NCBI GenBank assembly: GCA_017414645.1 | Contig: JAFQLL010000017.1 | Span: 6,057 to 70,056, forward strand | DNA length: 64,000 nucleotides | Direction: 5' to 3' | Source: Clostridia bacterium | GTDB lineage: Bacteria; Bacillota; Clostridia; UMGS1883 | Part shown: one piece after another, positions 1-64,000 of the stretch | How the letters are laid out: each line of letters opens with the position of its first letter | Position numbering within the stretch: the first letter of the stretch is position 1 | Position numbers and translations under genes: made by a program | The notes under the pieces: generated by a model | What the model was told of the DNA's origin: nothing | Database searches by the model: none | What the model saw: the letters and a program-made list of their open reading frames with translations, nothing else

Positions 1-31
1 CTATCAGCAAGGCAATGAACGAAGTGATTAA

Positions 32-502
32 ATGAGAGAAGTAAATTTGTATACAGATGGTGCCTGCAGCGGCAACCCGGGCAAGGGTGGCTATGGAGCC
101 ATATTAACCTTTAACGGTCACGAAAAGGTCATGAGCGAGGGCTTTTTGCTTACAACCAATAACCGCATGGAGCTGCTTGCAGCAATTGTGGGGCTGGAGG
201 CCTTGAAGGAGCCCTGTAAGGTAACCTTATACAGCGACTCAAAGTACCTTGTTGATGCCATCAAAAACGGCTGGGTCTATGCCTGGAAAAACAAAGGCTG
301 GAAAAAGTCCGACGGCAAAAAGGCTCTTAACCCCGATTTGTGGGAGCGAATGCTCACTCAGCTTCGGGTTCATCAGGTGGAGCTTATCTGGCTTAAGGGC
401 CATGCAGGGCACGAGTATAACGAGCGTTGCGACAGCTTAGCGGTTGCGGCGTACAATTCATCAATCCTTAAACACGACGAGGTTTATGAAGCCTCTGTCT
501 GA
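32..502 (+). CDS. rnhA: Ribonuclease HI
   Basis: 156-aa ORF with YTDGACSGNPG near the N-terminus and GHAGHEYNERCD near the C-terminus, typical of type 1 RNase H. Confidence 0.9.
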   Translation: MREVNLYTDGACSGNPGKGGYGAILTFNGHEKVMSEGFLLTTNNRMELLAAIVGLEALKEPCKVTLYSDSKYLVDAIKNGWVYAWKNKGWKKSDGKKALNPDLWERMLTQLRVHQVELIWLKGHAGHEYNERCDSLAVAAYNSSILKHDEVYEASV

Positions 503-513
503 AAGAGGTAGGT

Positions 514-1056
514 ATGGCAAAGCTTTTAAATGTGGAACAAAAAGAACAAACAAAGAGAATTTTAATAAAGGGCATCATTCTGTTTTTTGCCCTTGTGGCT
601 GTTATAACAGCAGCGTTTATCCATCACCATTCCGAAAAGGTTGAAAAAAGCGAGCGCACCGAAGAGGTAAAGCTTTGCGTGCACGTAAAGGGTGCGGTGG
701 AAAAGAGCGGTGTGTATTACGTGCCCTACGGAACAAGGGTTCTTGACCTGGACTCTGTGGCAGGGGGCTTTCTGGCTTCTGCCGACCTTGACGGTATTAA
801 CCTTGCAGCATACTTAAAGGATGGGCAGGAGGTTTACATTCCCTATAAAGGCTCAAAAGAGACCGGTGCCTATAACCTTAATACTGTCTCGGTTGAGGAG
901 CTTGTGGAAAACGTAGAGGGCATTGGCGAAACCTACGCAAATAAGATTGTTTCCTACCGTGAAGGTAAGGGCAGGTTCAATTCTGTAAACGAGCTTAAAA
1001 CAATCCTTAGCGAATCGACCTACGAAAAGGTAAGAGAAAAATTCTACGTCGAGTAA
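514..1056 (+). CDS. comEA: ComEA-family helix-hairpin-helix DNA-binding (competence) protein
   Basis: N-terminal TM helix and C-terminal HhH region (GIGETYANKIVSYREGKGRFNSVNEL); RBS AGAGG upstream. Confidence 0.8.
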   Translation: MAKLLNVEQKEQTKRILIKGIILFFALVAVITAAFIHHHSEKVEKSERTEEVKLCVHVKGAVEKSGVYYVPYGTRVLDLDSVAGGFLASADLDGINLAAYLKDGQEVYIPYKGSKETGAYNLNTVSVEELVENVEGIGETYANKIVSYREGKGRFNSVNELKTILSESTYEKVREKFYVE

Positions 1057-1074
1057 CAAAAACCCGAAGAAGCT

Positions 1075-1713
1075 TCAGGCCTTCTTCGGGTTTTTCTTCG
1101 GGCAGAAATCTGTCGCCGGGCATTTTTCGCAGTATGCCTTTCGTGCTGTGCATATATCCCTGCCGAAAAGCACCAGTCTGTGGCAAAAGTCCGACTGCAT
1201 GTTTGTAGGGATAAGGGGTGTTGTTTCCATTTCAACCTGAGTGGGGTCGGTTTTTGTTGTAAGCCCCATGCGGTATAAAATGCGCTTTGCATGGGTGTCA
1301 ATAACCATGCCGCCTTTTTTATAAACATCACCTAATATGAGGTTGGCGGTTTTTCTGCCAACGCCTGCAAGCTTTAACAGCTCCTCCATGCTGTCGGGAA
1401 CAGCACCGTTGTAGTCCTCCAACAATTGCTCGGCACATTTAATAAGGTTCTTTGCCTTGTTGTGGTAAAAGCCACAGGGCTTTATGAGCCTTTCAACCTC
1501 TTCAAGTGGGGCAGATGCCATTGCTTTTGCATCCGGGTAAGCTGCAAATAGGGCAGGGGTTGTAAGGTTAACCCTCGCATCGGTGCATTGAGCTGACAAT
1601 TGAACTGCACATAAAAGCTGGAAAGGGTCTTTATATTCCAAAGAACAGATTGCATCGGGGTAAAGCTTTTCCAAAGCATTGGCAAATGCTAACGCACGCT
1701 CTTTTTTTCGCAT
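1075..1713 (-). CDS. nth: Endonuclease III (DNA glycosylase/AP lyase)
   Basis: HhH-GPD motif LKLAGVGRKTANLILGD and C-terminal Cys cluster (CTARKAYCEKCPATDFC). Confidence 0.9.
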   Translation of the reverse strand: MRKKERALAFANALEKLYPDAICSLEYKDPFQLLCAVQLSAQCTDARVNLTTPALFAAYPDAKAMASAPLEEVERLIKPCGFYHNKAKNLIKCAEQLLEDYNGAVPDSMEELLKLAGVGRKTANLILGDVYKKGGMVIDTHAKRILYRMGLTTKTDPTQVEMETTPLIPTNMQSDFCHRLVLFGRDICTARKAYCEKCPATDFCPKKNPKKA

Positions 1714-1791
1714 AATAATAACTCCTTATTTATGGTTTCGGATGGTTTAACCGCAAAATTAAAATCTTAACTACATATTAGCACAAAAAGC

Positions 1792-1820
1792 TTGCAATTT
1801 AAAGAAAAAAATTATATAAT
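1792..1820 (+). promoter_or_regulatory. SigA-type promoter of glyA (TTGCAA-17-TATAAT)
   Basis: Hexamers read directly, 17-nt spacer, 33 nt upstream of the glyA ATG. Confidence 0.6.
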
Positions 1821-1852
1821 GATTTTGTATTTTTTTTCAAAGGAGAATTGTC

Positions 1853-3085
1853 ATGGAATTTAACAGAGTGAAGAATGCTGACGTAGAGTTATACGAGGCT
1901 ATGAGCCGCGAAATTAACCGTCAGAAGAACAAAATTGAATTAATCGCTTCCGAAAACTTTGTTTCCGAAGCTGTTATGGAGGCTATGGGCAGCCCCCTCA
2001 CAAATAAATATGCTGAAGGCTATCCCGGTAAGAGATATTACGGCGGTTGCGAATATGTTGACGAGGTTGAAACCATCGCCATTGAAAGAGCAAAGGCGCT
2101 CTTTGGTGCAGAGCATGCAAACGTTCAGCCCCACAGTGGTGCACAGGCTAACATGGCTGTGTTCTTTGCCGTTCTTAACCCCGGCGACACAGTTTTATCT
2201 ATGAGCCTTGCTCACGGCGGTCACCTTTCTCATGGTAGCCCTGTTAACATGAGCGGTAAGTACTTTAACATTGTGCCCTACGGCGTAACAGAAGAAAACC
2301 AGACAATTGACTACGAAGAAATCCGTCGTCTTGCATTGGAATGTAAGCCCAAGCTTATCTTAGCAGGTGCAAGTGCATATTCAAGAGAAATTGACTTTAA
2401 GAAGTTTAGTGAAATTGCAAAGGAAGTTGGCGCATATTTCATGGTTGACATGGCGCACATTGCAGGCTTGGTTGCTGCAGGCGTTCATCCTTCTCCCGTG
2501 CCCTATGCCGACTTTGTTACAACAACAACCCACAAAACACTCCGCGGTCCCCGTGGTGGTCTTATCCTTTGTAAGGAAGAGCATGCAAAGGCTGTTAACA
2601 AGGCAGTTTTCCCCGGCATTCAGGGTGGCCCCTTAATGCACGTTATCGCCGCAAAGGCAGTTTGCTTCAAGGAAGCTGCAAGCGACGAATTCAAGGCTTA
2701 TCAGCGCCAGATTGCTAAAAACGCAAAGGCACTCAGTGAAGCTCTTCTTGCTAAAGGCTTTGACCTTGTTTCCGGCGGCACCGACAACCACCTCATGCTT
2801 GTTGACCTTCGTCCCTTCAAGGTTACAGGTAAGGAATACGAGCACCGTCTTGACGAGGTTGGTATTACAGTTAACAAAAATGCAATTCCCTTCGACCCCG
2901 AAAAGCCCGGCGTAACAAGCGGTATCCGTGTTGGTACACCTGCTGTTACAACACGTGGTCTCAAGGAAGAAGACATGGTTGAAATTGCAGAATTAATGTA
3001 TCTCACAATTGCAGAGTTTGACACAAAGCAGGACGAAATCCGTGCAAGAGTAAAGGCTCTTTGTGACAAATATCCTTTGTATTAA
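1853..3085 (+). CDS. glyA: Serine hydroxymethyltransferase
   Basis: 410 aa; PLP-lysine motif [14 protein letters not shown]; full-length SHMT layout. Confidence 0.97.
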
Positions 3086-3117
3086 AAAGCTCTGCTTTTT
3101 AATACAGTGCAGAAGTG

Positions 3118-3284
3118 GTGAAGTTTTTGCTTATGCAAAAGTGAAGTTGTTCGTTTCACTCACAGTGAAGTTTTTATTGCATAAAAGTGAAGTTAAGTTT
3201 GAACTTCGGCGTAAGCCGAAACTTCACTCGCGAAGTGAACTTCACTATCGAAGATAACTTCGCTTGCCGACAGGCAAACTTAGT
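3118..3284 (+). repeat. GTGAAGTT/AACTTCAC 'ladder' element, copy 1 (candidate structured 3'-UTR RNA)
   Basis: Four GTGAAGTT at 3118, 3141, 3165 and 3187. Central hairpin TTCGGC-GTAA-GCCGAA. Complements AACTTCAC at 3220 and 3238, degenerate at 3256 and 3277. Small side hairpins lie between octamers. A second copy is at 21515-21683. Confidence 0.75.
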
Positions 3285-3313
3285 TGTCAGCAGAGCTGAC
3301 AGAGGTGATTTTT

Positions 3314-4570
3314 ATGAGCAGTCCTTTGGCAGACAGAATACGTCCTGACAGCCTGGATTTGGTTGTAGGTCAGCATCATTTGCTGGGCGAAGGAAAGGTA
3401 TTACGCAACATTCTTGAATCGGGTAACATTCCTAACATGATTTTTTACGGCCCCAGCGGTGTTGGCAAAACAACCGTTGCAAACATTGCGGCAAAAAGGG
3501 CAAACAAGCGTCTTTTCAAGCTCAATGCAACAACTGCCTCCGTTGCCGATGTAAAGCATGTTGTAGAGGAGTCCGAAACACTTTTCGGCACAGACGGTGT
3601 GCTTTTATATCTGGACGAAATACAGAACTTTAATAAAAAACAGCAGCAAAGCCTTCTGGAATGCATTGAAAACGGCAAGGTTACCCTCATTGCATCAACT
3701 ACCGAAAACCCCTATTTTTATGTATATAACGCCATTTTGTCACGTTGTACAGTGTTCGAATTCGAGCCTGTTGGCCCCAAGGACATTTGCGAGGCAATTG
3801 ACAGAGCAACCCATCTTTTAGGCGAGGGCGTTGTAATAGAAAATGATGCAAAGGAGCATATTGCAAATACCTGTTCTGGCGACGTGAGAAAGGCTCTTAA
3901 CACTCTTGAGGTTGCATCTCTTACAGCAAAGGCAGACGAGAGTGGCAAGCGCTTGATTACCTTAGACATAATTGAACAGGCAACAAGAAAAAAAGCCTTC
4001 CGCCACGACCGTGACGGCGACGACCACTACGACGTTTTGTCCGCTTTCCAGAAGTCTGTACGAGGAAGCGACCCCGACGCGGCACTTCACTACATGGCGC
4101 GCCTTTTAACAGCAGGGGACCTGCAAAGCGTAACAAGGCGCATTCTTGTTATGGCAGCCGAAGACATTGGTCTTGCGTACCCTAACGCAATTGTAATAAC
4201 AAAGGCATGCGTTGATGCGGCGCTGCAGCTTGGTCTGCCCGAAGCACGCATCCCTCTTGCCGAAGCTGTTATAATGCTGGCAACTGCGCCGAAGTCAAAC
4301 AGTGCAATCTGCGCTATCGATGCTGCCATGGCAGACATAGCCTCCTCCGACACAGGCGAGGTGCCTTATCACTTAAAGGACAGCCACTATAAAGGTGCTG
4401 AAAAGCTTGGCCATGGTCAGGGCTATAAATATCCTCATTCTTATCCTAACCACTATGTGCCACAGCAATATCTGCCCGACAAAATTAAAAACAAAAAATA
4501 CTACACCTATGGCGACAACAAGATGGAGCAGGCAACTGAAAACTATTGGAAGAGTGTAAAAGGAAAATAG
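3314..4570 (+). CDS. rarA: Replication-associated recombination protein A (AAA ATPase)
   Basis: Walker A GPSGVGKTT and an MgsA/RarA-type C-terminal domain. Start set at ATG 3314 behind RBS AGAGGTG; the track ORF begins at an upstream TTG. Stops at TAG 4568-4570. Confidence 0.92.
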   Translation: MSSPLADRIRPDSLDLVVGQHHLLGEGKVLRNILESGNIPNMIFYGPSGVGKTTVANIAAKRANKRLFKLNATTASVADVKHVVEESETLFGTDGVLLYLDEIQNFNKKQQQSLLECIENGKVTLIASTTENPYFYVYNAILSRCTVFEFEPVGPKDICEAIDRATHLLGEGVVIENDAKEHIANTCSGDVRKALNTLEVASLTAKADESGKRLITLDIIEQATRKKAFRHDRDGDDHYDVLSAFQKSVRGSDPDAALHYMARLLTAGDLQSVTRRILVMAAEDIGLAYPNAIVITKACVDAALQLGLPEARIPLAEAVIMLATAPKSNSAICAIDAAMADIASSDTGEVPYHLKDSHYKGAEKLGHGQGYKYPHSYPNHYVPQQYLPDKIKNKKYYTYGDNKMEQATENYWKSVKGK

Positions 4571-4760
4571 TTGTAGGGACCGACGTCCTCGGCGGTCCGT
4601 GAGCAAAGCGTTTTTGCCCATTTGGAAAAATATAGACAAATGCAGACAGCATAAAAAAATCCTCCCGGGACTATGCGCCTTCTCCTTTGAGGAGAAGGTG
4701 TCAGCAAAGCTGACGGATGAGGTGTACCCACAAAGTGGAAAATATAAAAGAGAGTAAAAA

Positions 4761-4790
4761 GCATAAAAAAATCCTCACGGGGAAAGATTT
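4761..4790 (+). promoter_or_regulatory. Forespore sigma (SigF/SigG)-type promoter of sigG: GCATA-15-GGAAAGATTT
   Basis: Matches the GCATA / GGnRAnAnTW pattern with a 15-nt spacer, ~30 nt upstream of the sigG ATG. Confidence 0.55.
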
Positions 4791-4821
4791 TAATATATCT
4801 TTCTTTCGGAGGATTTTTTAA

Positions 4822-5586
4822 ATGAATAAAGTAGAAATATGTGGCGTAAATACATCGAAATTGCCTGTGCTTACCCAAAAGGAAAAACAGGCACTTTTTG
4901 AAAAAATCAAACAGGGGGACATGAAGGCAAGGGAGGAATTCATAACAGGCAACCTAAGGCTTGTATTAAGCATAATAGGCCGCTTTGCCTCCCGTGGCGA
5001 AAACCCCGACGACTTGTTTCAGGTTGGTTGCGTGGGGCTAATAAAGGCTCTTGACAATTTCGACACAGAGCAGGGGGTACAGTTTTCAACCTATGCTGTG
5101 CCCATGATAATTGGCGAAATAAGAAGATATTTGCGTGATTATAATTCAATCCGTGTTTCCCGAAGTGTGCGTGACACAGCCTACCGCGCCTTGCAGGTAA
5201 AGGAAAGGCTCATTAACCTTTACGGCAAGGAGCCAACCATTGAACAGATTGCAAAGGAGCTTGAAAAGCCCAAGGAGGAAATTGTTTTTGCATTGGATGC
5301 CATAAGCGAGCCTGTAAGCCTGTTTGAGCCTGTTTACCACGACGGCGGCGACACCTGCTTCATTATGGACCAGCTGTCCGACGAAAAGAACGACGAAGCC
5401 TGGATTGAGCACATTGTTTTAAAAGAGGCTATGGAGCACCTTAACGAAAAGGAGCGCCAGATTCTTGACTTAAGGTTTTTTGCAGGCAGAACACAAACCG
5501 AGGTTGCCGAGGAAATAGGCATAAGCCAGGCACAGGTATCAAGGCTTGAAAAAAGCGCAATAAAGCACATGAGGAAATATGTTTGA
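4822..5586 (+). CDS. sigG: Sporulation sigma factor SigG
   Basis: NKVEICGV...SKLPVL N-terminus, GNLRLVLS, FSTYAVPMIIGEIRRYLRD and GISQAQVSRLEK are collinear with B. subtilis SigG. Confidence 0.93.
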   Translation: MNKVEICGVNTSKLPVLTQKEKQALFEKIKQGDMKAREEFITGNLRLVLSIIGRFASRGENPDDLFQVGCVGLIKALDNFDTEQGVQFSTYAVPMIIGEIRRYLRDYNSIRVSRSVRDTAYRALQVKERLINLYGKEPTIEQIAKELEKPKEEIVFALDAISEPVSLFEPVYHDGGDTCFIMDQLSDEKNDEAWIEHIVLKEAMEHLNEKERQILDLRFFAGRTQTEVAEEIGISQAQVSRLEKSAIKHMRKYV

Positions 5587-5855
5587 AAAACCTTATGGTT
5601 TTTCAAACGCGATATATTTTGCAGGCAAAATGCGATATAACAAAAGGGACATCTGATGATGTCCCTTTTGTTGCGATATGTGCTCCGCACGCAATATGTT
5701 TTGCTTTGCAAAACGTAATTTTAAATTTATATCAAAAAAATTGCGTCAAAACTGCGTCATTTTTACTATTAAAAAGGGTATTACGTTATAATGTAATTGT
5801 CATTAACGATGACTCCATGTTGCGACACAGTGGAAATGAATCAGAGGCACAAGAC

Positions 5856-5886
5856 AAAACCGAACGGAATAGTTCCGTTCGGTTTT
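5856..5886. terminator. Bidirectional rho-independent terminator
   Basis: AAAACCGAACGGAATAGTTCCGTTCGGTTTT hairpin flanked by A and T runs. Confidence 0.7.
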
Positions 5887-5891
5887 GTCTG

Positions 5892-6782
5892 TTATATCCC
5901 ACTTAAATCAAACTCGGGTATAAAGCTTTCCTTTGCGGTGCCGCCCTGTTGGATAACTGCGTTTTTAATTCCCAAGTGCATTGCATATTCAACAAGTGAT
6001 TTATACTCGTAATCTGTTACAGTGCGGTTTAAATTTTCATATTCATGCTTTTTAATTGGTGTGTACTGGTTCATAAGGCTTATATAAATATTATCGCCAT
6101 AGGTTTCAAAAAGGTATTTCACAATCATTTTTGTTTCAATAAGGTGGTCGGGAAGTAGCAGCACACGCACAATCACGCCCTTTGTCATAAGAGAGCTTTC
6201 AAAGGTGGGGGATGGGGCAATTTTAACCATTTCACCTAAAGCAGCCTTTGCAAAGCTCACATAGTTTTCCGCATTGGAATACTTTTTAGCAGTTTCGGGC
6301 TTTATATATTTAAAGTCCGTCAGGAAAATGTCGACAGTGTCCTTTAAAAGTGCAACGGTTTCAGCCTTTTCGTAGCCTGAGGTGTTATAAACAACAGGAA
6401 TTGTAAGCCCTTTTTCTTTAGCCTCTTTTATGCCTTCAATAACATGGGGCACATAGTGCGTTGGTGTTACAAGGTTAATGTTATGTGCGCCTTTTTGTTG
6501 CAGGGCGATGCATGCTTTGGCAAATTTATCTATTGAAACTACTTTGCCACCCTCATTGTGGGCAATGGCATAGTTCTGGCAGTAAATGCACTTAAGGCTG
6601 CAGCCTCGGAAAAACACCGTGCCCGAGCCATTTGTGCCCGATATGCAAGGCTCCTCCCACTCATGCAGTGCAGCACGTGTAAGGTTAAGATAAGCTCCTT
6701 CACCGCAATAGCCTTTATTTTCGTTTCTGTTTACTTTACATTCTCTTGGGCAGAGACTGCAGCTTTCATACAGGTTGAGCAT
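5892..6782 (-). CDS. Radical SAM protein (activating-enzyme-like)
   Basis: CSLKCIYCQN (CxxxCxxC) cluster motif plus an N-terminal extra Cys motif CSLCPRECKV. Confidence 0.8.
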   Translation of the reverse strand: MLNLYESCSLCPRECKVNRNENKGYCGEGAYLNLTRAALHEWEEPCISGTNGSGTVFFRGCSLKCIYCQNYAIAHNEGGKVVSIDKFAKACIALQQKGAHNINLVTPTHYVPHVIEGIKEAKEKGLTIPVVYNTSGYEKAETVALLKDTVDIFLTDFKYIKPETAKKYSNAENYVSFAKAALGEMVKIAPSPTFESSLMTKGVIVRVLLLPDHLIETKMIVKYLFETYGDNIYISLMNQYTPIKKHEYENLNRTVTDYEYKSLVEYAMHLGIKNAVIQQGGTAKESFIPEFDLSGI

Positions 6783-6791
6783 AGTTAAACC

Positions 6792-7655
6792 TCATTTTTC
6801 AGCAGTCCACACATAGTCGCCCTTTTCGCCCTTTGTTGTGCAAATAAGGGTGCCGTCAATATCTGTGCGGTATATTGTTATATCATCGTTTTCAAGCTTT
6901 TCAAGGGTTTCGTAATGGGGGTGACCATAGTCGTTACCTTCGCCGCAGGAAATAACCGCATACATGGGGTCAACTCTTTTCAAAAAACTGTCCGATGTAG
7001 AGGTTGATGAGCCGTGGTGACCAACCGACAGCACATCTGCAGACACATCTGCGGTAATGTCGTTTTCGCTTTCAGCCTCCGCATCGGCGGTAAAGAGGAA
7101 GGATGCATCCTTGTAGGTAAGGCGAATAACAATGCTCATATTGTTTAAATCCTCGTAGTTTTTTACCGGTGCCACAACCTCCATTTTAAGAATGCCATCG
7201 TCGTAAAGCACCATGGGCGCAGCTGTTATAACCGCTTCAATGCCCTTATTGGAAAGCGCCTTTTCCACATCGCGATAGCTCTTTGTGTCGTTAGTTGCAT
7301 CGGGCATAAAAACATTGCCGATTTCATAACGTTTAATTACATAGTCCAATGCGCCAATATGGTCCTCGTGGGGGTGTGTGCCTACAAGATAGTCAATTTT
7401 TTGTATGCCCAGCTTGTCAAAATAAGGGCGGATAATGCCTGCATCGTCGTTGTTGCCTGCGTCTATCATCATAACCTGCCCTGTGGGAAGAAAAACAAGC
7501 TGACAGTCAGCCTGACCAACGTCAATAAAATGAACCTCCAATGTATCTGTTATGTGCTCAAGCCCATCGGGGAAAGATTGCTCGTTTTCTGTGGGGGCAG
7601 AGCATGCACAAAGCATGAGAATTGTAACAAGAACTAAAAGTAAGCTTTTTTTCAT
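6792..7655 (-). CDS. MBL-fold metallo-hydrolase lipoprotein (ComEC C-terminal domain-like)
   Basis: Lipobox LMLCAC; HPHEDHIG metal motif; SVGHHGS. Confidence 0.8.
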   Translation of the reverse strand: MKKSLLLVLVTILMLCACSAPTENEQSFPDGLEHITDTLEVHFIDVGQADCQLVFLPTGQVMMIDAGNNDDAGIIRPYFDKLGIQKIDYLVGTHPHEDHIGALDYVIKRYEIGNVFMPDATNDTKSYRDVEKALSNKGIEAVITAAPMVLYDDGILKMEVVAPVKNYEDLNNMSIVIRLTYKDASFLFTADAEAESENDITADVSADVLSVGHHGSSTSTSDSFLKRVDPMYAVISCGEGNDYGHPHYETLEKLENDDITIYRTDIDGTLICTTKGEKGDYVWTAEK

Positions 7656-7710
7656 TTAACGCACATCCTTTCGAAAATATTATATATCAGTATAAAGAAT
7701 TTGTCAAAAA

Positions 7711-7725
7711 CAATAATTATTATTG
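7711..7725. promoter_or_regulatory. Fur/PerR-box-like 7-1-7 palindrome CAATAATTATTATTG
   Basis: Perfect inverted repeat just upstream of TTGCAT-17-TATAAT, in front of the Fur-family gene. Confidence 0.55.
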
Positions 7726-7798
7726 CATTTAAAAGCGTTGTATGGTATAATAGCTGTGTGTAACTATGTTTACAAGTAAGTTGAAGGAGGTGCCTTGC

Positions 7799-8179
7799 AT
7801 GGCTACTACAAAGCACAGTAAGCAGAGAGATGCTTTGATTGCAATCCTGCAGTCTACAGACACTCATCCTACAGCAGAATGGGTTTACGAAAAAATGCGT
7901 GAACAGTTTCCCAATGTGTCGTTGGCAACAGTGTACAGAAACCTTAAGCACATGATTGAAATCGGCATTGCAAAAGAGCTCTATACCGACAATTCCTCAA
8001 GGTTCGATGCCAATATGAGCGAGCACTATCATTTTGTGTGCAAAAAGTGCAACCGCCTTATTGACATTTTCCCGGATAAGGAATTTTGCGAAACAGAGCG
8101 CATGAAGAGCATGGGCTTCACAATTGACCATTACGATTTGTCAATGTACGGCTTATGCAAGGACTGCTCGGGTAAGTAA
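7799..8179 (+). CDS. Fur-family metalloregulator (Fur/PerR/Zur-like)
   Basis: HPTAEWVYEKM DNA-binding region and two CxxC pairs (CKKCNRL, CKDC). Start set at ATG 7799 behind AGGAGG. Confidence 0.85.
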   Translation: MATTKHSKQRDALIAILQSTDTHPTAEWVYEKMREQFPNVSLATVYRNLKHMIEIGIAKELYTDNSSRFDANMSEHYHFVCKKCNRLIDIFPDKEFCETERMKSMGFTIDHYDLSMYGLCKDCSGK

Positions 8180-8180
8180 T

Positions 8181-8777
8181 ATGCGTATACTCGTTACTGC
8201 ATTTGACCCCTTCGGAGGGATAGATACAAACTCGTCAATGCTGGTATTAGATGCCATCAATACTAACATTGGCGACATTCAGATTAAAAAGCTTATAATA
8301 CCCACGGCTTACGGTGAATGTGCCCGCCTTGCATGGGAGGAGGCAATGCGCTTTAATGCAGATGCAATTCTTTCTCTTGGTCAGGCAGGGGGCAGGAGCG
8401 CTGTAACCGCTGAGGTTATCGGCATAAATTATGCCTGTGCGAATATGGCAGACAATAACGGCGTTAAAAAGTGCGGCGAAAGGCTTTTTGACGGCGGCAA
8501 AGCGGCGTACTTTGCAACTCTTCCTGTTGAAAAAATGGTGGAGTGGGCAAAGGATAGCGGCTTTAAAGCAGAATTAAGCCTGTCGGCAGGAGGGTTTGTT
8601 TGTAACAGCCTTCTCTACACTCTTCTTAAAAACGCCCATGAAGCCGACAACGGCATGCTGGTTGGTTTTGTGCATCTGCCCTACGAGGCAAGCCAGAATA
8701 GAGACGGTTTTTCCATGACTAAAGAAGAAATGGCACTATGCGTTGAAGAAATGATTAAGGCTATTAATAACATTTGA
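8181..8777 (+). CDS. pcp: Pyroglutamyl-peptidase I
   Basis: MRILVTAFDPFGG N-terminus, and the GFVCN / FVHLP catalytic Cys/His context. Confidence 0.88.
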   Translation: MRILVTAFDPFGGIDTNSSMLVLDAINTNIGDIQIKKLIIPTAYGECARLAWEEAMRFNADAILSLGQAGGRSAVTAEVIGINYACANMADNNGVKKCGERLFDGGKAAYFATLPVEKMVEWAKDSGFKAELSLSAGGFVCNSLLYTLLKNAHEADNGMLVGFVHLPYEASQNRDGFSMTKEEMALCVEEMIKAINNI

Positions 8778-8791
8778 AAGGATCTGACAAT

Positions 8792-10582
8792 ATGTGCGGA
8801 ATAGTTGGATATATAGGCGATAAGCTTGTTGCGCCCATTTTGCTTGAGGGGCTCAGCAAGCTCGAATACCGTGGCTACGACAGCGCAGGTATTGCCGTTT
8901 GTGACGAAAACGGTGTTACCATAGAAAAGGCTGTAGGCAAGCTGGAAAACCTTTACAAAAAAACAGACAACGGCACAACTATAAGCGGAACAAAGGGCAT
9001 TGGCCACACACGCTGGGCAACACATGGCAAGCCCACCGAGGAAAATGCTCATCCTCACAAAAGCGAAAGGTTTGTGCTTGTACATAACGGTATTATCGAA
9101 AACGAAGAATTCTTAAGAAGCAAGTACCTTAAGGGCGTTAACTTCGTTTCCGAAACAGATACCGAAATCATTCCCTGGCTTTTAGACAAGTTCACTCAGT
9201 CAGGTGAAGACACAGAAATGGCAATCCGCCATCTTATGAGCGAAATTGTGGGTAGCTATGCTTTAGCCATAATCGACCGCGAAAACCCCGACGTGCTCTA
9301 TGCAGTGAAGAATAAGTCGCCCCTTCTTATCGGTAAGGGCGAGGGCTTCAACATGATAGGCAGCGACTCTATGGCAATGATTGCAAACACAAACATGTTC
9401 TTCGAAATTCACGACAAGGAATATGTTGTTATAACAAAGGAAACTGTTAAAATCTACACTCAGTACGGCAAGCTTATTGACCGCGCACCCTTTAAGGCAG
9501 AGCTCGACCTTTCCGACACAGAAAAGGGCACCTACGCTCACTTCATGATTAAGGAAATTGAAGAACAGCCTGCTGTTATAAGAAGGCTTATCCAGAAGTA
9601 TGCCGACGAAAACGGCGACATTTCCGTTGACAAGGCAATTGTTAACGACATTCAGTCCTGCGACAAAATTTACATTATCGCATGCGGCACAAGCTACCAT
9701 GCAGGCCTCGTGGGTAAACAGCTTTTCGAAACAATGGCAAAGAAGCCCTGCGACAGCTACATTGCAAGCGAGTTTGTGCACAACACACCTCTTCTTAGCG
9801 AAAAGCCCTTCTTTATTTTCATTTCTCAGAGCGGCGAAACAGCCGACTCCAGAGCAGTTATGGTAAAGGTTAAGGCAATGGGCCACAAAATTCTTACCAT
9901 AACAAATGTAAAGGGCTCCACACTTTCCAGAGAAGCTAACTACACACTTTTGCTGCACGCAGGCCCCGAAATTGCCGTTGCATCCACAAAGGCATACACC
10001 GCACAGATTGCAGTGCTTGCAATTTTAGCCTCCACCGTTGCCAAAGAGCCCGGTCTCGACATTAAGTACGAGCTTTCCAAGGTGGCAAACGTTATCGAAA
10101 CCATCTGCTCCGAAAGCGAAACCTATAAGTATCTTGCTGAAAAGTATCTTAAGAATGCGCGCAATGCCTTCTATATAGGCAGATGCGTTGACTACTATGT
10201 GTGCCTCGAAGCGGCATTAAAGCTTAAGGAAATTTCCTACATTCAGGCAGAAGGCTTCGCCGCAGGCGAATTAAAGCATGGCACAATCGCCCTCATTGAA
10301 AAGGGCACACCTGTTATTGCAATTATCACACAGGAAAACATTAACCTCAACACACGAAGCAACATTGAAGAGGTAAAGGCGAGAGGTGCAAAAACACTTG
10401 TTATCTCCACAAGCTCACTTTCTTCTCATAACGACAAAATCGTTATCCGCGACGTGCATCCGCTTCTTGCGCCCATTGTTTCCGTTGTGCCCACACAGTA
10501 CATTGCATACTATGCAGCACTCTGCAAAGGCAGAGACATCGACAAGCCCAGAAACCTGGCAAAGAGCGTAACAGTTGAATAA
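8792..10582 (+). CDS. glmS: Glutamine--fructose-6-phosphate aminotransferase
   Basis: MCGIVGY N-terminal nucleophile, two SIS domains, C-terminal KSVTVE. Confidence 0.97.
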   Translation: MCGIVGYIGDKLVAPILLEGLSKLEYRGYDSAGIAVCDENGVTIEKAVGKLENLYKKTDNGTTISGTKGIGHTRWATHGKPTEENAHPHKSERFVLVHNGIIENEEFLRSKYLKGVNFVSETDTEIIPWLLDKFTQSGEDTEMAIRHLMSEIVGSYALAIIDRENPDVLYAVKNKSPLLIGKGEGFNMIGSDSMAMIANTNMFFEIHDKEYVVITKETVKIYTQYGKLIDRAPFKAELDLSDTEKGTYAHFMIKEIEEQPAVIRRLIQKYADENGDISVDKAIVNDIQSCDKIYIIACGTSYHAGLVGKQLFETMAKKPCDSYIASEFVHNTPLLSEKPFFIFISQSGETADSRAVMVKVKAMGHKILTITNVKGSTLSREANYTLLLHAGPEIAVASTKAYTAQIAVLAILASTVAKEPGLDIKYELSKVANVIETICSESETYKYLAEKYLKNARNAFYIGRCVDYYVCLEAALKLKEISYIQAEGFAAGELKHGTIALIEKGTPVIAIITQENINLNTRSNIEEVKARGAKTLVISTSSLSSHNDKIVIRDVHPLLAPIVSVVPTQYIAYYAALCKGRDIDKPRNLAKSVTVE

Positions 10583-10690
10583 TTAAGTAAAAAGGTCTGT
10601 TCAATAGAGCAGGCCTTTTCTTGTATAGAATTAAATAAAATACGGAACAATTTAAAAGGTGGAGAATAAACATATTATGAGGTGAAAATA

Positions 10691-10771
10691 GTGGCATATT
10701 TTTTTACTTTATCCTTAGGAGCTTTCATAGGAGCTGTAATTATGGGGCTTATTAAAGCTAACGAAAAATAG
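10691..10771 (+). CDS. Possible 26-aa hydrophobic peptide (VAYFFTLSLGAFIGAVIMGLIKANEK)
   Basis: GTG start 6 nt after GAGGTG; single predicted TM helix; ends in TAG. No homology evidence. Confidence 0.3.
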   Translation: MAYFFTLSLGAFIGAVIMGLIKANEK

Positions 10772-10789
10772 GAAAGTGTTTTAATATCA

Positions 10790-10996
10790 CAACCCCCTCT
10801 TCCGTTTGCGGTGCCCTGTATCAACTTCGCTAATCCGCTCGTTGATGACAGACCGCGGCACAGCTCTGCGCATTCGCTCAATCATCCACCGGATGCGCTC
10901 ATGCTCGATTCCCCCAATCTTGGGGGATGAAAAGGTGCACTTTCATTTTATAAGCAAACATGCACACATCTTGCGTGCATGTTCCAATATAATAGG
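10790..10996 (+). repeat. Structured intergenic repeat family, copy A
   Basis: Only 3 mismatches over the first ~148 nt against 30535-30737. Core shared with 26530-26660. Confidence 0.8.
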
Positions 10997-11015
10997 AAAA
11001 AGTTGAAAAAACATC

Positions 11016-11044
11016 TTGACAAAGCCCTGACCATTTGCTATAAT
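11016..11044 (+). promoter_or_regulatory. SigA promoter of tRNA operon (TTGACA-17-TATAAT)
   Basis: Perfect consensus hexamers, 30 nt upstream of the first tRNA. Confidence 0.8.
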
Positions 11045-11073
11045 AACAAAGGTCCTTGAAAAAAGGGTGATAT

Positions 11074-11147
11074 GCGGGTGTAGTTCATCGGTAGAATTCC
11101 AGCCTTCCAAGCTGGTTAGGTGGGTTCGACTCCCATCACCCGCTCCA
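11074..11147 (+). tRNA. tRNA-Gly(UCC)
   Basis: Cloverleaf folded by hand; anticodon loop CUUCCAA; encoded CCA. Confidence 0.9.
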
Positions 11148-11153
11148 AAATAC

Positions 11154-11230
11154 GTGCCTGTAGCTCAGCTGGATAGAGCAACTGCCTTCTAAGCAGTAGG
11201 TCCTGGGTTCGAGTCCCCGCAGGCACGCCA
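11154..11230 (+). tRNA. tRNA-Arg(UCU)
   Basis: Acceptor GTGCCTG/CAGGCAC; anticodon loop CUUCUAA; encoded CCA. Confidence 0.9.
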
Positions 11231-11267
11231 TTTTTTTATTCAGTGTCATTTCAAATGGCACTCATAT

Positions 11268-11345
<78 letters not shown>

Positions 11346-11417
11346 TTATTAAAAAAACAGGATCCGGTGATACCGGGGCTTCCGCGAACCGGTCTTGAGC
11401 GATTCGCTCTTTTATTT

Positions 11418-11493
11418 TGGACCGTAGCCAAGCGGTAAGGCACCGGACTTTGACTCCGGCATTTCGTGGGTTCAAATCCCGCCGGTCCAGCCA
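11418..11493 (+). tRNA. tRNA-Gln(UUG)
   Basis: Acceptor TGGACCG/CGGTCCA; anticodon loop CUUUGAC; encoded CCA. Confidence 0.88.
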
Positions 11494-11496
11494 CAT

Positions 11497-11572
11497 GGGA
11501 CACTAGCTCAGTCGGTAGAGCACTTGACTTTTAATCAAGTTGTCGGGGGTTCGATTCCCCCGTGTCTCACCA
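11497..11572 (+). tRNA. tRNA-Lys(UUU), integration target
   Basis: Anticodon arm CTTGA-CTTTTAA-TCAAG; T arm GGGGG-TTCGATT-CCCCC; encoded CCA. The 3' 46 nt are duplicated at 18742-18787. Confidence 0.92.
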
Positions 11573-11573
11573 A
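11527..11573 (+). repeat. attL core (47-bp direct repeat)
   Basis: Identical to 18742-18788. Confidence 0.9.
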
Positions 11574-11574
11574 A

Positions 11575-11606
11575 CCCTTGATTTCTTCGGAAATCAAGGG
11601 TTTTTT
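11575..11606 (+). terminator. Element-borne terminator now closing the tRNA operon
   Basis: CCCTTGATTTC-TTCG-GAAATCAAGGG followed by TTTTTT. Confidence 0.8.
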
Positions 11607-11679
11607 GTTGCCTTTGTTCCAGTCTGACTGAACACTTGATTTTTGAAATCTATAATAAAAATCAAGAGGGCAGAAAATT

Positions 11680-12609
11680 ATGAAAAAATTCAAAATGAAC
11701 ATCGGAAACACAGTAGCGGAAACTTTCGAGGATTTTATAATATCCCGAAAGGTAAAAGGATTGAGCGACAAAACACTAAAGACCTACAATCAACACTTTA
11801 AAGCCATAAGCCGCCATATCTCGGTTGATATTCCAATAGACACATTGAGTAAAGCCGACTTGGAGGAAATGGTTTCAAATATGCGCGAAGCGGCTCTTTC
11901 GGCAACTACAATAAGCAGTTATGTACGAACTATGAAAGCGTTTCTTTCTTGGTGCAATGAGGAAGATATAACAACACTCACAATTCAGAATTACAAATGC
12001 GCAGAAACAATAAAAGAAACGTACACCGACAAAGAGCTTGAAAAGCTACTTAAAAAACCAAATATCCGAAAGTGTCTTTTCTCCGAATACAGAACTTGGG
12101 TCATAATCAACTTGCTTGTGAATAATGGTTGCCGCGCGGCAACTGTACGAAACATCAAAAACAAAGATGTTGATTTAGAAAACTTCGTTATTTATTTAAG
12201 GCATACCAAAAGCAAAAAAGCACAAGTGATTCCATTGTGTACAGAACTTTGTTTAATACTCAAAGAGTATATGCGCATACGAAGCGGCTCGGAGGATGAT
12301 TTCCTTTTTCCAACAGAAGAAGGGACACAAATGAAAGAGTTTTGTTTGCGAAGCAGCATTGCAAGGTACAACAACAGGCGCGGCGTACAAAGAACAAGCA
12401 TACACGCATTCCGTCACACTTTCGCGCGCAAATACTTGGTTGACTGCGGCGGCAATGCTTTTACACTTCAACGCCTTTTGGGTCACTCCACATTAGAAAT
12501 GACAAAGCATTATTGCGCTATCTTCGACAGGGATATTGCAAAGAACTATGACCGCTTCTCTCCGCTTTCGCAACTTAAATCCAGTAGTAACCGCATTAAA
12601 ATGAAATAA
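11680..12609 (+). CDS. Tyrosine site-specific recombinase (phage integrase family)
   Basis: SAM-like N-domain. C-terminal catalytic residues in ...HAFRHTFAR...LLGHSTLEMTKHY. Confidence 0.9.
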   Translation: MKKFKMNIGNTVAETFEDFIISRKVKGLSDKTLKTYNQHFKAISRHISVDIPIDTLSKADLEEMVSNMREAALSATTISSYVRTMKAFLSWCNEEDITTLTIQNYKCAETIKETYTDKELEKLLKKPNIRKCLFSEYRTWVIINLLVNNGCRAATVRNIKNKDVDLENFVIYLRHTKSKKAQVIPLCTELCLILKEYMRIRSGSEDDFLFPTEEGTQMKEFCLRSSIARYNNRRGVQRTSIHAFRHTFARKYLVDCGGNAFTLQRLLGHSTLEMTKHYCAIFDRDIAKNYDRFSPLSQLKSSSNRIKMK

Positions 12610-12690
12610 GGTAAAACAAAATACAACAAGCCTCAACAAACTAAAACAAAGCAGTCTAAAGTATCAACTTTTGACTGCTTTTATTATCTT

Positions 12691-13722
12691 TTATTCAGTT
12701 TCGTATACGCTCTGTATTTTGGAAATGTATTCTTTCATTTGTTCTACAACGTGCGGCGGATTTTCTATCTTTGCCTTTTTGCCGAAGCCACAAAGCCATC
12801 CAAAGAATTGGTCACTTATTTCAACGTCTGCCGCCACTATAAAATGGTTTTTATCCTTTGCCATATAAAAGACATCAGACTCTGTTCCGAACCTTTCTAT
12901 GACAGTATCAAGAAGCGGATTGATGAAACGTATAACAACGTGTTCGCGAGTGCCGTTGAACATTGAAAAAACGCGGCGCGTGTATGTTGTTAAATCAATC
13001 TTTGCAAAAACTTCTTCTCCTTCTCTTGGCTCTGCGATTTCTCTGACATCTTTCATACGGTCAACACGATATGTACGGAAATCGTTCTTTTCACTATCAA
13101 AAGCCAAAAGGTAATAGTTGCCATCATTGATTAAAAGTTTAAAGGGACTTACTTTGTATGTGTTTCCCTTTTTACGTTCTACTTGTGAGTGAACATCATC
13201 TATTGTGTACTTTAGATATTTAAAGGTTATCTTTCGCGGCGTATGCGGCTTTCCGTTGCGTTTCTTTGCCATTGCATAGTTTATTCTGTCAATGATTTTT
13301 ATAATATGTTTTTCTGTGGTCTTAACCCTGTCGCACATAAAAACTTCTTTTTCTAATTCTTCGCGCTGATAAAAACTGCAGAACTTGCCTAAAGTTTCAA
13401 CAAGGTCTCTTGCTTGGGGTGCTGAAACAAACTTTGCCGCGCAAACACATTCAGCCAAAAGGCGTAATTCGTCATAGTCAAAATCACGCGATAAAAGCCT
13501 AAATCTGCCGCCTTGCATTCCGTCAATATCCATACCGAAAACATCTCTTAAAAGAGCTATATCGCGGTAAATTGCGCGCCTTTCCGCAACTATATCACAC
13601 TCATTTTTTAAATAGTCGCATATGCCTTTTTCAGTTGCTACTGGATGGTTTTCGTCCGAGTATTCAAGAAGGTATTTCGCAACGTATAATATTCGCAATT
13701 TTGTGATTTCGTTTTTTGGCAT
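12691..13722 (-). CDS. HTH + WYL-domain transcriptional regulator
   Basis: N-terminal wHTH; WYL-domain signature around YYLLAFD...FRTYRVDRM. Start set at ATG 13722 behind AAGAGG. Confidence 0.8.
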   Translation of the reverse strand: MPKNEITKLRILYVAKYLLEYSDENHPVATEKGICDYLKNECDIVAERRAIYRDIALLRDVFGMDIDGMQGGRFRLLSRDFDYDELRLLAECVCAAKFVSAPQARDLVETLGKFCSFYQREELEKEVFMCDRVKTTEKHIIKIIDRINYAMAKKRNGKPHTPRKITFKYLKYTIDDVHSQVERKKGNTYKVSPFKLLINDGNYYLLAFDSEKNDFRTYRVDRMKDVREIAEPREGEEVFAKIDLTTYTRRVFSMFNGTREHVVIRFINPLLDTVIERFGTESDVFYMAKDKNHFIVAADVEISDQFFGWLCGFGKKAKIENPPHVVEQMKEYISKIQSVYETE

Positions 13723-13794
13723 ATTAAAACCTCTTTCGTTAGTATAATAATATAATAACATCAACTTTGCAAAAATACAACGAAAAACAAATGT

Positions 13795-13838
13795 TTGACT
13801 TGATGCAAAAGTGTGGTATAATAACTATACCACACTTT
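13795..13838 (+). promoter_or_regulatory. Strong rightward promoter (TTGACT-16-TGgTATAAT) overlapped by a perfect 13-5-13 palindrome
   Basis: AAAGTGTGGTATA-ATAAC-TATACCACACTTT at 13808-13838 covers the -10 element. Divergent from the WYL gene promoter (TTGCAA-17-TATTAT on the minus strand). Confidence 0.65.
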
Positions 13839-14008
13839 CACTTTAATAATAAAACACCGAGCATTCTTGGGAATGTTCTGTTTTGCTATTCAAAAATATA
13901 CACATAAGCAAAGTTGTGTTTTGCAAAAAATGCGGCTTTAATATGTGCTTTGTTTGTGTGTATTATTGAGAGTGAATGTGTGGTAGCATAAATCTCCGCC
14001 GCGTTTTT

Positions 14009-14045
14009 ATGCGTGGTGACGATTTATGTTGCCACGCATTTTTTA
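14009..14045 (+). terminator. Terminator-like hairpin ~185 nt downstream of the 13795 promoter
   Basis: ATGCGTGG...CCACGCAT stem followed by TTTTTAATT. Confidence 0.5.
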
Positions 14046-14284
14046 ATTGCGTGAGAATTACGAAAGGAGATTTTGAGTTGAAAAAACGTAATGTCACCCA
14101 GTCCAAAAGTAGAAGCATGGGGCGGTATATTATGGGAGATAAAAAATCGAAAGTCATATTTTGATATATAGGAGGTCATTCCAATTTTGAAATGTGATTT
14201 TGATTTTGCCGTCTCCGACAAATCACACAATTAAAAAAGCACACTTATATTTCAAGGTGTGCAAACACAGAAAGGAAAATTATT

Positions 14285-15361
14285 ATGAAAAGAAATGTTT
14301 CTCTCTTATTGGCAGTAATACTCACATTGTTGAGCTTTTCGTCTGTTTCTGCTAAAGCAGATGGAAGCCTGTCTAATTTTCAAGCAGTACAAAGCTACAC
14401 AGAAGGTCAATTTACAGATGTTTCATCTTCTGCTTGGTATGCTCCTAACGTAAAATATACTTATGAAATTGGTTTGATGAATGGCAATAGTGATACAACA
14501 TTTAACCCTGACGGAAATATATTGCTTTCCGAAACTATTGCATTAGCAAGTCGTTTACATAGTATATATTATAATGGTGAGGCAAGTTTTGAAGCAAGTA
14601 CACCTTGGTATCAGTCTTATGTTGATTATGCAATAGATAATCGTATAATCGGTTCTGGCAAATATACATACTTTGATAAAGCAACAAGGGCAGATTTTGC
14701 TGAAATTATGGCAAAAGCTTTACCTTCAGAAGTATATAATAAAATCAATACTGTTGACGATGATGCTATTCCCGATGTTAAAACTGCAGCAAAATATTCC
14801 GATGCGGTATATACTCTTTACAGAGCAGGTATTGTAACAGGTAGCGATGCAGAAGGAACTTTTAATCCTACATCAAATATTAAACGCTCTGAAGTTGCTG
14901 CAATCGTATCCCGAATTGTTGATAAAACACAAAGAAAGTATATCACACTTAAATATGAAGTTTCCGAGACATATAAGTATTTTCCTGTTAAAACACTAAC
15001 TGCTGTAACTGGGGCTGAATGTAAGGATTCATATACGGGATATAGTATTCAGATAAACAATGGATACATTGAAGATAACAATACATTTAATTATGATGTT
15101 AAATCAGTATCAGATTATGATAGGTACTTTGTTCCTTATATAGAATACCTTGAATCAAATCCAAATGTTACAAGATATAGCAGCGACGGAATGGACCTTG
15201 GTGGTTTTACTAATGTTTCTTATACGTATAAATTAAATGATGGTAGCAATAAATACATAGATGTTTCATGGAATTATGGAGAATATACTAAAACCTATAG
15301 TATACGGGTATGGATGTATGGAATTAAGAACGGAAAAGTTGTTTGGATTCAGAATATGTAA
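14285..15361 (+). CDS. Secreted S-layer-homology (SLH) domain protein
   Basis: Signal peptide. SLH-like repeats (FTDVSSSAWYAPNVKY..., FNPDGNILLSE, FNPTSNIKRSEVAAIVSR). Confidence 0.75.
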   Translation: MKRNVSLLLAVILTLLSFSSVSAKADGSLSNFQAVQSYTEGQFTDVSSSAWYAPNVKYTYEIGLMNGNSDTTFNPDGNILLSETIALASRLHSIYYNGEASFEASTPWYQSYVDYAIDNRIIGSGKYTYFDKATRADFAEIMAKALPSEVYNKINTVDDDAIPDVKTAAKYSDAVYTLYRAGIVTGSDAEGTFNPTSNIKRSEVAAIVSRIVDKTQRKYITLKYEVSETYKYFPVKTLTAVTGAECKDSYTGYSIQINNGYIEDNNTFNYDVKSVSDYDRYFVPYIEYLESNPNVTRYSSDGMDLGGFTNVSYTYKLNDGSNKYIDVSWNYGEYTKTYSIRVWMYGIKNGKVVWIQNM

Positions 15362-15397
15362 ACAAAAAGAGTGGGATTTCCCACTCTTTTTGTTTAT

Positions 15398-15522
15398 GTT
15401 CGTAAAGGTACACCTTTAGAAACAGGCAAAAAGGGCGTGTTTTCCTTGTTCGTAAAATATTAAAAATTATTTGCGAATATGTTCGTAAAATTGTTGACAT
15501 TTGCGAACAGCGGAGGTATAAT
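15398..15522 (+). promoter_or_regulatory. res-like repeat cluster plus TTGACA-17-TATAAT promoter of the serine recombinase
   Basis: GTTCGTAAA at 15398, 15448 and 15481. Inverted TTTGCGAA(C) at 15470 and 15500. -35 at 15494-15499, -10 at 15517-15522. Confidence 0.6.
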
Positions 15523-15551
15523 ATAGCTATAATCAACAAGGGGGCAATACA

Positions 15552-16160
15552 ATGGAAACACGTACTTACTATTATGCGAGAGTATCAAGCAAGGAACAAA
15601 ACCTTGACAGACAGATTGAGGCTTTCAAAGCTCTTGGAGCTGATGAAAGAGATATTATAACAGACAAGGAAAGCGGCAAGGACTTGAACCGCACAGGCTA
15701 TACCGCATTAAAAAATGCAATGCTCCGAAAAGGCGATACGCTTGTTGTAAAATCTCTTGACCGTCTTTCAAGAAACAAAGCAGACATTAAAAACGAACTG
15801 CAATTCTTTAAAGATAACGGCATCCGTTTAAAAGTTATCGACTTGCCAACAACAATGATGGAATTGCCAGTAGGTCAAGAATGGGTGTTTGAAATGGTAA
15901 ACAACATCTTGATTGAGGTTTTGGGAACAATCGCAGAACAAGAGCGCGAGACAATCAAAAAAAGACAAGCTGAAGGTATCGAAGCGGCAAAGAAAAACGG
16001 CAAGCGTTTGGGGCGTCCCGCACTTGTTTTTCCGCAGAATTGGAAGCAAGTGTATGCTGACTGGCAAGAAGGTAAAATTACCGCCAAAACTGCAATGGAA
16101 TTGACCGATACCAAGAGAACAAGTTTTTATAAGTTAGTGCAAATGACTGAAGGCAAATAA
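15552..16160 (+). CDS. Small serine recombinase (resolvase/invertase family)
   Basis: YYARVSSKEQNLDRQ catalytic-Ser motif; C-terminal HTH; 202 aa. Confidence 0.9.
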   Translation: METRTYYYARVSSKEQNLDRQIEAFKALGADERDIITDKESGKDLNRTGYTALKNAMLRKGDTLVVKSLDRLSRNKADIKNELQFFKDNGIRLKVIDLPTTMMELPVGQEWVFEMVNNILIEVLGTIAEQERETIKKRQAEGIEAAKKNGKRLGRPALVFPQNWKQVYADWQEGKITAKTAMELTDTKRTSFYKLVQMTEGK

Positions 16161-16192
16161 AAAAGACGGGAGGCGTTGACCTCTCGTCTTTG
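16161..16192. terminator. Bidirectional terminator between convergent genes
   Basis: AAGACGGGAGG-CGTTGA-CCTCTCGTCTT. Confidence 0.65.
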
Positions 16193-16196
16193 AGTT

Positions 16197-16595
16197 TTAT
16201 ATTAAAGTGTTCAATACATCTTTTGCATTGACCTTGACCACATCAAATAGTCTCCAATCTTCTACTTTTGGAATCTATGTATTAAGAAGCGGCTTGTATT
16301 GTCTGATGTATTCTCCTTCTTTGTTTCCAATTTCATCATCAATAGCATAATACCCCTAACTGCTTGCATAATAAAGAACATCAAAGTTAATTGAATGCCC
16401 TTTCCTTTGCGCCTCGGACAGTATGCGGTATTTCAATTCGCTTTCGCATTTTATACCGACATAGTGTTGCGCCACGCGTTTTAGCATATTCTGACTTTTG
16501 CCGATGTAAACAATCTATTCATCGACCTTTATACAGTAAATGCCTGCGTGCTCGTATTTTGGTGCAAGACCTTGTCTTTTCAAGTAATTATACAT
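16197..16595 (-). pseudogene. GIY-YIG nuclease-like gene with three in-frame TAG codons (pseudogene or amber-recoded)
   Basis: Hand translation gives MYNYLKRQGLAPKYEHAGIYCIKVDE*IVYIGKSQNML...YYASS*GYYAIDDE...LLNT*IPKVEDW...LI, ending in TAA. TAG at 16515-17, 16356-58 and 16275-77. RBS GAGG. Confidence 0.7.
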
Positions 16596-16612
16596 ATTAA
16601 CCTCGTAGCTCA

Positions 16613-17176
16613 TTAGAATACAAACCCCTTTTCTTTTGGTTCTCTTTGCGGTCTTGGTATGACAATCTCTTTTACTTTTGGAACTTCTATGACTGCTTTC
16701 TGTTGGTTATTCTCTCCGTTATTTGTTTTATTATTTGTTATAATATTATCTATTTCTATACTACTGGGGTCAATTAAATTGTTGGCAGGCTCTTCTTCTT
16801 GAACGTTTCCCGTATTCTCAAAATCGCGAGCCGACAAATTATTTTTTAATTGAGCGCCACGCGCCTGAGGTACTTCGTAAAAATCAAAAGTATTGCTTCC
16901 AGTTTCGACCAAATAGCCTTTGTTAATTAGAATTTTTAACTGGTCGCGATAGGTGGAACGCGCCATCCCTATGGATAGGTTGACCGCTTCGGGCGAAAGC
17001 GCAAACGTATAGTTGTCTGCATTTGCCGCAAAATATAAGTAAAGAGAAAAGGCATATGGCTACAAATCTTTAATGGCATTTTGCCAATTCTCATTCTTGA
17101 TACCTAAAAAATCATTTGTAATTTTTTGTCTGTGAACCCGAACCATTCTTTGGTTCGGATAACTTATTCTTGCCAT
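16613..17176 (-). pseudogene. Winged-helix, replication-initiator-like protein gene with one in-frame TAG
   Basis: MARISYPNQRMV...NAIKDL*PYAFSLYLYFAANADNYTFALSPEAVNLSIGMARSTYRDQLKILINKGYLV... TAG at 17060-17062. The track ORF 16613..16966 is only the distal part. Ends in TAA. Confidence 0.65.
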
Positions 17177-17180
17177 AATT

Positions 17181-17366
17181 TTATCGTCCTTTCGTTGTAT
17201 CTTTTAATGGTTTGAAAATCTTATCAAGTGATTGTTCGATAATTTCTTCAAACTGTTTTTCTATGCCGATGGTATAGAATATTCTTTTGCGCTCCTTTTG
17301 GAGAATCTCGTGCGGTTGCAGATTGTCTTTCTTATATTCTGCATATCTCTAAATTGCGGATTTCAT
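17181..17366 (-). pseudogene. 61-codon small gene with one in-frame TAG at codon 6
   Basis: AGGAGG 8 nt upstream of ATG 17366. MKSAI*RYAEYKKDNLQPHEILQKERKRIFYTIGIEKQFEEIIEQSLDKIFKPLKDTTKGR. The TAA is 4 nt before the next ATG. Confidence 0.5.
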
Positions 17367-17486
17367 TATAAAATCCTCCTTTCATTTTTACTTTCTATAA
17401 TTATTATACAAAAATTTTTTATAAAAATCAAAGTGAGGCGAAGCGGTACTCGTTAAAAAAAGAGTTTGTTCTATGTGAACAAACTC

Positions 17487-17927
17487 TCATCCGTTAGCTG
17501 CTTCTGCTTTTGTTTCGTACTCGTCAATATTAGGTTCGGGTACAGGAAAAGCAGCAATATTCTTGGGTTCAAAATCGGGTAATTCTTTATACGTGGGGAA
17601 CTGCGCGTTGAACCAATCGCAAACATACTTGTAGGGGCAAGCCAAGGGCGCAGACTTTGCTTTTATAGTCTCGAAGCGGCTTAAGAGCTCGTTAGCGTTT
17701 GCAAATGTGTTAATGTACTTTTCCATATTTTCATAGGTTAAACGCTTGTTGTAGCGCGGTTTTTTCTGTTCTCTGCCGGACTTAACAATTACGCTAAAAT
17801 TGGGAAAATCACTTAATATGCTCTTGCGAATATTGTATTCTTCCGAGCCGTAAACGGAAGCCGCCGCGGCAAACTTAAAATTCATAATCAATGTGTTTGT
17901 TGTGAAATCAATCTTATATCCTGTCAT
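17487..17927 (-). CDS. Hypothetical protein, paralogue B of a tandem pair
   Basis: 146 aa. Shares the Y(E/D)NMEKYI ... PYKYV(C/L)DWFN blocks with 17943..18380. Confidence 0.7.
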   Translation of the reverse strand: MTGYKIDFTTNTLIMNFKFAAAASVYGSEEYNIRKSILSDFPNFSVIVKSGREQKKPRYNKRLTYENMEKYINTFANANELLSRFETIKAKSAPLACPYKYVCDWFNAQFPTYKELPDFEPKNIAAFPVPEPNIDEYETKAEAANG

Positions 17928-17942
17928 TGTAATATCCTCCTA

Positions 17943-18380
17943 TTATTTATTAACTGCATTATTGAACGGAACAACGTTTTCTTGTTCATTTGTCTTTTCT
18001 TCTTTGAAAATATCATGTGTTTCATAGCCTTTGAATGTTTCGTTGAACCAATCCAAAACATACTTATAGGGGTTCTTTTGGATTGCGGAAGCGGCTTTTA
18101 CCTTTTCAAACGTTACAAGATATGCCGCACTATCTTTGCCGCAAGCTGTCTTAATGTACTTTTCCATATTATCGTATGTGCGGTTCCTGTTTGTTTTCTT
18201 GTCGGGATTCTTCTTAATGCTCTTGGTTCTCATTTCAGCGTTGGGGTATCTTGTAATGAACTGTTCCCACATTTCGTATTCAGCTGAACCAAAGATTCTT
18301 GCATTTTTCATAAATGCCTTTGTTACCTGACCTACTACTGTTCCGTTTGTGTTTCTAATTACTGTAATCTGATTTTTCAT
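17943..18380 (-). CDS. Hypothetical protein, paralogue A of a tandem pair
   Basis: Start set at ATG 18380 (MKNQITVIRN) behind AAGGAGG. Shared blocks with 17487..17927. Confidence 0.7.
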   Translation of the reverse strand: MKNQITVIRNTNGTVVGQVTKAFMKNARIFGSAEYEMWEQFITRYPNAEMRTKSIKKNPDKKTNRNRTYDNMEKYIKTACGKDSAAYLVTFEKVKAASAIQKNPYKYVLDWFNETFKGYETHDIFKEEKTNEQENVVPFNNAVNK

Positions 18381-18741
18381 AATGAAAAACCTCCTTAAAA
18401 AAATTTTATTATTTAGAGTTTTGAGAGTTTGTTTATCTCTGTTCTCTATGGCTTTATTATAGCAGGCGCATAAGAAAAAGTTGTACCACAAATAGAACAA
18501 GTGAAAAATAATAAAAAACTTTTTTAGTATAAAACAGTACCAGAAACTTAATAAAAGTTGATGATTTGTTCTAATTAGAAGCGGCTTGAAAAAACTTGTT
18601 GACTTTTGGATAAGTTTGATCTAACATAATCTTATCAAGAATTAAGTGTGCAGTTTGGCTTTAAAATCAACGAGAGCATACGAAGAATGCCGATGAAATC
18701 GGGGTTTGCAAGGTGTCATCAATTTGCCTGAAAGGCAAATC

Positions 18742-18788
18742 ACTTTTAATCAAGTTGTCGGGGGTTCGATTCCCCCGTGTCTCACCAA
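18742..18788 (+). repeat. attR core (47-bp direct repeat = 3' part of tRNA-Lys)
   Basis: Identical to 11527-11573. Confidence 0.9.
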
Positions 18789-18797
18789 CATAAAAGG

Positions 18798-19663
18798 CAC
18801 TTGCAGTAGCAAGTGCCTTTTATGTTGGCAAGATGTGGGATATATCCCACACACTTAATAAAGTGCAATACCGACTGAGCGTGCGAAGGAGGGAGTAACG
18901 GAGTCCGACCGCGCCCGGTGGGCGATGCAGGGAGCACGCAAAGGCTGTGCCGCAACACAATGAAACAAGCCACATGCTGTGCGGCGCAGTTGAATTGATG
19001 TTGCAAACGTAAACGACCGTTTGGGTTCCGCTCTCCAAAACGGAATGGGATAAAAATCACTTGCAGTAGCAAGTGCCTTTTATGTTGGTAAGATGTGGGA
19101 TACATCCCACACACTTAATATAGTGTAATACCGACTGAGCGTGCGAAGGAGGGAGAACTGCGTAGCGACCGCCTCCTGCGGAGGATGAAGGGAGCACGCA
19201 AAGGCTGTGCCGAGGTCGAAGTAGCCGAGCGAGATAGCGAGGATACGAGGGCACCTCAAACGTAAACGACCGTTTGGGTTCCGCTCTCCAAAACGGAATG
19301 GGATAAAAATCACTTGCAGTAGCAAGTGCCTTTTATGTTGGCAAGATGTGGGATATATCCCACACACTTAATAAAGTGCAATACCGACTGAGCGTTGCGA
19401 AGGAGGTAGTAACGGAGTCCGACCGCGCCCGGTGGGCGATGCAGGGAGGACGACGGGCTGTGCCGCAACACAATGAAACAAGCCGCATGCTGTGCGGCGC
19501 AGTTGAATTGATGTTGCAAACGTAAACGACCGTTTGGATTCCGCTCTCCAAAACGGAATGGGATAAAAATCACTTGCAGTAGCAAGTGCCTTTTATGTTG
19601 GCAAGATGTGGGATATATCCCACACACTTAATAAAGTGCAATACCGACTGAGCGTGCGAAGGA
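18798..19663 (+). repeat. Tandem array, 3.3 copies of a 253-260-bp structured unit
   Basis: Unit-initial hairpin CACTTGCAGTAGCAAGTG at 18798, 19058, 19311 and 19571. Conserved 5' and 3' blocks flank a ~100-nt variable block. Confidence 0.9.
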
Positions 19664-19687
19664 ACATTTACTCCTGTTTGAAAAAAA

Positions 19688-19708
19688 CACTTGATTAAAA
19701 GTCAAGTG
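19688..19708 (+). other. Inverted copy of the tRNA-Lys anticodon stem-loop
   Basis: CACTTGATTAAAAGTCAAGTG is the reverse complement of 11521-11540 (20/20 nt). Lies 20 nt upstream of the 19729 ATG. Confidence 0.8.
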
Positions 19709-19728
19709 GCTGTTGAGGTGAAAAACCT

Positions 19729-20247
19729 ATGCAAAAAATTCTCATTATCGGCTCACCGGGGAGCGGTAAAAGCACCTTTGGACGCCGTCTTAGCAAAAAA
19801 CTTAATATTCCTTTGGTACATCTCGATTCTCTTTTCTGGAAGGCCGGCTGGGTTGAAAGCGAGAGGGAAGAGTTTGACACACTTTTATTAAGTGAGCTTA
19901 AAAAGGATAAATGGATAATTGACGGCAACTATTCCCGCACTATGGAAATGCGCCTTAAATATGCCGACACTGTAATCTTCTTCGATTATAACCGTTTTTT
20001 GTGCCTGTGGCGCGTTATAAAGCGCGTTGTAACAAATTACGGGAAAGTACGCTTTGACATGCCAAAGGGCTGCCCTGAACGGTTTGATTGGGAATTTTTA
20101 AAGTATGTGTACAAGTTTAACGATAAACAAAGGGCAGATATTTATAAAAAATTATCGACAAATCCCCATACAAGGGTTATAATTATTAAGAACAGGAAAG
20201 ATTTTAGAAGAATGGAAAAGGAAATATATGAAAAATCCGGACTTTGA
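19729..20247 (+). CDS. P-loop NTPase (adenylate-kinase-like / topology-modulation family)
   Basis: Walker A GSPGSGKST; ~170 aa kinase-like layout. Confidence 0.75.
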   Translation: MQKILIIGSPGSGKSTFGRRLSKKLNIPLVHLDSLFWKAGWVESEREEFDTLLLSELKKDKWIIDGNYSRTMEMRLKYADTVIFFDYNRFLCLWRVIKRVVTNYGKVRFDMPKGCPERFDWEFLKYVYKFNDKQRADIYKKLSTNPHTRVIIIKNRKDFRRMEKEIYEKSGL

Positions 20248-20812
20248 ATTTATATTTCATGCAGTAGTGTTTTTTTGTATAGTCGTAGCATTATTGTTGT
20301 ATATTTGGATTGAATGGATATATCCGCTGAATGTGAAGAGGCGTATAAAAAAGCTGGAAAGGTATGAAACTGCGTCATTTGCTGAATACAAAACAAGTTT
20401 TATGGGATATTTGGGGACACTTGGACCATTGCTGCTGTGCGTAGTTCTTCTCATGGTGGGAATTGTGGGAGTTGCCCCCGAGAAACGTGTGAGCTGGGAA
20501 TATGGTTTTTTAATAACGCTATCAGCTGTGGGGACAATGTGGTTCATATTTAAGCTGATTTACATATTGCCAAGACGATATTTTAAGTGGGAAAATAACG
20601 TTATATATTATCATACAGGATTGCGGGAAAAGGTTATTACAGAAATTAAGCATATATTTAGACACAGTCCCGGCAGGACTAATTATTTCTCTGTAGAAAT
20701 TTGGGAAGATAAGAAGCCAAATATTTATGTAGATATTTTATCTTTACAACACCCGAAAAAGATTTATTCAATTTTAAAGGTTAAATCAAAAGCAGAGCAT
20801 GAGTTTTATTAG
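20228..20812 (+). CDS. Hypothetical membrane protein
   Basis: 194 aa with 3-4 hydrophobic helices; overlaps the upstream gene end. Confidence 0.55.
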   Translation: MKNPDFEFIFHAVVFFCIVVALLLYIWIEWIYPLNVKRRIKKLERYETASFAEYKTSFMGYLGTLGPLLLCVVLLMVGIVGVAPEKRVSWEYGFLITLSAVGTMWFIFKLIYILPRRYFKWENNVIYYHTGLREKVITEIKHIFRHSPGRTNYFSVEIWEDKKPNIYVDILSLQHPKKIYSILKVKSKAEHEFY

Positions 20813-20837
20813 TGAACTAAAATAAGGAGCTGACATT

Positions 20838-21518
20838 ATGAAATATCGTTACGAAACACATTGCCACACAAAGCCCGTAAGCGCATGCGGTCATGCAACT
20901 GTACGTGAAACGTTGGAGTTTTACAAAAGCTTAGGCTATGATGGCGTTTTTATAACAAACCACTTTTTAGACGGTAACATCGGAATAGACTGGAACACAC
21001 CCGTTACAGAAAAGCTTGACTTTTATTTTTCAGACTACGAGGAAGGCGTAAAAATAGCCGAGGAAATTGGCATTAAGGTTTTCCTTGGTGTTGAAATGAG
21101 CTATGGCGGCACCGACTTTCTTGTTTTCGGGCTGGATAAAAAATGGTGGTATGACCACATTGACATTCTGCAGGAAAGGAAAAGCCGACAGCTGCCATAT
21201 TTCATGAGTGAGGGCGCTTTAGTGGTGCAGGCGCACCCCTTCCGTGAAGCAGGCTATATCGACCACATCCGCCTTTTTCCCCGTGGGGTAGAGGGTGTTG
21301 AGGTTATGAACGCCGACAGAACCGACTTTGAAAACCACATGGCAAACCTCTATGCCGAGGAATACGGCCATTTGAAAACAGCAGGCAGCGACAACCACTG
21401 GGCAAGCGGTGCAAAGCGCCTTGCAGGCTTGGAATGTGACGAAGCTGTTGACAGCGTAGAGGATTTTATAAAAAAGCTCCGCGACGGCAAAATGAGCATT
21501 TTTACAGTGGAAAGGTGA
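20838..21518 (+). CDS. PHP-domain phosphoesterase
   Basis: N-terminal ETHCHT metal motif; later HP...H and GSDNH motifs. Confidence 0.8.
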   Translation: MKYRYETHCHTKPVSACGHATVRETLEFYKSLGYDGVFITNHFLDGNIGIDWNTPVTEKLDFYFSDYEEGVKIAEEIGIKVFLGVEMSYGGTDFLVFGLDKKWWYDHIDILQERKSRQLPYFMSEGALVVQAHPFREAGYIDHIRLFPRGVEGVEVMNADRTDFENHMANLYAEEYGHLKTAGSDNHWASGAKRLAGLECDEAVDSVEDFIKKLRDGKMSIFTVER

Positions 21519-21683
21519 AGTTTTGAACCATGTTCAAAGTGAAGTTGTTTCTTACGAAACAGTGAAGTTTTACGTTTTACGTAAAGTGAAGTTAAGTTTG
21601 CACTATGCCGTAAGGCATAACTTCACTTGCAAAGCAAACTTCACTGCGAAAGCAACTTCACTTGCCTGAAAGGCAAACTTAAT
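21515..21683 (+). repeat. GTGAAGTT/AACTTCAC 'ladder' element, copy 2
   Basis: GTGAAGTT at 21515, 21539, 21562 and 21586. Central ATGCC-GTAA-GGCAT. AACTTCAC at 21619, 21637 and 21654, degenerate at 21676. Confidence 0.8.
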
Positions 21684-21689
21684 TGTATT

Positions 21690-21733
21690 AAAAAAATCAG
21701 GGTTGGGGAATTTATCCTAACCCTGATTTTTTT
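21690..21733. terminator. Bidirectional terminator
   Basis: AAAAAAATCAGGGTTGGGGAATTTATCCTAACCCTGATTTTTTT. Confidence 0.8.
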
Positions 21734-22151
21734 AATACAATGTATAAGTACCTTTAACCATAATAATTATGTCAGTATCGGCTTTAATGCCTCTGCCGTC
21801 TGAAAGGGGCACAATAAGGTTGTGGTTTGCAGGAACTGCAGAGCCGTGAGGCCAGTCGCCGCCCAGAGTTATGTCGCAAAGACCACCTTTTTCTGTTGCA
21901 ATAACAGTTGCAGTACCCATTCTGAGAATAATTTCGCAGCCTGCATCACCGATAAGCATCTGATTAGCGCTTAAGTTAACTACAGTATAGGAAGACACCT
22001 TGTTTACATAGGGAATAAGATTTGTTTCAACATAGCTCTTGGAAATGAGCGGGTCTTCGGGCGAACCGGGTTCAGCTGCAGAAACCGCAATTGCCACTAA
22101 AAAGGTGAGCGCCAGTATGATTGTAAGGGTACGGTTTGTAATTGTTTTCAT
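21732..22151 (-). CDS. Hypothetical secreted protein
   Basis: Signal peptide; 139 aa; RBS AAGGAG. Confidence 0.6.
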   Translation of the reverse strand: MKTITNRTLTIILALTFLVAIAVSAAEPGSPEDPLISKSYVETNLIPYVNKVSSYTVVNLSANQMLIGDAGCEIILRMGTATVIATEKGGLCDITLGGDWPHGSAVPANHNLIVPLSDGRGIKADTDIIIMVKGTYTLY

Positions 22152-22168
22152 TGTTTTTCTCCTTTGTG

Positions 22169-22513
22169 TTAAATGAGGCCAAAGCTGATGGATAATGCAT
22201 CGTTTACCTTTATCATCTGAACCTCATCCAGTTTGCCTATTTTCTCACGAAGTCGCTTTTTGTCGATGGTGCGGACCTGCTCAAGCAGTATGACACTGTC
22301 CTTATTAAGCCCGTACCGAGCCGCGTCGATCTCAATATGTGTGGGGAGCTTAGCCTTGTTAATGCGGCTGGTAATTGCCGCGGCTATTACAGTTGGACTG
22401 TATTTATTTCCCACATCGTTCTGGACAACAAGCACCGGGCGTGTTCCGCCTTGTTCACTGCCCACAACGGGACTGAGGTCGGCATAAAAAATGTCTCCTC
22501 GCTTTACGATCAA
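22169..22513 (-). CDS. mazF: MazF/EndoA-type mRNA interferase toxin
   Basis: [30 protein letters not shown]... collinear with B. subtilis NdoA/MazF. Confidence 0.93.
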
Positions 22514-22515
22514 AA

Positions 22516-22788
22516 CTATTCACATCCCATTAAAAACTGCTCGTAGGCATCTTGTGTAGCTTGATCGGAATTGAAACATTCATTGGCTATTGAAAGGTTA
22601 ATATCTGCCATTTCAAGGTAGCCCTTTTTCAATTCGGTTTTGTTTTCAATTCTCCTTCTTTCCGCCAGATAAGCTTTAATAATGGACATAACCACTCTAC
22701 CTGCGGACATATGTAAATCCGCAGACAGCGCATCAATATCATTTGCTATATCTTCGGGAAGTGTTATGGAGATTTTTTTAGGTTCCAT
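22516..22788 (-). CDS. mazE: RHH antitoxin (EndoAI/MazE-like)
   Basis: ISITLPEDI ribbon-helix-helix N-terminus. Immediately upstream of mazF with a 2-nt gap. Confidence 0.85.
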
Positions 22789-22979
22789 GTGTCACCCTCC
22801 CTTTGGAAATATAGATACATATAGATTATATACCCAAAGAGAGGCTAAGTCAAATGTAACTTATCCCATAAATGGCATTAAAAGATGTGCCAAGGATTAA
22901 CTCAAGTGCCTACAATGTAAGTTTTAACAGAACACCGTTAAATAATACACCTGAGAAAAAAATATCTCATTACATTATA

Positions 22980-23453
22980 CTATATTATATTTCGTTTTAC
23001 CTTGCTCGGTGCAAGCATAAAAAGCTCGTGAAGAAAAGCTTCATCGGGCGAGAACAGAACCGATGCCTGCTTGCCCTCTTCGTTAAAAACAACAGAGCAT
23101 ACGTTTTCTCCCTCGGAATAGTCCAGCTTAACCCCAAAAAGAGGCTGACCCGTATATTTTTCGCAAACTACCAGATGGGCAATGTCGCAGGCAAAAAGCT
23201 CCTTTCGTGATGCCTTGTTTTTAATTAAAGCAACAGAAAATGTATCCCCTTCAAGGTTGTATTCATATTCGGTAAAAATAGCCGAGGGTGCAATAACTGC
23301 CCCTGTAATGATGCATGCGGCACAAACTGCAAAGGCAAAAATGGCAGAAATGCCAAGTAAAAGCAAAAGCGCAATCAGCCCAATGCCAAACAGCGCAAAG
23401 GAGGGGAGAAGTGACTTCATTTTAAATTTACGTTTTATAATACAGCTTTTCAT
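22980..23453 (-). CDS. Hypothetical membrane protein
   Basis: 157 aa with two N-terminal TM helices. Confidence 0.55.
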   Translation of the reverse strand: MKSCIIKRKFKMKSLLPSFALFGIGLIALLLLLGISAIFAFAVCAACIITGAVIAPSAIFTEYEYNLEGDTFSVALIKNKASRKELFACDIAHLVVCEKYTGQPLFGVKLDYSEGENVCSVVFNEEGKQASVLFSPDEAFLHELFMLAPSKVKRNII

Positions 23454-23522
23454 AAAATCAATACCTTTCGTAAAAATTAAAGAGGCTGCGCTTGTCGCAA
23501 CAGCCTCTTTATAGGTTCTATA

Positions 23523-25868
23523 TCATACTCCCGGAGGAAGTGCGTAGGGGTCAACGACAGGTGCGCTGACAGAAGGTGTGTTATCAGTAACGGGAGGATT
23601 TACCACAGGATTGTTAGCAACAGGCGGTGCCAGTGTTGTGGAACCGGGGTTGTTAGCGATAGTGTTGTCGATGGTTGGATTGCTATCAATAATGCCGTCA
23701 CCGTCTGCATCTATTCCTTCGCCCTCGGGTTCGTACTTAACCTTAAGTTCGCTGCCGCCGGGCTCTGTTTCTGAGTGAATGTCACAACGAGCCTTAGGTG
23801 CCTGATCCTTTGTGTAATCGCCAAATGCAAAGTTTTCACAAGCAGAGTTTATAAGAAGACCGCTGTCTGCACACACAAGATAATGGCGTGTGGTGTCGAG
23901 CTTGTTAAAGTCTCTGTATTCAAGGTCCGCATGAACTTTTTCCATTACGCCCTTCCACACTCTTGCAGAGGGGTTACCGGAAATGCCTCTCAATGAAGCA
24001 GGAATGTCGTAGCCGTACCATACTGCACCTACATAGTAGGGAGTATAGCCTACAAACCAACGGTCGTGGTTGTTACTTGTTGTACCTGTTTTACCTGCCG
24101 CAGGCATTTTGGAAAGTCGTGCCGATGTACCCGTACCGCCTGTAACAACACCACGGAGCATCTGTGTCATTGTAACAGCAGTTGTTTCGCTTATTGCAGG
24201 CTGAGGATCGGGTGTGCGGTCAAGAACTATGTTGCCCTTAGAGTCTAATACCTTCGTGTAGAAGGAGGGGCGGTAGTAGTAGCCCTTCGAAACAAAAGGC
24301 ACATACGCCGCTGCCATTTCAAGAACGCTTACACCGTCTGTAAGACCACCCAGACCAATTGCCGCATAAGCCTTATCGGTGAAGGTTCTTCCGCTTTCTG
24401 TTTCTCTGAAATCAACCAACGAGGAAATGTGATAGTTCTTTGTAAGGAAGTTGAAGGAACGTGTAAGACCCAGATTCTGCAGAATTCTTACCGCAGGAAC
24501 GTTTCTTGAGCCTGCAAGCGCTGCAGCAACGGTAATGTTGCCACGGAATCCGCGGTCATCGTTTCTGGGTGCCCAGCTGCCAATCTTAAGGGGAGCATCG
24601 GTAACAATTGTGTTGGGAACAACATTGCCGTATTCAACCGAGGGTGCATAAATTGCAATAGGCTTAATGGATGAACCGGGCTGACGAAGTGACTGTGTTG
24701 CACGGTTAAGTGTTCTGGAGGAGTCCTTGGGACCTCTGCCGCCAACAACGCCCGATACATAGCCTGTTGTGGGGTCAATAATTACCATCGCAGACTGCAC
24801 GGGAACTTCGCGGTTGGTTTTAGGGAAGTTAGAATCGTCAAGATAGTACTCGTCCATTATTGCCTGAATGTCCATATCCATAGCGGCATAAATCTTAAGA
24901 CCGCCTGAGTAGAGCATTTTTTCAGCAACGGCTTTTGTTACGCCCTTTTCAGCTACAAGGTCGTTAAGAAGCTGTTCTATAAGAGCATCGGAGTAGTAGG
25001 TTGTGGTTGAAATGTAAGCGTCTGTTTCGCTGGCATCAACCGTAACAACCATTTCCGCCTTTGCTGCATCGCGTTCTGCTTCGGTTATATATCCCAATTC
25101 GCACATTTTATTAAGAATTACGTTGCGGCGACCTTTGTTATTTTCGGGATTACGCTTGGGGTCGTACTTGGTGGGGAACTGGGTGATACCTGCAATTGTT
25201 GCACATTCAGCAAGCGACAGCTCGTCAAGGTTTTTATTAAAGTAAATCTTAGCGGCACTCTTAACACCGTTACACTGCTGAGAAAGGTAAATTGTGTTAA
25301 GGTACAATTCCAGAATTTCATCCTTTGTAAGGTCCTGCTCAAGAACATAGGCACGATAAATTTCCTGAATTTTTCTGTCGATGGAATAGTCGTCGTCGCC
25401 TGTTATGTTTTTAATGAGCTGCTGTGTAATTGTACTACCGCCATAGGAAGAGTCACCGCTGCCGGATATTTTCTTCTGAATGTAGGACATAGCAGCACCG
25501 AAGGTACGCTTCATGTCAAAACCATTATGTTTTTCAAAACGTTCATCTTCGATGGCAATGAACGCCTGCTGAAGCCTTTCCGGAATTTCTTCAAGGTCAG
25601 CCCATACGCGGTTTTCTTCATCGTAAAGAACCTCGAGCTGGTGAGCATTACCTTCATCATCTACTGTGTAGATAAAGCTGGTAAGATTAAGGCTCAACGT
25701 TTCCCTTATGTTTTCAACTGCGGAAAGGTCAGTGTTACCTATAACGCCTGCAAGAGCGCCCACAACAACACCGCCTGCAGCTGCTATCGCAAACAGAATG
25801 AGAGCAAACAGCGAAACAAAAAAGATTTTTAAAGCCTTGAGAAACTTATTAGATTTGTTTTGACTCAA
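23523..25868 (-). CDS. Class A penicillin-binding protein (transglycosylase/transpeptidase)
   Basis: GT51 motifs (AIEDERFEKHNG, GGSTITQQL); transpeptidase SSIKP (SxxK) and KTGT; Pro/Asn-rich tail. Confidence 0.93.
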   Translation of the reverse strand: MSQNKSNKFLKALKIFFVSLFALILFAIAAAGGVVVGALAGVIGNTDLSAVENIRETLSLNLTSFIYTVDDEGNAHQLEVLYDEENRVWADLEEIPERLQQAFIAIEDERFEKHNGFDMKRTFGAAMSYIQKKISGSGDSSYGGSTITQQLIKNITGDDDYSIDRKIQEIYRAYVLEQDLTKDEILELYLNTIYLSQQCNGVKSAAKIYFNKNLDELSLAECATIAGITQFPTKYDPKRNPENNKGRRNVILNKMCELGYITEAERDAAKAEMVVTVDASETDAYISTTTYYSDALIEQLLNDLVAEKGVTKAVAEKMLYSGGLKIYAAMDMDIQAIMDEYYLDDSNFPKTNREVPVQSAMVIIDPTTGYVSGVVGGRGPKDSSRTLNRATQSLRQPGSSIKPIAIYAPSVEYGNVVPNTIVTDAPLKIGSWAPRNDDRGFRGNITVAAALAGSRNVPAVRILQNLGLTRSFNFLTKNYHISSLVDFRETESGRTFTDKAYAAIGLGGLTDGVSVLEMAAAYVPFVSKGYYYRPSFYTKVLDSKGNIVLDRTPDPQPAISETTAVTMTQMLRGVVTGGTGTSARLSKMPAAGKTGTTSNNHDRWFVGYTPYYVGAVWYGYDIPASLRGISGNPSARVWKGVMEKVHADLEYRDFNKLDTTRHYLVCADSGLLINSACENFAFGDYTKDQAPKARCDIHSETEPGGSELKVKYEPEGEGIDADGDGIIDSNPTIDNTIANNPGSTTLAPPVANNPVVNPPVTDNTPSVSAPVVDPYALPPGV

Positions 25869-26027
25869 AGTTAATCAGTCCTTTCAAGAACATAGTTTGC
25901 CAATTATATAACTATGATTATTATAACTGAAAAGAATTAAAAAAGTATTACAAAATGAAAAAATATGAATATTTTAATAAAAAAAGGGAAAGATAGCACC
26001 AAAAAGAGTGAAAGAGGCCTGTTTTTT

Positions 26028-26414
26028 ATGAGAAATGTACGTTGGTTTTTACGGTTTTTTTGCATTTGCATAGTGGCATTTGCCGCAGGAATTGTAACAG
26101 GTTTTATAAAAAACGAGGTAAATAATAAACCGGAGATTGTTACCGAGCCCATTTTTGAAAATGCGCAGGCTGTCATTGTGGAGGAAGAAACCTTGGAGTA
26201 TAAGGAGAGCGAATTTTTGCACTATCTGGTGCAAAGCAATGGCAATTTGGTTTTACTTGAAAAGGTTTTTACCGACGGAAAGCGAGAATTGGTGGAAAGC
26301 TATACTGTTAACACAAGCGTTCTGCCAAAGGCAGACATAACCCTTTTAGAGGAGGGCATGAGCTTTGCCGAAAAAGAGGAAGCACTTTTAATGATTGAAA
26401 ACTTTGTAAGCTAA
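26028..26414 (+). CDS. Hypothetical membrane-anchored protein
   Basis: Start preferred at ATG 26028 (MRNVRW) behind AGAGG; a single TM helix. Confidence 0.5.
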   Translation: MRNVRWFLRFFCICIVAFAAGIVTGFIKNEVNNKPEIVTEPIFENAQAVIVEEETLEYKESEFLHYLVQSNGNLVLLEKVFTDGKRELVESYTVNTSVLPKADITLLEEGMSFAEKEEALLMIENFVS

Positions 26415-26529
26415 AAGTGCGTGTCGAAAAGTCGACACGCGACAAAAAATCTTGCTTGTGGCAATCTTTTTTGTCAATACTTTTTGAGGAACAAAGTGAC
26501 GATTTTGCGTGCAAGGGGCTTGAGATTAT

Positions 26530-26660
26530 CCGTTTGCGGTGCCCGACAACAACGTCTTTCAGCCGGTGTTTGTCGACCGCGGCACAACTCTACACTCTCG
26601 CTTCATCGTCCACAGGACGCGCTCGAGCTCGATTCCCTAAAATCGGCACTTTTGGAGTGG
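26530..26660 (+). repeat. Structured intergenic repeat family, divergent copy C
   Basis: Shares CCGTTTGCGGTGCCC...GACCGCGGCACA...GCGCTC..GCTCGATTCCC with copies A and B. Hairpins are kept through compensatory changes. Confidence 0.65.
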
Positions 26661-26748
26661 CAATGCGATTGCCCCTCCTATTTTATGCGGAAAACCTTCT
26701 TTTCCGCACCTTTCGCTATTGTGCAAAAAACAGGTTTATCTACAGTAT

Positions 26749-26777
26749 AAAAGCCGCATCAATCCGATGCGGCTTTT
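26749..26777. terminator. Bidirectional terminator
   Basis: AAAAGCCGCATC-AATCC-GATGCGGCTTTT. Confidence 0.8.
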
Positions 26778-26780
26778 AGC

Positions 26781-27065
26781 TTAATCAAGTACCTTTTTAT
26801 AGCCTCCGCTGCCATTGGAAAGGCAGCGGCTCACCCGTGAAATGGTGGCTGTGGATGCGCCTGTTTCTTCCGAAATGCTGTTGAAGGACTTACCTTCGTT
26901 AAGCATAGCTGCAACCTGAAGCCTTTGTGCCATTGCGTGCAACTCCTTTACAGAGCAGATGTCTTCAAAAAAGGCTCTGCAGTCCTCCTTTGTTGAAAGG
27001 CGTGAAATTGCCTCATACAATACGCCCATTTCGTCGGTATAGGTTTGTTTTGTATCTGTTTTCAT
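26781..27065 (-). CDS. yerC: YerC/YecD-family TrpR-like DNA-binding protein
   Basis: 94 aa; LHAMAQRLQVA...G.SFNSISEETGASTATISRV pattern. Confidence 0.85.
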   Translation of the reverse strand: MKTDTKQTYTDEMGVLYEAISRLSTKEDCRAFFEDICSVKELHAMAQRLQVAAMLNEGKSFNSISEETGASTATISRVSRCLSNGSGGYKKVLD

Positions 27066-27075
27066 ACTGCACCTC

Positions 27076-27864
27076 TTAAGAGAGCTTTTGTAAAAATGCC
27101 TGTGTTCTGGGGTTTTTGGGGTTTCTCAAAACCTCATCGGGTGTGCCTTCCTCGGCAATAACGCCCTTATCCATAAAAATAACCTTGTCGGAAACTGAAT
27201 ATGCAAAGTCAATTTCGTGGGTTACAATAATCATTGTAATGTGCTCCTGTGCCAGCTGGCGGATAACCTTTAAAATTTCGCCTGTCAATTCCGGGTCAAG
27301 AGCGCTTGTGGGCTCGTCGAAGAAAAGCACTCTGGGCTTTAGTGCCAGGGCTCTTGCGATGGAAACTCTCTGCTTCTGCCCGCCTGAGAGCTGACAGGGG
27401 TAGCTTGAAAGCTTTTCGCTAAGACCAACGCTTTTTAAAATTGCCTTTGCGTTTTCTTCAATTTCATGAAGGATTTCCTTTTTGTTTTCCTTATAGTCTG
27501 CTCGCTCCTTTGCCAGAAGGCGGGGAGCAAGGGTTACGTTTTCAAGCACGCTGTACTGGGGGAACAAATTAAAGTCCTGGAAAACAAGCCCTAAGGAAAG
27601 CTGCTTTTCTCTTAGTTCCTTCTGGGTGTATTTAACTCTGGAATCTGCATCGATAAAAAGGTTGCCGTCAAGAAAAACCTTGCCGCCGTTGGCATTTTCC
27701 AGAAGGTTAATACAGCGAAGAAGAGTTGTTTTACCGCTGCCCGAGGAGCCTATAACAGAAACAACCTGACCTTCCTCCATTGAAAAGTTAATGTCCATAA
27801 GAACCTTTGTTTTGCCAAAGTGCGTGGAAAGGTTTTTAACCTCAAGTATTTTATTATTACTCAT
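27076..27864 (-). CDS. Amino-acid ABC transporter ATP-binding protein
   Basis: Walker A GSSGSGKTT, signature LSGGQKQR, Walker B LFFDEPTSALD. Confidence 0.93.
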   Translation of the reverse strand: MSNNKILEVKNLSTHFGKTKVLMDINFSMEEGQVVSVIGSSGSGKTTLLRCINLLENANGGKVFLDGNLFIDADSRVKYTQKELREKQLSLGLVFQDFNLFPQYSVLENVTLAPRLLAKERADYKENKKEILHEIEENAKAILKSVGLSEKLSSYPCQLSGGQKQRVSIARALALKPRVLFFDEPTSALDPELTGEILKVIRQLAQEHITMIIVTHEIDFAYSVSDKVIFMDKGVIAEEGTPDEVLRNPKNPRTQAFLQKLS

Positions 27865-27877
27865 TCAAAACCCCTCC

Positions 27878-28624
27878 TTAGCTGAAATAATTAAGCTTCT
27901 TTTCAATTTTGCCGAAAAGAACAGTAAGCACACCGCAGAATACAAGATAGAATATTGCAGTGTAGAACAGCGGCCACAAAAGACCCTTGCTTACAAACTT
28001 CTGACCTGCCCAGATAACCTCGTAGAGCATAATTGTTCTTGCAAGGGAGGTGTCCTTTACCAATGTAATTATTTCGTTGCTCATGGGAGGCACAATGTGC
28101 TTTACAACCTGCAACAGCACAATGCGGAAGAACACCTGACTCTTTTTAAGGCCAAGCACCTGACCTGCCTCGTACTGTCCCTTGGGAACAGACTCAATGC
28201 CGCCACGGTAAATTTCGGAAAAATAGCAGGCATAGTTAATTACAAAGGTAATTATAACAGCAGGGAAGTTCGAAAGCCCTTTAATGCCAAAAAGAATGGA
28301 CGGACCGTAGTACACAACCAGCAGCTGAAGCATGAGGGGAGTGCCGCGGATTATCCATACAAATATACGTGTTAAAAAGCTTATGGGTTTAAAATTGGCA
28401 ACAAACGCAAAAAAAGAGCTAAATGCATTTTTCTTAGCCTTGTCGCCCGAATGAAAAATTTCAATAAATTTGAAGGGTGCCCATTTCGACATGGAGCCGA
28501 ATGTGATTATAAGCCCCAAAGGCAGGGCAAACAAAAGGGTGAGGGCAAAAATCTGCAGTGTAACACCGAAGCCTTCTGCAAGCTTAGCAGTTACAACCAT
28601 CAAATCCTTTAACGTAATAGCCAT
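27878..28624 (-). CDS. Amino-acid ABC transporter permease
   Basis: Polar amino-acid permease layout with an EAA-like loop (YEAGQVLGLKKSQVFFRIVLLQ). Confidence 0.88.
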   Translation of the reverse strand: MAITLKDLMVVTAKLAEGFGVTLQIFALTLLFALPLGLIITFGSMSKWAPFKFIEIFHSGDKAKKNAFSSFFAFVANFKPISFLTRIFVWIIRGTPLMLQLLVVYYGPSILFGIKGLSNFPAVIITFVINYACYFSEIYRGGIESVPKGQYEAGQVLGLKKSQVFFRIVLLQVVKHIVPPMSNEIITLVKDTSLARTIMLYEVIWAGQKFVSKGLLWPLFYTAIFYLVFCGVLTVLFGKIEKKLNYFS

Positions 28625-28698
28625 CGTAATACCTCATTCAAACGCATAAATTGAGGCTGCATTGAGCAGCCCCAATTTTATGTACAAATCAGTTTAAA

Positions 28699-29490
28699 TT
28701 ATTTAACAAGTGCAAGTGTGTACTTTTCAGCAAGAGCATCGAGTGTGCCGTCTGCCATAAGCTCAGCCATAATTGTGTTGAATTCGTCAACAAGGGGAGA
28801 GCCCTTCTTGAATGCTACGCCGTATTCTTCGCTTGTAAGCTCCATTGCAATTGCAAGAGAATCGAAGTCTGTGCCTTCCTTAAGCATGGACTGTGCCATT
28901 GTAATGTCGATTACACAAGCGTCAGCCTTGCCTGCAACAACCTGAAGAAGAGCTGTTGTCTGAACGTCAACCTCTACAAGGTTGCATTCAACGCCAGAAT
29001 CTGTAACTGCGGAAGCACCGGCACTGCCCATTTCAGCAGCAACTGTAAGACCACTAAGAGCATCAGCGGAAGTAAGCTCAGCAGCCTTTTCAGCTGTTGT
29101 AACAACAACCTGAGCGTTCTTTACATAGGGGTTGGAAACAGAAGCGTTAGCCTTAGCTTCGTCTGTAATTGTCATACCGTTCCATACGCAGTCAAATTCG
29201 CCTGCTTCAAGAGCAATGAACTTTGTGCCCCAGTCGATTTCGATAAATTCAACACCGTCAAAGCCTGCCTTGTCAGCAAAAGCCTTGGCAAATTCTGTGT
29301 CGAAGCCTGTGAGCTCGCCGTTTTCGTCTTCATAGTTCATGGGTTCATAAATTGTCATACCAACAACTAATGTACCGCGGGATTCTTCAGTTGCATCTGT
29401 GGGAGCAACAACGTCTTCTGTATTGCCGCCGCAAGCTGCAAGAGCAAATACAAGGCATAAAGCCAATACAAGTGATAAAAGTTTTTTCAT
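28699..29490 (-). CDS. Amino-acid ABC transporter substrate-binding lipoprotein
   Basis: Lipobox LAACG; family-3 SBP layout. Confidence 0.85.
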   Translation of the reverse strand: MKKLLSLVLALCLVFALAACGGNTEDVVAPTDATEESRGTLVVGMTIYEPMNYEDENGELTGFDTEFAKAFADKAGFDGVEFIEIDWGTKFIALEAGEFDCVWNGMTITDEAKANASVSNPYVKNAQVVVTTAEKAAELTSADALSGLTVAAEMGSAGASAVTDSGVECNLVEVDVQTTALLQVVAGKADACVIDITMAQSMLKEGTDFDSLAIAMELTSEEYGVAFKKGSPLVDEFNTIMAELMADGTLDALAEKYTLALVK

Positions 29491-29548
29491 GGTAAAATAC
29501 CTCCGTAAAATAATGTTTTTTAGCCTTTTTTCTAAAAACTATGTTGCT

Positions 29549-29577
29549 ATTGTAGCACTTTAGTGCACTAAAGTCAA
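29549..29577 (-). promoter_or_regulatory. Promoter TTGACT-17-TACAAT with a perfect 16-bp palindrome in the spacer
   Basis: -35 at 29577-29572, -10 at 29554-29549. CTTTAGTGCACTAAAG at 29558-29573. Confidence 0.6.
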
Positions 29578-29616
29578 CCCCTTTTTTGAAAAAATTGTAA
29601 GAATATTTAAAAACAC

Positions 29617-29644
29617 AAAAAAACGCCCGAAAACAGGGCGTTTC
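29617..29644 (-). terminator. Terminator of the isomerase gene
   Basis: Minus strand: GAAACGCCCTGTTTTCGGGCGTTTTTTT. Confidence 0.75.
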
Positions 29645-29653
29645 TTATGCGCT

Positions 29654-30454
29654 TTATTCGTATTTTTCAAGGTTTTCAAATGCCTTTACAGCATCCTTTT
29701 CGTTTATTTCCTCGCAAATAAAGGGAACATCAAGCCCAAGAGCCTTCAATCTCTCAAAAATGAGGCTGTAATTAAGCATGCCTTCACCGGGAATTGCCGA
29801 CTTGACCCTTCCGTTTTCAATAACAAAATCCTTTGCGTGGATAATTGCAATCTTGTCACCCAAAAGGTCAAACATGGTGTTTATCATTTCGTTCTGCTTT
29901 TGGTAGTTATTTATTGTAATGTAGTTGCAGGGGTCAAAAATGACCTTTACATTGTCGCTTCCAATGTCGTTAACCAGCTTTGCAAGCTTTTCTGGCTTGT
30001 TTATAACATGGAAATGAACGCCCTCAATGCCTATTGTAACACCATACTTTTCTGCCTCACAAGCAAGTTCCTTCATGCTTTTAAGAAGGGTGGCATAGGC
30101 TTCTTCACTGTCATTTTCGCCATCACGGTAGCTGCAGGTTTCGGTGCCCACCAAAATGGGGTTAAGAACGGTTGCATAGCGTATTTTTTCTTTAAACCTT
30201 GCCAGGTCGTAGCTTAATGCATCGCTGTCGCTGTTTGATGGGTTAATGTAGCTGCCCAGCACCGCAACCTTTGTGCCGTCAAGCATTTCTTTAATCTCGC
30301 TTGCATATTCTTCCGAAAACTTGCCGAACTCAAAGCCCTCAACACTTCTTTCACATACAAGCTGAATGTAGGGGAGGTCAACCTCTTTGCACCTTTCACA
30401 TATGGCAACCAAACCTTTTCTTTCAACGTCATGACCACGTATACCTTTTTTCAT
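29654..30454 (-). CDS. Sugar phosphate isomerase/epimerase (xylose-isomerase-like TIM barrel)
   Basis: TIM-barrel family layout. Start set at ATG 30454 behind GAGGTG. Confidence 0.75.
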   Translation of the reverse strand: MKKGIRGHDVERKGLVAICERCKEVDLPYIQLVCERSVEGFEFGKFSEEYASEIKEMLDGTKVAVLGSYINPSNSDSDALSYDLARFKEKIRYATVLNPILVGTETCSYRDGENDSEEAYATLLKSMKELACEAEKYGVTIGIEGVHFHVINKPEKLAKLVNDIGSDNVKVIFDPCNYITINNYQKQNEMINTMFDLLGDKIAIIHAKDFVIENGRVKSAIPGEGMLNYSLIFERLKALGLDVPFICEEINEKDAVKAFENLEKYE

Positions 30455-30534
30455 AAAAATCACCTCAATAAAGCGATTTTATCATACAAAATAGGGAAGT
30501 GCAAGGGTAATGTAAAAAAGCATTTTAAATGCTT

Positions 30535-30737
30535 CAACCCCCTCTTCCGTTTGCGGTACCCTGTATCAACTTCGCTAATCCGCTCGTTGATGACAGACCG
30601 CGGCACAGCTCTGCGCATTCGCTCAATCATCCACTGGATGCGCTCATGCTCGATTCCCCCAATCTTGGGGGACGAAAAGGTAAGCTTTTATTTCATAAGC
30701 AAATATGCGCACATTCTGCGCGCAATTTCCTATATGA
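30535..30737 (+). repeat. Structured intergenic repeat family, copy B
   Basis: Near-identical to copy A over ~148 nt, then alignable with compensatory hairpin changes. Confidence 0.8.
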
Positions 30738-30768
30738 TAAAAACAGCGTGGAGAATTACTCCACGCTG
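30737..30768 (-). terminator. Terminator of the RHS operon
   Basis: Minus strand: CAGCGTGGAG-TAAT-TCTCCACGCTG followed by TTTTTAT. Confidence 0.65.
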
Positions 30769-30875
30769 AACTAATTAAGCTGTAAAATTTGAGGCGACGT
30801 CAAAGCTGTCAACACAACAGAACTGTAGCCTTGGGTTCCGGTATTCACACTAACCGTCCCCTTGTGCTGTTTATG

Positions 30876-31871
30876 TCACCATACTTTTTCATGAACAGTG
30901 CCGTTTGTATTAATTCGATACAACTTGTCATCTATATTGTAAAAATAAACCCAATCATCTATAATGTTAATTCCGTTTCGAGCAACCTTTATATTAGAAA
31001 GTTTTTGTTCTAAAGTTCCGTCCGTTTTAATTTTGTATAGATTAGAATCTTTTTCTTTAACAAAATATATCCAATCATCTTGAATATTAAAATTACTGCA
31101 CTGGTCATAAGTTATTTGAGAATACTGTAGGGAATCAATATCTATTTTAGCAATACCATAACCTTTTAGATGGCCGGAAATAAAATACATATCATTGTCA
31201 ACAAACAAAACATTGTTTTTAGAAAGTTGCTTTAAATCCTCATCGAAATCAATACTTTTGATAACATCTCCATCTAATGACAAAAGTAAAATGTTATTAG
31301 ATTCTGTATAGATTATGTTATCAATAATATTAAATTCATCTACGGCAAAAGTTGTAAGTTGAGTAATTTCCGTTCCGTCATATTTTGCCTTGTACAAGCA
31401 ATTTGTAGGGAAACTTTCGCAATTTGTATAGTAAATCCAACCATCATATGCGATTAGTCTATGTGTGGTTATGCCTTTTATTTTAGACATCGTATTAGTT
31501 TTTAAATCTCGACAATAAAGCGAGGGGGGAGAAAAACCACCCCAACCTTCGTATCGAATAATGAACATTAAATCCCCAACCACATTAAGATTGATACCGC
31601 TTTTGATTCCTAAAGTTGCTTGTTTCTTACTGCTTTCATTAAAAGCATATGAGTGGAAAAATTCTTGACAATATATCCATTCACCTTGCTTTGACACAAA
31701 AGCATTGTTTGCAATATTTCCGTTTGTATTGCCTGCAACATTCTCTTGTGCCAAATCTATGCTGTTGATAATATGTTTATTTTTAATGCTAATGTAAAAA
31801 CAAACAACAATTAGAACAGCAATAAATAGACATATAATAAATAGAAATATTCGGCGATAATCTTTCTTCAT
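30876..31871 (-). CDS. Membrane-anchored beta-propeller repeat protein (DUF5050-like); candidate immunity/accessory protein
   Basis: N-terminal TM helix. Repeated D(D/G)W(I/V)Y(F/Y)...LY(K/R)I..(D/N)G blades. GGAGG RBS 20 nt after the RHS stop. Confidence 0.75.
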   Translation of the reverse strand: MKKDYRRIFLFIICLFIAVLIVVCFYISIKNKHIINSIDLAQENVAGNTNGNIANNAFVSKQGEWIYCQEFFHSYAFNESSKKQATLGIKSGINLNVVGDLMFIIRYEGWGGFSPPSLYCRDLKTNTMSKIKGITTHRLIAYDGWIYYTNCESFPTNCLYKAKYDGTEITQLTTFAVDEFNIIDNIIYTESNNILLLSLDGDVIKSIDFDEDLKQLSKNNVLFVDNDMYFISGHLKGYGIAKIDIDSLQYSQITYDQCSNFNIQDDWIYFVKEKDSNLYKIKTDGTLEQKLSNIKVARNGINIIDDWVYFYNIDDKLYRINTNGTVHEKVW

Positions 31872-31891
31872 TCATTTGCCTCCTGTTACAA

Positions 31892-34800
31892 TTAGTAGTT
31901 AGAATTGCCAAAGATTTTAACAAGACTTTCGTGCAGAGCTACGGGTATAATTTCTGTTATTGAGGGATATTCCCACATTTTTTGAACTTCTCCCCAAAAC
32001 CCTTCGTATTTTGAGAAATCTCCGTCGTATAGAATTTCCATTGATTTCGTTGCACATGAGCTACCAACTGCAAGATAGATTTCATCATCCCAGTCGAATT
32101 TGCCGTTGTTTTTTTCTACATCGTTTTGAGCATGTTCGATAGATTCTGTAAAGTCACCTTCAATATAGACACTTTTATCATAATTATTAAACGAATTTTC
32201 ATCATGTACACCAGAGGCAACCAGCCATTTATTAAGATCATCAATATTATCAAGAGGATATATTACGGTTCCATCGCTCATAGTATATGAATCTGGTACT
32301 TCTACTAAAATCACAGTTGCAGTCCAAATCGGCATTCCGCTTTGACTTGGACCAAAATAGTAATAACTCCATTTTCCAGTGCTCTCATCTTCTAACAAAA
32401 GAGATGTGTGCCCCAGCCCACCAACTGCAGTAGATGCAGTTATTACTCGTGCATCTAACCCACTCGGGTCAACAAACGCAATGGGGTTATTACTACAATA
32501 CACATACCAGTTCGTTCCGTCCTTGATGGGGTCAACGGAAATGAAGCGACCTATTGAGGGGTCATAATAACGTGCACGAAGGTAAATGTCGCCTGTTTCG
32601 TTGTCGAGATATTCACCTGCATAGCGGAACGGGTTTGTATCGGTTGACCTTTCTCCCTGCCATATTTCACCAAAGGGAGAATAGTAATAATTCTGCACAA
32701 TGGGATATTTAACACTGGCGGTGTTTAAGTCCATAAAGTCAAACTCACCATCGCAGTTCAAATCCATCTCGGGGAATGGTGCAGCAGAGCCGTAGAAGGG
32801 TGAAAGATACAAATCAACACTGTCGATTGCCATGGTGTGAACAACGTTGCCTCTGCCGTCATAGGCGTAAAATTCGTGATAGCCGTTGACGGGAACAACA
32901 GTTTCAACATAATCGTCGAGGGTTTCGTCATAATAAGAGTCAATAAATGCATTGTAGGTGTATGCATCGCCCTTTACAGTACGGGAAACACGGTTAACAC
33001 CGTAGAAATAGTCTGTTGACTTGTCAGGTGTTTCCTCGCGGACAATGTTGTCGCCAGCCCAGATGAAGGAAGTGGTTACACCGTTTGCTGTTTTGCTTGT
33101 TCTTAAAGAAGAAGCATTGTAGGTGTAGGTATATGTTCCGCTTTGGGTTGTAACGGATGCAACCTCGTTACGTGGTGTGTAGGTATACTGATAAGTAACC
33201 GAGTCGTTAAGCTTGGCAATGGTGTTGCCGTTTGCATCGTAGCGGTACTCGGTAACGTTGCCTGCTGTGTTTTCGCTTGTTAAGCGGTGATTTGTGTAGG
33301 TATAAATAGTTGCTGTGGAAACGTTTTCGGCATCTGTTACGGTCTGGCTTGTGCGGTCACCACGATTGTTGTAGTTGTAGCCCCATGTGCGGACACGCGC
33401 GCCGTTGTTGGTTGTGTTTGCAATTGTAAGGCGGTTGGCAGCATCGTAGCCATAGATGGTGTCGTAGGTGGTGCTGCCGCGTGTGTCGGACACGGTTTTC
33501 ACATTGCCGTCGGGGTAGTAGGAATACACAAAGGATGAAAACTCGCGTATATCATTGTAGCCTTCTTCGTATGTGGGGTCATTGACAAGGCGACGGCTAT
33601 GGGTAGTGGATTTCATTAAATTACCGGGAGTGTATTCATACTCGGTAATAAGTCCGCTCTTTTCCTCGGTTGTGGGGAAGCCGTTTTCGTTATACTCATA
33701 CACTACAGTGTCAACACCATCGGAGGCAGAGGTCATATTGCCAAGGATGTTATACTCGTATGTATTGGTTTGCAGTGTGGTAGTGCCCTTTTTAAGGAGC
33801 ATGGTTTCAACCTGCCCTGCAGTATTATATGTACGGAGTATGGAATTATCCCCTGTAACCTCTGATATGTTACGACCAAAGTTGTCGTATGCATAGGTTG
33901 TGGCAACATTGTTACGGCTTGCCAATGTAATGTAATTGAAGGAATTGTATTCATATTCAATCACGTCGCCTGCTACAACAGATTCTAAAAGATTGCTTCT
34001 TGAATCGTAGGTGTTATACGTAACCTGGCCCTTGGGGTCGGTTGTTGTAAGTGTGTTGCCTGCAAGGTCGTAGGTGTAGGAGGTTGTGCCGTTAAAGGTT
34101 GTTTCGGATATAAGGTTGCCGAAGTTGTCGTATGCAAAATCAGTAACATTATAGGTTGAATTAAGGGGCGTAAGCTCAGAAATGTCAGTTGTTGAGCTCT
34201 CTAAGCCTGACACCGTTTTTACGAGCTGATTGCCGTCGTATTGGTTAACTGTGTAGGTTGAACCGTTAAAGGACGATACAAGGCGGTTGCGGTTGTCATA
34301 AGAATAAGTGTATGCAACATCGCCTGCTGCCGCTGAAACAACTGTTTTGACAGTATTGCCGTTAGCGTTGTAATAATAGCTTGAAAGGCCTGTTACATCA
34401 GTATCAACAGGGGCTGACTTGGTGAGCATACGACCGATGGAGTCATAAGTATAGGTTGTGGTGTTACCCATGTAGTCTGTTGTTGAAAGCTGTCTGCCTA
34501 ATACGTCGTAAGTGTTGGTAATGTAATTTTCATCGGCATTATATGCCTTAATTACCTGGTTATTATAATTATACTCGTATTTCTGCGAATAGTCAACATC
34601 ATAATCTGCATAGGCAGCTTCGTCCTTGTATTCAAGCACGTTGCCAAGGGCATCGTAGGTATAGGTAGCAATATACTCATTATCTCCGTCGGTTGTGATT
34701 TGCTTGCACAATCTTCCTTGGCGGTCGAGGTATTGCTTCACCGTGGGAGGAGTGATGCCGTCCTTTGGTGTTGATTCTACGGTGACAGAAGTGAATTGAT

Positions 34801-37465
34801 AATAAGAGCCACTATTGTAGTTGTCGTGTGCCCATGAAGGACTTGATGTGTTAAGGGTTGTGAGTCTGTCGACTGTATTGTAAGTGTAGGTTTGCTTTGA
34901 CAATTCTGTTCCGTTTTCGTCGAAAGCTGCGACCTCGGAAACATTGTCAAGGGCACCATAGGTGTAATGGGTTTCAATCCATTTTGTGGGTAATTTGCGA
35001 GTGTTATAACCGGTGTATTGTACCATTACAGAAGGACGGCAAAGTGCATCGTATTCGTATTCAGCTACAACAATCCAACGAGGATTTGTTGTGGTGGCTA
35101 CGTTTTTGTATGTTGCAAGCACGTTGCCGAATGCATCGTAAAGTGTTTTCTTCATTATGCCGTTTTCATCTGTCACAATGGTTGTACGATTCAATGTGTC
35201 ATAGGCATAAGTGACGGTTGTATCGTCGGGATTAATTACTTTTATAAGGCGACCTAAAAGGTCGTATTCGTAAGCTGTTTCGTTGCCGTTTCCGTCTGTT
35301 GATGAAATGAGCCTGCCGTAACGGTCGATTGTAGTTGATGTAGTAATATTGGCGACGGAATTGTTTTCAGCATCTTTTATGTTGTTTGCAATGGCAGTTG
35401 TTGTTATACTGCCGTTTGCAGAGTAAGTATAGGTATAGGTTGTAACCTGATTAATGCCGTCGGGGTCAACAGTACTGCTTGAAAGTGTTCCGTCGGGATT
35501 GTAGGTGTATTCAACAGTATACTTGTCGGTATAATTGTCGCCACCATCTGTTGATTCGGACACGGTCATTGAATCAATTGTTCTGCCGGTATAAAAATCA
35601 TCGCCTTCTTCTGAAAGAGTATATGTAGTTTTTACAAAAACATCTTCGGTTTGGTTGTAAATTTCGCTTTCCACAAAACTGCTGTCATCAAAATACGATA
35701 TGGTTTTTTCGTAGTCGTCGTGTGCAATACGGCTGGGGCGGTTAAGAGAATACCTTGTGTATATATTTCTTCCTCCGTCAATGCGTGAACCGTTATCGAA
35801 AAACTGTTCTGTGCGAATACGCTTTCGGTTTAAATAATGATATTCTTCACTATACTCTTCGTCTTCGAAGGCTATTGTCATATCAGATACGCGATATTCT
35901 CCGTTGTAGGTATATGTTTGTCCGTCGGCGGTTCTTGTTGCAATTGAATAGTTTCCGGGGGAGTACGTGTAGGTGAAATGATTGAATGTATCGTTGTTGT
36001 CAAGGTCATACCGCTCTGAAACGGAATATGTTTCCTTCTTTGTGGAGTTTTTTATGTTGCGAGACCTCGAATAATTGTAGGTAGATACTAATCCGTTGGG
36101 ATGAGTAACTTGTTTAACAATTTCGCACTCAATAGGAACGTGGTGAGTGTAATCTCCCATGGTGTACCATGCCTGATGATATTTTGAATATTTAAAGCTT
36201 TTTGTATATTCGGTCGTTGCGTTTTCATATCTGATGATACTGCTTGTGCAATCGTCGTCAAAGGCAAATACGTTTGTTGTGTCTTCAACACTGTTTGTAC
36301 GGGTATTTTTAAATTTAGCGTGTAAAGTGGGAGTTGCGGTTGAGTTTTCTGCCACGTATATTGACACATCGTTGTTGCTGTATGTGAATGTTATTTTACG
36401 TCCCAAGGTGTCGGTAATGTCTAAAATGCGACCCTTTAAACCACTCATTTCTTCAAAGGTGTATTTTATCATATTGCCGAAACGGTCCTCTGCTGCGCAT
36501 AAAAAGCCTTCCTGTGTAAAAAACATGGTGCGACCTGAGCTGTCAGTGATCGAGCAACGGTATGTTATGCCTCTTTGCTCGTCAACAATATCTTCGCCTG
36601 TATAATAGCCTGTGTATTCACCGGGGCAGTCTGCAAAAGTTACAGACAAATTAGATATTGCATCATTTGACTTCTTTTTACGGTACTTTATTGTAAGCTC
36701 ACAATATTCTCCGTCCAAGTCTACAAAAGCACATGTTTGCTTATAATAATTGTAGGTGCTGTCATAATCATAGCGCGTGGGATAGATTACATCCGTTATA
36801 ACAGGAAGATTCCACTTCCATATGTCGGAGAAGTTAAGCCTTTCCGTGTTGGAATCCATTTGTGTTAATATGGTATTTTCTTCCCAGCCAATAACAACCG
36901 GAGCCATGTCTGTATCTCTGGTCAAAAGAATATTGTTTTCAATTGTGTTCAAGTTGGAAAGCCAATGAAATTCTATATCGAAATCATCGGTGATTGCTGC
37001 CGTGGGTATAGATTTTACATAAAATGAATTTAGCCCGACGGACGATAATTCTTCCTCGTAATATGGTGCAATTAATATGTATTTTGTAGTGTCATTGTCG
37101 TCATAGGAGTAGTAATAAGCATATTTAAAAAACTCGCCAAGATATCTTGTGCTGCCTGTGTATAAGCCAATGCCTATTTCGTTACTGTTATATGTAGCAG
37201 AAAGATTAACGTCAAATCCATTTTTGCCGGGCAAATGAAGAATGTTTTCCGAAAGCAAAAGCGAACCATCGGTAGGAGCAATGTATTCTTCAGGGAAATT
37301 TTCTTTGCTGTAAGGGCTGTTGTAGCCTACAGGGTCGCTGTTCTGTATGAGTTCAGCCACCTGCGCGGAGGATAATGCCGCTGATGTTGACTCTGCCGAA
37401 GCCGGAAGTGAAATTAAAAAAATAAGTAATACAATGAGGGCAATCAAATAAAGGCATTTTTTCAT
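31892..37465 (-). CDS. RHS/YD-repeat polymorphic toxin, 1857 aa
   Basis: Signal peptide; many YD repeats (YxYDxxGNxx). RHS core end YDPSIGRFISVDP...NPIAFVDPSGL, followed by a 187-aa tail. Confidence 0.93.
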   Translation of the reverse strand: MKKCLYLIALIVLLIFLISLPASAESTSAALSSAQVAELIQNSDPVGYNSPYSKENFPEEYIAPTDGSLLLSENILHLPGKNGFDVNLSATYNSNEIGIGLYTGSTRYLGEFFKYAYYYSYDDNDTTKYILIAPYYEEELSSVGLNSFYVKSIPTAAITDDFDIEFHWLSNLNTIENNILLTRDTDMAPVVIGWEENTILTQMDSNTERLNFSDIWKWNLPVITDVIYPTRYDYDSTYNYYKQTCAFVDLDGEYCELTIKYRKKKSNDAISNLSVTFADCPGEYTGYYTGEDIVDEQRGITYRCSITDSSGRTMFFTQEGFLCAAEDRFGNMIKYTFEEMSGLKGRILDITDTLGRKITFTYSNNDVSIYVAENSTATPTLHAKFKNTRTNSVEDTTNVFAFDDDCTSSIIRYENATTEYTKSFKYSKYHQAWYTMGDYTHHVPIECEIVKQVTHPNGLVSTYNYSRSRNIKNSTKKETYSVSERYDLDNNDTFNHFTYTYSPGNYSIATRTADGQTYTYNGEYRVSDMTIAFEDEEYSEEYHYLNRKRIRTEQFFDNGSRIDGGRNIYTRYSLNRPSRIAHDDYEKTISYFDDSSFVESEIYNQTEDVFVKTTYTLSEEGDDFYTGRTIDSMTVSESTDGGDNYTDKYTVEYTYNPDGTLSSSTVDPDGINQVTTYTYTYSANGSITTTAIANNIKDAENNSVANITTSTTIDRYGRLISSTDGNGNETAYEYDLLGRLIKVINPDDTTVTYAYDTLNRTTIVTDENGIMKKTLYDAFGNVLATYKNVATTTNPRWIVVAEYEYDALCRPSVMVQYTGYNTRKLPTKWIETHYTYGALDNVSEVAAFDENGTELSKQTYTYNTVDRLTTLNTSSPSWAHDNYNSGSYYQFTSVTVESTPKDGITPPTVKQYLDRQGRLCKQITTDGDNEYIATYTYDALGNVLEYKDEAAYADYDVDYSQKYEYNYNNQVIKAYNADENYITNTYDVLGRQLSTTDYMGNTTTYTYDSIGRMLTKSAPVDTDVTGLSSYYYNANGNTVKTVVSAAAGDVAYTYSYDNRNRLVSSFNGSTYTVNQYDGNQLVKTVSGLESSTTDISELTPLNSTYNVTDFAYDNFGNLISETTFNGTTSYTYDLAGNTLTTTDPKGQVTYNTYDSRSNLLESVVAGDVIEYEYNSFNYITLASRNNVATTYAYDNFGRNISEVTGDNSILRTYNTAGQVETMLLKKGTTTLQTNTYEYNILGNMTSASDGVDTVVYEYNENGFPTTEEKSGLITEYEYTPGNLMKSTTHSRRLVNDPTYEEGYNDIREFSSFVYSYYPDGNVKTVSDTRGSTTYDTIYGYDAANRLTIANTTNNGARVRTWGYNYNNRGDRTSQTVTDAENVSTATIYTYTNHRLTSENTAGNVTEYRYDANGNTIAKLNDSVTYQYTYTPRNEVASVTTQSGTYTYTYNASSLRTSKTANGVTTSFIWAGDNIVREETPDKSTDYFYGVNRVSRTVKGDAYTYNAFIDSYYDETLDDYVETVVPVNGYHEFYAYDGRGNVVHTMAIDSVDLYLSPFYGSAAPFPEMDLNCDGEFDFMDLNTASVKYPIVQNYYYSPFGEIWQGERSTDTNPFRYAGEYLDNETGDIYLRARYYDPSIGRFISVDPIKDGTNWYVYCSNNPIAFVDPSGLDARVITASTAVGGLGHTSLLLEDESTGKWSYYYFGPSQSGMPIWTATVILVEVPDSYTMSDGTVIYPLDNIDDLNKWLVASGVHDENSFNNYDKSVYIEGDFTESIEHAQNDVEKNNGKFDWDDEIYLAVGSSCATKSMEILYDGDFSKYEGFWGEVQKMWEYPSITEIIPVALHESLVKIFGNSNY

Positions 37466-38385
37466 TTTTTAAGCACCTCTTTTTCTGTAAGTGCATCGAT
37501 GGTTTTTGCTGTACAATCAGGTTGTTTAAGTGCATTAAAAATATCTAATTCACTATAACCGCTGTCAAGAAGTTCTGTTATTTTTTCTTCTGTAATGCCA
37601 TCCTTTTCAGCTTCTTTTACCATTGCGTTAAAGTTGGGGCTCTTTTTTCCCTTCCAATAGCCTTTTTCTTTAAGGATGGAATTTACTTTTTTTGCATTTT
37701 GTTCAAAATAAGTATTTGAATTATCTGTGAGAAGTATGGTATTAACTGCGGTAGCTTCTTTTACATTTGATTCAGCAGTCACTTCTTTTGAAATGGAAAT
37801 TTCTATTTTTTCAAGGTTTATGCCCGAAAGGCGTGCATCAAGAATTTCCTGTATTGTCATAACAGCTTTACGGCTCAAAAGATTTGCCTGCATTATGTCG
37901 TCAACTGACAAGCCTTTTTCTAAATAGGCAACCACATCGTCCTCGGTGAGAACACCACATTTGTTATTTGTGATTTTGTTAAATGCATTTTCAAATACAA
38001 CATCGCGGTTTGTTATTGGTTCTCCATTATAAACCATGTCGTAAATTTGCTTTACGATGGATATGGGCTCATTGGTTGTGAGATAAAACTGATATATGTC
38101 CATTGTTGTCTGTGGATCACAGCCTGATAATATCATTTGTTCGATAAAGGAAAAGGAATCCTCCGTGGGACAATATCGACCTAAAAAGAGGGCAGTTTTA
38201 TGGAAAGAGTGAAACGCCTCTTCGGTATCATAGCCCATGTAATTTGCCAAACGGTCAAAGGACGGGGCAAATTCATCTGCAGGTTTTACAATAGGCTCTA
38301 AAGTGAGTGAGCCGCTTGCCATTGCGACAGTTGCAATAGTAAGCAACGTTACCATAGCAATAACCACCATAAGTTTATTTTTCAT
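37462..38385 (-). CDS. Secreted helical-repeat protein, unknown function
   Basis: Start set at ATG 38385 behind AGGAGG; signal peptide. The stop overlaps the RHS start (ATGA). Confidence 0.65.
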   Translation of the reverse strand: MKNKLMVVIAMVTLLTIATVAMASGSLTLEPIVKPADEFAPSFDRLANYMGYDTEEAFHSFHKTALFLGRYCPTEDSFSFIEQMILSGCDPQTTMDIYQFYLTTNEPISIVKQIYDMVYNGEPITNRDVVFENAFNKITNNKCGVLTEDDVVAYLEKGLSVDDIMQANLLSRKAVMTIQEILDARLSGINLEKIEISISKEVTAESNVKEATAVNTILLTDNSNTYFEQNAKKVNSILKEKGYWKGKKSPNFNAMVKEAEKDGITEEKITELLDSGYSELDIFNALKQPDCTAKTIDALTEKEVLKK

Positions 38386-38486
38386 GTTTTTCCTCCTGTG
38401 TAACAATTTTTGTGTGCGAATATAGCTTTCGGTGTAGCATTTATTAAAATGGTTTTTCCCGAAAGCTATATTCCGCCATTGTGGAA

Positions 38487-38921
38487 TTACTTGTATTCCA
38501 CAATGTTGCTTGTGTCGTAAAAGGCTTCAACTTGATTTCCATCGGCATCGTAAGCGATGTATACGTTCATCAAGCGGTAGTCGTAACCCTTTTCAACCTG
38601 GTAAGTTTCGTCGAATGTTACATTGGTTGAGTCTGTGCCGTTCCAGGACTGTACGGTTCTCCACATGGAGCCCTTTTGTTGCAGTTGCATTACAAGGCGC
38701 ACGGTGTAGCCTGCTCTGACGCTTACAGAACCATAACAGCTTGCTATGCCTGATGAACTGATGTCGAACGAATAACTTGTTCTCGTAATTGCAACGTTAT
38801 AAGGCGTAGCTTCTGATGACTGGTAATCAAATTGTTCAGTTGCCATTGCAGAGATACATGAAGAACATGAAATCATACATAATGTAGCTATAAGTGCAAT
38901 TACCCTTTTAATTTTTAACAT
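38487..38921 (-). CDS. Small secreted beta-rich protein, unknown function
   Basis: Start set at ATG 38921 behind AAGGAGG; signal peptide ending SAMA. Confidence 0.6.
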   Translation of the reverse strand: MLKIKRVIALIATLCMISCSSCISAMATEQFDYQSSEATPYNVAITRTSYSFDISSSGIASCYGSVSVRAGYTVRLVMQLQQKGSMWRTVQSWNGTDSTNVTFDETYQVEKGYDYRLMNVYIAYDADGNQVEAFYDTSNIVEYK

Positions 38922-38989
38922 AAAAACACCTCCTTTCAATCGTGTCTGTATATATAACGATTGAAAGGAGGTGAAGTGGACAAGATTTT

Positions 38990-39673
38990 TCAATTTTTTT
39001 TCAAATTTTTTGAAATTTTTTCAATTTCTTCCTTTGTAAGGTTGCCGCAAACGTGATAAGAATATTCGTTGTCGTTCCATATTATCTGGTTGAGGTCATC
39101 CTTAAATATGCCTACAGCGTCGTAGCCCTGAATAGTGAGCTGTTCAATCGAGGCATTTTCAGTGTCGGTATTAAACTGCAAATCTAAATCACTTATCGTT
39201 ATTTGTAAGAACAAATCTTCCTTAAAAAAATTAAGAAAAAATTCTTTACTTGAGACAACCTTCTTTTGAAGCTCAAAGCCTTGGGGAAGGTAGGATAGGG
39301 TTACATCTTCATCGGTGTAGCTTCCATGGGCAGAGTCTGTAAAAAGCACATCACTGTTGGGGGCATTTTCGTTGTAAATAAGCTTTATAAATTTTGTGCG
39401 CCAGGCTTTTACGCTGCATATTGAAACGCTTGCCAGCATAAGTGCAACAAGGCACACACATGCCGCGCGCTTGGCATAGGTTATGAAATTGCTTTTTAAA
39501 CGGGCTTTGTTTGCTTCTTTAAAAAGCTGTTGCATTTTTTCTTCATGCTCTTTGGAAAAGCTTGCTTCGGACGCACCTGATTGGCAATCGCAGTCTTTTT
39601 CGGCAATGGCGGTAAGTGCTTCGTCAATAATTAAATCAAGGGCATTTTCAAAAGCGTTATTCTTATCCATCAC
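38990..39673 (-). CDS. Anti-sigma factor-like membrane protein (DUF4367-type extracytoplasmic domain)
   Basis: Cytoplasmic N-terminus, one TM helix, extracellular domain. 4-nt overlap with the ECF sigma gene. Confidence 0.7.
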   Translation of the reverse strand: MMDKNNAFENALDLIIDEALTAIAEKDCDCQSGASEASFSKEHEEKMQQLFKEANKARLKSNFITYAKRAACVCLVALMLASVSICSVKAWRTKFIKLIYNENAPNSDVLFTDSAHGSYTDEDVTLSYLPQGFELQKKVVSSKEFFLNFFKEDLFLQITISDLDLQFNTDTENASIEQLTIQGYDAVGIFKDDLNQIIWNDNEYSYHVCGNLTKEEIEKISKNLKKN

Positions 39674-40203
39674 TGTACATCCTCCTTTGCAAGCTGTTTT
39701 TTTATTTCGATTTTTGCACGTTGCAAGCGTTTGGTCACAGCTTCTGCGGATATGCCGAAAAAGCTTGCAATGTCGGCTCTGCTCATGTCATACACCCGGC
39801 TTAAAATAAGAGTGTCGCGGTATATGGGGTTCATGTTGTTTACTATATCCATTATCCTGCGGACACTTTCGCTGTCTATGGTTATGTCCTCGGGGGTGGA
39901 GTCTGCTACAAACTCAACCTCTGACATGGTTAAAACTTCGCGTTTTCTTTTGTTGTAAATATCTATTGCAATGTTGCGGCAAACAATAACAAGAAAATTG
40001 CGAATGTGAGAGCTGTTTTCTGTTTTTATCTTGTCAAGGTTTTTTATTATGCGCACAAAAGCCTCGCTCACAGCATCCTCAGCGAGCGATTGGTCGTTCA
40101 ATATTGCATAAGCTTCGTCGTACATGAAATTGCGGTACGTGTAGTACAGCTTTTCTACCTTTGTTTGTTTTTTCAAGGGCATCTTCTCCTTATTAACCGG
40201 CAA
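39670..40203 (-). CDS. ECF-type sigma-70 family sigma factor
   Basis: Region 2 (AEDAVSEAFVRII...FLVIVCRNIAIDIY) and region 4 (ADIASFFGISAEAVTKRLQRAK). Confidence 0.88.
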   Translation of the reverse strand: MPVNKEKMPLKKQTKVEKLYYTYRNFMYDEAYAILNDQSLAEDAVSEAFVRIIKNLDKIKTENSSHIRNFLVIVCRNIAIDIYNKRKREVLTMSEVEFVADSTPEDITIDSESVRRIMDIVNNMNPIYRDTLILSRVYDMSRADIASFFGISAEAVTKRLQRAKIEIKKQLAKEDVQ

Positions 40204-40220
40204 AGTGTAAATTCAGTAAA

Positions 40221-40249
40221 ATTTTATCATATACACAAATGGTTGTCAA
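40221..40249 (-). promoter_or_regulatory. SigA-type promoter of the ECF/RHS operon (TTGACA-17-TAAAAT)
   Basis: -35 at 40249-40244, -10 at 40226-40221 on the minus strand. Confidence 0.55.
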
Positions 40250-40297
40250 CTAAGCCAAAAGGGGAGAGCGTAGCGAAAAAAAGAGTAACCGTAAAAT

Positions 40298-40329
40298 AAA
40301 AACAAACCACTTCACGGGGAAGTGGTTTG
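40298..40329 (-). terminator. ilvC terminator
   Basis: Minus strand: CAAACCACTTCCCCGTGAAGTGGTTTGTTTTT. Confidence 0.8.
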
Positions 40330-40395
40330 CACTTTAGAAAAAACTTTGTTATATTTTTCCTTTATGCGGTGTGCGCGTTTTGCGCCCGCCATTTT

Positions 40396-41445
<1,050 letters not shown>

Positions 41446-41458
41446 TTAAAATCAATTT

Positions 41459-41962
41459 TTAGTCTCTGTTTTTGAGACATTCTTTACCTCGACCGATAGC
41501 GGTGAGGCCCGTTCTTGTGAGCTCTAAAATTTCGTACTGGCTTAAAAAGTCAACAAATGCGTTAATTTTAGAGGGCTCGCCTGTGAGCTGAACTGTGATA
41601 GCTTCAACACCTAAGTCAATTATCTTACCGCGGAAAATATCAACCGAAGTCATAATATTTGCGATAGAGTCACGAGGCACTGCAATTTTAACCATCATCA
41701 TTTCACGGAATACGGAATTGCTCTTTTCCATAACCTGAATTTTTTTAACGTCGTGAAGCTTAGAAAACTGCTTTACAATCTGTTCCTTTGTTGCTTCGTC
41801 GCAGGTGGAGCAAACTGTAACGCGGGAATAGCGGGGGTCTTCTGTTACACCAACTGTTAATGAGTCGATGTTGAAGCCACGGCGCGCAAAGAGGGAGGAC
41901 ACACGTGTAAGTACACCTGAATGGTTAGTTACCAATGCGCTTATTACGAAAGATTCTGCCAT
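41459..41962 (-). CDS. ilvN: Acetolactate synthase small (regulatory) subunit
   Basis: ACT-domain N-terminus (ALVTNHSGVLTRVSSLFARRGFNIDSLTVG). Confidence 0.93.
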   Translation of the reverse strand: MAESFVISALVTNHSGVLTRVSSLFARRGFNIDSLTVGVTEDPRYSRVTVCSTCDEATKEQIVKQFSKLHDVKKIQVMEKSNSVFREMMMVKIAVPRDSIANIMTSVDIFRGKIIDLGVEAITVQLTGEPSKINAFVDFLSQYEILELTRTGLTAIGRGKECLKNRD

Positions 41963-41964
41963 AA

Positions 41965-43638
41965 TCAGTTTTCCTCCTTCTTCATAATAATATCGGAAAT
42001 TGAGCCGTTTGCAGGAATCATGGGAAGAACGAACTCGTCAGAGTCGATACGGCAGTCAATAAGAGAGAAGCCCTCTTCGTTGAATGCCTTTTCGCAGGCT
42101 GCCTTTAATTCCTCGGGGTTGTTGGCAACATAGCCTGAGCCGCCCATTGCTTCTGCAAGAGCCTTGTAGTTTGTTTTTCTGTCAAGTGTTGTCTGAGAAT
42201 AGTGCTTGTCGTAGAAAACTGTCTGCCACTGACGAACCATACCCAACACGTTATTGTTAAGCAAAATAACCTTAATAGGCAGATTGTAGCGTGCACAGGT
42301 TGCAAGCTCGTTGAAGTTCATGTGGAAGCTGCCGTCGCCTGTAACCATAACAGTCATTTCCTTATCGTTTGCAATACATGCACCGATTGCTGCACCTAAG
42401 CCAAAGCCCATTGTGCCCAAGCCGCCACTTGTTATAAGCTTTCTGGGCTGCATAAAGTCATAGAACTGTGTAACCCACATCTGATGCTGACCAACGTCGG
42501 TAGCAACCGCGGTAGAGTCCTTAGCGTGCTTACGAACCTCTTCTAAAATAACCTTGGGGTTCATTTCGTTAGGCTGTACAATGCGTGAATATTCCAAGTC
42601 CTTATATTCCTGCACTTCCTTTGTCCATTCCTCATGGTTAAGAGAACCAACCTTCTTTGTGAGGGTTGTAAGAATGGGGGCAAGTGCACCTACAATGCCA
42701 ACATTGCAGGGAATGTTCTTATTAATTTCAGCCTCGTCAATGTCGATATGAATAACCTTTGCATTGGGGCAGAACTTAACCTTGTTGCCTGTTGCACGGT
42801 CAGAAAAGCGTGTGCCTATTGCAACAATAAGGTCGGCAGAGTACATAGACTTTGTAGCGGCAAACCTGCCGTGCATGCCAACCATGCCCACAAAGCTCTT
42901 GTGGTTACGGGGAACAGACGAAATACCCATCATGCTTGTACCGATAGGTGCATCGATTGCTTCGGCAAACTTTAAAAGAAGGTCACTTGTGTCGGAAAGA
43001 ACAACACCGCCGCCTGCGAAGATGAAAGGCTTTTTAGCATTTTTAATAAGCTCAAGCGCCTTGTCAATATCCTCCTCGTCATACTCGGGAGCAGGTAAAA
43101 GCTCCACGGGGGCTTGGGGAGTGTATTCGCAAACATCGTTCTGTATATTCTTAGGAATATCGATAAGAACGGGACCGGGACGACCGCTTGCTGCCAAAGT
43201 AAATGCTTCGCGGATAGTATCGGCAAGGTCGTTTACATTTTTAACAATATAGTTATGCTTTGTGATAGGCATTGTGACACCTGTAATGTCGACCTCCTGG
43301 AAGCTGTCCTTACCAAGAAGGCTCATGCCTACGTTGCCTGTGATTGCAACCATGGGAGTTGAATCAAGGAAAGCTGTTGCAATGCCTGTTACAAGGTTTG
43401 TTGCACCGGGACCCGAGGTAGCGATTACAACACCAACCTTACCGGATGCTCGTGCAAAGCCGTCAGCCGCGTGAGACGCGCCCTGCTCATGGCTTGTTAT
43501 GTAGTGGGTTATGCGGTCACTGCGCTTATAGAGCGCCTCGTAAATATCGAGTACAGCACCGCCGGGATAACCGAAAACAGTATCAACGCCCTGTTCAATG
43601 AGCGTTTCAACCAAAATTTCAGAACCCTTAAGCTGCAT
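41965..43638 (-). CDS. ilvB: Acetolactate synthase large subunit
   Basis: ThDP enzyme motifs (GGLGTMGFGLGAAIG, GDGSFHMN). Start set at ATG 43638 behind GGAGG. Confidence 0.96.
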   Translation of the reverse strand: MQLKGSEILVETLIEQGVDTVFGYPGGAVLDIYEALYKRSDRITHYITSHEQGASHAADGFARASGKVGVVIATSGPGATNLVTGIATAFLDSTPMVAITGNVGMSLLGKDSFQEVDITGVTMPITKHNYIVKNVNDLADTIREAFTLAASGRPGPVLIDIPKNIQNDVCEYTPQAPVELLPAPEYDEEDIDKALELIKNAKKPFIFAGGGVVLSDTSDLLLKFAEAIDAPIGTSMMGISSVPRNHKSFVGMVGMHGRFAATKSMYSADLIVAIGTRFSDRATGNKVKFCPNAKVIHIDIDEAEINKNIPCNVGIVGALAPILTTLTKKVGSLNHEEWTKEVQEYKDLEYSRIVQPNEMNPKVILEEVRKHAKDSTAVATDVGQHQMWVTQFYDFMQPRKLITSGGLGTMGFGLGAAIGACIANDKEMTVMVTGDGSFHMNFNELATCARYNLPIKVILLNNNVLGMVRQWQTVFYDKHYSQTTLDRKTNYKALAEAMGGSGYVANNPEELKAACEKAFNEEGFSLIDCRIDSDEFVLPMIPANGSISDIIMKKEEN

Positions 43639-43658
43639 AAAAAACACCTCCGTTTAGG

Positions 43659-43693
43659 TAAAAAATAAAGCCCTGCAGTACATCCTGCAAGGC
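43659..43693 (-). terminator. Leader terminator (attenuator) upstream of ilvB
   Basis: Minus strand: GCCTTGCAG-GATGTA-CTGCAGGGC followed by TTTATTTTTT, 20 nt before the ilvB ATG. Confidence 0.7.
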
Positions 43694-43703
43694 TTGATAA
43701 TCA

Positions 43704-43811
43704 TTAACGGGAAATGATATAGGACAATCCTGCGAGATGTGCATTAAAAGAAGCGCCGACTGCTAGTGTAAGCACGACGTAGCTTATAATGACAAAAATC
43801 GCGGACATCAT
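43704..43811 (-). CDS. Candidate 35-aa BCAA-rich leader peptide (MMSAIFVIISYVVLTLAVGASFNAHLAGLSYIISR)
   Basis: RBS AAGGGG ~10 nt upstream. 13 of 35 residues are Ile/Val/Leu. The stop is 10 nt before the terminator stem. Confidence 0.4.
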   Translation of the reverse strand: MMSAIFVIISYVVLTLAVGASFNAHLAGLSYIISR

Positions 43812-43844
43812 TAAAATTTACCCCTTTTTGATGATTTGTGCTAT

Positions 43845-43873
43845 AGTTTAACACTAATTAAGGAATTTGTCAA
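43845..43873 (-). promoter_or_regulatory. ilv leader promoter (TTGACA-17-TAAACT)
   Basis: -35 at 43873-43868, -10 at 43850-43845 on the minus strand. Confidence 0.55.
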
Positions 43874-43986
43874 CCGTAAAATCGCAATTTGTGTGTTTTT
43901 TTCCCTTGGGATGTCAGAATAAATTGCTTGCTAATCGTTGGCTTTTATTTTATAATGTATATAATAATGTCAAACGAGGTATTTTT

Positions 43987-45045
43987 ATGGAAAATAAAGC
44001 TAATACAAATTATAAAGCACATGCCGACATTATCCGCATTATGGCAACCTTTGCGGTGGTTTTGTTGCATGTTGCGGGCGCACGCCTTATAAGGGCAGAT
44101 ATCGGCAGCTTCAATTTTACCGTGGCAGCTTTTTTCGACTGTGCAATGCGCTGGTCGGTGCCTGTTTTTATAATGCTCAGCGGCATGCTGTTTTTAAGTA
44201 AGGAAAAACCCATAAACGTTAAAAAGCTCTACACTAAAAACATATTAAGGCTTGTAACCGCCTTTTTATTCTGGTCCTTTGTGTATAACCTCTACAATGC
44301 TTTTATCGAAACAAGGAGCGTGTTCACATCCGTTGCAAAGGCATTTTTAAACGTTCACAACGGGGCAATGCATCTGTGGTTTGTTTTTATTATAATCGGC
44401 TTGTATGTTGCATTGCCGTTTATAAAACGCATGTGTGAAAACCTCACCAAAAGGGAAGCGGAGGGCTTCATTCTTTTAAGCGTTCTGGTAATGTGTGTGC
44501 CCAAAACACTTTCAGCCTTTAAGGCATTAACCCCCCTGGCAGACTATATCAATAAATTCGAAATTACATACGCCGCAGGCTATGTGGGCATGTTCGTTGC
44601 AGGCTGGTACATAGTAAGCTTTGAAAGAAGCAGAAAAGAGAAAATTGTAAGCTATGCCTTGGGCTTGGCAGGCTTTTTGTACATGCTCATAACAACCCTT
44701 TGTTTTTCAAACATAAGAGGTGCAGTAGCAGAAGAATTTATGAGCTTTAAGAGCATAGGCGCCTTTTTAATGGCTTTTGCCGTTATGGACCTTTGCACCA
44801 ATTTCTTTAAAAATAAAGAATATTCAAAAACAACAAAGGCATGCCTTAAGCTTTTGTCGAAGTGCACCTTCGGGGTGTATCTTGTGCATGAGCTTATTTT
44901 AAGCCTTTTCTCGGGAATGGGCTTCTTTGTGTTTAAAAATGTGCCAATTATAGGCATTCCAATAGAGGCAATAATAATTTTTGTAATAAGCTTTGCCATT
45001 ACAAGGCTCATTAACCTTACCCCCATAGGCAAATACATTTCATAA
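43987..45045 (+). CDS. Acyltransferase-3 family membrane protein (O-acyltransferase)
   Basis: ~10 TM helices; N-terminal IRIMATFAVVLLHV motif. Start set at ATG 43987 behind GAGG. Confidence 0.8.
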   Translation: MENKANTNYKAHADIIRIMATFAVVLLHVAGARLIRADIGSFNFTVAAFFDCAMRWSVPVFIMLSGMLFLSKEKPINVKKLYTKNILRLVTAFLFWSFVYNLYNAFIETRSVFTSVAKAFLNVHNGAMHLWFVFIIIGLYVALPFIKRMCENLTKREAEGFILLSVLVMCVPKTLSAFKALTPLADYINKFEITYAAGYVGMFVAGWYIVSFERSRKEKIVSYALGLAGFLYMLITTLCFSNIRGAVAEEFMSFKSIGAFLMAFAVMDLCTNFFKNKEYSKTTKACLKLLSKCTFGVYLVHELILSLFSGMGFFVFKNVPIIGIPIEAIIIFVISFAITRLINLTPIGKYIS

Positions 45046-45058
45046 CCGGAGAATTTTT

Positions 45059-46393
45059 ATGAGACCCATATACGATGCATTAAACGACGAAAAATTTAAA
45101 AACCAGACCCAGTTTCACATGCCCGGGCATTTACGTGGCAGAGGCTTTGAAAATTTTGAAATAAGCCCGCAAATGGACGTTACCGAGCTTTTTGAAACCG
45201 ACGATTTGCACTCGCCCGAGACTGTTATAAAAAAGTCACTTGAAAACGCCGCAAGGGTTTTCGGGGCAGATAAGGCGTACTACCTTGTTAACGGCTCCAC
45301 TGCAGGTGTTCTTAGCATGGTTTTGGGCTTTGTTTGTGAGGGCGAAAAAATAATTGCTGACCGCTTTTGCCACAAAAGCTTTGTTTCTGCTCTTGCACTT
45401 TCAGGGGCAGTGCCTGTGTGGGTAAAGCCGCGCCTTATGGAAAAGGGTACCATGTGGTCAGGCTGCACAAAGGAAGACATTGAAAAAGCCATAAAAGAAA
45501 ACCCCGATGCAAAGGCGGTTTACATAACAGCCCCAAACTATTTCGGCTTTATGGAGGACATTGGCGCCATTGCCGATACGGTTCATAAAAATGGTATGTA
45601 TCTTCTGGTTGACGGTGCCCACGGCGCCCACTACGGCATGAGCGAAAAGCTGCCGCCCGGCGTTATGGCACTTGGTGCCGATGCTGTGTGCATGAGCCTT
45701 CACAAAACATTGCCAAGCCTTACCCAGACGGCAATCCTTTTAACAAAGGGCACACATGAAAGGGTAGAGGCAGCCTTAAGAATGGTGCAGACCTCGTCGC
45801 CCAGCTATCTTTTCACTTCAAGCTGTGAATACGCTGTGGAGTATTACGAAACCTGCCCCAAGGAAAAGTGGGATGCTCTCTACGAAAACGTAAAGAAATA
45901 TTTTCCTGAACAGACAGATTGCAAAAATGCTATTTATAAGGACTTTTCGCGCCTTAACATAAAAACAAAGGGAAGCGGCTTTCACCTTGCCAAAACTCTG
46001 CGTGAAAAATATAACATTGCGGTGGAATGTGCCTACGGGCAGGGGGTTATTGTCATTCTTACACCCTTCCACAGTGAGGAAGAAATTAAAAGCCTTAAAG
46101 CCGCTGTTGATAAAATAGAAACTGTTGACGAAGAAATCAGCATAATACCATTTGAAACAAAAGCTGTTAAAACTGTACGCGAGGCGTTTTTTGCAAAAAA
46201 GAAAGAGGTAAAGCTTAATGATGCGGTGGGCAAAATTTCTGCTTCGGGCATTATGGTTTACCCTCCGGGCATTTACCAGATCCTGCCCGGGGAAGAGATA
46301 ACAAAAGAAGCGGTAGACGCAATAAACATGCTCATAGCCAAGGGGGCAGAGGTCCCCACGGTTAAACATTCAAATTGCTTGATTTTTGAATGA
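45059..46393 (+). CDS. PLP-dependent Orn/Lys/Arg decarboxylase-family protein (YaaO-like)
   Basis: FHMPGH N-terminus; SLHKTL PLP-lysine motif. Conserved position upstream of holB. Confidence 0.85.
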   Translation: MRPIYDALNDEKFKNQTQFHMPGHLRGRGFENFEISPQMDVTELFETDDLHSPETVIKKSLENAARVFGADKAYYLVNGSTAGVLSMVLGFVCEGEKIIADRFCHKSFVSALALSGAVPVWVKPRLMEKGTMWSGCTKEDIEKAIKENPDAKAVYITAPNYFGFMEDIGAIADTVHKNGMYLLVDGAHGAHYGMSEKLPPGVMALGADAVCMSLHKTLPSLTQTAILLTKGTHERVEAALRMVQTSSPSYLFTSSCEYAVEYYETCPKEKWDALYENVKKYFPEQTDCKNAIYKDFSRLNIKTKGSGFHLAKTLREKYNIAVECAYGQGVIVILTPFHSEEEIKSLKAAVDKIETVDEEISIIPFETKAVKTVREAFFAKKKEVKLNDAVGKISASGIMVYPPGIYQILPGEEITKEAVDAINMLIAKGAEVPTVKHSNCLIFE

Positions 46394-46440
46394 ATATGTG
46401 ATACAATAATTTGAACGTATTTTAAGGAAGGGTTTTAGCC

Positions 46441-47445
46441 GTGGCAGATTTTTTCATACCCGGTCAGAAGGCACGCGAGGTGCTTAAGCGGGACATACAA
46501 ATGAATACCGTCCGTCAGGGCTATATTTTTGAAGGTAGTGACGGCATTGGCAAAAAAACCGTTGCAAGAGAATTTGCACAGATGATTTTTTGCTCCGGTG
46601 ACAATAAGCCCTGCGGAAAGTGCCATGGCTGCAGCATGTTTAATGCGGGCAGTCATCCCGACTTTTTCGTATTGGACCAGTCGCCTGTTAAAATCGATTC
46701 GGTGAGGGACATGAACGCAGAGCTTTTTGTAAAGCCCCTCATAGCCGAAAGAAAGGTTTTTATCGTTGATCATGCCGACGAAATGAATAACGAAAGCCAG
46801 AATGCGTTCTTAAAATCCTTCGAGGAGCCGCCTTACTACGCAGTTATAATTCTTATAACAAGTAGCCTAAGTAAGCTTCTGCCCACAATACTTTCCCGTG
46901 GCACAAAGGTTTCCTTCAACCCCTTTTCACAAAGGGAAATTGAAAAATTTGTGTCGGATAAGTATTCTCTTACAGGCGCAAGGGCAAGCTTTGTTGCACG
47001 CTACAGTGCAGGCATTGTTGGCAGGGCAGTCGAAATCTGCGAGGATGAAGACATTTTGGAAAAGCGTGATGGCATTATTAAAGCCATTTCAAAGCTGTCA
47101 CACGAAAAGGTTTCCATTTTGGAATTAAGCCGTGCAATGGGTGCAACAGGAAGAGAGGCACCCACAGATGCGGATTTTTATTTCGATGTATTCTCTTCAT
47201 TTTTCCGCGACGTTGCTGCAATAAAGGCAGGCGGAAACATTATTAATACCGACTATAAAGACGTTATTGAAAGCTTTGCCGCCAATATACGTGGCTCATC
47301 GGCAAGAGGCGTTGTGGAAATTGTTTCACAAACAAAAAGTGACATGAGCGCAAACATAAAGGCAAAAATGAAATACGACTTATGGATAATAAATATGCTT
47401 ATAAAGTGCTGGGAGGAAATATATGGTACAGGTAATAGGAGTTAA
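46441..47445 (+). CDS. holB: DNA polymerase III delta' subunit
   Basis: GIGKKT P-loop-like motif; zinc module CGKCHGC; SRG/T motif LSRGTKV. Confidence 0.88.
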   Translation: MADFFIPGQKAREVLKRDIQMNTVRQGYIFEGSDGIGKKTVAREFAQMIFCSGDNKPCGKCHGCSMFNAGSHPDFFVLDQSPVKIDSVRDMNAELFVKPLIAERKVFIVDHADEMNNESQNAFLKSFEEPPYYAVIILITSSLSKLLPTILSRGTKVSFNPFSQREIEKFVSDKYSLTGARASFVARYSAGIVGRAVEICEDEDILEKRDGIIKAISKLSHEKVSILELSRAMGATGREAPTDADFYFDVFSSFFRDVAAIKAGGNIINTDYKDVIESFAANIRGSSARGVVEIVSQTKSDMSANIKAKMKYDLWIINMLIKCWEEIYGTGNRS

Positions 47446-48292
47446 ATTTAAAAGAGTGGGCAAGACCTACTACTTTTCACCTAACGGAACAAACCCCAAG
47501 GTTGGCGACGACGTAATTGTTGAAACAGCCCGTGGTGTTGAATACGGCAGAGTTGCAATGGCTATAAAGGAAGTGGAGGACGACGAAATTGTTGCACCCT
47601 TAAAGCCCATTATCCGTGTTGCAACACCCTCTGATGCCGTAACACTTGAAGAAAACAAGAAAAAGCAGGCAGATGCTTTCAAAATATGCGAAGAAAAAAT
47701 TGCAAAGCATAACCTTGAAATGAAGCTTGTTGACGTTGAATACACCTTCGACTGCAACAAAATTCTTTTTTACTTTACTTCAGACAAGCGAGTTGACTTC
47801 CGTGAACTGGTAAAGGATCTGGCAAGCGTTTTCAGAACAAGAATAGAATTAAGACAGATTGGTGTGCGTGACGAAGCTAAAATGCTTGGCGGCTTAGGCG
47901 TGTGCGGCAGAAACCTCTGCTGTGTTCAGTACCTTGACGACTTCCAGCCTGTTAGTATTAAAATGGCAAAGGAGCAGGGCTTAAGCCTTAACCCCACAAA
48001 AATTTCGGGCAACTGCGGCCGTCTTATGTGCTGTTTAAAGTATGAGCAGGACTGCTACGAGGAGCTTTTAAAGGTTACCCCCAGAGTGGGCGCAATTGTT
48101 TCCACCCCTAAGGGGAAGGGTAACGTTGTTTCCGTTTCACTTCTTAAGGAGAAGGTAAAGGTGCTCCTTAACGGTGACGAGGGCGACGTTGCAGAATTTG
48201 ACGTAAACGATATTAAAATTATCCGCGATGGTAAAAAGGTGCGCGACGAAGAGGAATTTTCTGAAAAGGAACTTAAAGCCATAGAGGATTAA
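47423..48292 (+). CDS. ricT: PSP1-domain protein RicT (YaaT, stage 0 sporulation)
   Basis: PSP1 C-terminal domain with CCxxYL and CGRLMCCLKYE Cys motifs. Confidence 0.9.
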   Translation: MVQVIGVKFKRVGKTYYFSPNGTNPKVGDDVIVETARGVEYGRVAMAIKEVEDDEIVAPLKPIIRVATPSDAVTLEENKKKQADAFKICEEKIAKHNLEMKLVDVEYTFDCNKILFYFTSDKRVDFRELVKDLASVFRTRIELRQIGVRDEAKMLGGLGVCGRNLCCVQYLDDFQPVSIKMAKEQGLSLNPTKISGNCGRLMCCLKYEQDCYEELLKVTPRVGAIVSTPKGKGNVVSVSLLKEKVKVLLNGDEGDVAEFDVNDIKIIRDGKKVRDEEEFSEKELKAIED

Positions 48293-48304
48293 CGGAGGAA
48301 TAAC

Positions 48305-49261
48305 GTGAAAATAGCACTGCTTGATGCAATGACCTTAGGAAGCGACATTTCGCTTTTACCCATTACAGGTCAGGGCGAATGTATAATTTATGAAAATATC
48401 GACGATAAGGATATTGCCGCAGCTCTCATTGATGCGGACGTATGCGTTACAAACAAGAAGCTTTTAGGCGAATTTAACCTTAAGGATGCTAAAAACCTTA
48501 AGCTTATCTGCCTTACAGCCACAGGCTATAACAATGTTGACGTGGAATACTGCAAAAAGCGGGGCATTAAGGTAAGGAATGTGCCCGGCTACTGTAAGGA
48601 AAGCGTTTGTCAGCATACCTTTGCACTTTTATTAAGTTTGATGGAGTCCATGTCCTATTACGACAATTTCGTAAAGGACGGCAGTTATACAAAAAGCGGT
48701 TTAGCTAACCACCTTGCAATGCCCTTTGACGAAATATGTTCAAAAACCTGGGGCATTATCGGCATGGGCGGCATCGGCAAAGAGGTAGCTAAGGTTGCCA
48801 CAGCCTTCGGTGCACGTGTTATTTATGCGCCCGTTTCGGGCAAAAGCCGTAAGGAAGATTACGAAGAGGTAACCCTTAGTGAGCTTTTTAAACAAAGCGA
48901 CATTATTTCCATTCATTCACCCCTTAACGAAAAAACAAAAAACCTGGTGAATATGGACAAAATAAAGCTCATGAAAAAGAATGCGGTAATTGTTAACGTT
49001 GGAAGAGGCGCCATTGTCAATTCACGCGATTTGGTAGAAGCGGTTGAAAATGGCATGATAAAGGGCGCAGCTATCGACGTTTACCCCACAGAGCCACCTT
49101 GTGCAGACGACCCCTTTATGAACCTTAAGCACCCCGAAAGGTTTGTGCTTACACCTCATATTGCATGGGCATCGCTTCCTGCAAGACAGCGCTGTGTGGA
49201 CGTTGTGGGCGAAAACATACTTGCTTTAATTGAAAACAGAGGATGTAATGACGTATGGTAA
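48305..49261 (+). CDS. D-isomer-specific 2-hydroxyacid dehydrogenase
   Basis: NAD motif GIIGMGGIGKEVA; catalytic R...E...H layout; GTG start. Confidence 0.88.
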   Translation: MKIALLDAMTLGSDISLLPITGQGECIIYENIDDKDIAAALIDADVCVTNKKLLGEFNLKDAKNLKLICLTATGYNNVDVEYCKKRGIKVRNVPGYCKESVCQHTFALLLSLMESMSYYDNFVKDGSYTKSGLANHLAMPFDEICSKTWGIIGMGGIGKEVAKVATAFGARVIYAPVSGKSRKEDYEEVTLSELFKQSDIISIHSPLNEKTKNLVNMDKIKLMKKNAVIVNVGRGAIVNSRDLVEAVENGMIKGAAIDVYPTEPPCADDPFMNLKHPERFVLTPHIAWASLPARQRCVDVVGENILALIENRGCNDVW

Positions 49262-49917
49262 AGGGTGTAATTTTTGACCTTGACGGTACACTTATTGATA
49301 CAATAGAAGGGCTTGCAAATTCCGTAAATGCGGCTATGGATTTTTACAATTTCCCAAAGCACAGCATTGAAAAGTACAGAAGCCTTGTAGGTAACGGTGT
49401 GGGCAAGCTTGTTGAAAGAGCTCTCCCCGAGGATAAAAAGCATCTCAAAGACGAGGCGCGAAAAATTTTTGAAAAGCATTACACCGAAACAATGCTCAAT
49501 ATTCTGCCCGTATATGACGGCATAGAGGAGCTTTTGGCTTATCTTATAAAAAACAATATTAAAATAGCCGTAAACACCAACAAAATGGACGTTTTCGCAA
49601 AGCCTATGATAAAAAAGGTTTTCGGCGACATGTTCTTTGAGGTATTAGGCGAGGTTTCACATTTTGAAAGAAAGCCTTCACCCGATGGTGTGAACTATCT
49701 TCTTGAAAAAATGGGCATCGACCGCACCGAGTGCCTTTATGTGGGCGACAGTCAGGTTGACATTAAAACTGCCCGCAATGCACAAATGCGCTGTGTGAGT
49801 GTTACATGGGGGTTTGCCACAATGGATGTACTATTGGCAAACGAGCCTGAAATTTTGGTGTCTGACCCCCGTGAAATTATAGATTTGATTGAAAGGGAAA
49901 ACTACAATGCAGGATAA
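49255..49917 (+). CDS. HAD-family hydrolase (phosphoglycolate phosphatase-like)
   Basis: [10 protein letters not shown] motif I; VGDSQVDI motif IV. Confidence 0.85.
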
Positions 49918-51709
49918 TATTCGTAATTTCAGCATTATTGCGCATATTGACCACGGTAAGAGCACACTGGCTGACCGCCTTTTAGAGCTCACAGGTGTGG
50001 TTGAAAAGCGCGACATGGAAGAACAGCTTCTTGATAACATGGAGCTTGAAAGAGAAAGAGGCATTACAATCAAGGCAAGAGCCGTAAGGCTTAACTACAA
50101 AGCCAACGACGGCAAGGACTATGTTTTAAATCTTATCGACACGCCCGGCCACGTTGACTTTAACTACGAGGTTTCGCGTTCCTTAGCAGCCTGCGAGGGT
50201 GCACTCTTAGTTGTAGATGCGGCACAGGGCATCGAAGCACAGACCCTGGCAAACACCTACCTTGCACTTGACCACAACCTCGAAATTCTGCCTGTTATAA
50301 ATAAAATTGACCTGCCAAGTGCACGTCCTGAGCATGTTATAGGCGAAATTGAAGACATTATCGGCATTCCTGCCGAGGATGCACCCAGAATAAGTGCAAA
50401 AACAGGTCTTAACGTTGAAAGCGTGCTTGAATATGTTGTAAATAACATTCCTGCACCTACAGGCGACGAAAATGCACCTACAAAGGCTCTCATTTTCGAC
50501 TCCTACTACGACTCCTACAAGGGCGTTATTGTATATATCAGAGTAATTGACGGCTACATTGAGCCGGGCATGAAAATCCGCTTTATGGCAACAGGCAAGG
50601 AATTTGACGTTGTTGAAACAGGCTACCTCATGCCCTCGGGCACAAAAAGTGCCGACCGCCTTTCTGCAGGCGAGGTTGGCTACATTGCCGCAAGCATAAA
50701 GAACGTGCAGGACACACGTGTGGGTGACACGGTTACAAACGCCGATAAGCCTGCTCCCGAGGCGCTTCCCGGCTACAGAAAGGTAAACCCCATGGTTTAC
50801 TGCGGTATTTACCCTGCCGACGGCGCAAAGTACGGCGACTTACGAGAAGCCTTGGAAAAGCTTCAGCTTAACGACGCATCTCTTTTGTTCGAGCCCGAAA
50901 CAAGTGTGGCGCTGGGCTTTGGCGTCCGCTGCGGTTTCCTTGGTCTTTTGCACATGGAAATCATTCAGGAGCGCCTTGAAAGAGAATTTAACTTAGACCT
51001 TGTTACAACTGCACCCAGCGTTGTTTACATGGTGCACACAACAGCAGGCGAGGTACTTGACATTTCCAACCCCACAAACCTGCCTCCCGTTACCGAAACA
51101 GACTATATTGAAGAGCCCATTGTTGATGCTCACATTTTTGTGCCCACCGACTACGTTGGCTCTATCATGACCCTTTGCCAGGAGAGACGAGGCAACTACC
51201 TTGGCATGGAATATATCGACGAAACAAGAGCCGACATTCACTACGAGCTGCCACTTAACGAAATCATTTACGACTTTTTCGATGCATTGAAGAGCCGCAG
51301 CCGTGGCTATGCATCCTTCGACTATGAGCTTAAGGGCTATGTAAAGAGCAGCCTCGTTAAGCTTGACATTTTATTAAACGGCGACATGGTTGATGCTTTA
51401 AGCTTCATTGTGCACGAATCAGGTGCATACGCACGTGGCAGAAAAATTGCCGAAAAGCTTAAGGAATCCATACCCCGTCAGCTTTTCGAAATTCCCATTC
51501 AGGCGGCAATCGGCGGCAAAATTATTGCACGTGAAACCGTTAAGGCAATGCGTAAGGACGTTCTTGCAAAGTGCTACGGCGGTGACATTACCCGTAAGAA
51601 GAAGCTTTTGGAAAAGCAGAAGGAAGGTAAAAAGAGAATGCGCCGTGTGGGTACTGTTGAAGTGCCTCAGGAAGCCTTCATGGCTGTATTAAAGCTCGAC
51701 GATGAGTAA
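49907..51709 (+). CDS. lepA: Translation elongation factor 4
   Basis: [21 protein letters not shown]-domain and the LepA C-terminal domain. Start set at ATG 49907. Confidence 0.97.
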
Positions 51710-52754
51710 GGGCATTTACGTTCACATTCCCTTTTGTGTAAGAAAATGCCTCTATTGCGATTTTTGCTCAACGGCAGATTGGAAATTGCAAGAGGAATAT
51801 GTGAACGCATTAATAAAGGAAATTAAAGAGCATAAGGGCACTTGTGCCGACAGCGTTTTTATAGGCGGCGGCACACCAACCACTTTGGGCGAAAGGCTTA
51901 TTGAGGTTATAGCCGCCATAAAGGAAAGCTTCAATTTAAAAGAAGGGTACGAATTTACCGTTGAGGCAAACCCCGGCACGGTTGATTTAAGCCTTCTTCA
52001 GAAAATGAAGGCGGCAGGCGTTAACCGCTTAAGCCTTGGGGTGCAGTCCTTTAGCGATAATGAGCTTAAAGCCTTGGGGCGTATCCATACAGCAAATGAG
52101 GCTGAAGAAGCCTTTCACATGGCACGCGAGGCAGGCTTTGACAATATAAATATTGACCTTATGCTGTCAACACCGCACCAAACAATGGAAAGTGTTAAGC
52201 ATACCATTGACATGGTGGAAAAATTAAACCCTGAGCACATTTCTGCCTATTCATTAATAATAGAAGAGGGCACACCCTTTTACGATATGGACCTGCCCCT
52301 TCCCGACGAGGATGTGGAGAGGGAAATTTACCACTACACGGTACAGCGCCTTGATGCCCTGGGCTACAGCCGCTACGAAATTTCGAACTTTTCGAAGAAG
52401 GGCAAGGAATGCAAGCACAACATTAAGTACTGGACCGGCGAGGAATACCTTGGCGTAGGCGTAGCAGCAGCCTCCTATACGGGTAACTGTCGCTACACAA
52501 ACACCTGCGACATTTCTTCCTATATAAATGGCGAAAGGTACTCGGAAAAAGAATTTATCGATAAAGAAGAACAGCTCAAGGAAAGGTTTATGCTTGGGTT
52601 AAGAATGAGCCGTGGCGTAAAATATAACGGCGAATTTAAAGAAAAAATAGAAAAGCTTATTGCCCAGGGGCTTTTGTGTAAGTGCGACGGCTATGTGCGC
52701 CTTACAGAGAAGGGCTTCGACTTAGGCAATTTGGTTTTTATGGAGTTTGTTTAA
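51702..52754 (+). CDS. hemW: Radical SAM heme chaperone HemW (HemN-like)
   Basis: [16 protein letters not shown] cluster motif; HemN_C-like tail. Confidence 0.9.
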
Positions 52755-52763
52755 GAGGTACAC

Positions 52764-53207
52764 ATGACAGCTAAAGATTATGCCGTAAAGCTATTAGGCT
52801 TTTGCGACAGAAGCGAAAAAGAAATACGTGAAAAAATAACAAAAAAAGGCTATAGTGAAACCGAATGCGAGGAGGCTATAGCTTTTTGCCGTAGCTACGG
52901 CTACCTTGACGACGGCCGTTACGCAGAGCATTTTGTAAACGATAGTGTTAACTTAAAAAAGCACGGCAAGGCACGCATAAAAATGGAATTAAGGCAAAAG
53001 GGCATCGACGAAAGCCTTATAGAGGAAGCTATCTCCTCCATTGAAGACGAAAGCGAAATGCTTAAAAGTGAAATGGAGCGCCGTTTTGGAGGTTATGATT
53101 TTACCGATAAAAAGGTAAAAAACAAGGTTTTTAATTTTTTCATGCGCCGTGGCTTTTCAGCACGCGACATACTTAACGCAATGAATGCGGAGGAAGATTA
53201 TGAATAA
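52764..53207 (+). CDS. recX: Regulatory protein RecX
   Basis: Three-repeat helical RecX layout (A..LL..R..SE.E...KL..KG). Confidence 0.75.
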   Translation: MTAKDYAVKLLGFCDRSEKEIREKITKKGYSETECEEAIAFCRSYGYLDDGRYAEHFVNDSVNLKKHGKARIKMELRQKGIDESLIEEAISSIEDESEMLKSEMERRFGGYDFTDKKVKNKVFNFFMRRGFSARDILNAMNAEEDYE

Positions 53208-54519
53208 AATAGGCTTTGTATCATTAGGTTGCAGTAAAAACCTTGTTGATACCGAAAACATGATAGGCATTATGGTAAAAGAGGGCTACACCGTTGTGTC
53301 AGACCCTGCCCATGCCGACATAATTGTTGTAAACACCTGTGGCTTTATCGACTCTGCCAAGGAAGAAGCAATAGCAACCCTTCTTGAAATGGCTCAGTTT
53401 AAAGAGGGTAACTGCAAACTTTTAGTTTGCGCAGGGTGCCTTGCTCAGCGCTACAGCGAAGAAATTAAGGCAGAGCTTCCCGAGGTTGACGTTATCTTAG
53501 GCACAGGAAGCTATAAAGACATTGCCGTAGCCATTGCCGAGGCTAAGGAAAAAGGCAGAAGCCAATACCTTTCCGACATAAACTTCGAAATAGGCGAAGA
53601 GGAGAGGGTACGGACAACACCCGGCTATATGGCATACATAAAAATAGGCGAGGGCTGCGACAACTTCTGCACCTATTGCGCCATTCCTTCCATAAGAGGC
53701 CGCTACAGAAGCCGCAAAATGGAAGCAATTGTAGCCGAGGCTGCAAAAATGGCAGAGGAGGGCGTAAAGGAAATTATTCTTGTTGCACAGGACACCACCC
53801 GCTACGGAATGGACCTTTACGGCGAAAAAAAGCTGCCCGAGCTTTTGAGAAGGCTTTGTGCCATTGAAAAAATAAAGTGGGTGAGGGTTCATTACTGCTA
53901 CCCCGAAGCTATCGACGACGAGCTTATTGAAACCTTTAAAAACGAAGACAAGCTTGTAAAATATTTGGATATTCCCGTTCAGCACGGCTGTGACAGTGTG
54001 TTAAAGCGCATGGGCAGGAAAACCACCCGTGCCCAGATTCTTGACAGGGTTAAGCTTTTAAGAGAGCGTGTGCCAAATATAACCTTAAGAACAAGCATCA
54101 TTGCAGGCTTCCCCGGTGAAACCGAGGAAGAATTTCAAAGCCTTTTAGATTTTGTTAAGGAAGCGCAGTTTGACCGCATGGGTGTTTTTGCTTACTCAAA
54201 GGAGGAGGGCACACCTGCCGCCCGTCTTCCCAATCAGATAGACGACGATGTTAAAGAGGCAAGGCGTGAAGCTGTTATGGAATTAGCAAAAGAAATTTCT
54301 TTAAAGCGAAACGAAGCCATGCTTGGAAAGACTTTGGAGGTTTTAGTTGAAGGCTTTGAAGATAACCTCTATTTCGGGCGAAGCGGCGGCGAAAGTGTAG
54401 ATGTTGACCCCAAAATTTACTTCGGCTCCTTAGAGGAGCTTACCGAGGGCGACTTTATAAAAGTTAAAATAGTTAATTTCGACGAATACGACCTTTACGG
54501 CGAACAAGTGGAGGAATAA
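53200..54519 (+). CDS. rimO: Ribosomal protein S12 methylthiotransferase
   Basis: UPF0004 N-domain (SLGCSKN), radical SAM CDNFCTYC, TRAM C-terminus. Start set at ATG 53200. Confidence 0.92.
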   Translation: MNKIGFVSLGCSKNLVDTENMIGIMVKEGYTVVSDPAHADIIVVNTCGFIDSAKEEAIATLLEMAQFKEGNCKLLVCAGCLAQRYSEEIKAELPEVDVILGTGSYKDIAVAIAEAKEKGRSQYLSDINFEIGEEERVRTTPGYMAYIKIGEGCDNFCTYCAIPSIRGRYRSRKMEAIVAEAAKMAEEGVKEIILVAQDTTRYGMDLYGEKKLPELLRRLCAIEKIKWVRVHYCYPEAIDDELIETFKNEDKLVKYLDIPVQHGCDSVLKRMGRKTTRAQILDRVKLLRERVPNITLRTSIIAGFPGETEEEFQSLLDFVKEAQFDRMGVFAYSKEEGTPAARLPNQIDDDVKEARREAVMELAKEISLKRNEAMLGKTLEVLVEGFEDNLYFGRSGGESVDVDPKIYFGSLEELTEGDFIKVKIVNFDEYDLYGEQVEE

Positions 54520-54521
54520 TT

Positions 54522-55049
54522 ATGAACTTACCTAACAAATTAACACTTTTAAGAATAGTTTTAGTGCCTGTTTGTATGGCACTTATGCTCACAGGGCATT
54601 TTTACATTGCATTGGGCGTTTTCATTGTGGCATCAATTACCGACTTTTTAGACGGCTACATTGCCCGCAAAAACAACCTTGTAACAAGCTTTGGCAAAAT
54701 TATGGACCCTCTTGCCGACAAAATACTTGTGTTCGGTGCACTTTTATGCTTCTTACAGCTTGGCTTTATCAATTCCTGGTGCGTGGCAATCATTCTTGCG
54801 AGAGAATTTTTTGTTACAGGCATGAGAGTTGTTGCTGTTGACAAGGGCAAGGTTATTGCTGCTTCCTGGTGGGGCAAGGTAAAAACAAATGTGCAGATGT
54901 TTGCCGTTATGTTTGGCTTCTTAGCCTTTTCACAGGACTCCGCTGCCCTCATTTTAGCCGGGCAGATAGCTATCTACATTGCAACAGCCTTTACTGCTGC
55001 AAGCTGGGTTGCATACATTTTTGAAAACATCGAAGTGTTTAAAGACTGA
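54522..55049 (+). CDS. pgsA: CDP-diacylglycerol--glycerol-3-phosphate 3-phosphatidyltransferase
   Basis: CDP-alcohol phosphotransferase motif DGYIAR...G...DPLADK. Confidence 0.93.
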   Translation: MNLPNKLTLLRIVLVPVCMALMLTGHFYIALGVFIVASITDFLDGYIARKNNLVTSFGKIMDPLADKILVFGALLCFLQLGFINSWCVAIILAREFFVTGMRVVAVDKGKVIAASWWGKVKTNVQMFAVMFGFLAFSQDSAALILAGQIAIYIATAFTAASWVAYIFENIEVFKD

Positions 55050-55061
55050 GGAGATAAAGTT

Positions 55062-55775
55062 ATGAACATAGCTCTTATTATTGCAGGCGGTGTAGGCAAC
55101 CGCATGGGTCAGGACATTCCCAAGCAGTTTCTTAATGTTAACGACAAGCCTGTTATTGTTTATACAATGGAACGCTTCCAGAATTGCGACGAAATCGACG
55201 TAATTGCCGTTGTGTGCATTGAAGGCTGGGAAACCATGCTTCAGGCATACGCAAACCAGTTCGGCATTGCAAAATTAAAGCACATTATCCCCGGCGGTGA
55301 AAATGGTCAGGGCAGCATCCGCAATGGTATTGAGGAACTTAGTAAGCACTACAATGAGGGCGACATTGTGCTCATTCACGATGCAATTCGTCCCATGGTT
55401 TCGGGCAAAATAATCAGCGACTGTATAGCTTCTGTTAAGGAATACGGCAGTGCCATTGTAACCATTCCCTGTCAGGAGGCAATGCTCGAAACAACAGACG
55501 GCAAAAGCACAAATAAGTCCTACCCTCGTGACAATTTAAAAAGAACACAAACCCCTCAGGGCTTTTTCCTTGGCGACATTGCACAAGCTCACAAGGAAGC
55601 ACTTGAAAAGGGCATTACAAACTCCGTTGCATCCTGCACAATGATGGTTGAACTGGGCAAAACAATTTACTTTTCACCCGGCAGCGAAAAGAACATTAAG
55701 CTTACAACTGTTGACGATATTGAAATTTTCAAGGCACTTCTTGCCGCAGAGAAAGATACGTGGTTAAAATGTTAG
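55062..55775 (+). CDS. IspD/TarI-family cytidylyltransferase
   Basis: N-terminal AGGVGNRMG...PKQF motif. Confidence 0.85.
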   Translation: MNIALIIAGGVGNRMGQDIPKQFLNVNDKPVIVYTMERFQNCDEIDVIAVVCIEGWETMLQAYANQFGIAKLKHIIPGGENGQGSIRNGIEELSKHYNEGDIVLIHDAIRPMVSGKIISDCIASVKEYGSAIVTIPCQEAMLETTDGKSTNKSYPRDNLKRTQTPQGFFLGDIAQAHKEALEKGITNSVASCTMMVELGKTIYFSPGSEKNIKLTTVDDIEIFKALLAAEKDTWLKC

Positions 55776-56797
55776 AAAACAATCTAAAGTATTTGTCCGC
55801 TTTAAAAAGTGTAATAAACAAAAATATTGACGTATCAGAGCTTAGTAACAAGTCTGTTTTAATAACAGGTGCAACAGGGCTTATAGGTAAAGCGTTGGTT
55901 GACTACCTTCTTCTTTTAAATGACAGCGTTAAGGTTTACGCTGCATCAAGAAGCCTTGAAAGCTTTGAAAAAAGGTTTACAAAAAGAGAAAATCTCTACT
56001 ACTTTAATTACGACCTTGAAAAGCCTTTAGATACGGACATCCGTTTTGACTACATTATCCACGCTGCATCCAATGCGGACCCTAAAATGTTTGCTGCAGA
56101 CCCCGTGGGGACCATGACAAGCAACTTCATCGGCACACATAACCTTTTGGAATATGCCCGAAAAAATGACACAAAGCGGTTTTTGTTCGTTTCCTCGGGC
56201 GAGGTTTACGGCCAATGGGACGGCAAGTGTGATAGCTTTGAAGAAAGCTACTCGGGCTATGTAAACTTTACCGAAGCACGTGGCTGTTACCCCTCGGGTA
56301 AAAGAGCCGCCGAAAACCTTTGTGTGTGCTACAGTGCTCAATACGGTGTGGATACGGTTATTGTGCGACCGTCCCATACCTACGGCCCCACACAGCTTAA
56401 GCGCGACAGCAGAGCCATGAGCGAGTTTTTTAATTGCGCCATAGAGGGAAGGGACATTGTATTAAAAAGCCTTGGCTTGCCTGTGCGAAGCTACACCTGC
56501 GTTTTTGATGCTGTAAGCGGAATTATAACTGCTCTTTTAAAGGGCAAAAGCGGCGAGGCATATAACATCGCAAATAAAGAAAGCGTTGTTTCCATTGCCG
56601 ACCTTGCAAAAAAAATTGCCTCTACAGCCGGCAAAGAGGTTGTTTTCGACATTCCCCAGGGCGGCGTACAGGGGGCAGGCAGTATTGTACGTGGCGTTCT
56701 TAACGGCAGTAAATTAGAAGCAATCGGCTGGAATCCTGTGTATGACATCAACAAGGGAGTAAAGGCAACCTACGAAATTATGGAGGGCGAAAAATGA
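55769..56797 (+). CDS. NAD-dependent epimerase/dehydratase (SDR)
   Basis: GATGLIGKAL Rossmann motif; YxxxK (YPSGKRAAE). ATG 55769 preferred over GTG 55760. Confidence 0.85.
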   Translation: MLENNLKYLSALKSVINKNIDVSELSNKSVLITGATGLIGKALVDYLLLLNDSVKVYAASRSLESFEKRFTKRENLYYFNYDLEKPLDTDIRFDYIIHAASNADPKMFAADPVGTMTSNFIGTHNLLEYARKNDTKRFLFVSSGEVYGQWDGKCDSFEESYSGYVNFTEARGCYPSGKRAAENLCVCYSAQYGVDTVIVRPSHTYGPTQLKRDSRAMSEFFNCAIEGRDIVLKSLGLPVRSYTCVFDAVSGIITALLKGKSGEAYNIANKESVVSIADLAKKIASTAGKEVVFDIPQGGVQGAGSIVRGVLNGSKLEAIGWNPVYDINKGVKATYEIMEGEK

Positions 56798-57234
56798 ACG
56801 AAATGAATGTTAACCTTAAAGCGCTTTTAGACAAAGAGGACTGGCTCATAACAAGCCTTTCAAATGCCTCTGCGCTTTTGAACGAATATCTTGACAACAT
56901 TAACTGGGTGGGCTTTTACCTCATGCAGAACGGCGAGTTGGTGCTTGGTCCCTTTCAGGGTAAAAGCGCCTGTGTACGCATAAAGGTGGGCAGAGGCGTT
57001 TGCGGCACAGCCGTAAGCGAGGATAAAACCCAGCTTGTGCCCGACGTGCATCAGTTCCCCGGGCACATTGCCTGCGACAGCGCATCAAACAGTGAAATCG
57101 TTGTGCCTATTCACTTTGGTGGCGAGGTTGTGGCAGTACTCGACATCGACAGCCCACTCTTTAACCGCTTTACTGAAGAAGATAAAGTTAACTTGGAAGA
57201 AAGCGCAAAAATTATTGAAGAAATATGGAAGTAA
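56794..57234 (+). CDS. GAF-domain protein (free Met-(R)-sulfoxide reductase family)
   Basis: WVGFY...G.F.G...C..I..G.GVCG pattern of the MsrC/YebR family. Confidence 0.82.
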   Translation: MNEMNVNLKALLDKEDWLITSLSNASALLNEYLDNINWVGFYLMQNGELVLGPFQGKSACVRIKVGRGVCGTAVSEDKTQLVPDVHQFPGHIACDSASNSEIVVPIHFGGEVVAVLDIDSPLFNRFTEEDKVNLEESAKIIEEIWK

Positions 57235-57276
57235 AAAAATGCACCTCAGGCGTGTTCGCCTGAGGTGCATTTTTTC
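57234..57276 (+). terminator. Rho-independent terminator
   Basis: AAAAAATGCACCTCAGGCG-TGTT-CGCCTGAGGTGCATTTTTT. Confidence 0.85.
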
Positions 57277-57298
57277 TTTTAAAAGGTAAATAGTACTA

Positions 57299-57327
57299 TT
57301 GAAATTTTTCTTAATAGGTGATATAAT
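57299..57327 (+). promoter_or_regulatory. uvrB promoter (TTGAAA-17-TATAAT)
   Basis: Hexamers read directly. A 10-bp stem-loop follows in the 5' UTR (57356-57380). Confidence 0.55.
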
Positions 57328-57446
57328 AATCTGTACTAAAATTTTCGGTGGTGATAGGGTGAAGCCTCACCTTATCATCCCCCGTAAGTGCGTATAAAAG
57401 TGTTTTTGTAATTTATATTTGTGGCAGAAAGGCTATGTGAATTAAT

Positions 57447-59393
57447 ATGGATAAGTTCATTCTTCATTCAGAATATTCTCCCTCGGGCGACCAGCCACAG
57501 GCTATTGAAAAGCTTGCAAAGGGCATAAAAAGGGGCGAAAAGGGGCAAATTCTTTTAGGTGTTACAGGCTCAGGTAAAACCTTTACCATTGCCAACGTAA
57601 TTGAAAAGGTAAACAAACCCACTTTGGTTCTTGCCCACAATAAAACCCTTGCGGCACAGCTTTGCAGCGAGTTTAAAGAATTCTTTCCCGAAAACGCAGT
57701 AGAATACTTTGTTTCATATTATGACTACTATCAGCCCGAAGCCTACGTTGCAGCAAGCGACACCTACATCGAAAAGGATGCACAGCTCAACGAGGAAATC
57801 GACAAGCTCCGACACAGTGCAACAATGGCGCTCTTTGAACGCCGTGACGTTATTGTTGTGGCATCGGTAAGCTGCATTTACGGCTTAGGTGACCCTGAGG
57901 ACTATTCAACCATGGTAATTTCCCTTCGCCCGGGCATGATTAAAGACCGTGACGAGGTTATAAAACGCCTTATCGAAATGCAGTACGAGCGAAACGACAT
58001 TAACTTTGTGCGCGGTAAGTTCCGTGTGCATGGCGACGTTTTGGAGGTTTTTCCCTCAACAAGCGGCGAGTCGGCTGTAAGGATTGAGTTCTTCGGCGAT
58101 GAAATCGACCGCATAAGCGAAATCGACACCTTAACAGGCGAAATCATCGGTGTGCGAGACCACATTGGCATATATCCTGCATCTCATTATGTAACAACAA
58201 AGGAAAAGCGGGAAACTGCCATTGCTTCCATCCGCGAGGAGCTGGACAAAAGAGTTGAATTTTTCCGTAATGAGGGCAAGCTTTTAGAGGCTCAGCGCAT
58301 TTTGGAAAGAACAGAATACGATATTGAAATGATGCGTGAAATAGGCTATTGCTCAGGCATTGAAAACTATTCACGCCACATATCAGGCAGAAAACCCGGC
58401 AGTGCACCCTACACACTTTTAGACTATTTCCCCGACGACTTTTTGCTTGTTATCGACGAAAGCCACGTTACGGTTTCTCAGGTAAGAGCAATGTATGCAG
58501 GGGACAGAAGCCGTAAGGACAGCTTAGTTGAATACGGCTTCCGCTTGCCCTCGGCTTACGATAACCGTCCACTTACCTTCAAGGAATTTGAAGATAGAAT
58601 AAACCAGGTTGTGTTTGTAAGTGCAACACCTGCCCAGTACGAAAAGGAGCATAGCAGTGCCATTGCAGAGCAGCTCATCCGTCCCACAGGTCTTTTAGAC
58701 CCATCGGTTACGGTAAGGGCTGTTGAAGGTCAGATTGATGATTTATTAAGTGAAATTTACAAGCGCACCGAAAAGAACGAAAGGGTGCTTGTAACAACCC
58801 TTACCAAAAAAATGGCGGAGGATTTAACCGACTATCTTGCAGGCATGGGCGTGAGGGTAAAATACATGCATTCCGACGTTGAAACAATGGAGCGAATGGA
58901 AATAATCCGCGACCTTCGTTTAGGTGTGTTCGACGTGCTTGTGGGCATTAACCTTTTAAGAGAAGGGTTAGACCTTCCGGAGGTAAGCCTGGTTGCAATC
59001 CTCGATGCCGATAAGGAAGGCTTCCTTAGAAGCGAAACAAGCCTTATCCAGACCATTGGCCGTGCAGCGAGAAATGAACACGGTGAGGTTATTATGTATG
59101 CCGACCACATTACCGACTCCATGCGCCGTGCCATCGACGAAACAAACAGAAGGCGAAATGTGCAGGACGAATACAATAAAGCAAACAACATAACACCAAA
59201 GAGCATTGTAAAGGCAATTGCCGAAACAATCGCCGCAGTCCACGAGGAAAAGAACGAAGACAAACCAAGCGATACAGATGCAATTATTGAAAAGCTTAAG
59301 GTGGCAATGCTTCAGGCATCGGAAGAACTCAGGTTCGAGGATGCCGCAAGAATACGCGACCGCATTCTTAAGCTTAAACGAGACAAGGGGTGA
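57447..59393 (+). CDS. uvrB: Excinuclease ABC subunit B
   Basis: GVTGSGKTF Walker A, helicase motifs, C-terminal UVR domain. Confidence 0.97.
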
Positions 59394-59398
59394 ATTAA

Positions 59399-62239
59399 AT
59401 GATAAGTGATTATATTAAGGTGCGTGGCGCAAGAGCCAACAATTTAAAAAACGTAAGCCTTAAAATACCCAGAAATAAGCTTACAGTATTCACGGGTGTA
59501 TCGGGCTCGGGTAAAACAAGCCTTGCCTTCGACACCATTTTTGCAGAGGGTCAGCGCCGATACGTTGAGTCCTTATCAGCATACGCGCGCCAGTTCTTAG
59601 GGCAAATGGAAAAGCCCGACGTTGACGACATTGAGGGCTTGTCGCCTGCAATATGTATCGACCAGAAAACAACCAGCAAAAACCCCCGTTCAACGGTGGG
59701 CACCGTTACTGAAATATACGACTATATGAGGCTTCTCTATGCCCGCTGTGGCACACCTCATTGCCCCAAGTGCGGAAAAGTAATCGAAAAGCAGTCTATC
59801 GACCAGATCGTTGACAAGGTTATGGCACTGCCCGAAAGAAGCCGTATACAAATCCTTGCGCCTGTTATAAGGGCAAAAAAGGGCGAGCATCAGAAAATTT
59901 TTGAAAATGCAAAAAAGAGCGGTTATGTAAGAGTAAGGGTTGACGGCATAATGTACGAATTGAGCGAAAGCTTTGCCCTTAACAAGCAGCAGCGCCATAA
60001 CATTGAAATTGTTATCGACCGTTTAATTGTAAAAGAGGAAATACGAAGCCGTCTCACACAGTCCTTGGAATTGGGGCTTCATCTTGCAGGCGGTATGGTA
60101 ATTGTTCTTACCGAGGAAGACGAAATTCTCTTCAGCCAGAACTATGCCTGCCCCGATTGCGAAATAAGCATCGACGAGTTTTCACCCAGAACCTTTTCCT
60201 TCAACAGCCCCTTCGGTGCATGCCCTGTGTGCTCGGGCTTAGGTGTTCTTAAAAAGATTGACCCACGTCTTGTGCTTGTTTCAAGTGAGCTGTCGATTTT
60301 AGAGGGTGCCTTTGCTGTAAGCGGCTGGCGTGCAGCCGACAAAGACACCTCCGTTGCAAACGCAGTTTATAAAGCGCTAAGCAAAAAGTACGGCTTCAAC
60401 CTTAATGCCCCCGTTAAAAACCTGCCCCGTGAGGTTATACAAATCATTCTCTACGGAACAGGGAAGGACACCATCGAGGTTGAGTATGTAAGTGAAAACG
60501 GCAATGTTCGCAACAGAAACATACAATTCGAAGGCCTGGTTAACAACCTGCAAAGAAAATATGACCACACCACCTCCGAATGGGTTAAGATGGACATCGA
60601 AGGCTTAATGCGCGAAACCCCCTGCGATGCCTGTCAGGGCAAAAGGCTTAAAAAGGAGACCCTGGCGGTAACCGTAGGCGGCAAGAACATCCACGAGCTT
60701 TGCGACATGGCAATAAGCGACGAGGTCGAGTTTGTTAAAAATCTGCCATCCGAGTTTTCCGACATGCAGAAAACAATCTCCGAGCAGATTATTAAGGAAA
60801 TTGTTCTGCGCCTTGAATTCTTGCGTAATGTAGGGTTGGAATACCTTACCCTCACACGCTCCTCGGGAACGCTCTCGGGTGGCGAAGCACAGCGAATTCG
60901 TCTTGCAACACAAATCGGCTCAGGTCTTGTGGGCGTTATGTACATTCTCGACGAGCCCAGCATAGGTCTCCATCAGCGAGACAACGGCAAGCTTCTTGCA
61001 TCATTAAAAAAGCTTCGTGATTTAGGCAACACCTTAATTGTTGTTGAACACGACGAGGACACCATGCGAGAGGCCGACCACATTGTTGACGTTGGCCCCT
61101 TGGCAGGCATTCATGGCGGCGAAATAATTGCCGAAGGCACCTGGGAAGAAATTTCTGAGTGTGAAAATTCCCTCACGGGCGCATACCTTTCCGGCAGAAA
61201 GAAAATCCCTGTGCCAATTAAAAGGCGAAAGGGCAACGGCAAAACTCTCATTGTGCGAGGTGCACAGGAAAACAACCTTAAAGAAATCGACGTTACAATT
61301 CCCTTAGGCAAGTTTGTTTGTGTTACGGGCGTATCAGGCAGCGGCAAGTCGAGTTTAGTTAACAGCGTGCTTTATAACCGCCTTGCCTACGAGCTTAACC
61401 GTGCCCATACGGTGGCAGGTAAGCATAAGGGCATAGAAGGGCTTGAACACCTGGACAAGGTTATAAACATCGACCAGTCGCCCATAGGCAGAACACCCAG
61501 AAGTAACCCTGCAACCTACACAGGTCTTTTCAGCGACATACGCGAGCTTTTTGCACAAACACCCGATGCAAAGGCACGTGGCTACCTTGCAGGTCGATTC
61601 TCCTTTAACGTACGCGGCGGAAGATGCGAAGCATGTTCAGGTGACGGCATTTTGAAAATTGAAATGCACTTTTTGCCCGACGTTTACGTGCCCTGTGAGG
61701 TTTGTAAGGGCAAGCGCTACAACCGTGAAACCTTAGAGGTCAAGTTCAAGGGCAAGAGCATTGCCGACATATTGGAAATGACAGTTGACGAGGGCGTTGA
61801 GTTCTTTGAAAGCATTCCCAAAATTAAAAGAAAGCTTGAAGTATTGCAGGACGTTGGCTTAGGCTATATAAAAATAGGTCAACCCTCCACAACTCTTTCC
61901 GGTGGCGAAGCACAGCGTGTTAAGCTTGCAACAGAGCTTGCAAAACGGCCTACAGGCAAAACCATTTACATTCTTGACGAGCCTACAACAGGTCTTCACA
62001 CAGCAGACGTGCACCGTCTTATAACAATGCTTAATAAGCTTGTTGACAGCGGTAACACCATTGTTGTTATTGAACACAACCTCGACGTTATAAAGAGCGC
62101 CGACCACATTATCGACATGGGCCCCGAGGGCGGCAATGCAGGCGGTCAGGTTGTAGCAACAGGCACCCCCGAAGAGGTAAGTAAATGCGAAAAGTCCTAC
62201 ACAGGTCAGTTCCTTGCAAAGATGCTTAATCAAGAATAA
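59399..62239 (+). CDS. uvrA: Excinuclease ABC subunit A
   Basis: Two ABC modules (GVSGSGKSS twice, LSGGEAQR twice) plus zinc fingers. Confidence 0.97.
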
Positions 62240-62242
62240 ATA

Positions 62243-62284
62243 AAGCCTCCTTTGAATATAAATTATTCAAGGGAGGTTTTTTGT
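62243..62284 (+). terminator. uvrA terminator
   Basis: AAGCCTCCTTTGAATA...TATTCAAGGGAGGTTTTTT. Confidence 0.8.
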
Positions 62285-62285
62285 T

Positions 62286-62555
62286 ATGGACGAAAAGATA
62301 CATAATGTCATGCTGGAGGACAGAAAAAGGCTCGCAATAACCCTTTGCAGCGAGGTTTTAAGCTTCGATGAAAACGAGGTTATAATTATGGCAGAGGGCG
62401 AGCAGATTGTTGTAAAAGGAAAGCTGCTGAAGGTTGAGGAGGTTTCAAAAACAAGCGGAAACGTTATTGTAACAGGCGAAAGCATTGACAGCATTGTTTA
62501 CATGAAGGGAAAAGCAAAAAGCAAGGAGGGCATATTCGGGAGGCTTTTAAAGTGA
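62286..62555 (+). CDS. yabP: Sporulation protein YabP
   Basis: 89 aa; YabP-family pattern (L.L..R..L...GV..V.SFD); precedes yabQ. Confidence 0.85.
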   Translation: MDEKIHNVMLEDRKRLAITLCSEVLSFDENEVIIMAEGEQIVVKGKLLKVEEVSKTSGNVIVTGESIDSIVYMKGKAKSKEGIFGRLLK

Positions 62556-63061
62556 TTGTATCAGACAGTGCTCAGGCGAGGGTTTTTCTTATATACGTCC
62601 TTGTGGGCATAGGGTGCATAATGCTATCAGATTGCTTTTTTGTTTTGCGCAAGTATTTCGGAAAAGGTAAATGGCATACAAATTTAATAGATGCAATTTA
62701 CTTTCTCATTGCGTTTCTTCTTGTTCTTTACGCAGGTGTGCGTTTTAATCTGGGTGCATTTCGTTATTATCAGCTTATGGGGCTTTTAATGGGCATGGCA
62801 ATTCAAAAGCTCATGTTATCTGCTGTTTGTCGAACTGTTTTCGATGTGATGTTTGTTTTTACTGTAAGGTGCACAGCCTGTGTGGCAGGTTTTTTGTGGA
62901 AGGGGGCAGCATTTGTTCTGGGCCTTTTCTTTCAAACAACCGATTTTGTTGAAAATAAAACTCTGCATTTTTGTAAAAAGGTAAAAAAACGCGCAACAAA
63001 GGTCAAATTAAAGAAACAAAAGGGACAAAAAACTGTAAAAAAAAGGCTTAAAATGATATAA
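62552..63061 (+). CDS. yabQ: Spore cortex biosynthesis protein YabQ
   Basis: Multi-TM protein with a Lys-rich tail, overlapping the yabP stop. Confidence 0.8.
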   Translation: MIVSDSAQARVFLIYVLVGIGCIMLSDCFFVLRKYFGKGKWHTNLIDAIYFLIAFLLVLYAGVRFNLGAFRYYQLMGLLMGMAIQKLMLSAVCRTVFDVMFVFTVRCTACVAGFLWKGAAFVLGLFFQTTDFVENKTLHFCKKVKKRATKVKLKKQKGQKTVKKRLKMI

Positions 63062-63127
63062 AAAACTCTTTACAAATGGAAAAAAAGGTGTATAATTAGG
63101 TTGTTATACAGAAGGTGGGGTATTGTA

Positions 63128-63403
63128 ATGAAAAACACAGCATTGATGTCAAAAAAAATTATTGGCAGAATGTTTTGGATTGTTGTCATCGTAATTACCG
63201 TAATCTGTCTGGTATCTCAGCAGTTTAAAATTAATAAATATGCTGAAGAGGTAGCAAGGCTTGAAGAAGAAAAAGCCGAATTACAGGACCGCAACGACGA
63301 GCTTTCAACAACTAACGAGCTCTCCGACGAGGACTATGAGCGTGCAGCCCGTGAACAGGGTTACGTGCGTCCCGATGAGGTCATTATAAAAGAGGCTGAG
63401 TAA
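63128..63403 (+). CDS. divIC: Septum formation initiator family protein (DivIC/FtsB)
   Basis: TM helix plus a coiled coil (EEVARLEEEKAELQDRNDEL). ATG 63128 lies behind AAGGTGG. Confidence 0.8.
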   Translation: MKNTALMSKKIIGRMFWIVVIVITVICLVSQQFKINKYAEEVARLEEEKAELQDRNDELSTTNELSDEDYERAAREQGYVRPDEVIIKEAE

Positions 63404-63443
63404 TTTAAGCATTGCTGCATACTGAAGGGAGATAAGTTCATAA

Positions 63444-63872
63444 ATGGCTTTGGAAATTGGCGCAATTGTTGAAGGTAAGGTTTCAGGTATTACAGCTTTT
63501 GGTGCATTTGTTGATTTGCCCGAGGGCAAAACCGGTCTTGTACATATTTCGGAGGTTGCCCGTAACTATGTTAAGGACATAAAGGAGCACCTCACAATTG
63601 GACAGGTTGTAAAAGTAAAAATTCTTACTATGGATCAGGGCGGTAAAATCAGCTTGTCTATAAAGAAGGCTGTAGAACCCCGTGCAAAGGCTCCTGCTTT
63701 TTCAGGTGCACCTGCCGAGGTTGATTTTACACGCAAGTCTGACGAGCAGTTTATGGCGCTCTCTTTTGAAGAAAAGATGGCAAAATTCAAATCTACCAGC
63801 GACGAAAGAATGCAGGATATTAAGCGCAATACCGATTCTAAGCGCGGTAGCTACAGAAGAGGAAACAACTGA
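63444..63872 (+). CDS. yabR: S1 RNA-binding domain protein
   Basis: S1 motif G.IV.GKV..I..FGAFV.L..G..GLVHISE. Confidence 0.88.
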   Translation: MALEIGAIVEGKVSGITAFGAFVDLPEGKTGLVHISEVARNYVKDIKEHLTIGQVVKVKILTMDQGGKISLSIKKAVEPRAKAPAFSGAPAEVDFTRKSDEQFMALSFEEKMAKFKSTSDERMQDIKRNTDSKRGSYRRGNN

Positions 63873-63873
63873 T

Positions 63874-63904
63874 AAAAAAAAGGTCCACATATGTGGACCT
63901 TTTT
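63874..63904 (+). terminator. Rho-independent terminator
   Basis: AAAAAAAAGGTCCACATATGTGGACCTTTTT. Confidence 0.85.
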
Positions 63905-64000
63905 AAGTAACAGGGAATAGTGAATAGGGAATAAGTAATGAAAAAACACAGCGCAAGCTGTGTTTTTTCTCTTTAAAAGAAGCGAACCTTCTTTGCAATT

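Follow-up and report, generated by a model that had tools for sequence, protein, structure and literature searches.

The closest described relative of the element analyzed here is Gut-1 (RF01706), a motif from human-gut reads that is probably a noncoding RNA and was classed as not cis-regulatory (PMC2864571). In Rfam it has been an orphan since 2010, with human-gut reads as its only source and no organism or function assigned, and nothing on it was found in the later literature of the searchable corpus. The Rfam model is about 77 nt long and has three short hairpins, GUGAAAU-type heptamers as linkers, and a degenerate first unit (CAAUGAAAU). Several other structured repeats and sites are comparable in part. 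REP/BIME sequences of enterobacteria and pseudomonads, which are thought to stabilize or punctuate mRNA and to bind proteins, are inverted short palindromic units that occur in many copies per genome, at gene 3' ends or between cistrons, and that undergo compensatory change. BOX, RUP, ERIC, and Correia elements are modular, measure about 100 to 200 nt, lie by genes in either orientation, and form a stable branched RNA if cotranscribed. The attC sites of integrons, which are not known from Firmicutes, are imperfect palindromes at gene 3' ends that conserve structure over sequence save for short boxes, sometimes occur in arrays, and work as a folded single DNA strand. In 23S rRNA intervening sequences, a PF05635 gene lies in the loop of a long stem.

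The window, meaning the whole 64-kb stretch of Clostridia DNA that was analyzed, holds two copies of an element that is firmly identified as a member of the Gut-1 repeat family scoring below the Rfam cutoff. The element, which the first-pass annotation of this DNA had described from the sequence alone, is not unknown, its short arm being the Gut-1 motif; the family itself was already catalogued, and the novelty lies in the full-length architecture and the genomic context. At gathering thresholds, Rfam reported only tRNAs in the window. A permissive Rfam/Infernal search, of the kind that the annotation had proposed, placed Gut-1 on the minus strand at 3216–3286 (copy 1; 42.2 bits, E = 2e-7) and at 21615–21685 (copy 2; 41.3 bits), with E of ~2–4e-7 for both copies and scores under the curated gathering score of 50 bits; other Rfam families gave chance-level matches alone. 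In both window copies the short arm covers model positions 1 to 77 of 77 and has the features of Gut-1, namely, three consecutive hairpins, GUGAAAU-like linkers, and a degenerate first linker. Read in the Gut-1 sense, the linkers are CAACUAAGU, GCGAAGU/GUGAAGU, GUGAAGU, and GUGAAGU, so that the heptamer differs here in being GUGAAGU. Homologous copies of the GTGAAGT family score 51 to 57.4 bits on Gut-1 (loci L016, L026, L057, and L063), and the gathering score is reached by five of the full-length copies found with the covariance model R1 (see below), among the matches listed.

Each copy is a pseudo-palindrome with a central hairpin: four units of an octamer and a 14- to 16-nt hairpin precede it, and four units of the complementary octamer and a 9- to 14-nt hairpin come after it. 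An additional, variable hairpin usually lies directly at the short-arm end. Copy 1, delimited from the sequence and R1, spans 3118–3300 (no strand assigned) with its long arm, center, short arm, and abutting hairpin, and the Pfam scan confirmed the flanking genes named earlier from the sequence: SHMT/glyA, ending at 3085, and MgsA/rarA, starting at 3314. On the plus strand, the long arm (3118–3194) carries GTGAAGTT at 3118, 3141, 3165, and 3187, a spacing of about 23 nt, and the short arm (3220–3284) carries AACTTCAC at 3220 and 3238, AACTTCGC at 3256, and AACTTAGT at 3277, a spacing of 17 to 21 nt (18, 18, and 21). The long-arm spacers (3126–3140, 3149–3164, and 3173–3186) are hairpins that covary across copies (helices 2, 5, and 7), as do the plus-strand hairpins of the short arm (3228–3238, 3246–3256, and 3264–3277; helices 10, 11, and 12), which lie in the region matching Rfam Gut-1 and show compensatory changes at 3/3, 4/4, and 4/5 pairs, respectively. 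The center reads GTGAAGTTAAGTTTGAAC ahead of the central hairpin TTCGGC-GTAA-GCCGAA (3205–3220, plus strand; helix 9, with compensatory changes at 6/6 pairs). A further helix, P0, which has 8 bp in copy 1, is formed on the plus strand by TAAGTTTG (3194–3201) and its partner CAAACTTA (3275–3282), the latter sharing nucleotides with both the last hairpin and the degenerate octamer at the terminus. The short-arm end is abutted by the plus-strand hairpin GTCAGC-AGA-GCTGAC (3286–3300), after which the rarA ribosome-binding site follows, and a small terminator-like hairpin, AAAAGC-TCT-GCTTTT (3085–3100, plus strand), stands immediately 3' of the glyA stop codon. The core of the latter, AGCTCTGCT, and AGCAGAGCT in the former are reverse complements, a 9-nt inverted match between the two flanks of copy 1; duplicated terminator cores in abutting hairpins were seen at one other locus, L120.

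All octamer positions and motifs that the first-pass annotation had listed for 3118–3284 are present in the sequence, as are its four named hairpins (TTTTGC-TTAT-GCAAAA, the central one given above, TATC-GAA-GATA, and TTGCC-GACA-GGCAA). The local side hairpins it described are real, except that spacer 3149–3164 (GTTCGTTTCACTCACA) forms no hairpin on the plus strand; on the minus strand it folds as UGUGAG-UGAAA-CGAACA, a stem with tandem G·A pairs. The loop GACA, which had been taken for a GNRA loop, is GNNA. The window contains 13 exact matches to the octamer, compared with 2.5 ± 1.6 in shuffled sequences (0/100 shuffles reach 13), and all 13 are confined to copies 1 and 2.

Copy 2 (21515–21684, no strand assigned; 169.4 bits with R1) is a sister of copy 1 with the same architecture, carrying GTGAAGTT at 21515, 21539, 21562, and 21586, AACTTCAC at 21619, 21637, and 21654, and AACTTAAT at 21676. 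Its start coincides with a PHP-domain gene's stop codon, and its short-arm end adjoins a bidirectional intrinsic terminator (21690–21734, no strand assigned; from the sequence and open reading frames) that is shared with a convergent gene of 139 aa (21732–22151, minus strand). The alignment of the two copies has a mean column identity of 85%, with 100 of 201 columns invariant; the octamers and the center are shared, and the differences concentrate in the spacer hairpins, which are still self-complementary. Neither a profile hidden Markov model nor a covariance model detected a third copy in the window.

Further copies with compensatory changes in relatives, for which a search had been proposed, proved numerous. 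When one genome per species was scanned for the pattern of three GTGAAGTT 12 to 20 nt apart, at least 120 stretches were returned. Most of the listed matches in Clostridia metagenome-assembled genomes share the order and spacing of the window copies, with four units at intervals of about 23 nt and, after a gap of about 36 nt, three units 16 to 18 nt apart. The carriers among the matches listed, from ruminant and human gut, are Oscillospiraceae, Acutalibacteraceae, Christensenellaceae, Ruminococcus, "Candidatus Scatosoma," and Faecousia. Matches of the pattern in Bacteroidales, Actinomycetota, Acidobacteria, and Proteobacteria turned out to be plain tandem repeats of 12 to 22 bp and not the element. 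The covariance model R1, built from 43 copies, found at least 62 full copies at 100 bits or more, both window copies included, with the same 4+4 order and spacing. The R1 score is always about twice as strong on one strand (for copy 1, 162.9 bits on the plus strand versus 62.4 bits on the minus strand), from which it follows that the element is directional.

These copies bear on Gut-1 itself, which likewise comes from gut microbiomes. The Rfam model lacks the longer-spaced complementary arm, the central hairpin, P0, and the abutting hairpin. The flanks of the Weinberg Gut-1 alignment, however, contain a central hairpin and four complementary heptamers with longer hairpins in 6 of the 11 sequences examined; the heptamer pairs there are GUGAUAU/AUAUCAC and GUGAAAU/AUUUCAC, and that of the window family is GUGAAGU/ACUUCAC. 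Because the alignment flanks show this second arm, we infer that the 77-nt Gut-1 as catalogued is the short arm of a composite element, a pseudo-palindrome of about 170 to 185 nt with a defined polarity at gene ends. Gut-1 can now be placed in Oscillospiraceae, Christensenellaceae, and Acutalibacteraceae, and an alternative long-range helix has been exposed. With two leads, the invariant octamer, which implies a specific partner, and the recurrent PF05635 neighbor, the function of Gut-1 becomes experimentally approachable.

Covariation firmly shows that a single-strand structure is maintained by selection in many old copies, which bears out the earlier claim of a conserved structure made by a single strand folding on itself. 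In a model-fitted alignment of 62 copies, 94.5% of the cells are paired and 485 cells are changed on both sides, compared with 131 ± 9 in shuffles (0/500 reach the observed value); when partners are slid by 1 to 3 columns, pairing falls to 34 to 43%. Compensatory changes were found at nearly every pair in all eight local hairpins, whose sequences thereby drift, and the octamers are fixed in every unit and copy. This massive compensatory change in eight helices across Clostridia families, the octamer enrichment far above chance, and the conservation of architecture and polarity all speak against a nonfunctional repeat, in which the palindromes would be by-products of the way that low-complexity sequence arose by chance or junk was generated and is now decaying. 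Such an origin would fit the few abutting hairpins that look insertion-made (the inverted coding copy at rumA-like loci and the terminator cores at L120 and copy 1), yet we regard it as extremely improbable.

A ladder of rungs formed by the complementary octamers of the two arms is plausible but unproven. None of the 28 rung pairs shows a compensatory change, the octamers being invariant in the 62 copies, and this invariance means that covariation cannot confirm the ladder within the family; between families, the octamers of both arms change together. A ladder is nevertheless what folding predictions lead one to expect: RNAalifold independently predicts rungs 2 to 4 with side hairpins from a plain MAFFT alignment, and the nested rungs are within the minimum-free-energy fold of both strands of copy 2 and, in copy 1, within 1.8 kcal/mol of the minimum on the plus strand and 4 kcal/mol on the minus strand. 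The first-pass annotation had proposed four nested octamer helices. Three of these, with their side hairpins, are predicted at or near the minimum free energy, albeit as rungs that do not covary; the fourth, outer rung (3118–3125/3277–3284), with five Watson-Crick pairs, two G·T pairs, and one mismatch, competes with the better-supported helix P0 between the center and the 3' end. The observation made earlier is confirmed, and its interpretation is partly supported.

P0 joins the center, TAAGTTTGCC, to the 3' end, GGCAAACTTA. Across 43 copies it is 92% paired, with 13 double changes versus 3.1 in shuffles, and its non-Watson-Crick cells comprise 10 A·C and no G·T. It also changes with the family, UAUAUUCGCC pairing with GGCGAAUAUA and GAAAUUUGCCC with GGGCAAAUUUC. 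P0 is mutually exclusive with the last local hairpin and with the weak outer rung, and P0 and the inner rungs could coexist only as a pseudoknot. Loop-loop complementarity between opposed side hairpins, inspected by eye on both copies, was inconsistent.

The reading that we prefer, tentatively and as one that falls a little short of being probable, makes the element a structured repeat of the REP/BOX type whose single strand, probably RNA, acts in its folded form and is recognized by a putative octamer-specific factor. The element would be carried, most likely as RNA, in the 3' untranslated or intercistronic part of the transcript of a neighboring gene. Its local hairpins would form first, and the complementary octamers would then zip the arms outward from the center, giving a branched ladder with three rungs or more, with the short-arm end alternatively pairing with the center through P0. 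By analogy with REP/BIME, BOX, and ERIC, the compact fold would protect, punctuate, or process the end of the transcript. A sequence-specific reader of the octamers is postulated because the octamers are invariant; pairing alone would let the rungs drift as the hairpins do. The same invariance could, however, mean recognition by a protein instead of pairing, and DNA-type C(GNA)G triloops, the occurrence of both orientations at genes, and the many copies lying beyond terminators count likewise against this reading.

The element shares with REP/BIME and with BOX, RUP, ERIC, and Correia elements the properties set out above. It differs from the former in that the REP stems of one genome share a conserved sequence, whereas here the 8-nt linkers alone are conserved and the stems differ from copy to copy; in having 4+4 units rather than 1+1; and in that no RAYT-like gene was seen near any copy in the 120 listed loci. 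Unlike BOX, RUP, ERIC, and Correia elements, whose full-length sequences are conserved and which in the case of Correia are accompanied by TA target duplications, it is variable in sequence and conserved in structure in its interior and has no target duplication. The check for a known REP or MITE family acting purely at the DNA level likewise matched no such element.

The strand on which the fold would be selected is indicated by mixed signals, most of which favor the minus strand, the orientation of Gut-1 in Rfam, and thus the strand opposite to the one read in the first-pass annotation. Among mismatches in the long-arm stems, 71 tandem G·A and 15 G·U favor minus versus 3 G·A and 6 G·U favoring plus; seen on the plus strand, the same mismatches are 71 T·C/C·T versus 3 G·A. 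Long-arm spacers fold better on minus in 59 cases versus 13 on plus (p = 1e-7), and the wobble cells of P0 and the last hairpin favor minus in 14 cases and plus in none (A·C 14, G·T 0). Two signals point the other way: short-arm spacers fold better on plus in 12 cases versus 3 on minus (p = 0.02), and one-sided changes in rungs A to C that stay G·U (A2 alignment) number 6 on plus and 1 on minus. Each arm folds best on its ACTTCAC-reading strand, which is a different strand for each arm and on which C(GNA)G triloops and GNNA tetraloops make up most of the loops. Such a mirror symmetry of strand preference between the arms is not predicted by a single functional transcript. The strand asymmetry of mismatches and wobbles excludes a reading purely as double-stranded DNA.

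The genomic context is polar. Of 43 de-duplicated contexts, 35 have a gene at the short-arm end that is read toward the element (p = 4e-5), and 21 have such a gene at the long-arm end; the neighboring genes are convergent in 15 contexts, in tandem in the Gut-1 sense in 15, in tandem in the other sense in 6, and divergent in 2. Uninterrupted hairpins of 8 bp or more were found directly at the short-arm end of 44% of the copies, compared with 10% for the other end and 3% for random positions. This hairpin is often the bidirectional terminator of the neighboring gene, and many copies in the commoner orientation lie just past a terminator. The orientation of both window copies is that of the minority, the plus strand being the sense of the gene or genes whose mRNA would carry them. 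Copy 2 obeys the short-arm rule, because the terminator of the convergent gene stands at its short-arm end; copy 1 is an exception. In several loci, a ribosome-binding site lies about 10 to 15 nt, and a start codon about 20 nt, past the element.

Context also bears on whether the window minus strand encodes an independently transcribed small RNA, in line with the Rfam type of Gut-1 ("Gene; sRNA"), which might titrate an RNA-binding protein with single-stranded GUGAAGU repeats in the manner of CsrB, the complementary arm serving as a built-in mask. The class given to Gut-1 by Weinberg et al. (noncoding RNA, not cis-regulatory; PMC2864571), the existence of short-arm-only arrays in the Weinberg alignment and in listed loci, and the wobble and G·A signals, most of which favor the minus strand, would all fit such an RNA. 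It is nonetheless made less likely by the finding of no promoter-like site flanking either window copy and by the hairpin or terminator that directly abuts the 5' end and leaves no room for a promoter; in addition, the copy 1 transcript would be antisense to glyA and rarA, and the ribosome-binding sites just past the element imply cotranscription. We therefore consider a small RNA gene of this kind, including its CsrB-like form, unlikely.

Mobility was suggested by several rearranged and hybrid copies. At L091, an exact 77-nt repeat of "short arm plus center" lies on both sides of a unit consisting of the long arm and a PF05635 gene; L038 is a permuted version of this arrangement, with the PF05635 gene flanked by arms, and L022 is a hybrid in which a GTGAAGT arm is joined to an ATATCAC arm. 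These copies suggest recombination or mobility. A PF05635 gene follows the long arm in about 10 loci (~10%), behind unrelated upstream genes; its product is the four-helix-bundle protein of 23S rRNA intervening sequences and is not a known transposase. As in those sequences, the PF05635 gene in L038 and L091 stands between an upstream long arm and a downstream short arm, which could pair, so that the gene would occupy the loop of a long stem. The likeness is limited by the location of the element outside rRNA genes, by the window copies, which carry no gene, and by the PF05635 link, which is confined to about 10% of loci.

Such rearrangements are what a DNA-level element would leave behind. 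A sequence-specific recombinase, transposase, or junction-binding protein that recognizes the paired octamers would then act on its folded single strand or on an extruded cruciform, and the element would be a mobile MITE-like or attC-like site that inserts by terminator hairpins and may take up or flank small genes. Other features would also agree with it: the octamers stay constant across the eight units of every copy as the rest drifts, each family has its own octamer altered jointly on both arms, one PF05635 gene recurs beyond the element behind unrelated upstream genes, the element keeps a fixed polarity beside hairpins, the two strands mirror each other in loop and mismatch preferences as inverted ends would, and the dominant C(GNA)G triloops are typical of stable DNA mini-hairpins. 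The traces expected of mobility were sought with negative results, however. Direct matches between flanks average 5.7 nt versus 5.4 nt in mismatched-locus controls, giving no sign of a target-site duplication, and apart from L120 and window copy 1 the flanks are not complementary beyond chance. No recurrent transposase, integrase, or recombinase emerged from a clustering of 813 open reading frames in 120 loci of ~1 to 8 kb, and a Pfam scan of 20 window open reading frames contained no recombinase. Phage and plasmid collections held no copies: the 39 stretches in IMG/VR that match the three-octamer pattern are all coding tandem repeats or iterons without the ladder, and blastn against PLSDB and INPHARED gave no match. 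In addition, at loci with rumA-like methyltransferases, the abutting hairpin consists of the HVESVVCL codons and their inverted copy and compensates synonymous codon changes, which shows that the copies there are old and maintained, unlike inert insertions. A DNA-level element, the main alternative, is in our view possible but rather doubtful.

The parallel with attC sites extends to the arrays at L016, L039, and L091, where several elements are separated by small genes. The element differs in lacking terminal R''/R' cores with a basal pairing of RYYYAAC and GTTRRRY, its ends being GTGAAGTT and AACTTAGT and its sole GTTRRRY match (GTTAAGT) being central; no integrase was found in the loci clustered; and it would form a multibranched ladder rather than a single bulged hairpin. 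A more specific proposal, to which we give little credence, is that the arm-paired octamers form a row of Holliday-junction-like four-way junctions that dock a sequence-specific recombinase or the PF05635 protein. If this were so, the element would mark terminator-proximal sites of insertion, duplication, and exchange of small cassettes in gut Clostridia, an attC-like single-strand cassette system in a phylum without known integrons.

The element has no fixed link to glyA or rarA. No ladder element was found within 2.5 kb of glyA in any of 80 metagenomic glyA relatives (65 to 76% identity), and a role as regulator of glyA or rarA was therefore rejected. The two genes are adjacent in five of the 80 relatives; the gap between them measures 42 nt in one, contains unrelated palindromes in two others, and has an additional gene in the remaining two. 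That the element is missing from these spacers is also in keeping with a mobile DNA-level element. The spacer between glyA and rarA and the PHP-domain gene's 3' region each have a repeat element, not a gene-specific regulator. A replication origin within the window, which might have explained orientation, was rejected, as the GC skew is positive in all but 5 of 31 windows of 4 kb and the cumulative skew rises across the entire window without a switch. The recurrent neighbors among the 813 open reading frames of the 120 listed loci were rumA-like methyltransferases, PF05635 proteins, and generic ABC ATPases.

At loci with rumA-like genes (PF05958 plus TRAM), the hairpin that abuts the element is formed by the codons of the C-terminal HVESVVCL motif together with an inverted copy of those codons. 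Synonymous codon changes in this hairpin are matched by compensation in the opposite arm, and the compensated changes include a serine switch from TCC to AGT. Such genes with an abutting hairpin were found in eight loci from other genomes (L013, about 4181 to 4230; L016, about 440 to 500; and L085, L047, L097, L099, L103, and L118).

Across the family, hairpins in both arms fold better on whichever strand reads ACTTCAC, which is not the same strand in the two arms (59:13 for the long arm and 12:3 for the short arm; in copy 1, these arms are window 3118 to 3194 and 3220 to 3284, respectively); the loops on ACTTCAC-reading strands are mostly C(GNA)G triloops. The GUGAAGU of the window octamers (e.g., 3118 to 3124) has the same sequence as the decoding-site strand of 16S rRNA (Escherichia coli 1489 to 1495); this identity is probably a coincidence, since sister families carry GUGAAAU or GUGAUAU instead.

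A second full copy, with a terminator, occupies window 21515 to 21734; it starts where a PHP-domain gene (20838 to 21518) stops, on that gene's stop codon, and ends at a bidirectional terminator that also belongs to a convergent gene encoding 139 aa. Both flanks of copy 1 (window 3085 to 3100 and 3286 to 3300) have in common a small terminator-like hairpin core, AGCTCTGCT plus AGCAGAGCT, and the L120 flanks likewise carry such a core, with AAAAAGAGGCGG..CCGCCTCTT present twice. The repeated core could be a trace left by the insertion process. The glyA-rarA spacer seems to be a recurrent target for structured inserts, because in other species it holds unrelated long GC-rich palindromes (L179, 3720 to 3970; L203, 3720 to 3930).

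A 117-aa PF05635 gene neighbors the element at L013 (3616 to 3966), L016 (697 to 1047), L091 (4606 to 4953), L038 (2725 to 3072), and about six more loci, starting about 20 nt past the long arm, while the genes upstream are unrelated between loci. The PF05635 family comprises the four-helix-bundle proteins of 23S rRNA intervening sequences. At L091, an exact 77-nt repeat of the short arm plus the center lies on both sides of this gene; at L038, the gene sits between a long arm and a short arm, which could pair with each other around it.

A conserved noncoding leader of about 75 nt (AAATGTGAGTTTYGAGCAAAACTCGAAA..TACAATTTACAGCAGT) lies 3' of the long arm, past the element and ahead of unrelated genes, at L016 (3275 to 3360), L018, L047, L071, L097, and L033. 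Among variant composites, that of L022 (2358 to 2560) fuses an arm of four GTGAAGT units to one of four ATATCAC units, and those of L039 (20 to 200, 775 to 960, and 3880 to 4100) and L059 (5672 to 5800) are long-arm-like arrays that lead into another conserved tail (GTTATTCGGTAAGAGACCTC...).

Elsewhere, the window encodes five tRNA genes (11074 to 11569) and an RHS-repeat protein of 1857 aa (31892 to 37465, minus strand). The stretch from 12000 to 18000, which may be an island, has a GC content of 0.36, versus about 0.44 elsewhere, and contains genes for a WYL/WCX-domain protein (12691 to 13764, minus strand) and an SLH-domain protein (14285 to 15361, plus strand).

Follow-up and report, generated by a model that had tools for sequence, protein, structure and literature searches.

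Protein output can be gated by the decoding of UAG as glutamine, as with amber mutants on supE hosts (tRNA-Gln with a CUA anticodon), and programmed UAG readthrough is likewise known, for example in MuLV gag-pol. Integrative mobilizable elements of Firmicutes combine a tyrosine integrase, a tRNA target and small size with a Rep-like gene and cargo. TAG-recoded prophages whose integrases are free of TAG are known in Oscillospiraceae (10.1101/2021.08.26.457843), and a suppressor tRNA can be detected in about 40% of the TAG-recoded phages known. To date, stop-codon recoding has been a phage trait in the descriptions available, used to time the phages' own late genes, and the idea that it lets one element sense another using the same code was previously speculative; here we report recoding in a small non-viral element family. 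Its carriers are Clostridia of the human and animal gut, the recoding is limited to one operon, and no decoder of its own was found.

The tRNA-Lys element and its TAG-interrupted operon

The element occupies positions 11573-18788 of the window (the whole 64,000-nt stretch of DNA that was analysed), that is 7.2 kb in a tRNA-Lys gene of an uncultured gut Clostridia bacterium with the standard code. Two copies of a 54-nt direct repeat (repeat family D3), 94% identical to each other, mark its ends. Its features are as follows.

11520..11573, + strand: attL, the 3' end of the host tRNA-Lys(UUU) (tRNA-Lys at 11497-11572), one direct repeat copy
11680..12609, + strand: tyrosine integrase, TAG-free, TAA stop (Pfam Phage_integrase, E 5.6e-27)
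12691..13764, - strand: WYL/WCX-domain transcription regulator, TAG-free (Pfam WYL and WCX; PADLOC WYL)
14285..15361, + strand: cargo, a secreted S-layer-homology protein, TAG-free (Pfam SLH, E 3.8e-20)
15552..16160, + strand: small serine recombinase of resolvase/invertase type, TAG-free (Pfam Resolvase, E 8.8e-31)
16162..16191, no strand assigned: terminator-like hairpin where the recombinase gene and the recoded operon converge (+ strand 16162-16191; - strand 16183-16170)
16197..16613, - strand: operon gene 3, GIY-YIG nuclease gene, with TAGs (probable Gln) at 16515-17, 16356-58 and 16275-77
16613..17176, - strand: operon gene 2, Rep-like winged-helix gene, with TAG (probable Gln) at 17060-62
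17181..17366, - strand: operon gene 1, small gene of 61 aa, with in-frame TAG at 17349-51
17390..17431, - strand: predicted operon promoter from a promoter scan (-35 TTGATT, -10 TATAAT, extension TATAGAAAGT)
17460..17488, - strand: terminator-like hairpin sequence between parA and the recoded operon
17487..17927, - strand: parA, 146 aa, conserved, TAG-free, seen only in this element family
17943..18383, - strand: parB, a parA paralogue by sequence comparison (33% identity), TAG-free
18735..18788, + strand: attR, the other copy of the repeat from the tRNA-Lys 3' end, where homology between a related assembly (L001) and the window stops

Translation of the window reproduced what the sequence-only reading had reported for three coupled minus-strand genes: five in-frame stops, all TAG, distributed over a small ORF, a winged-helix Rep-like gene and a GIY-YIG nuclease gene, each of which ends in TAA and is free of frameshifts and of internal TAA or TGA. 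The AGGAGG lying 8 nt upstream of the small gene's ATG and the Rep start 4 nt downstream of the TAA that closes the small gene were recovered as well. For the nuclease gene, the TAGs and the end at 16197 stood, while the start originally placed at 16595 is replaced by a probable ATG at 16613, which overlaps the Rep TAA as TAATG and yields the N-terminus MSYEVNMYNY, as in homologues. The remaining six element genes indeed use TAG neither internally nor as a stop codon. Glutamine positions comprise 5 TAG and 19 CAR in the operon, compared with 0 TAG and 38 CAR in those six genes (hypergeometric p about 0.007). The host gene at 3284-4570, previously noted for its TAG stop, is one of five host genes ending in TAG among 56 long ORFs.

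Profile and structure comparisons support the names given to the operon products to different degrees. The nuclease scored 20.5 bits against Pfam PF01541, slightly below the 22.6 cut-off, and matched the PHROG 1111 endonuclease with E 6.5e-8; GIY, YIGKS, R40, E88 and N105 are invariant in its alignment, giving both the motif and the Arg/Glu/Asn residues, and precomputed PF01541 matches are present on its homologues. The Rep-like protein matched PHROG 270/428/678/186 (replication initiator / DnaD-like) with E 1.5e-6 to 8e-4; its predicted structure has a generic winged-helix core (pLDDT 64) with weak structural matches, and comparison with PDB sequences returned no match. The predicted structure of parA is a confident model (pLDDT 83) with no structural match in the PDB, and PADLOC and NCBIfam gave no further functional assignment for parA or Rep. 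Pfam, PHROGs and NCBIfam revealed no virion structural or lysis genes in the element, whose att repeats enclose 7.2 kb that are fully accounted for, and satellite hallmark genes (terS, cpm, sid, psu, ppi or similar) had no match there. S-layer-homology cargo also occurs in three relatives (L061, L062 and L167).

TAG as glutamine across the element family

All five TAGs are kept in three other independent assemblies, namely an NCBI MAG (L001), a Logan assembly (L002) and an ENA assembly (L003), which answers the earlier proposal to look for the same TAGs in other copies of the element. L001 and the window share 95.9% nucleotide identity with one in-frame 3-nt indel. The small-gene TAG is kept in all three and the nuclease-gene TAGs in L001 and L002, and the same-position genes of L015, L030 and L033 also carry TAG. 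Synonymous and non-synonymous codon changes stand at 9:1 and 12:5 in GIY-YIG and at 24:16 in Rep, a substitution pattern indicating that purifying selection acts on the operon genes, also downstream of the TAGs.

The family is widespread and consists of elements of 5-9 kb that share a conserved gene order (resolvase, parB, parA, [small gene, Rep, GIY-YIG], cargo, WYL regulator, integrase, tRNA), with structural genes in none. Carrier genomes include GCA_052833385.1, GCA_965321895.1 and that of Pseudoflavonifractor phocaeensis An901 (L027). Rep and GIY-YIG homologues are interrupted by about 180 TAGs in approximately 140 loci of relatives, which come from Clostridia of gut and rumen. TAG was tallied by gene in a MAG set of 55 loci, near-identical copies left out, and in a replication set of 80 metagenome loci; gene counts were anchored to references, six-frame clustering of neighbouring ORFs being contaminated by shadow frames. 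In the 55 MAG loci, TAG and CAR stood at 63 to 581 for Rep and GIY-YIG together and at 0 to 846 for the integrase, WYL, resolvase and par genes, a contrast with a Fisher p of 1.8e-24. Among the metagenome loci, TAG was found in 71/80 GIY-YIG, 18/42 Rep and 1/22 parA homologues, and in 0/19 int, 0/10 res, 0/7 wyl and 0/9 parB homologues. Across the two collections, none of the integrase (24 + 19, hence 0/43), WYL (12 + 7), resolvase (31 + 10) or parB (27 + 9) homologues and one of the parA homologues (36 + 22) contained TAG, and cargo genes were TAG-free in the relatives mapped in detail. Full-length frames without TAA or TGA were present in 48/58 Rep and 35/37 GIY-YIG homologues, two GIY-YIG copies being truncated or split. 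Genes of the family carry up to 3-4 TAGs, with a tandem TAG-TAG in one GIY-YIG homologue, and in L167 TAGs also occur in the non-homologous gene that takes the place of Rep and in an additional small gene that follows GIY-YIG. Judging from these sequences, recoding is an operon-level property. Some family members lack TAG altogether but still keep the promoter.

Tabulating the residues opposite TAG, as the sequence-only reading had suggested, places TAG at glutamine columns family-wide. The VAQHY column holds 19 TAG and 13 Q, NTQIPK 32 Q and 4 TAG, and PNQR 43 Q and 11 TAG; in the family alignments, TAG occurs at 44 distinct columns, with glutamine enriched 8-fold and 14-fold opposite it, and it recurs at the same invariant glutamine columns in proteins that are merely 40-60% identical. 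Two TAGs of the window, those at Rep position 39 (17060-62) and GIY position 27, correspond in a copy from the same species (L181) to CAA and to an ordinary glutamine codon, respectively. Given this conservation, the glutamine columns, the gene bias and the glutamine codons of the same-species copy, it is strongly supported that TAG is here a sense codon under selection, interchangeable with CAG/CAA and confined to this operon (genetic code 15). Gene calls in the database already rendered TAG as Q in the translations of these genes. Standard-code annotation yields only fragments (P0124; calls of 38, 118 and 32 aa in L001), and the family is invisible in current catalogues because such annotation fragments or discards the operon genes in MAGs.

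Decoder, proposed helper phage and shared promoter

ARAGORN and Rfam detected no tRNA with a CUA anticodon in the window, the element or the approximately 140 related loci. The search that had been proposed for such a tRNA thus came back empty for the element and its relatives, a result that fits supply in trans; absence in cis is nevertheless weak evidence for such supply, because most recoded phages have no detectable suppressor. Gln-type CUA tRNAs with the host anticodon arm were sought in IMG/VR, where the seven suppressors recovered are only ~50% identical to the host tRNA-Gln and hence provide no link. Searches for viral contigs bearing the 3' end of the host tRNA-Lys (candidate attP) and for viral relatives of the integrase returned none, and Rep and GIY-YIG had no homologues in GenBank phages and one weak match in plasmids. 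No recoded prophage adjoins any element copy, the ORFs flagged as such being non-coding or shadow frames.

A connection to phages comes from the promoter. TATAAT-N3-TATAGAAAGT is present exactly in 34 element loci; when 2 mismatches are allowed, 41/71 loci have it upstream of Rep, over a background of 9 matches in 1.6 Mb; the window has a single exact match, where 0.06 are expected by chance. The same promoter appears 3-4 times per 20 kb in a group of phages of 96–146 kb (L182-L186). In these phages, a Rep-like gene has TAG in its PNQR motif, 3 TAGs lie in a gene of 73 aa, and 10 TAGs fall on the Q positions of the internal repeats of a gene of 337 aa. These three phage genes are convincing, whereas an initial call that the whole minus-strand block of L182 was recoded was withdrawn as shadow frames. 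The L182 contig also runs from the promoter straight into a small-Rep-GIY operon of the element type, a junction at contig position ~94,078 that could be an assembly chimera. Roughly 45 kb of these phages, with at least 30 tRNAs including Gln(UUG) and Gln(CUG), contained no CUA tRNA; of two candidates inspected, an intron-bearing tRNA proved to be Lys(CUU) and a tRNA-Sec-like match has the anticodon loop of Tyr(GUA). The phage tRNAs are 64-78% identical to those of this host and uninformative on host range. Taken together, the shared promoter and Rep homologue lend circumstantial support to a helper-phage link, and the conserved promoter offers a handle to find both elements and candidate partner phages.

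Proposed phage-dependent expression, its rivals and known systems

We propose, with a probability of roughly 0.6, that the element is quiescent in an ordinary cell and that its operon is translated when a TAG-to-Gln phage is active, making it a satellite-like parasite or a sensor. In an ordinary standard-code host, RF1 would terminate at the operon TAGs, so that neither Rep nor nuclease is made; an active recoding phage would switch decoding through a suppressor tRNA or another phage factor and thereby allow translation, perhaps co-activating transcription from the extended promoter that such phages share, and the element could then replicate and act on DNA. Since the element has no tRNA that reads TAG, the operon proteins are probably made solely under the activity of a TAG=Gln phage. 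The leading hypothesis of the sequence-only reading is therefore upheld as regards TAG as sense, while its recoded-phage decoder acting in trans is plausible, with circumstantial support, rather than demonstrated; its analogy with recoded prophages that keep their integrase standard-code compatible was apt (10.1101/2021.08.26.457843). Weighing against the proposal are the lack of any decoder in the sequences scanned, those of the phages included, the absence of a recoded prophage beside every element copy, and the TAG-free family members that keep the promoter. 'Satellite' is a role that we infer, as the element has no recognisable packaging, capsid-redirecting or helper-interference gene and no circular, excised or encapsidated form was seen (no contig had terminal overlaps). 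A more specific version, which we hold tentatively and at somewhat under even odds, is that these would be the first known 'genetic-code satellites', with an operon locked behind TAG=Gln and a recoded-phage promoter, for which the phage's change of decoding is both signal and means and from which hitch-hiking on the phage or its sabotage could result.

It is hardly credible that the operon genes are simply dead through ordinary decay, C-to-T deamination of CAG, or assembly or sequencing errors. One C-to-T change does turn CAG into TAG, and NCBI-style standard-code annotation gives fragments only, but the TAGs recur in four independent assemblies and at invariant glutamine columns of proteins with 40-60% identity, purifying selection is seen downstream of them, and despite about 180 TAGs the homologues are mostly full length without TAA or TGA, with neighbouring genes TAG-free. 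Deaminase damage and a coincidental pseudogene cluster, both entertained at the outset, are accordingly rejected. Decoding of TAG by the element or host itself, with no phage needed, whether by leaky stops read by near-cognate tRNA-Gln(CUG) or by a readthrough factor such as parA/parB, is unlikely. It would agree with the failure of our searches to identify a helper and with the 60% of recoded phages without a detectable suppressor tRNA, for which tRNA-independent mechanisms may exist; parA and parB are moreover family-specific, TAG-free, directly upstream of the operon and of no known fold, and an A or C follows the in-frame TAG in 84% of cases, a figure confounded by a few recurrent columns. 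Yet leaky readthrough would be negligible across a tandem TAG-TAG or a gene with as many as 3-4 TAGs, the host terminates genes at TAG, many TAG-bearing elements have no detectable parA/parB homologues, and the promoter common to recoded phages would be left unexplained.

Unlikely, too, is an anti-phage trap, for which the trigger would be the same but the operon would not be a replication module: the nuclease would be translated only under a code-15 phage and destroy phage or host DNA (abortive infection or interference). The nuclease is the most heavily recoded gene (71/80 homologues with TAG), the cargo of L164 is defence-like (a methyltransferase, a restriction-like gene and a DUF262-like gene) and WYL regulators are frequent in defence islands; against this, PADLOC matches to the nuclease are marginal, and a Rep-like initiator and a tyrosine integrase accompany it in every case, a combination characteristic of mobile replicons. 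A satellite role would be compatible with a defence role. If translation of the operon depends on a recoded phage, as we favour, the genetic code would be a signal between elements, a satellite or defence island would have a new route to sense a specific phage class, and the speculative idea of same-code sensing becomes directly testable.

Known systems resemble the element in part. Compared with amber/supE gating and MuLV readthrough, its TAGs are natural, multi-site, family-conserved and operon-wide, and no readthrough-stimulating RNA signal was identified. It differs from Firmicutes integrative mobilizable elements in that no relaxase or oriT was recognised and the replication module is recoded; recoded satellites, IMEs or plasmids were nowhere described in the literature searched. 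With phage satellites (PICI, P4-like, PLE, PICMI; PMC10085698, PMC10803314) it shares a tRNA-adjacent island, an integrase, a regulator, its own replication initiator, cargo and the lack of virion genes, as well as helper-dependent expression, which for the element is a proposal, P4 too using helper-type promoters. Unlike in them, no terS, capsid-size redirection, primase-helicase or AlpA/Stl-type regulator was found in it, and code-based helper dependence was absent from the phage-satellite papers found in our literature searches. The code-15 phages (Topaz/Garnet prophages, crAss-like and Lak phages; 10.1101/2021.08.26.457843, PMC9523058) are 22 kb or more, whereas the element has 5-9 kb, no structural, packaging or lysis genes, and a suppressor tRNA in none of ~140 copies. 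Like the element, they place in-frame TAG at glutamine positions in a standard-code host, and Topaz shares with it the host clade Oscillospiraceae and a gut or rumen habitat. In both the code-15 prophages and the element, the integrase is TAG-free and recoding is limited to the module whose expression is to be delayed.

The operon and its element

Translation of the three operon genes from the minus strand (16100-17500) reproduced exactly what the sequence-only reading had described, namely three coupled genes that carry five in-frame TAG codons and all end in TAA, with the same ribosome-binding site and 4-nt coupling; all three are free of frameshifts and of internal TAA and TGA codons. The start given there for the nuclease (16595) was revised: the gene most probably begins at 16613, at an ATG overlapping the Rep stop (TAATG), because this start yields the MSYEVNMYNY N-terminus of the homologues.

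Features of the element in the window
11520-11573, direct repeat copy 1, the tRNA-Lys 3' end
16183-16170, minus strand, terminator-like hairpin past the operon
16613 (probable start) to 16197, minus strand, GIY-YIG nuclease gene, in-frame TAG at 16515-17, 16356-58 and 16275-77, ends in TAA
17176 to 16613, minus strand, gene for the Rep-like winged-helix protein (Rep, 187 aa), in-frame TAG at 17060-62, ends in TAA
17366 to 17181, minus strand, small gene (61 aa), in-frame TAG at 17349-51, ends in TAA
17431-17403, minus strand, promoter-like site of the operon
17488-17460, minus strand, terminator-like hairpin ahead of the operon
18735-18788, direct repeat copy 2

With these signals, the operon in the window is its own transcription unit. 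The element that holds it is 7.2 kb long, has a 54-nt direct repeat at both ends and differs from its host in GC (0.364 versus 0.434). Its remaining genes encode a tyrosine integrase, a WYL/WCX regulator, an SLH-domain secreted protein, a small serine recombinase and two paralogous 146-aa proteins (parA and parB), and these six, as previously claimed, have neither an internal TAG nor TAG as stop. The host uses the standard code: 56 long host ORFs stop at TAA (32), TGA (19) and TAG (5), in keeping with the earlier remark that a host gene does stop at TAG.

In PHROG, the matches of Rep are to replication-initiator and DnaD-like families (E 1.5e-6 to 8e-4), and its structure model is a winged helix whose tail is disordered; for parA, the structure model was confident and no structural relatives were found. 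Across the family the recurrent order is resolvase, parB, parA, small gene, Rep, nuclease, cargo, WYL, integrase and tRNA, in elements of ~5-9 kb that lack structural genes and adjoin many different tRNA genes. The cargo includes SLH proteins and, in one element (L164 8315-13188), a DNA methyltransferase, a convergent restriction-like gene and a DUF262-like protein, which suggests that the family carries defence cargo.

Several further observations concern the surroundings. Directly outside the right-hand repeat (attR), positions 18790-19663 hold 3.4 tandem copies of a 260-nt unit. The unit shows strong structure on either strand (z = -4.3 and -5.1) and matches nothing in Rfam; among the other fetched loci only L181, a contig of the same species, has any of it, as 92-nt partial matches. 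Relative to L181, the five-tRNA array and the element (10991-18881) are inverted as one segment with respect to the flanks, and ~230-nt repeats (10775-11001 and 30507-30743) correspond to the breakpoints; either they or the serine recombinase of the element might have mediated the inversion. An 1857-aa ORF on the minus strand (31892-37465), starting where the sequence is very rich in AT (GC 0.31 at 31-32 kb), probably encodes a giant surface protein.

TAG as a selected glutamine codon

A protein search returned hundreds of full-length nuclease and Rep homologues, the closest of which show Q at the TAG positions. These database proteins differ from the standard-code translations of their own contigs, and the Q is explained by the contig DNA, which has TAG at the identical codons. 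Three close copies, L001 (an NCBI MAG, 95.9% nucleotide identity across 4.8 kb up to the same attR), L002 (a Logan contig, 95.6%) and L003 (an ENA contig), retain every TAG that they cover, while neighbouring codons have diverged mostly synonymously. Synonymous to non-synonymous changes in the nuclease are 9:1 against L002 and 12:5 against L001; in Rep they are 24:16, with an in-frame 3-nt indel in L001. In L181, whose flanks are 96-98% identical to those of the window, the Rep position has CAA, and the nuclease has an ordinary Gln codon at position 27 and keeps TAG at positions 80 and 107. This exchange indicates that TAG and CAR (CAA or CAG) act as synonymous codons.

The same comparisons exclude a sequencing artefact, random decay and deaminase damage, and with them two hypotheses of the sequence-only reading, deaminase damage and a coincidental cluster of pseudogenes. 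What stands from its first proposal is that TAG is sense: it persists amid synonymous divergence, swaps with CAR and sits at Gln columns.

The pattern is family-wide and specific to the operon. A scan by Rep alignment, taking one genome per species, gave 55 loci at 40-60% protein identity from gut and rumen MAGs of Oscillospiraceae, Acutalibacteraceae, Faecousia, Ructibacterium and Dysosmobacter, with one isolate (Pseudoflavonifractor phocaeensis An901); ORFs were called with TAG as sense, anchored on the window's proteins. A second, independent scan used metagenome contigs and the nuclease alignment.

Genes with in-frame TAG (one-genome-per-species scan; metagenome scan)
Rep: 24/58; 18/42
Nuclease: 26/38; 71/80 (115 TAG : 322 CAR)
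parA: 0/36; 1/22
parB: 0/27; 0/9
Integrase: 0/24; 0/19
WYL: 0/12; 0/7
Resolvase: 0/31; 0/10

With near-identical copies excluded, TAG to CAR counts were 63:581 in Rep and the nuclease versus 0:846 in the par, integrase, WYL and resolvase genes (Fisher p = 1.8e-24). TAGs sit at the invariant Gln columns of VAQHY (19 TAG, 13 Q), NTQIPK (4 TAG, 32 Q) and PNQR (11 TAG, 43 Q), and over all unique sequences they occupy 44 distinct alignment columns, the residue opposite TAG in homologues being Gln, enriched 8-fold in the nuclease and 14-fold in Rep. The genes are mostly full length and free of TAA and TGA (Rep 48/58, nuclease 35/37), TAA being the stop in 68 of 77 Rep and nuclease genes, and one nuclease has a tandem TAG-TAG. 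TAG serves as the stop in 4 of 20 integrases, as expected if these are read in the standard code.

In distant relatives TAG also occurs in the small gene preceding Rep and in none of the cargo genes, and in L167 the Rep slot is filled by a non-homologous 279-aa gene with two TAGs, an additional 71-aa gene with three following the nuclease; recoding therefore belongs to the operon and not to one gene lineage. Some family members have no TAG. Four family contigs (L005, L007, L038 and L058) come from one Ructibacterium MAG (JAZRPL01), with TAGs in L038 only; provided that the binning is correct, one genome holds both recoded and non-recoded relatives. Together, these data show that TAG is a selected Gln codon, confined to the operon, in a family of small integrative elements that carry no decoder.

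A promoter in common with large phages

In the window the operon has the promoter TTGATT-N17-TATAAT-AAT-TATAGAAAGT, and a group of large phages has TTGAAA-N17-TATAAT-ATA-TATAGAAAGT. Four counts show that the match is specific. In the 64-kb window TATAAT-N3-TATAGAAAGT has a single exact match, at the operon (0.06 expected even allowing two mismatches). Among the element loci, 34 from a wide range of species carry it exactly, on the operon strand. Each phage has 3-4 per 20 kb, one just ahead of the tRNA array. When up to two mismatches are allowed, 41 of 71 loci have it no more than 700 nt upstream of Rep, with nine matches in the 1.6 Mb elsewhere in those loci. About 45 nt of the promoter are nearly invariant across elements whose Rep proteins are only ~50% identical. 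Many elements (L019, L020, L022, L024, L050, L061, L170 and others) have ACTTTC 8-15 nt past TATAGAAAGT, forming a GAAAGT...ACTTTC inverted repeat, a possible operator or 5' RNA hairpin that is missing from the copy in the window.

Of two IMG/VR matches, one (L060/L182) proved to be the end of a contig of 96 kb with genes that match PHROGs; a neighbouring gene led to four relatives, L183-L186, of 104-146 kb. Three of their genes bear TAG convincingly: a Rep-like gene 30% identical to the window's Rep, with TAG at the PNQR glutamine, an adjoining 73-aa gene with three TAGs, and a gene for a 337-aa protein (L186 18403-19416) with ten. The internal repeats of the last, which also contain CKCDCGN, read DLTGqRFG (q for TAG) in two copies and DLTGQKFG in a third, so that the repeats themselves give TAG as Q. 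By these genes, the phages are TAG=Gln recoded at least in part; further TAG-rich 'ORFs' look like shadow frames and were dismissed. L182 is 99.98% identical to L183 up to the repeated phage promoter, where an element-type small-Rep-nuclease operon stands at the site of its relatives' tRNA array; the junction is either natural (a recombinant or an insertion) or chimeric. The arrays contain at least 30 tRNAs, Gln(UUG) and Gln(CUG) among them, besides a tmRNA, and their tRNA-Lys(CUU) has a 42-nt anticodon-loop intron. Among the tRNA, tmRNA and ribozyme features (L195 4894-5010, L195 2025-2340 and L189 5647-5704) is a twister-P1-like match (51.7 bits, below the gathering score) immediately 5' of tRNA-Ser(GCU).

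Decoding and relation to known systems

No CUA tRNA or tRNA-like RNA was found in the window, the element or ~140 related loci, nor a CUA tRNA in the ~45 kb examined of the large phages. CUA tRNAs in IMG/VR that share the anticodon arm of the host tRNA-Gln were rejected as donors, being unrelated to it. Searches found no viral contig with the host tRNA-Lys end or a related integrase, no recoded prophage beside any element copy, and no operon module in GenBank phages and almost none in plasmids. A suppressor tRNA is detectable in only ~40% of recoded phages, which weakens the argument from a missing tRNA and makes an unknown decoding mechanism possible.

In standard-code cells RF1 terminates translation at TAG, so the operon genes would give only short N-terminal fragments there, and leaky readthrough past one to four TAGs in a gene would yield no useful amounts of protein. 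For these reasons the best-supported mechanism is conditional translation, in which the operon would be translated while a phage reading TAG as Gln (code 15) is active, probably alongside co-transcription from the phage-type promoter. Supply of a decoder in trans, which phage acts as helper, and whether the outcome is hitch-hiking or interference are inferred; the helper-phage half of the earlier proposal is plausible, with circumstantial support from the promoter and the Rep homologue in the large phages.

Code-15 recoding and recoded prophages in Oscillospiraceae are already known; in the literature searched we found neither a description of this element family or its promoter nor any account of a recoded satellite, integrative mobilizable element or plasmid. 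For recoded prophages, whose integrases are free of TAG, the same conditional logic was proposed, and the authors remarked that recoding might let one phage sense another with the same code (10.1101/2021.08.26.457843). The element has a TAG-free integrase in common with these prophages but lacks virion genes, and the same logic in such an element would make it satellite-like or a phage-triggered nuclease trap.

Follow-up and report, generated by a model that had tools for sequence, protein, structure and literature searches.

A positional analogue of the locus studied here is the rtT array of Escherichia coli, in which a unit of 178 bp is repeated 3.1 times directly after tyrV, in agreement with the first-pass annotation. 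The two are unrelated in sequence. Small intergenic repeats and MITE-like elements include REP/BIME/REPIN, ERIC, RUP, Correia and bcr1 of Bacillus cereus. CIMEs are integrase-less elements that accrete, like islands, at tRNA or tmRNA att sites. Integron attC sites (57–141 nt) are conserved in structure rather than in sequence, fold as single-stranded DNA and occur in arrays, and casposons generate target duplications of 14–15 bp, often at tRNA 3' ends. CTXphi and other Xer-dependent elements integrate via a folded single-stranded attP, a hairpin that mimics the target (PMC3089051, PMC3442271).

The window (the whole stretch of 64,000 nucleotides that was analysed, from a Clostridia bacterium) holds a tandem array behind a Gly-Arg-His-Gln-Lys tRNA operon. 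The final gene of the operon, tRNA-Lys(UUU), is the attL side of an integrated island, the tyrosine integrase of which adjoins the intact tRNA. The array directly follows attR, as was stated in the first-pass annotation. The surroundings are as follows:

11497–11572, plus strand: intact tRNA-Lys(UUU) (ARAGORN; Rfam tRNA, 73 bits)
11573–18741, no strand assigned: integrated island of ~7.2 kb with a tyrosine integrase (11680–12609), a WYL regulator and a resolvase (Pfam)
18742–18787, plus strand: attR, an exact copy of tRNA-Lys positions 31–76 (blastn-short, 46/46)
19689–19708, minus strand: exact inverted tRNA-Lys anticodon arm, positions 25–44 (blastn-short, 20/20), followed by a T run on the minus strand (terminator scan)

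The crossover of the resident island's integrase is in the anticodon loop (46-nt core) and not in the T loop. An origin of the array from this island was rejected, as the island ends and the units have no sequence in common.

In the window, TRF reported a single array (18790–19663, period 260, 3.4 copies, 83% matches). The array proper spans 18798–19663 (866 bp) and consists of units of 260, 253 and 260 bp and a partial unit of 93 bp (~3.3 units). The hairpin CACTTGCAGTAGCAAGTG starts at 18798, 19058, 19311 and 19571; four matches were reached in none of 100 shuffles. TRF and the hairpin search agree with the unit borders proposed earlier, and the two conserved blocks named at that time occur once per unit each. 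Units 1 and 3 are 97% identical (253/261, with eight differing positions), versus 217/266 for units 1 and 2 and 214/268 for units 2 and 3 (~81–82%). The first-pass annotation was thus right that units 1 and 3 have a common variable block and that unit 2 has another. Its two short hairpins were found as well, CGCCC-GGT-GGGCG at 18912–18924 and CCTCC-TGC-GGAGG at 19172–19184.

An identical array of 866 nt, with no differences, is present in a separate metagenome assembly (L006), where the island is missing and tRNA-Lys abuts the array directly. The 866-bp array after the tRNA operon is genuine. Its copy number, which the first-pass annotation had suggested comparing, varies between assemblies of the same species: 3.3 units, 1.3 units in L005 and in L007, and 0.3 units in L008. 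The units of L005 and L007 are chimeras of units 1 and 3. As these variants all come from short-read metagenome assemblies, which are able to collapse tandem repeats, the lower counts could be due to collapse. At the array locus, several contigs from this species are broken or collapsed.

Like rtT, the array runs head to tail directly behind the final tRNA gene of its operon, begins within a tRNA gene 3' end and has units that are non-coding or nearly so. Unlike the array, the rtT unit has, as far as tested, neither dispersed copies nor an inverted tRNA copy, and the two have no sequence or Rfam relationship. Moreover, rtT is annotated as a transcribed small RNA (RttR).

The array contains three minus-strand ORFs (110, 95 and 105 aa). 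None of them had a Pfam match, and as neither 260 nor 253 is divisible by 3, they cannot share a frame. Protein coding was therefore rejected, as it had been before. No sigma-70-type promoter was found in the array on either strand, and independent small-RNA genes were rejected since a promoter-like site is absent on both strands. A promoter of its own was not recognisable for the downstream AAA_18 gene.

The Rfam scan that had been suggested was run. With Rfam 15 at E ≤ 5 over 10500–21000, rtT was not matched and the threshold was reached only by tRNA and 5S rRNA; at the gathering score, these two were also the only families in seven loci. A plasmid or phage origin of the array was rejected, as blastn searches with it against PLSDB and INPHARED gave no match. 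Pattern scans of JGI metagenomes found nothing, and a literature search by core motifs returned only chance primer matches. The repeat in the array, termed S in the following, matches no described family in Rfam 15, PLSDB, INPHARED and the searched literature.

Each unit is a composite of the terminator, an inverted and decayed tRNA-Lys, the S core and a decayed direct remnant of the tRNA-Lys 3' end. The parts and units are arranged as follows:

18780–18833, no strand assigned: palindrome centred on the terminator loop, with 25-nt arms that are 92% complementary (terminator scan)
18798–19057, plus strand: unit 1, 260 bp
18816–18893, minus strand: inverted degenerate tRNA-Lys of unit 1 (z = 12.1 versus tRNA-Lys, 3.8 versus tRNA-Asn)
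19058–19310, plus strand: unit 2, 253 bp, holding a type-B S core
19311–19570, plus strand: unit 3, 260 bp, with a type-A S core at 19379–19528
19571–19663, plus strand: partial unit 4, terminator and inverted pseudo-tRNA only, stopping where S-core homology would start

The terminator and the inverted tRNA-Lys make up the first ~95 nt of a unit. The palindrome spans the last 12–14 nt of the tRNA and the terminator and links the 3' end of the tRNA with the beginning of the inverted pseudo-tRNA; beyond the palindrome, the inverted copy is degenerate. In a sister species (L020), the palindrome has perfect arms of 33 nt. The terminator hairpin is terminator-like on both strands. Its stem does resemble the anticodon stem of tRNA-Lys, as had been pointed out, but this likeness is probably incidental because the stem of a related species differs (GGCATCTGC/GCAGGTGCC).

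Three arms of the tRNA can be traced in the inverted segment. The T-arm remnant GTGGGATATATCCCAC (18835–18850) is the element previously listed as a palindrome, the anticodon-arm remnant CACTTAATAAAGTG lies at 18852–18865 and the D arm (18869–18880) is the block previously listed as conserved, CCGACTGAGC. In every unit, TACCGACTGAGC is the exact reverse complement of tRNA positions 10–21, i.e. of the D arm (short-word BLAST). The inverted segment is also present in units 2, 3 and 4. A real minus-strand tRNA was rejected: ARAGORN found none, and the acceptor halves appeared unpaired by eye.

The inverted segments correspond to the tRNA next to which they lie. In shuffle-based alignments, those of the window and of the sister species L014 scored z = 10–13 to tRNA-Lys versus 2–4 to tRNA-Asn. 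The segments of L001–L004 scored z = 9–13 to tRNA-Asn, the local tRNA there. The unit ends with a T-arm-like remnant, which corresponds in the better-preserved relatives L018, L020 and L003 to part of a tRNA copied in direct orientation. The direct copy in the units of the window has decayed beyond recognition, too far to prove that an insertion took place there. The tRNA-linked units hold target-specific tRNA copies in both orientations.

The S core is not confined to the array. The window holds six S cores, three in the array and three (X1–X3) away from the tRNA 3' end. Those not yet located are:

18866–19015, plus strand: S core copy 1, type A (covariance model R1, 130.6 bits), with the apical hairpin at 18912–18924, the variable hairpin CTGTGCCGCA/TGCGGCGCAG at 18945–54/18980–89 and the closing helix GCAACA/TGTTGC at 18952–57/18999–19004
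19126–19268, plus strand: S core of unit 2, type B, with helices CCTCC/GGAGG and GAGGT/ACCTC
10797–10928, minus strand: dispersed S core X1 (R1, 68 bits), between a 26-aa ORF and the tRNA operon promoter
26525–26660, minus strand: dispersed S core X2 (R1, 69 bits), downstream of a trpR-like gene
30542–30673, minus strand: dispersed S core X3 (R1, 66 bits), between two co-oriented genes

X3 and X1 are near-identical, also over ~110 nt of flanking sequence. Five of the six window copies come after a terminator and are oriented like the upstream gene.

A search of relatives with a covariance model, as had been proposed, was carried out with R1 and found copies in the window, in MAGs and in viral contigs. 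An exact 22-mer of the unit occurs in four MAGs (L001–L004; three Faecousia and one other Clostridia), always downstream of a tRNA-Asn gene or its 3' fragment. It lies ~90 nt past tRNA-Asn in L002, directly after the tRNA and its terminator, and ~90 nt past a 45-nt tRNA-Asn 3' fragment in L004. In L001 and L003, it is 1.3–2.2 kb from the tRNA, behind small gene cassettes or earlier units; L003 has two tandem units and a third one past a small gene cassette.

R1 also detected S in L014, L018 and L020. At the orthologous tRNA-Lys locus, L014 (AAA_18 protein 78% identical) has a single type-B unit, and L020 has one A unit and one B unit. Between glmS and AAA_18, L014 has the entire segment with the tRNA operon in inverted orientation. 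In L018, a single unit is enclosed by two 3' fragments of tRNA-Lys. Both A and B types are present in sister species.

Pattern scans of IMG/VR gave 19 loci, and R1 confirmed ~20 S copies in viral (gut phage) contigs. These include tandem S dimers of 113 nt, situated just upstream of a small terminase gene and on its strand, one S copy nested within another, and a unit that has 15 nt of a tRNA-like 3' end repeated at its two borders. The AT-rich phage contigs L024–L026, retrieved with a degenerate block-A pattern, reached only 24 bits with the model and were set aside unexplained.

The S core is a non-coding element of ~115–130 nt with three covarying helices. It consists of a long interrupted hairpin (helix 2 and an apical 5-bp stem) and a second helix that closes the variable hairpin. 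When 32 distinct copies were aligned to the model, 94.4% of cells were paired versus 33–60% in slid controls, in which the 3' partners were shifted by 1–3 columns. Double-sided changes were found in 19 of 25 pairs (5–11 in the slid controls), and the covariation score was 0.45 (≤0.08 in the slid controls); a set of 16 sequences agrees. Fitting the alignment to the model gives the structure an advantage, yet the difference from the controls is large. The apical stem occurs as CGCCC/GGGCG, CCTCC/GGAGG, CGTCC/GGACG, CATCC/GGATG, CTGCC/GGCAG and CCGCC/GGCGG, and the closing helix as GCGGT/ACCGC, GAGGT/ACCTC and GCAAC/GTTGC.

The covariation is therefore much stronger than it had seemed from the array units. 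Only the middle ~120 nt are the structured element, and the first ~95 nt are terminator and pseudo-tRNA. That a unit is one conserved RNA is not supported. Only two of ~480 cells in helices 2–4 are G-U, meaning that pairing is almost purely Watson–Crick. The near-absence of G-U is at least as compatible with a fold of the DNA, or with one needed on both strands, as it is with RNA.

S is absent from several orthologous sites. In L022 and L023, the tRNA-Lys operon is followed by an ordinary terminator and no unit; the distant relatives with a unit-free operon have GlmS proteins 87% and 82% identical. At the X1 site, the sister species L014 and L016 have no S and read ...TTGGGGGA-CC-GAGGGGGTTG..., and the window has ~125 extra bases. 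A clean target duplication was not seen in this comparison, and for X2, the intergenic region of L014 was not alignable.

A target duplication was seen in phages. In three phage contigs, S lies within an ORF, between a Prp protease domain (PF04327) and a scaffold-like protein. The inserts are 135, 141 and 150 nt long and leave the frame open, and a Prp cleavage motif, DLQ(M/L)FA, stands on either side of S. Of 27 related Prp-scaffold loci, two have S; the other 25 lack it and contain MVDLQ(L/M)FA only once. The alignment showed a duplication of TTGCAGATGTTTGC(AG), i.e. a target duplication of 14–16 bp; an inverted target copy is absent from this insertion. The S-encoded peptide would presumably be removed together with the leader. 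This would make the phage insertion harmless, as the duplication of the 3' end keeps a tRNA intact.

The tRNA-linked units have direct repeats as well. In L002, L003 and L004, 20–27 nt from the 3' end of tRNA-Asn are repeated on both sides. The repeat is 15 nt long in L030, and in L018 it is 20 nt long with one mismatch and a 12-nt exact core. At the borders of the better-preserved units, the 3' end of the tRNA is present as a direct repeat, so that the tRNA stays intact. Where found, the flanking repeats measure 10, 15, 16, 19 or 20–27 nt, so their length is not fixed. For most dispersed copies, including X1–X3, a direct repeat of at least 9 nt within 90 nt was not found. Terminal inverted repeats of the transposase type and conserved termini were not seen in the inserts compared by eye, and a helper recombinase, an HUH protein or a reverse transcriptase was not identified.

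S is thus a multi-copy, insertion-polymorphic family of small structured non-coding repeats in uncultured Oscillospirales and their phages. Its dispersed copies, filled and empty sites and flanking direct repeats show that it is mobile.

Compared with described mobile elements, S behaves like REP- and MITE-type repeats in that it is ~100–150 nt long, non-coding, multi-copy, intergenic and hairpin-forming. It often follows terminators, can be tandem or nested, and its presence varies among close relatives. Unlike these repeats, it has no terminal inverted repeats by eye, a three-helix fold with variable arms and target duplications that are long and variable (10–27 nt) where seen, and it can carry a copy of the target tRNA in both orientations.

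CIME accretion is similar in that tandem, integrase-less units bounded by direct repeats of a tRNA 3' end lie beside a resident island. Such boundaries are present in L002, L003, L004, L018 and L030; the window's copy has decayed. In contrast to CIMEs, the S units are only 250–550 bp long and gene-free, contain an inverted target copy and have a core that is also found at non-tRNA sites.

With attC, S has a conserved structure and the arrays in common, and with casposons the target duplications and the tRNA 3' ends. It differs from both in having no R/L box consensus by eye and no terminal inverted repeats, and neither a Cas1 nor an IntI gene was seen within the stretches examined. A hammerhead, a group II intron, an IS200/IS605 end, attC and a casposon were dropped as identities of S because their defining motifs are absent in the sequences read.

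The array is probably a local tandem amplification of a composite module at the tRNA-Lys 3' flank, with S as a mobile structured repeat. Units would have entered the flank by an insertion that duplicated or rebuilt 14–27 nt of the target. The A and B subtypes may be old paralogues, and old insertions of A and B at the tRNA-Lys flank may have founded the array. Repeated insertion could have produced the 3.3 copies, as could unequal homologous recombination between the ~95-bp repeats of terminator and pseudo-tRNA. The fold may be kept because S is handled as a folded single strand while it propagates, possibly by a helper enzyme acting in trans. The folded strand would most likely be DNA, since Watson–Crick pairing is strict.

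A further step, which we suggest only tentatively, is to see in S a new class of mobile DNA, non-autonomous and moving in the form of a folded single strand. The three-helix core would then be a handle for the helper enzyme, and S would carry a copy of its target; tRNA targets would be carried in both orientations and form a hairpin mimic. Insertion would rebuild the interrupted gene, whether at the 3' end of a tRNA or in a leader peptide that a protease cleaves. In its integrated, replication-competent state, S would exist as a tandem array. In a variant of this reading, S would be an RNA-templated, SINE-like bacterial retro-element, with target duplications of variable length and 5'-variable copies.

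The CTXphi mode of integration is of interest here because the target-like sites in opposite orientation can form a target-mimicking hairpin and because integrated copies lie in tandem arrays. The order direct repeat, loop, inverted target copy, cargo and direct repeat is the expected residue of CTXphi-like integration. Unlike CTXphi, S targets tRNA 3' ends and a phage gene instead of dif and has no Rep or phage genes. Moreover, the DNA between units does not prefer a long target-mimicking stem: the fold of L003 655–860 gave mainly the terminator and local hairpins, and the long stem was rejected. As the phage insertion has no inverted copy, the long stem is not the preferred fold and no helper was found, integration via a target-mimicking hairpin, proposed by analogy, is doubtful.

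In the best of the alternatives, the tRNA-sense strand would give rise to a functional RNA, the S core, as a cis element or a small-RNA family, and the array would consist of rtT-like modules. This RNA could act, for example, as a stabiliser, an insulator or a termination/antitermination element in read-through or untranslated regions. The covariation of the three helices would fit this, as would hairpin insertions of variable length at fixed positions in L002 and L003a. The RNA minimum free energy was lower on the tRNA-sense strand in 12 of 12 units tested; this strand is G-rich, and its advantage has to be read alongside weak folding z-scores (−0.3 and −1.4 for the window unit, which is unremarkable, and −0.3 to −3.2 overall). 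A conserved U-G pair was read on the same strand in the type-A variable hairpin. The position of the window copies after terminators in the orientation of the upstream gene, the phage dimers upstream of terminase genes and the AAA_18 gene with no recognisable promoter can also be counted in its favour. Against it are the lack of a promoter on both strands, the weak z-scores and the scarcity of G-U pairs, which is unusual among RNA families. In phages, S is found within a protein-coding frame. S is also absent from orthologous sites in close relatives, so any function would be dispensable. We regard a functional RNA as unlikely.

Still less likely, and in our opinion quite improbable, is that the array consists of neutral relics of repeated island integration and decay at tRNA-Lys, with att remnants duplicated by slippage and hairpins that have no role. 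The tRNA 3' ends are integration hot spots, an island occupies this very tRNA, and the Asn loci are marked by tandem tRNA 3' fragments. The eight differences between units 1 and 3 point to a recent last duplication. However, the ~120-nt core is also present at non-tRNA sites and in phages, the compensatory changes in the helices far exceed those in slid controls, and the resident island has no sequence in common with the units. An inflation of one unit by the assembler is very improbable: same-species contigs do break or collapse here and assemblies with 0.3 and 1.3 units exist, but units 1–3 differ (82–97% identity) and so are not one repeat read three times, and an independent assembly from another sample, which has no island, contains the identical 866 nt.

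If the reading of the array as a local amplification of a module with a mobile S repeat is correct, S would represent a hitherto undescribed repeat family, small, structured and mobile, and common among uncultured gut Oscillospirales and the phages of these bacteria. Its strict Watson–Crick covariation in three helices, insertion that spares the target (tRNA 3' ends as well as an in-frame site between duplicated Prp cleavage motifs), target-specific inverted tRNA copies and tendency to form tandems would be unusual traits. S elements would disrupt short-read assembly at tRNA loci, and the covariance model R1 can be used to mask or catalogue them in annotation. There is a modest chance that the mechanism of S mobility is itself new, and its study could expose an uncharacterised helper recombination system. 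For the genomes that carry them, S elements would mark, and probably shape, integration hot spots.

The segment between glmS and AAA_18, the genes flanking the tRNA operon and the array, was inverted as a whole in the sister species, comprising the small ORF, the promoter, the five tRNAs and the units. This comparison covered window ~10600-19700 versus L014 6830-8000, L016, L017 and L020 (MAG or sister-species contigs). Four features of the window accompany the array and the dispersed minus-strand copies X1 and X3 of S, the hairpin-rich mobile repeat of each unit:

10691-10771 (+), conserved hydrophobic ORF of 26 aa after glmS
10929-11010 and 30674-30760, ~110-nt flank of X1 and X3
11573-18741, ~7.2-kb island with a 46-nt repeat, inserted in the tRNA-Lys anticodon loop
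19689-19708 (-), tRNA-Lys anticodon arm copied exactly in inverted orientation, then TTTTTTT, between array and AAA_18

The 26-aa ORF (VAYFFTLSLGAFIGAVIMGLIKANEK) was preceded by a strong ribosome-binding site and was also found in L014 and L017. Its product could be a membrane protein of small size or a peptide resembling type I toxins. X1, which lies on the opposite strand, ended 26 nt past the stop codon of this ORF. The flank of X1 and X3 was a repeat in its own right, ordered as hairpin TGCACGCAAGATGTGTGCA, TTGCTTATAAAATGAAAG and hairpin CCCCCAAGATTGGGGG, and it was present without S in L014.

The island encoded a tyrosine integrase, a WYL/WCX regulator, a resolvase and, judging the translation by eye, an SLH-like surface protein. 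L006, another assembly of the same species, was without the island. The inverted anticodon-arm copy may represent either what is left of an att half-site or a terminator acting on the minus strand. No recognisable promoter was found in the 66 nt between the array and the AAA_18 gene (19729).

A second odd repeat type consisted of an 8-9-mer iterated three to four times, with small GC hairpins between the copies, and then again inverted. The 8-9-mer was GTGAAGTT in the window and AGTTATATT, AATGATGA and GATTTCAC at other loci. At the MAG loci, this repeat type stood ahead of the conserved, promoter-like sequence CTTGCGCCTCCACCACTTTTATGATATAAT and of small gene cassettes located downstream of tRNA-Asn. 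The second repeat type and the features of the viral contigs were located as follows:

Window 21520-21680; L001 6250-6440 and 5290-5350; L002 820-960; L003 1050-1240, second repeat type
L035 6360-6530; L040 4640-4810; L031 9940-10240, GC-rich short repeat
L045 6800-7000; L034 3800-4000; L044 5700-5900, in-frame S insertion

The GC-rich short repeat (…CCCCGCCCCTACGGA… and variants) was clustered beside S copies in the phage contigs. The viral contigs L024-L026 (e.g. L025 1885-2110) contained an AT-rich phage intergenic region in which CCGACTGAGCGAAGCGAAGGAGG occurred together with a tandem duplication of 44 nt and several mini-hairpins of the GCGAAGC type; its similarity to S was weak (24 bits with the covariance model of the S core). 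At the three loci with in-frame S, a Prp protease domain was followed by S and a scaffold-like protein, and the F|A cleavage motif was duplicated. These loci are possible examples of a mobile element concealed within a leader peptide that is cleaved.

Follow-up and report, generated by a model that had tools for sequence, protein, structure and literature searches.

A two-armed hairpin repeat at gene ends in gut Clostridia whose short arm matches the Gut-1 RNA motif

Structure of the element and its two copies in the window

The window, by which we mean the whole 64,000-nucleotide stretch of DNA that was analyzed, carries a PHP-domain gene (20838-21518) that faces a minus-strand 139-aa gene (21732-22151). 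Between them, at 21515-21683, lies a non-coding two-armed repeat of about 170 nt (copy 2), in which an 8-base word is laid out in two inverted arrays with small hairpins in between (Table 1). An initial annotation had described four GTGAAGTT words, three AACTTCAC words and a degenerate fourth at this locus, and each was found exactly where it had been placed. The first octamer does hold the TGA of the PHP gene, all of the listed side hairpins are present together with the ATGCC-GTAA-GGCAT central hairpin, and the strong terminator reported after the element corresponds to a hairpin with a 25-bp stem that is flanked by T runs on either side. At its base, this stem (ATTGTATT / AATACAAT) runs into the final codons and the stop codon of the 139-aa gene. 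Copy 1 is located between an SHMT gene (1853-3085) and an MgsA/RarA-type ATPase gene, both on the plus strand, and the two copies are 0.71 identical to each other.

Table 1. Positions of the element parts, flanking hairpins and Gut-1 matches in the window
Feature	Position	Strand	Description
Copy 1	3118..3285	+	Architecture and orientation as copy 2; GTGAAGTT at 3118, 3141, 3165, 3187
Copy 1, center and central hairpin	within 3118..3285	+	AAGTTTGAAC, then TCGGC-GTAA-GCCGA
Copy 1, short arm	within 3118..3285	+	AACTTCAC at 3220, 3238; AACTTCGC at 3256; ACTTAGTT at 3278
Copy 1, Gut-1 match	3216..3286	-	42.2 bits, sub-threshold
Copy 1, flanking hairpin	3286..3300		GTCAGC-AGA-GCTGAC; directly abuts short-arm end
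Copy 2, long (left) arm	21515..21593	+	Four GTGAAGTT at 21515, 21539, 21562, 21586
Copy 2, left-arm slots	21515..21593	+	Three hairpins, 15-16 nt: TTGAAC-CAT-GTTCAA, GTTTC-TTAC-GAAAC, TTACG-TTT(T)-ACGTAA
Copy 2, center motif X	21594..21604	+	AAGTTTGCACT (family consensus AAGTTTGCC)
Copy 2, central hairpin	21605..21618	+	ATGCC-GTAA-GGCAT
Copy 2, short (right) arm	21619..21683	+	AACTTCAC at 21619, 21637, 21654; degenerate AACTTAAT at 21676 (family consensus ACTTAGTT)
Copy 2, right-arm hairpins	21619..21683	+	TTGC-AA(A)-GCAA, TGC-GAAA-GCA, TTGCC-TGAAA-GGCAA
Copy 2, Gut-1 match	21615..21685	-	41.3 bits (gathering score 50), model positions 1-77; short arm
Copy 2, flanking hairpin	~21684..21737		Bidirectional terminator: A run, 25-bp stem, T run; directly abuts short-arm end

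All 13 exact octamers in the window fall inside copy 1 or copy 2 (2.5 expected; maximum of 7 in 100 shuffles), and a k-mer and one-mismatch scan of the window found no third cluster. Every gap between octamers in the window is a hairpin except one. The center motif consists of a partly repeated octamer tail and a TTGCC box; in copy 2 it is complementary to the 3' end, GGCAAACTT, and the same as the 5' half of the last hairpin. An inverted repeat of 11-13 bp, TAAGTTTGCC(C)/(G)GGCAAACTTA, brackets the short arm only. The outer ends of the element, GTGAAGTT and ACTTAGTT, match each other only partially, the arms being inverted arrays of the word. Folding showed that the copy 2 region is far more stable than shuffled sequences on either strand (z = -10.8 and -11.0), and that the arms on one strand pair with each other with a gain of about 30 kcal/mol. 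Because of this predicted pairing, the octamer can serve as a helix-forming or protein-binding module, as the initial annotation had proposed. The loops at one rung of copy 2 are not complementary, and no left/right loop kissing was found there. Eight metagenome contigs of independent origin carry copy 2 without any difference, which excludes an assembly artefact; for the same reason these contigs are uninformative on strain-level microevolution at the PHP locus.

Several other identities were considered and rejected. A coding or peptide repeat was dismissed, since the word spacings (22-24 and 17-18 nt) are not divisible by three and copy 1 is spanned by a single ORF, an artefact of 64 aa. A CRISPR array would have cas genes beside it and direct repeats of 23-50 nt with spacers that are unique and non-palindromic; the element instead has inverted arrays of 8-9 nt repeats and palindromic spacers of 8-20 nt, and cas genes are absent nearby. 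The central hairpin is not an intrinsic terminator, since it has no U tract and is followed by AACTTCAC on the plus strand and by AGTGCAAACTT on the minus strand; the true terminator is the separate hairpin at 21684-21737. No promoter-like sites were found in or beside either window copy.

Distribution and conservation across Clostridia

The first 120 genome hits contain at least 65 two-armed elements of one and the same polarity, spread over many Clostridia MAGs and each with the order long arm, AAGTTTGCC center, central hairpin, short arm and ACTTAGTT end. Copies 1 and 2 are members of this multi-copy chromosomal family of non-coding repeats, which belongs to uncultured gut and rumen Clostridia. 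A MAG holds several copies (two in 64 kb here). Pairs within one MAG are 0.65-0.90 identical and no identical copies were found inside one genome, which speaks against a recent burst.

The word is lineage-specific: GTGAAGTT, GTGATATT or GTGAAAT. Four words per arm are kept in 42 canonical elements and also in a sister class built on GTGATATT, in which the center is ATATTCGCC, paired with GGCGAATAT, and the end is GGCGAATATAAC. Arms, center and end all change together with the word in this class, a coordinated pattern that would be consistent with spread from master copies. Word spacing across the family varies from 20 to 28 bp in one array and from 16 to 20 bp in the other. Variant words are too few to reveal compensatory change within individual word pairs, and they are mostly C-to-T or A-to-G, which is wobble-compatible on the plus strand and equally expected from transition bias. 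Mismatches in left-arm stems on the plus strand are more often A.C (13) than G.T (4). Units have been gained and lost and slots tandemly duplicated between orthologous copies, for example between L055 and L065, and also in L061.

The slots pair in 67-98% of canonical elements and in 8-15% of shuffles, with the exception of slot h2. Together with the constant 4+4 word count, this bears out the initial view of a genuine structured repeat with invariant octamers, while some details of that view changed. The octamers and their number are invariant, but the GTAA central loop is not: a central hairpin occurs in 41 of the 42 canonical elements with a variable loop, which is GTAA in six. Side hairpins do keep their pairing, yet their sequences are not free-form; they fall into recurrent types common to different genomes. 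The second left-arm slot of copy 1 was rightly described as unfolded, but it is no defect, as slot h2 is a hairpin in just 38% of elements and a non-folding GTTCGCTTCGCTCACA-like type recurs there.

Loop types differ between the arms. In copy 2, loops read on the plus strand are of the TNC type in the left arm and of the GNA/GNRA type in the right arm. Across the family, plus-strand loops of the left arm comprise no GNA/GNNA and 29 TNC/TNNC, against 23 and none in the right arm (Fisher p = 3e-15), and the loop-closing pairs are mostly C-G. These counts are mirror images, meaning that each arm has C(GNA)G hairpins on its AACTTCAC strand, a symmetry that one RNA strand cannot explain. C(GNA)G sequences form extraordinarily stable DNA mini-hairpins, the RNA versions being much less stable (PMC13037366, PMC3201870). 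The GNRA tetraloops CGTAAG, CGCAAG and CGAAAG are also classic RNA loops, which we counted against a reading at the DNA level.

Relationship to the Gut-1 RNA motif

A permissive scan of both copies with all 4227 Rfam models returned Gut-1 and no other family, the remaining hits being spurious microRNA and sRNA matches on the terminator. The Gut-1 RNA motif (RF01706; Weinberg et al. 2010, PMC2864571) was described from gut metagenomes, is labeled as an sRNA gene and is rated as certainly RNA by the Rfam curators on the basis of covariation. Its gathering cut-off is 50 bits, and a scan of the window at this threshold shows neither copy. They fall below the cut-off because the window word is GTGAAGTT and not GUGAAAU or GUGAUAU. 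Relatives exceed it with 51-75.5 bits, comprising the same-word elements L055 (57.4) and L015 (52 and 51) and members of the GTGATATT class (57-75.5). In the cmscan alignments, the window copies show the Gut-1 layout of three consecutive helices, a repeated GUGAAAU-like word and an (A)AUGAAAUUCGCC-type start, as do the published seeds. The window copies are therefore members of the Gut-1 lineage that fall below the threshold. That the right arm is a catalogued motif had not been recognized in the initial annotation.

The likeness extends over the complete model, as the minus-strand reading of the short arm of the window element covers its 77 nt from end to end, with three small hairpins, GUGAAAU-like words and a AAUGAAAUUCGCC-type end motif at the start. 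The habitat, gut metagenomes, is also the same. The Rfam family differs in modeling one arm only, whereas the unit here is two-armed and about 170 nt long and adds an array of longer hairpins, the complementarity of center and end, and an abutting flank hairpin. When the published seed alignment was viewed with its flanks, the same center and inverted long arm were already there in several seeds, previously unnoticed. Gut-1 is thus one half (the short arm) of a larger two-armed element. Presence or absence at orthologous sites, both orientations and mirror symmetry are not part of the Rfam description.

Empty sites, orientation and flanking hairpins

Orthologous spacers were compared in relatives. 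The SHMT-MgsA spacer, about 228 nt in the window, measures 58-69 nt with an ordinary terminator and no element in relatives with 97, 95 and 92% SHMT identity. The spacer between the PHP and 139-aa genes, 213 nt here, is empty and 32-36 nt long in relatives with 79 and 71% PHP identity; a remnant is present in a relative at 89% identity and a one-armed array of a different word in one at 87%. The empty-site orthologues of the PHP locus are without the stem extension into the end of the 139-aa gene. Because the terminators at these loci turn over quickly, the comparison of filled and empty sites leaves the exact insertion boundaries undefined.

Elements favor 3' and convergent spacers and avoid divergent ones. 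In 51 dereplicated context groups, we counted 18 convergent, 11 '--', 6 '++' and 2 divergent contexts. On the short-arm side, the neighboring gene is directed toward the element in 35 cases and away from it in 8 (p = 4e-5), while the orientation of the gene on the long-arm side is unbiased (27 vs 17). Co-directional spacers hold the element in either orientation (11 vs 6 context groups), and copy 1 is antisense to the Gut-1 orientation, though both of its neighbor genes are on the plus strand. The initial annotation had named random orientation relative to transcription as the finding that would favor a DNA repeat, and this is largely what was seen, with both orientations occurring. Its alternative of a dedicated 3' UTR RNA in fixed orientation did not hold, given the co-directional counts, the intervening terminators, the mirrored loops and the empty sites in close relatives. 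A replication-tied orientation was rejected, as a correlation with GC skew arises only via local gene orientation and convergent contexts split 10:10.

In 49% of elements, no more than 4 nt separate the short-arm end from the start of a hairpin (score >= 8), compared to 6% at random positions, and at many loci a terminator stands between the element and its short-arm-side gene. At several independent loci, the element-proximal arm of the flank hairpin is an inverted copy of the last codons of the neighbor gene. Both window copies start within 30 nt of an upstream stop codon, as first described, but this is not a rule of the family; the consistent neighbor is a hairpin or a gene 3' end on the short-arm side. 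The element itself may supply the stop: the TGA in the first octamer ends the PHP gene here and genes at four other loci (UP distance -4), and rlmD-type genes end at a TAA within AACTAAGTT of the element. We counted such stop codons, supplied to genes on both sides, in favor of a DNA repeat. At rlmD-element-IVP loci the next gene starts 20-40 nt downstream of the element, which must therefore be transcribed there.

The inspected loci carry housekeeping genes, with no transposase, recombinase or other cognate gene next to the element. No consistent target-site duplication was detected (longest direct flank match 3.28 nt on average, against 2.89 nt in permuted pairs), and none was seen at the window copies. 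In IMG/VR, 34 contigs match the three-octamer pattern, but none is two-armed; all are one-directional arrays (coding 24-nt repeats, phage GTGAAGTTTCTTCAC arrays and others). Plasmid and phage collections gave no BLAST match to copy 2. With no two-armed element in IMG/VR and nothing in these collections, a phage or plasmid origin was set aside, there being no link to known vehicles. An Avd-like 23S_rRNA_IVP gene beside about 12 elements prompted us to consider a diversity-generating retroelement, which was rejected because no reverse transcriptase or template repeat lies nearby.

Interpretation

We tentatively favor the reading that the element is a REP/MITE-like DNA repeat which adopts a branched hairpin when single-stranded and whose octamers are read by a putative lineage-specific factor, and our confidence in it falls a little short of even. 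The element would be gained and lost at gene 3' ends, and its insertion would typically place the short arm next to a terminator hairpin. A putative lineage-specific trans factor, responsible for copying or maintaining the element, would recognize the invariant word. Where the region is single-stranded, as DNA or as transcribed RNA, the hairpins would form and the two arms could zip into a long branched hairpin. In the case of copy 2, transcription of the PHP gene would include the element as a 3' UTR before reaching the terminator, and a likely by-product, by analogy with REP sequences, may be a 3'-end block or stabilizer. What we observed are the architecture and the family, the identity with Gut-1, the empty sites, the mirrored loops, the flank hairpins and the statistics on orientation, whereas mobility, the trans factor and any RNA-level consequence are inferred. 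The excess of A.C mismatches in left-arm stems and the lack of promoter-like sites at the window copies also speak for this reading. Against it, no cognate enzyme gene was found beside the inspected elements, nor a clear target-site duplication or identical sister copies within a genome; the lack of two-armed elements in viral, plasmid and phage collections, the covariation-based rating of Gut-1 by Rfam and the transcription required at the rlmD-element-IVP loci likewise count against it. All eight words are near-perfect in old, diverged copies, which points to continuing selection that might equally serve a host function.

A functional structured RNA seems rather doubtful as the primary identity. 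It would be a Gut-1-type sRNA or a 3' UTR/intergenic element, in which the hairpins present single-stranded GUGAAGUU words for binding by an RNA-binding protein (acting as a sponge or as a tag for stability), or in which the arms form an exonuclease-blocking rod, with spread among loci being secondary. The fit of the short arm to the Gut-1 covariance model (41-42 bits here, 51-75 in relatives), the slot pairing kept despite differing sequences and fold energies far below shuffles all agree with such an RNA. So do the place of copy 2 between a stop codon and an intrinsic terminator, hence within the predicted PHP transcript, the short-arm-side gene that usually reads toward the element, and the one-armed arrays of relatives, which are sense-oriented and downstream of a gene. 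However, the mirror-image loop bias is of no use to a single RNA strand, and on an RNA with both arms the words would be paired and not displayed. The two-base-pair GCGAAGC-type stems of the 'non-hairpin' slots are stable as DNA, not as RNA. Either orientation is found between co-directional genes, copy 1 lies antisense to Gut-1 between two plus-strand genes, a terminator commonly separates the upstream gene from the short arm, and promoter-like sites were not found at the window copies. Finally, relatives with 97% identity have empty sites.

Two further explanations are each very unlikely in our judgment. The eight sites, in two inverted sets, could be a double-stranded DNA binding array on which a host chromosomal protein (nucleoid-organizing, partition-like or topology-related) forms a symmetric complex at gene ends. 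Both word classes have invariant words in two inverted sets of four, which fits this, as do a lineage-specific word and the placement in convergent or 3' spacers; the words may also resemble ParB-type half-sites (TTTCAC) and the P1 parS heptamer/hexamer boxes. A likeness to the GCTC repeats bound by AAV Rep was considered and set aside. The variable word spacing would destroy helical phasing, however, the hairpin spacers and the loop bias are left unexplained, and the sites are dispensable in close relatives. The other explanation is that the element grew in situ where replication folded back or switched template at the inverted repeats of terminators, a process of palindrome growth plus slippage of 22-24 nt units that needs no dedicated mobility machinery. 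Flank hairpins lengthened by inverted copies of neighboring coding ends, the gain, loss and tandem duplication of units seen in L055 vs L065 and in L061, and the quasi-palindromic nature of the entire element would follow from it. Alone, it does not account for a common word, center, end motifs and 4+4 design across unrelated loci and genomes, and the side hairpins of one arm are not inverted copies of those of the other.

Carrying the DNA-repeat reading further, the 'Gut-1 RNA' family might be a previously unrecognized non-autonomous mobile DNA of gut Clostridia, a proposal that we regard as improbable as a whole. Its four word-pairs, arranged as a ladder from which C(GNA)G mini-hairpins protrude, would be recognized as single-stranded or cruciform DNA by a putative enzyme that reads a lineage-specific 8-nt address and integrates the element beside hairpins such as terminators, with the inverted flank copy made at the junction. 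If a dedicated copying enzyme exists, it would represent a new hairpin-directed DNA-insertion system in abundant uncultured gut bacteria. Rfam has listed Gut-1, an orphan 'sRNA' recorded from gut metagenomes alone, since 2010; it is now seen to be half of a two-armed element that comes and goes at the gene ends of very close relatives and has at least two classes with different 8-nt words. This shifts the experimental focus to a word-binding protein and to single-stranded DNA or cruciform states, besides the transcript. For those who annotate Clostridia MAGs, it offers a means of recognizing a common intergenic repeat that rewrites the C-termini and 3' UTRs of its neighbors.

Comparison with known systems

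The slots resemble the DNA mini-hairpins d(GCGNAGC)/d(GCGNNAGC) (PMC13037366, PMC3201870), as most of them are C(GNA)G or C(GNNA)G on the AACTTCAC strand, including exact GCGAAGC and CCGAAGG. The single-strand initiation signals in the same literature differ in being single hairpins in phage and plasmid origins, whereas the element forms chromosome-scattered arrays with an invariant linker.

Like the REP, BIME and REPIN sequences of Proteobacteria, the element is short, non-coding, multi-copy and hairpin-forming, with inverted units and lineage-specific variants, and might stabilize upstream mRNA when transcribed. Both are enriched in 3' and convergent spacers and scarce in divergent ones, the many extragenic copies here being distributed as 18 convergent, 17 co-directional and 2 divergent. 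REPs keep the palindrome and vary the linkers, whereas this element keeps linkers of 8-9 nt, (A)GTGAAGTT, and varies the hairpins; it is also without a GTAG-type 5' tetranucleotide and has Clostridia as hosts. REP palindromic units are recognized by a cognate RAYT (IS200-like) transposase, and no such gene was noticed beside the inspected elements.

With MITEs and the transposon ends of Tn7, Mu and CACTA/En-Spm, the element shares two inverted sets of short repeats whose number and spacing differ by arm. It is likewise non-coding, would insert at gene 3' ends with new stop codons and is polymorphic for presence at orthologous sites, as seen in the SHMT-MgsA and PHP spacers. It differs from MITEs in that neither a target-site duplication nor near-identical sister copies in a genome were detected, and from those ends in its hairpin spacers, with no cognate transposase known. 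In its abutting hairpin, the element resembles the terminator- or REP-targeting group IIC introns and some IS110/IS3 members more than classical MITEs.

Two copies of the repeat in the window

Copy 2 and copy 1, two two-armed repeats, account for all 13 exact octamers found in the 64-kb window; a shuffled window contained 2.5 on average and 7 at most, and a k-mer scan combined with a one-mismatch scan found no third cluster in the window. The octamers of copy 2 (hereafter words) have the set and positions given in the initial annotation, and the first indeed contains the TGA stop of the PHP-domain gene (Pfam PHP/PHP_C), so placed that copy 2 is certainly located within the PHP 3' UTR. The terminator described after it was also recovered, as a long hairpin bordered by runs of A and T, at which a 139-aa gene convergent to the PHP gene ends. 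For the 236-nt region of copy 2, computed folding energies were -93 kcal/mol (+ strand) and -90 kcal/mol (minus strand), each ~11 standard deviations lower than in shuffles, and eight independent metagenome contigs agreed at every base of the locus. No promoter-like sites were found in or beside either copy.

Features of the repeat and its surroundings (window coordinates unless a locus is named)
Feature	Position	Strand	Remark
Copy 1	3118-3285	+	flanked by SHMT and MgsA genes
Second left slot of copy 1	3149-3164
Copy 2	21515-21683	+	flanked by PHP and 139-aa genes
Octamer GTGAAGTT	21515, 21539, 21562, 21586	+	long arm of copy 2
Octamer AACTTCAC	21619, 21637, 21654	+	short arm of copy 2
Degenerate fourth word AACTTAAT	21676	+	end of copy 2 short arm
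PHP-domain gene	20838-21518
Hairpin after copy 2	~21684-21737
Ends of SHMT and 139-aa genes	3074-3106; 21681-21740	+; minus	shared TTGTATTAA
MazE-like antitoxin (90 aa) and PemK/MazF toxin (114 aa)	22169-22788	minus	directly upstream of 139-aa gene
Five-tRNA gene cluster	11074-11569	+	tight
One-armed arrays of a different word	L130:2187-2336; L171:3233-3422		hairpin spacers; orthologous spacers

Gut-1 as part of a two-armed element

When the copies were scanned permissively against Rfam, Gut-1 (RF01706) was the single meaningful match. The short arm on the minus strand aligned to the full 77-nt model in both copies, at 41.3 bits for copy 2 and 42.2 bits for copy 1, both below the gathering score of 50 bits; relatives with the same word exceeded it (57.4 bits at locus L055; 52 and 51 bits at L015). 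Several seeds of the published Gut-1 alignment, viewed with their flanks, extend beyond the three modelled hairpins and lead into a GGCGAAUAU centre plus four AAUAUCAC words whose hairpins are longer. A scan of metagenomes for GTGATATT arrays yielded two-armed elements with a layout identical to that of the window-word class, with ATATTCGCC as centre and TCGCC-loop-GGCGAATATAAC as end; the Gut-1 model gives the short arms of these elements 57-75 bits. Therefore, from the seed flanks, the GTGATATT class and the short-arm scores, what Rfam models as Gut-1 makes up a single arm of a larger element. This element has at least two word classes, between which both arms, centre and end switch jointly. 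No discussion of Gut-1 past the 2010 catalogue was found in the literature searched.

Scanning for three spaced octamers, with one genome per species, gave at least 120 loci, and ~65 of the first 120 listed share one polar design: a long (left) arm of four octamers 20-28 nt apart, a AAGTTTGCC centre, a central hairpin, a short (right) arm with three AACTTCAC words at 16-20 nt spacing, a last hairpin TTGCC(C)-loop-(G)GGCAA and a terminal ACTTAGTT. Among the matches listed, the hosts are nearly all uncultured gut or rumen Clostridia (named groups: Oscillospiraceae, Acutalibacteraceae, Christensenellaceae and 'Ca. Scatosoma'), with several elements per MAG. Among unrelated arrays that likewise contain GTGAAGTT are a 22-nt tandem repeat of GTGAAGTTttctaacttaacgt in Bacteroidales MAGs (L011, L005, L022, L042, L063, L071) and GTGAAGTTTCTTCAC-type palindromic repeats in viral contigs L134, L138 and L144, which may be iterons or binding sites.

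Slots, arm pairing and loop polarity

Hairpins in the spacers between words (slots h1-h3 in the left arm, g1-g3 in the right) were counted in 42 canonical 4+4 elements and in shuffles. They occupied h1 in 79% of elements (9% of shuffles), h3 in 76% (8%), g1 in 98% (8%), g2 in 71% (15%) and g3 in 67% (15%). The central hairpin was found in 41/42, and its GTAA loop, initially taken as invariant, in just 6. Slot h2 formed a hairpin in 38% of the 42 and mostly holds GTTCGCTTCGCTCACA-type sequence; the second left slot of copy 1, previously noted for its lack of a clean fold, matches this type. Its consensus, (G/A)YTCRC-TNN-NYTCRYA, recurs at many loci without a + strand hairpin and is also conserved in the GTGATATT class, and its complement contains GCGAAGC or CGAAG mini-hairpin cores.

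The centre box co-varies with the 5' and 3' halves of the last hairpin (variants TTTGCC, TTCGCC, TTTACC, TGTGCC and ATTCGCC), centre matching end in 8/11 departures. An 11-13 bp inverted repeat therefore surrounds the short arm; because the last hairpin uses the same bases, the two compete. Relative to a fold with local hairpins only, pairing between the arms gains ~30 kcal/mol under both RNA and DNA parameters, so that any single strand with both arms zips into a long branched hairpin. The exact 'ladder' with all side hairpins is near, not equal to, the computed optimum. Because words never vary within a class, covariation there cannot test individual word pairs, and the joint change from one class to another would follow just as well from pairing as from a single protein recognising the words.

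Loop types are mirror-imaged between the arms (Fisher's exact test, p = 3e-15): on the + strand, the left arm has 0 GNA/GNNA and 29 TNC/TNNC loops, the right arm 23 and 0. The closing pairs are mainly C-G in both, thus giving C(GNA)G or C(GNNA)G hairpins on each arm's AACTTCAC strand; on no single transcript are the loops of both arms favourable. Exceptionally stable DNA mini-hairpins have the sequences C(GNA)G and GCGNNAGC, and their RNA versions are far less stable (PMC13037366; PMC3201870). Mismatches in left-arm stems on the + strand (A.C 13 vs G.T 4) favour the minus strand for that arm. As GNRA tetraloops are good loops in RNA as well, the C(GNA)G match is a suggestive, not a decisive, pointer to DNA rather than RNA.

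Placement, empty sites and flanking hairpins

With flanking ORFs called heuristically and homologous contexts collapsed to 51 groups, spacers were convergent in 18, co-directional in 17 and divergent in 2. Random orientation to transcription had been proposed as a sign of a DNA repeat; both orientations occur (11 and 6 in co-directional spacers). The gene on the short-arm side points toward the element in 35 cases vs 8 (p = 4e-5), the long-arm side shows no bias (27 vs 17), and GC skew added nothing beyond local gene orientation. In 49% of elements, vs 6% at random positions, a hairpin starts no more than 4 nt from the end of the short arm; the long-arm end has one in only 17%. Where the short-arm hairpin serves as terminator of the gene on that side, as it often does, the transcript of that gene does not include the element. 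Examples are L193, L196, L227 and L250, where Gut-1-scoring short arms stand directly 3' of tRNA (and 5S rRNA) genes and a terminator, in the same orientation.

The PHP/139-aa spacer of 213 nt measures 32-36 nt in relatives at 79% and 71% PHP identity, where a bidirectional terminator follows the stop codon at once. A relative at 89% retains a ~45-nt remnant (AAGTT, hairpin, ATTTAGTT), and one at 87% carries GCGATATRT words and hairpins in a single, one-armed array. The SHMT-MgsA spacer of ~228 nt is 58-69 nt with an ordinary terminator at 97, 95 and 92% SHMT identity; at 90%, a one-armed GTGATATW array sits right behind the terminator. The element therefore comes or goes over short evolutionary times. 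The one-armed arrays suggest that different word classes repeatedly use the same spacers, or replacement in place. Because terminators at both loci are replaced quickly, exact element boundaries cannot be drawn. Relatives that have the element and relatives that lack it share the gene order of the toxin-antitoxin pair and the 139-aa gene.

The first octamer supplies the upstream gene's TGA stop at 4 further loci (upstream distance -4). About 12 loci have the order rlmD-type methyltransferase, element, 23S_rRNA_IVP gene (Pfam PF05635, Avd-like), the last starting 20-40 nt past the long arm; no reverse transcriptase was found near them. At rlmD/RumA-type loci (including L013, L015, L045, L081, L083, L095, L097, L115, L118 and L119), the methyltransferase's TAA stop sits in the terminal AACTAAGTT. 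Its final 5-7 codons repeat, in reverse complement, the conserved VE(S/T)VVC codons of the same gene, with which they vary among orthologues, and therefore form a coding hairpin abutting the element.

The flank hairpin of copy 2 is extended by an inverted copy of the neighbour's last codons (ATTGTATT / AATACAAT), missing in empty-site relatives. Flank hairpins are likewise lengthened at L001 and L117, and inverted copies of this kind also make up the palindrome next to copy 1, at the stop codon of SHMT. As a partial explanation, such copies fit junction formation or later palindrome extension via fold-back/template-switch synthesis. The SHMT and 139-aa genes share their last nine bases (Leu-Tyr-stop), whose inverted copy lengthens the hairpin in both cases; the shared ends could be coincidence or target preference.

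A DNA-level repeat or a functional RNA

The weight of evidence favours a DNA-level repeat, because sites are empty in near-identical relatives, orientation to transcription goes both ways, promoter-bearing spacers are depleted of elements, stop codons are donated at both element ends, word changes are coordinated class-wide, elements are placed next to hairpins and the arms are mirror-symmetric. The word would be read by a lineage-specific factor, and single-stranded folding, as DNA or RNA, would matter. Against a DNA repeat count the lack of a cognate gene beside the inspected elements, of target-site duplications and of identical sister copies, the absence of the two-armed element from viral, plasmid and phage collections, and a word conservation strict enough to imply ongoing selection. 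A functional RNA, to which the position of copy 2 in the PHP 3' UTR and the necessary transcription of elements within operons point, is a viable but less probable reading. Under either reading, the element may plausibly double as a 3' structure, a by-product role like that of REP.

The element is real and not ordinary, yet not wholly new, half of it being an already catalogued motif with no assigned function. The new points are the two-armed unit, the word classes, the mirror-image loop rule, the empty sites and the flank-hairpin behaviour. As a DNA-level repeat it behaves like REP/REPIN elements and MITEs with subterminal repeats; in contrast to these, its linkers are conserved and its hairpins variable.
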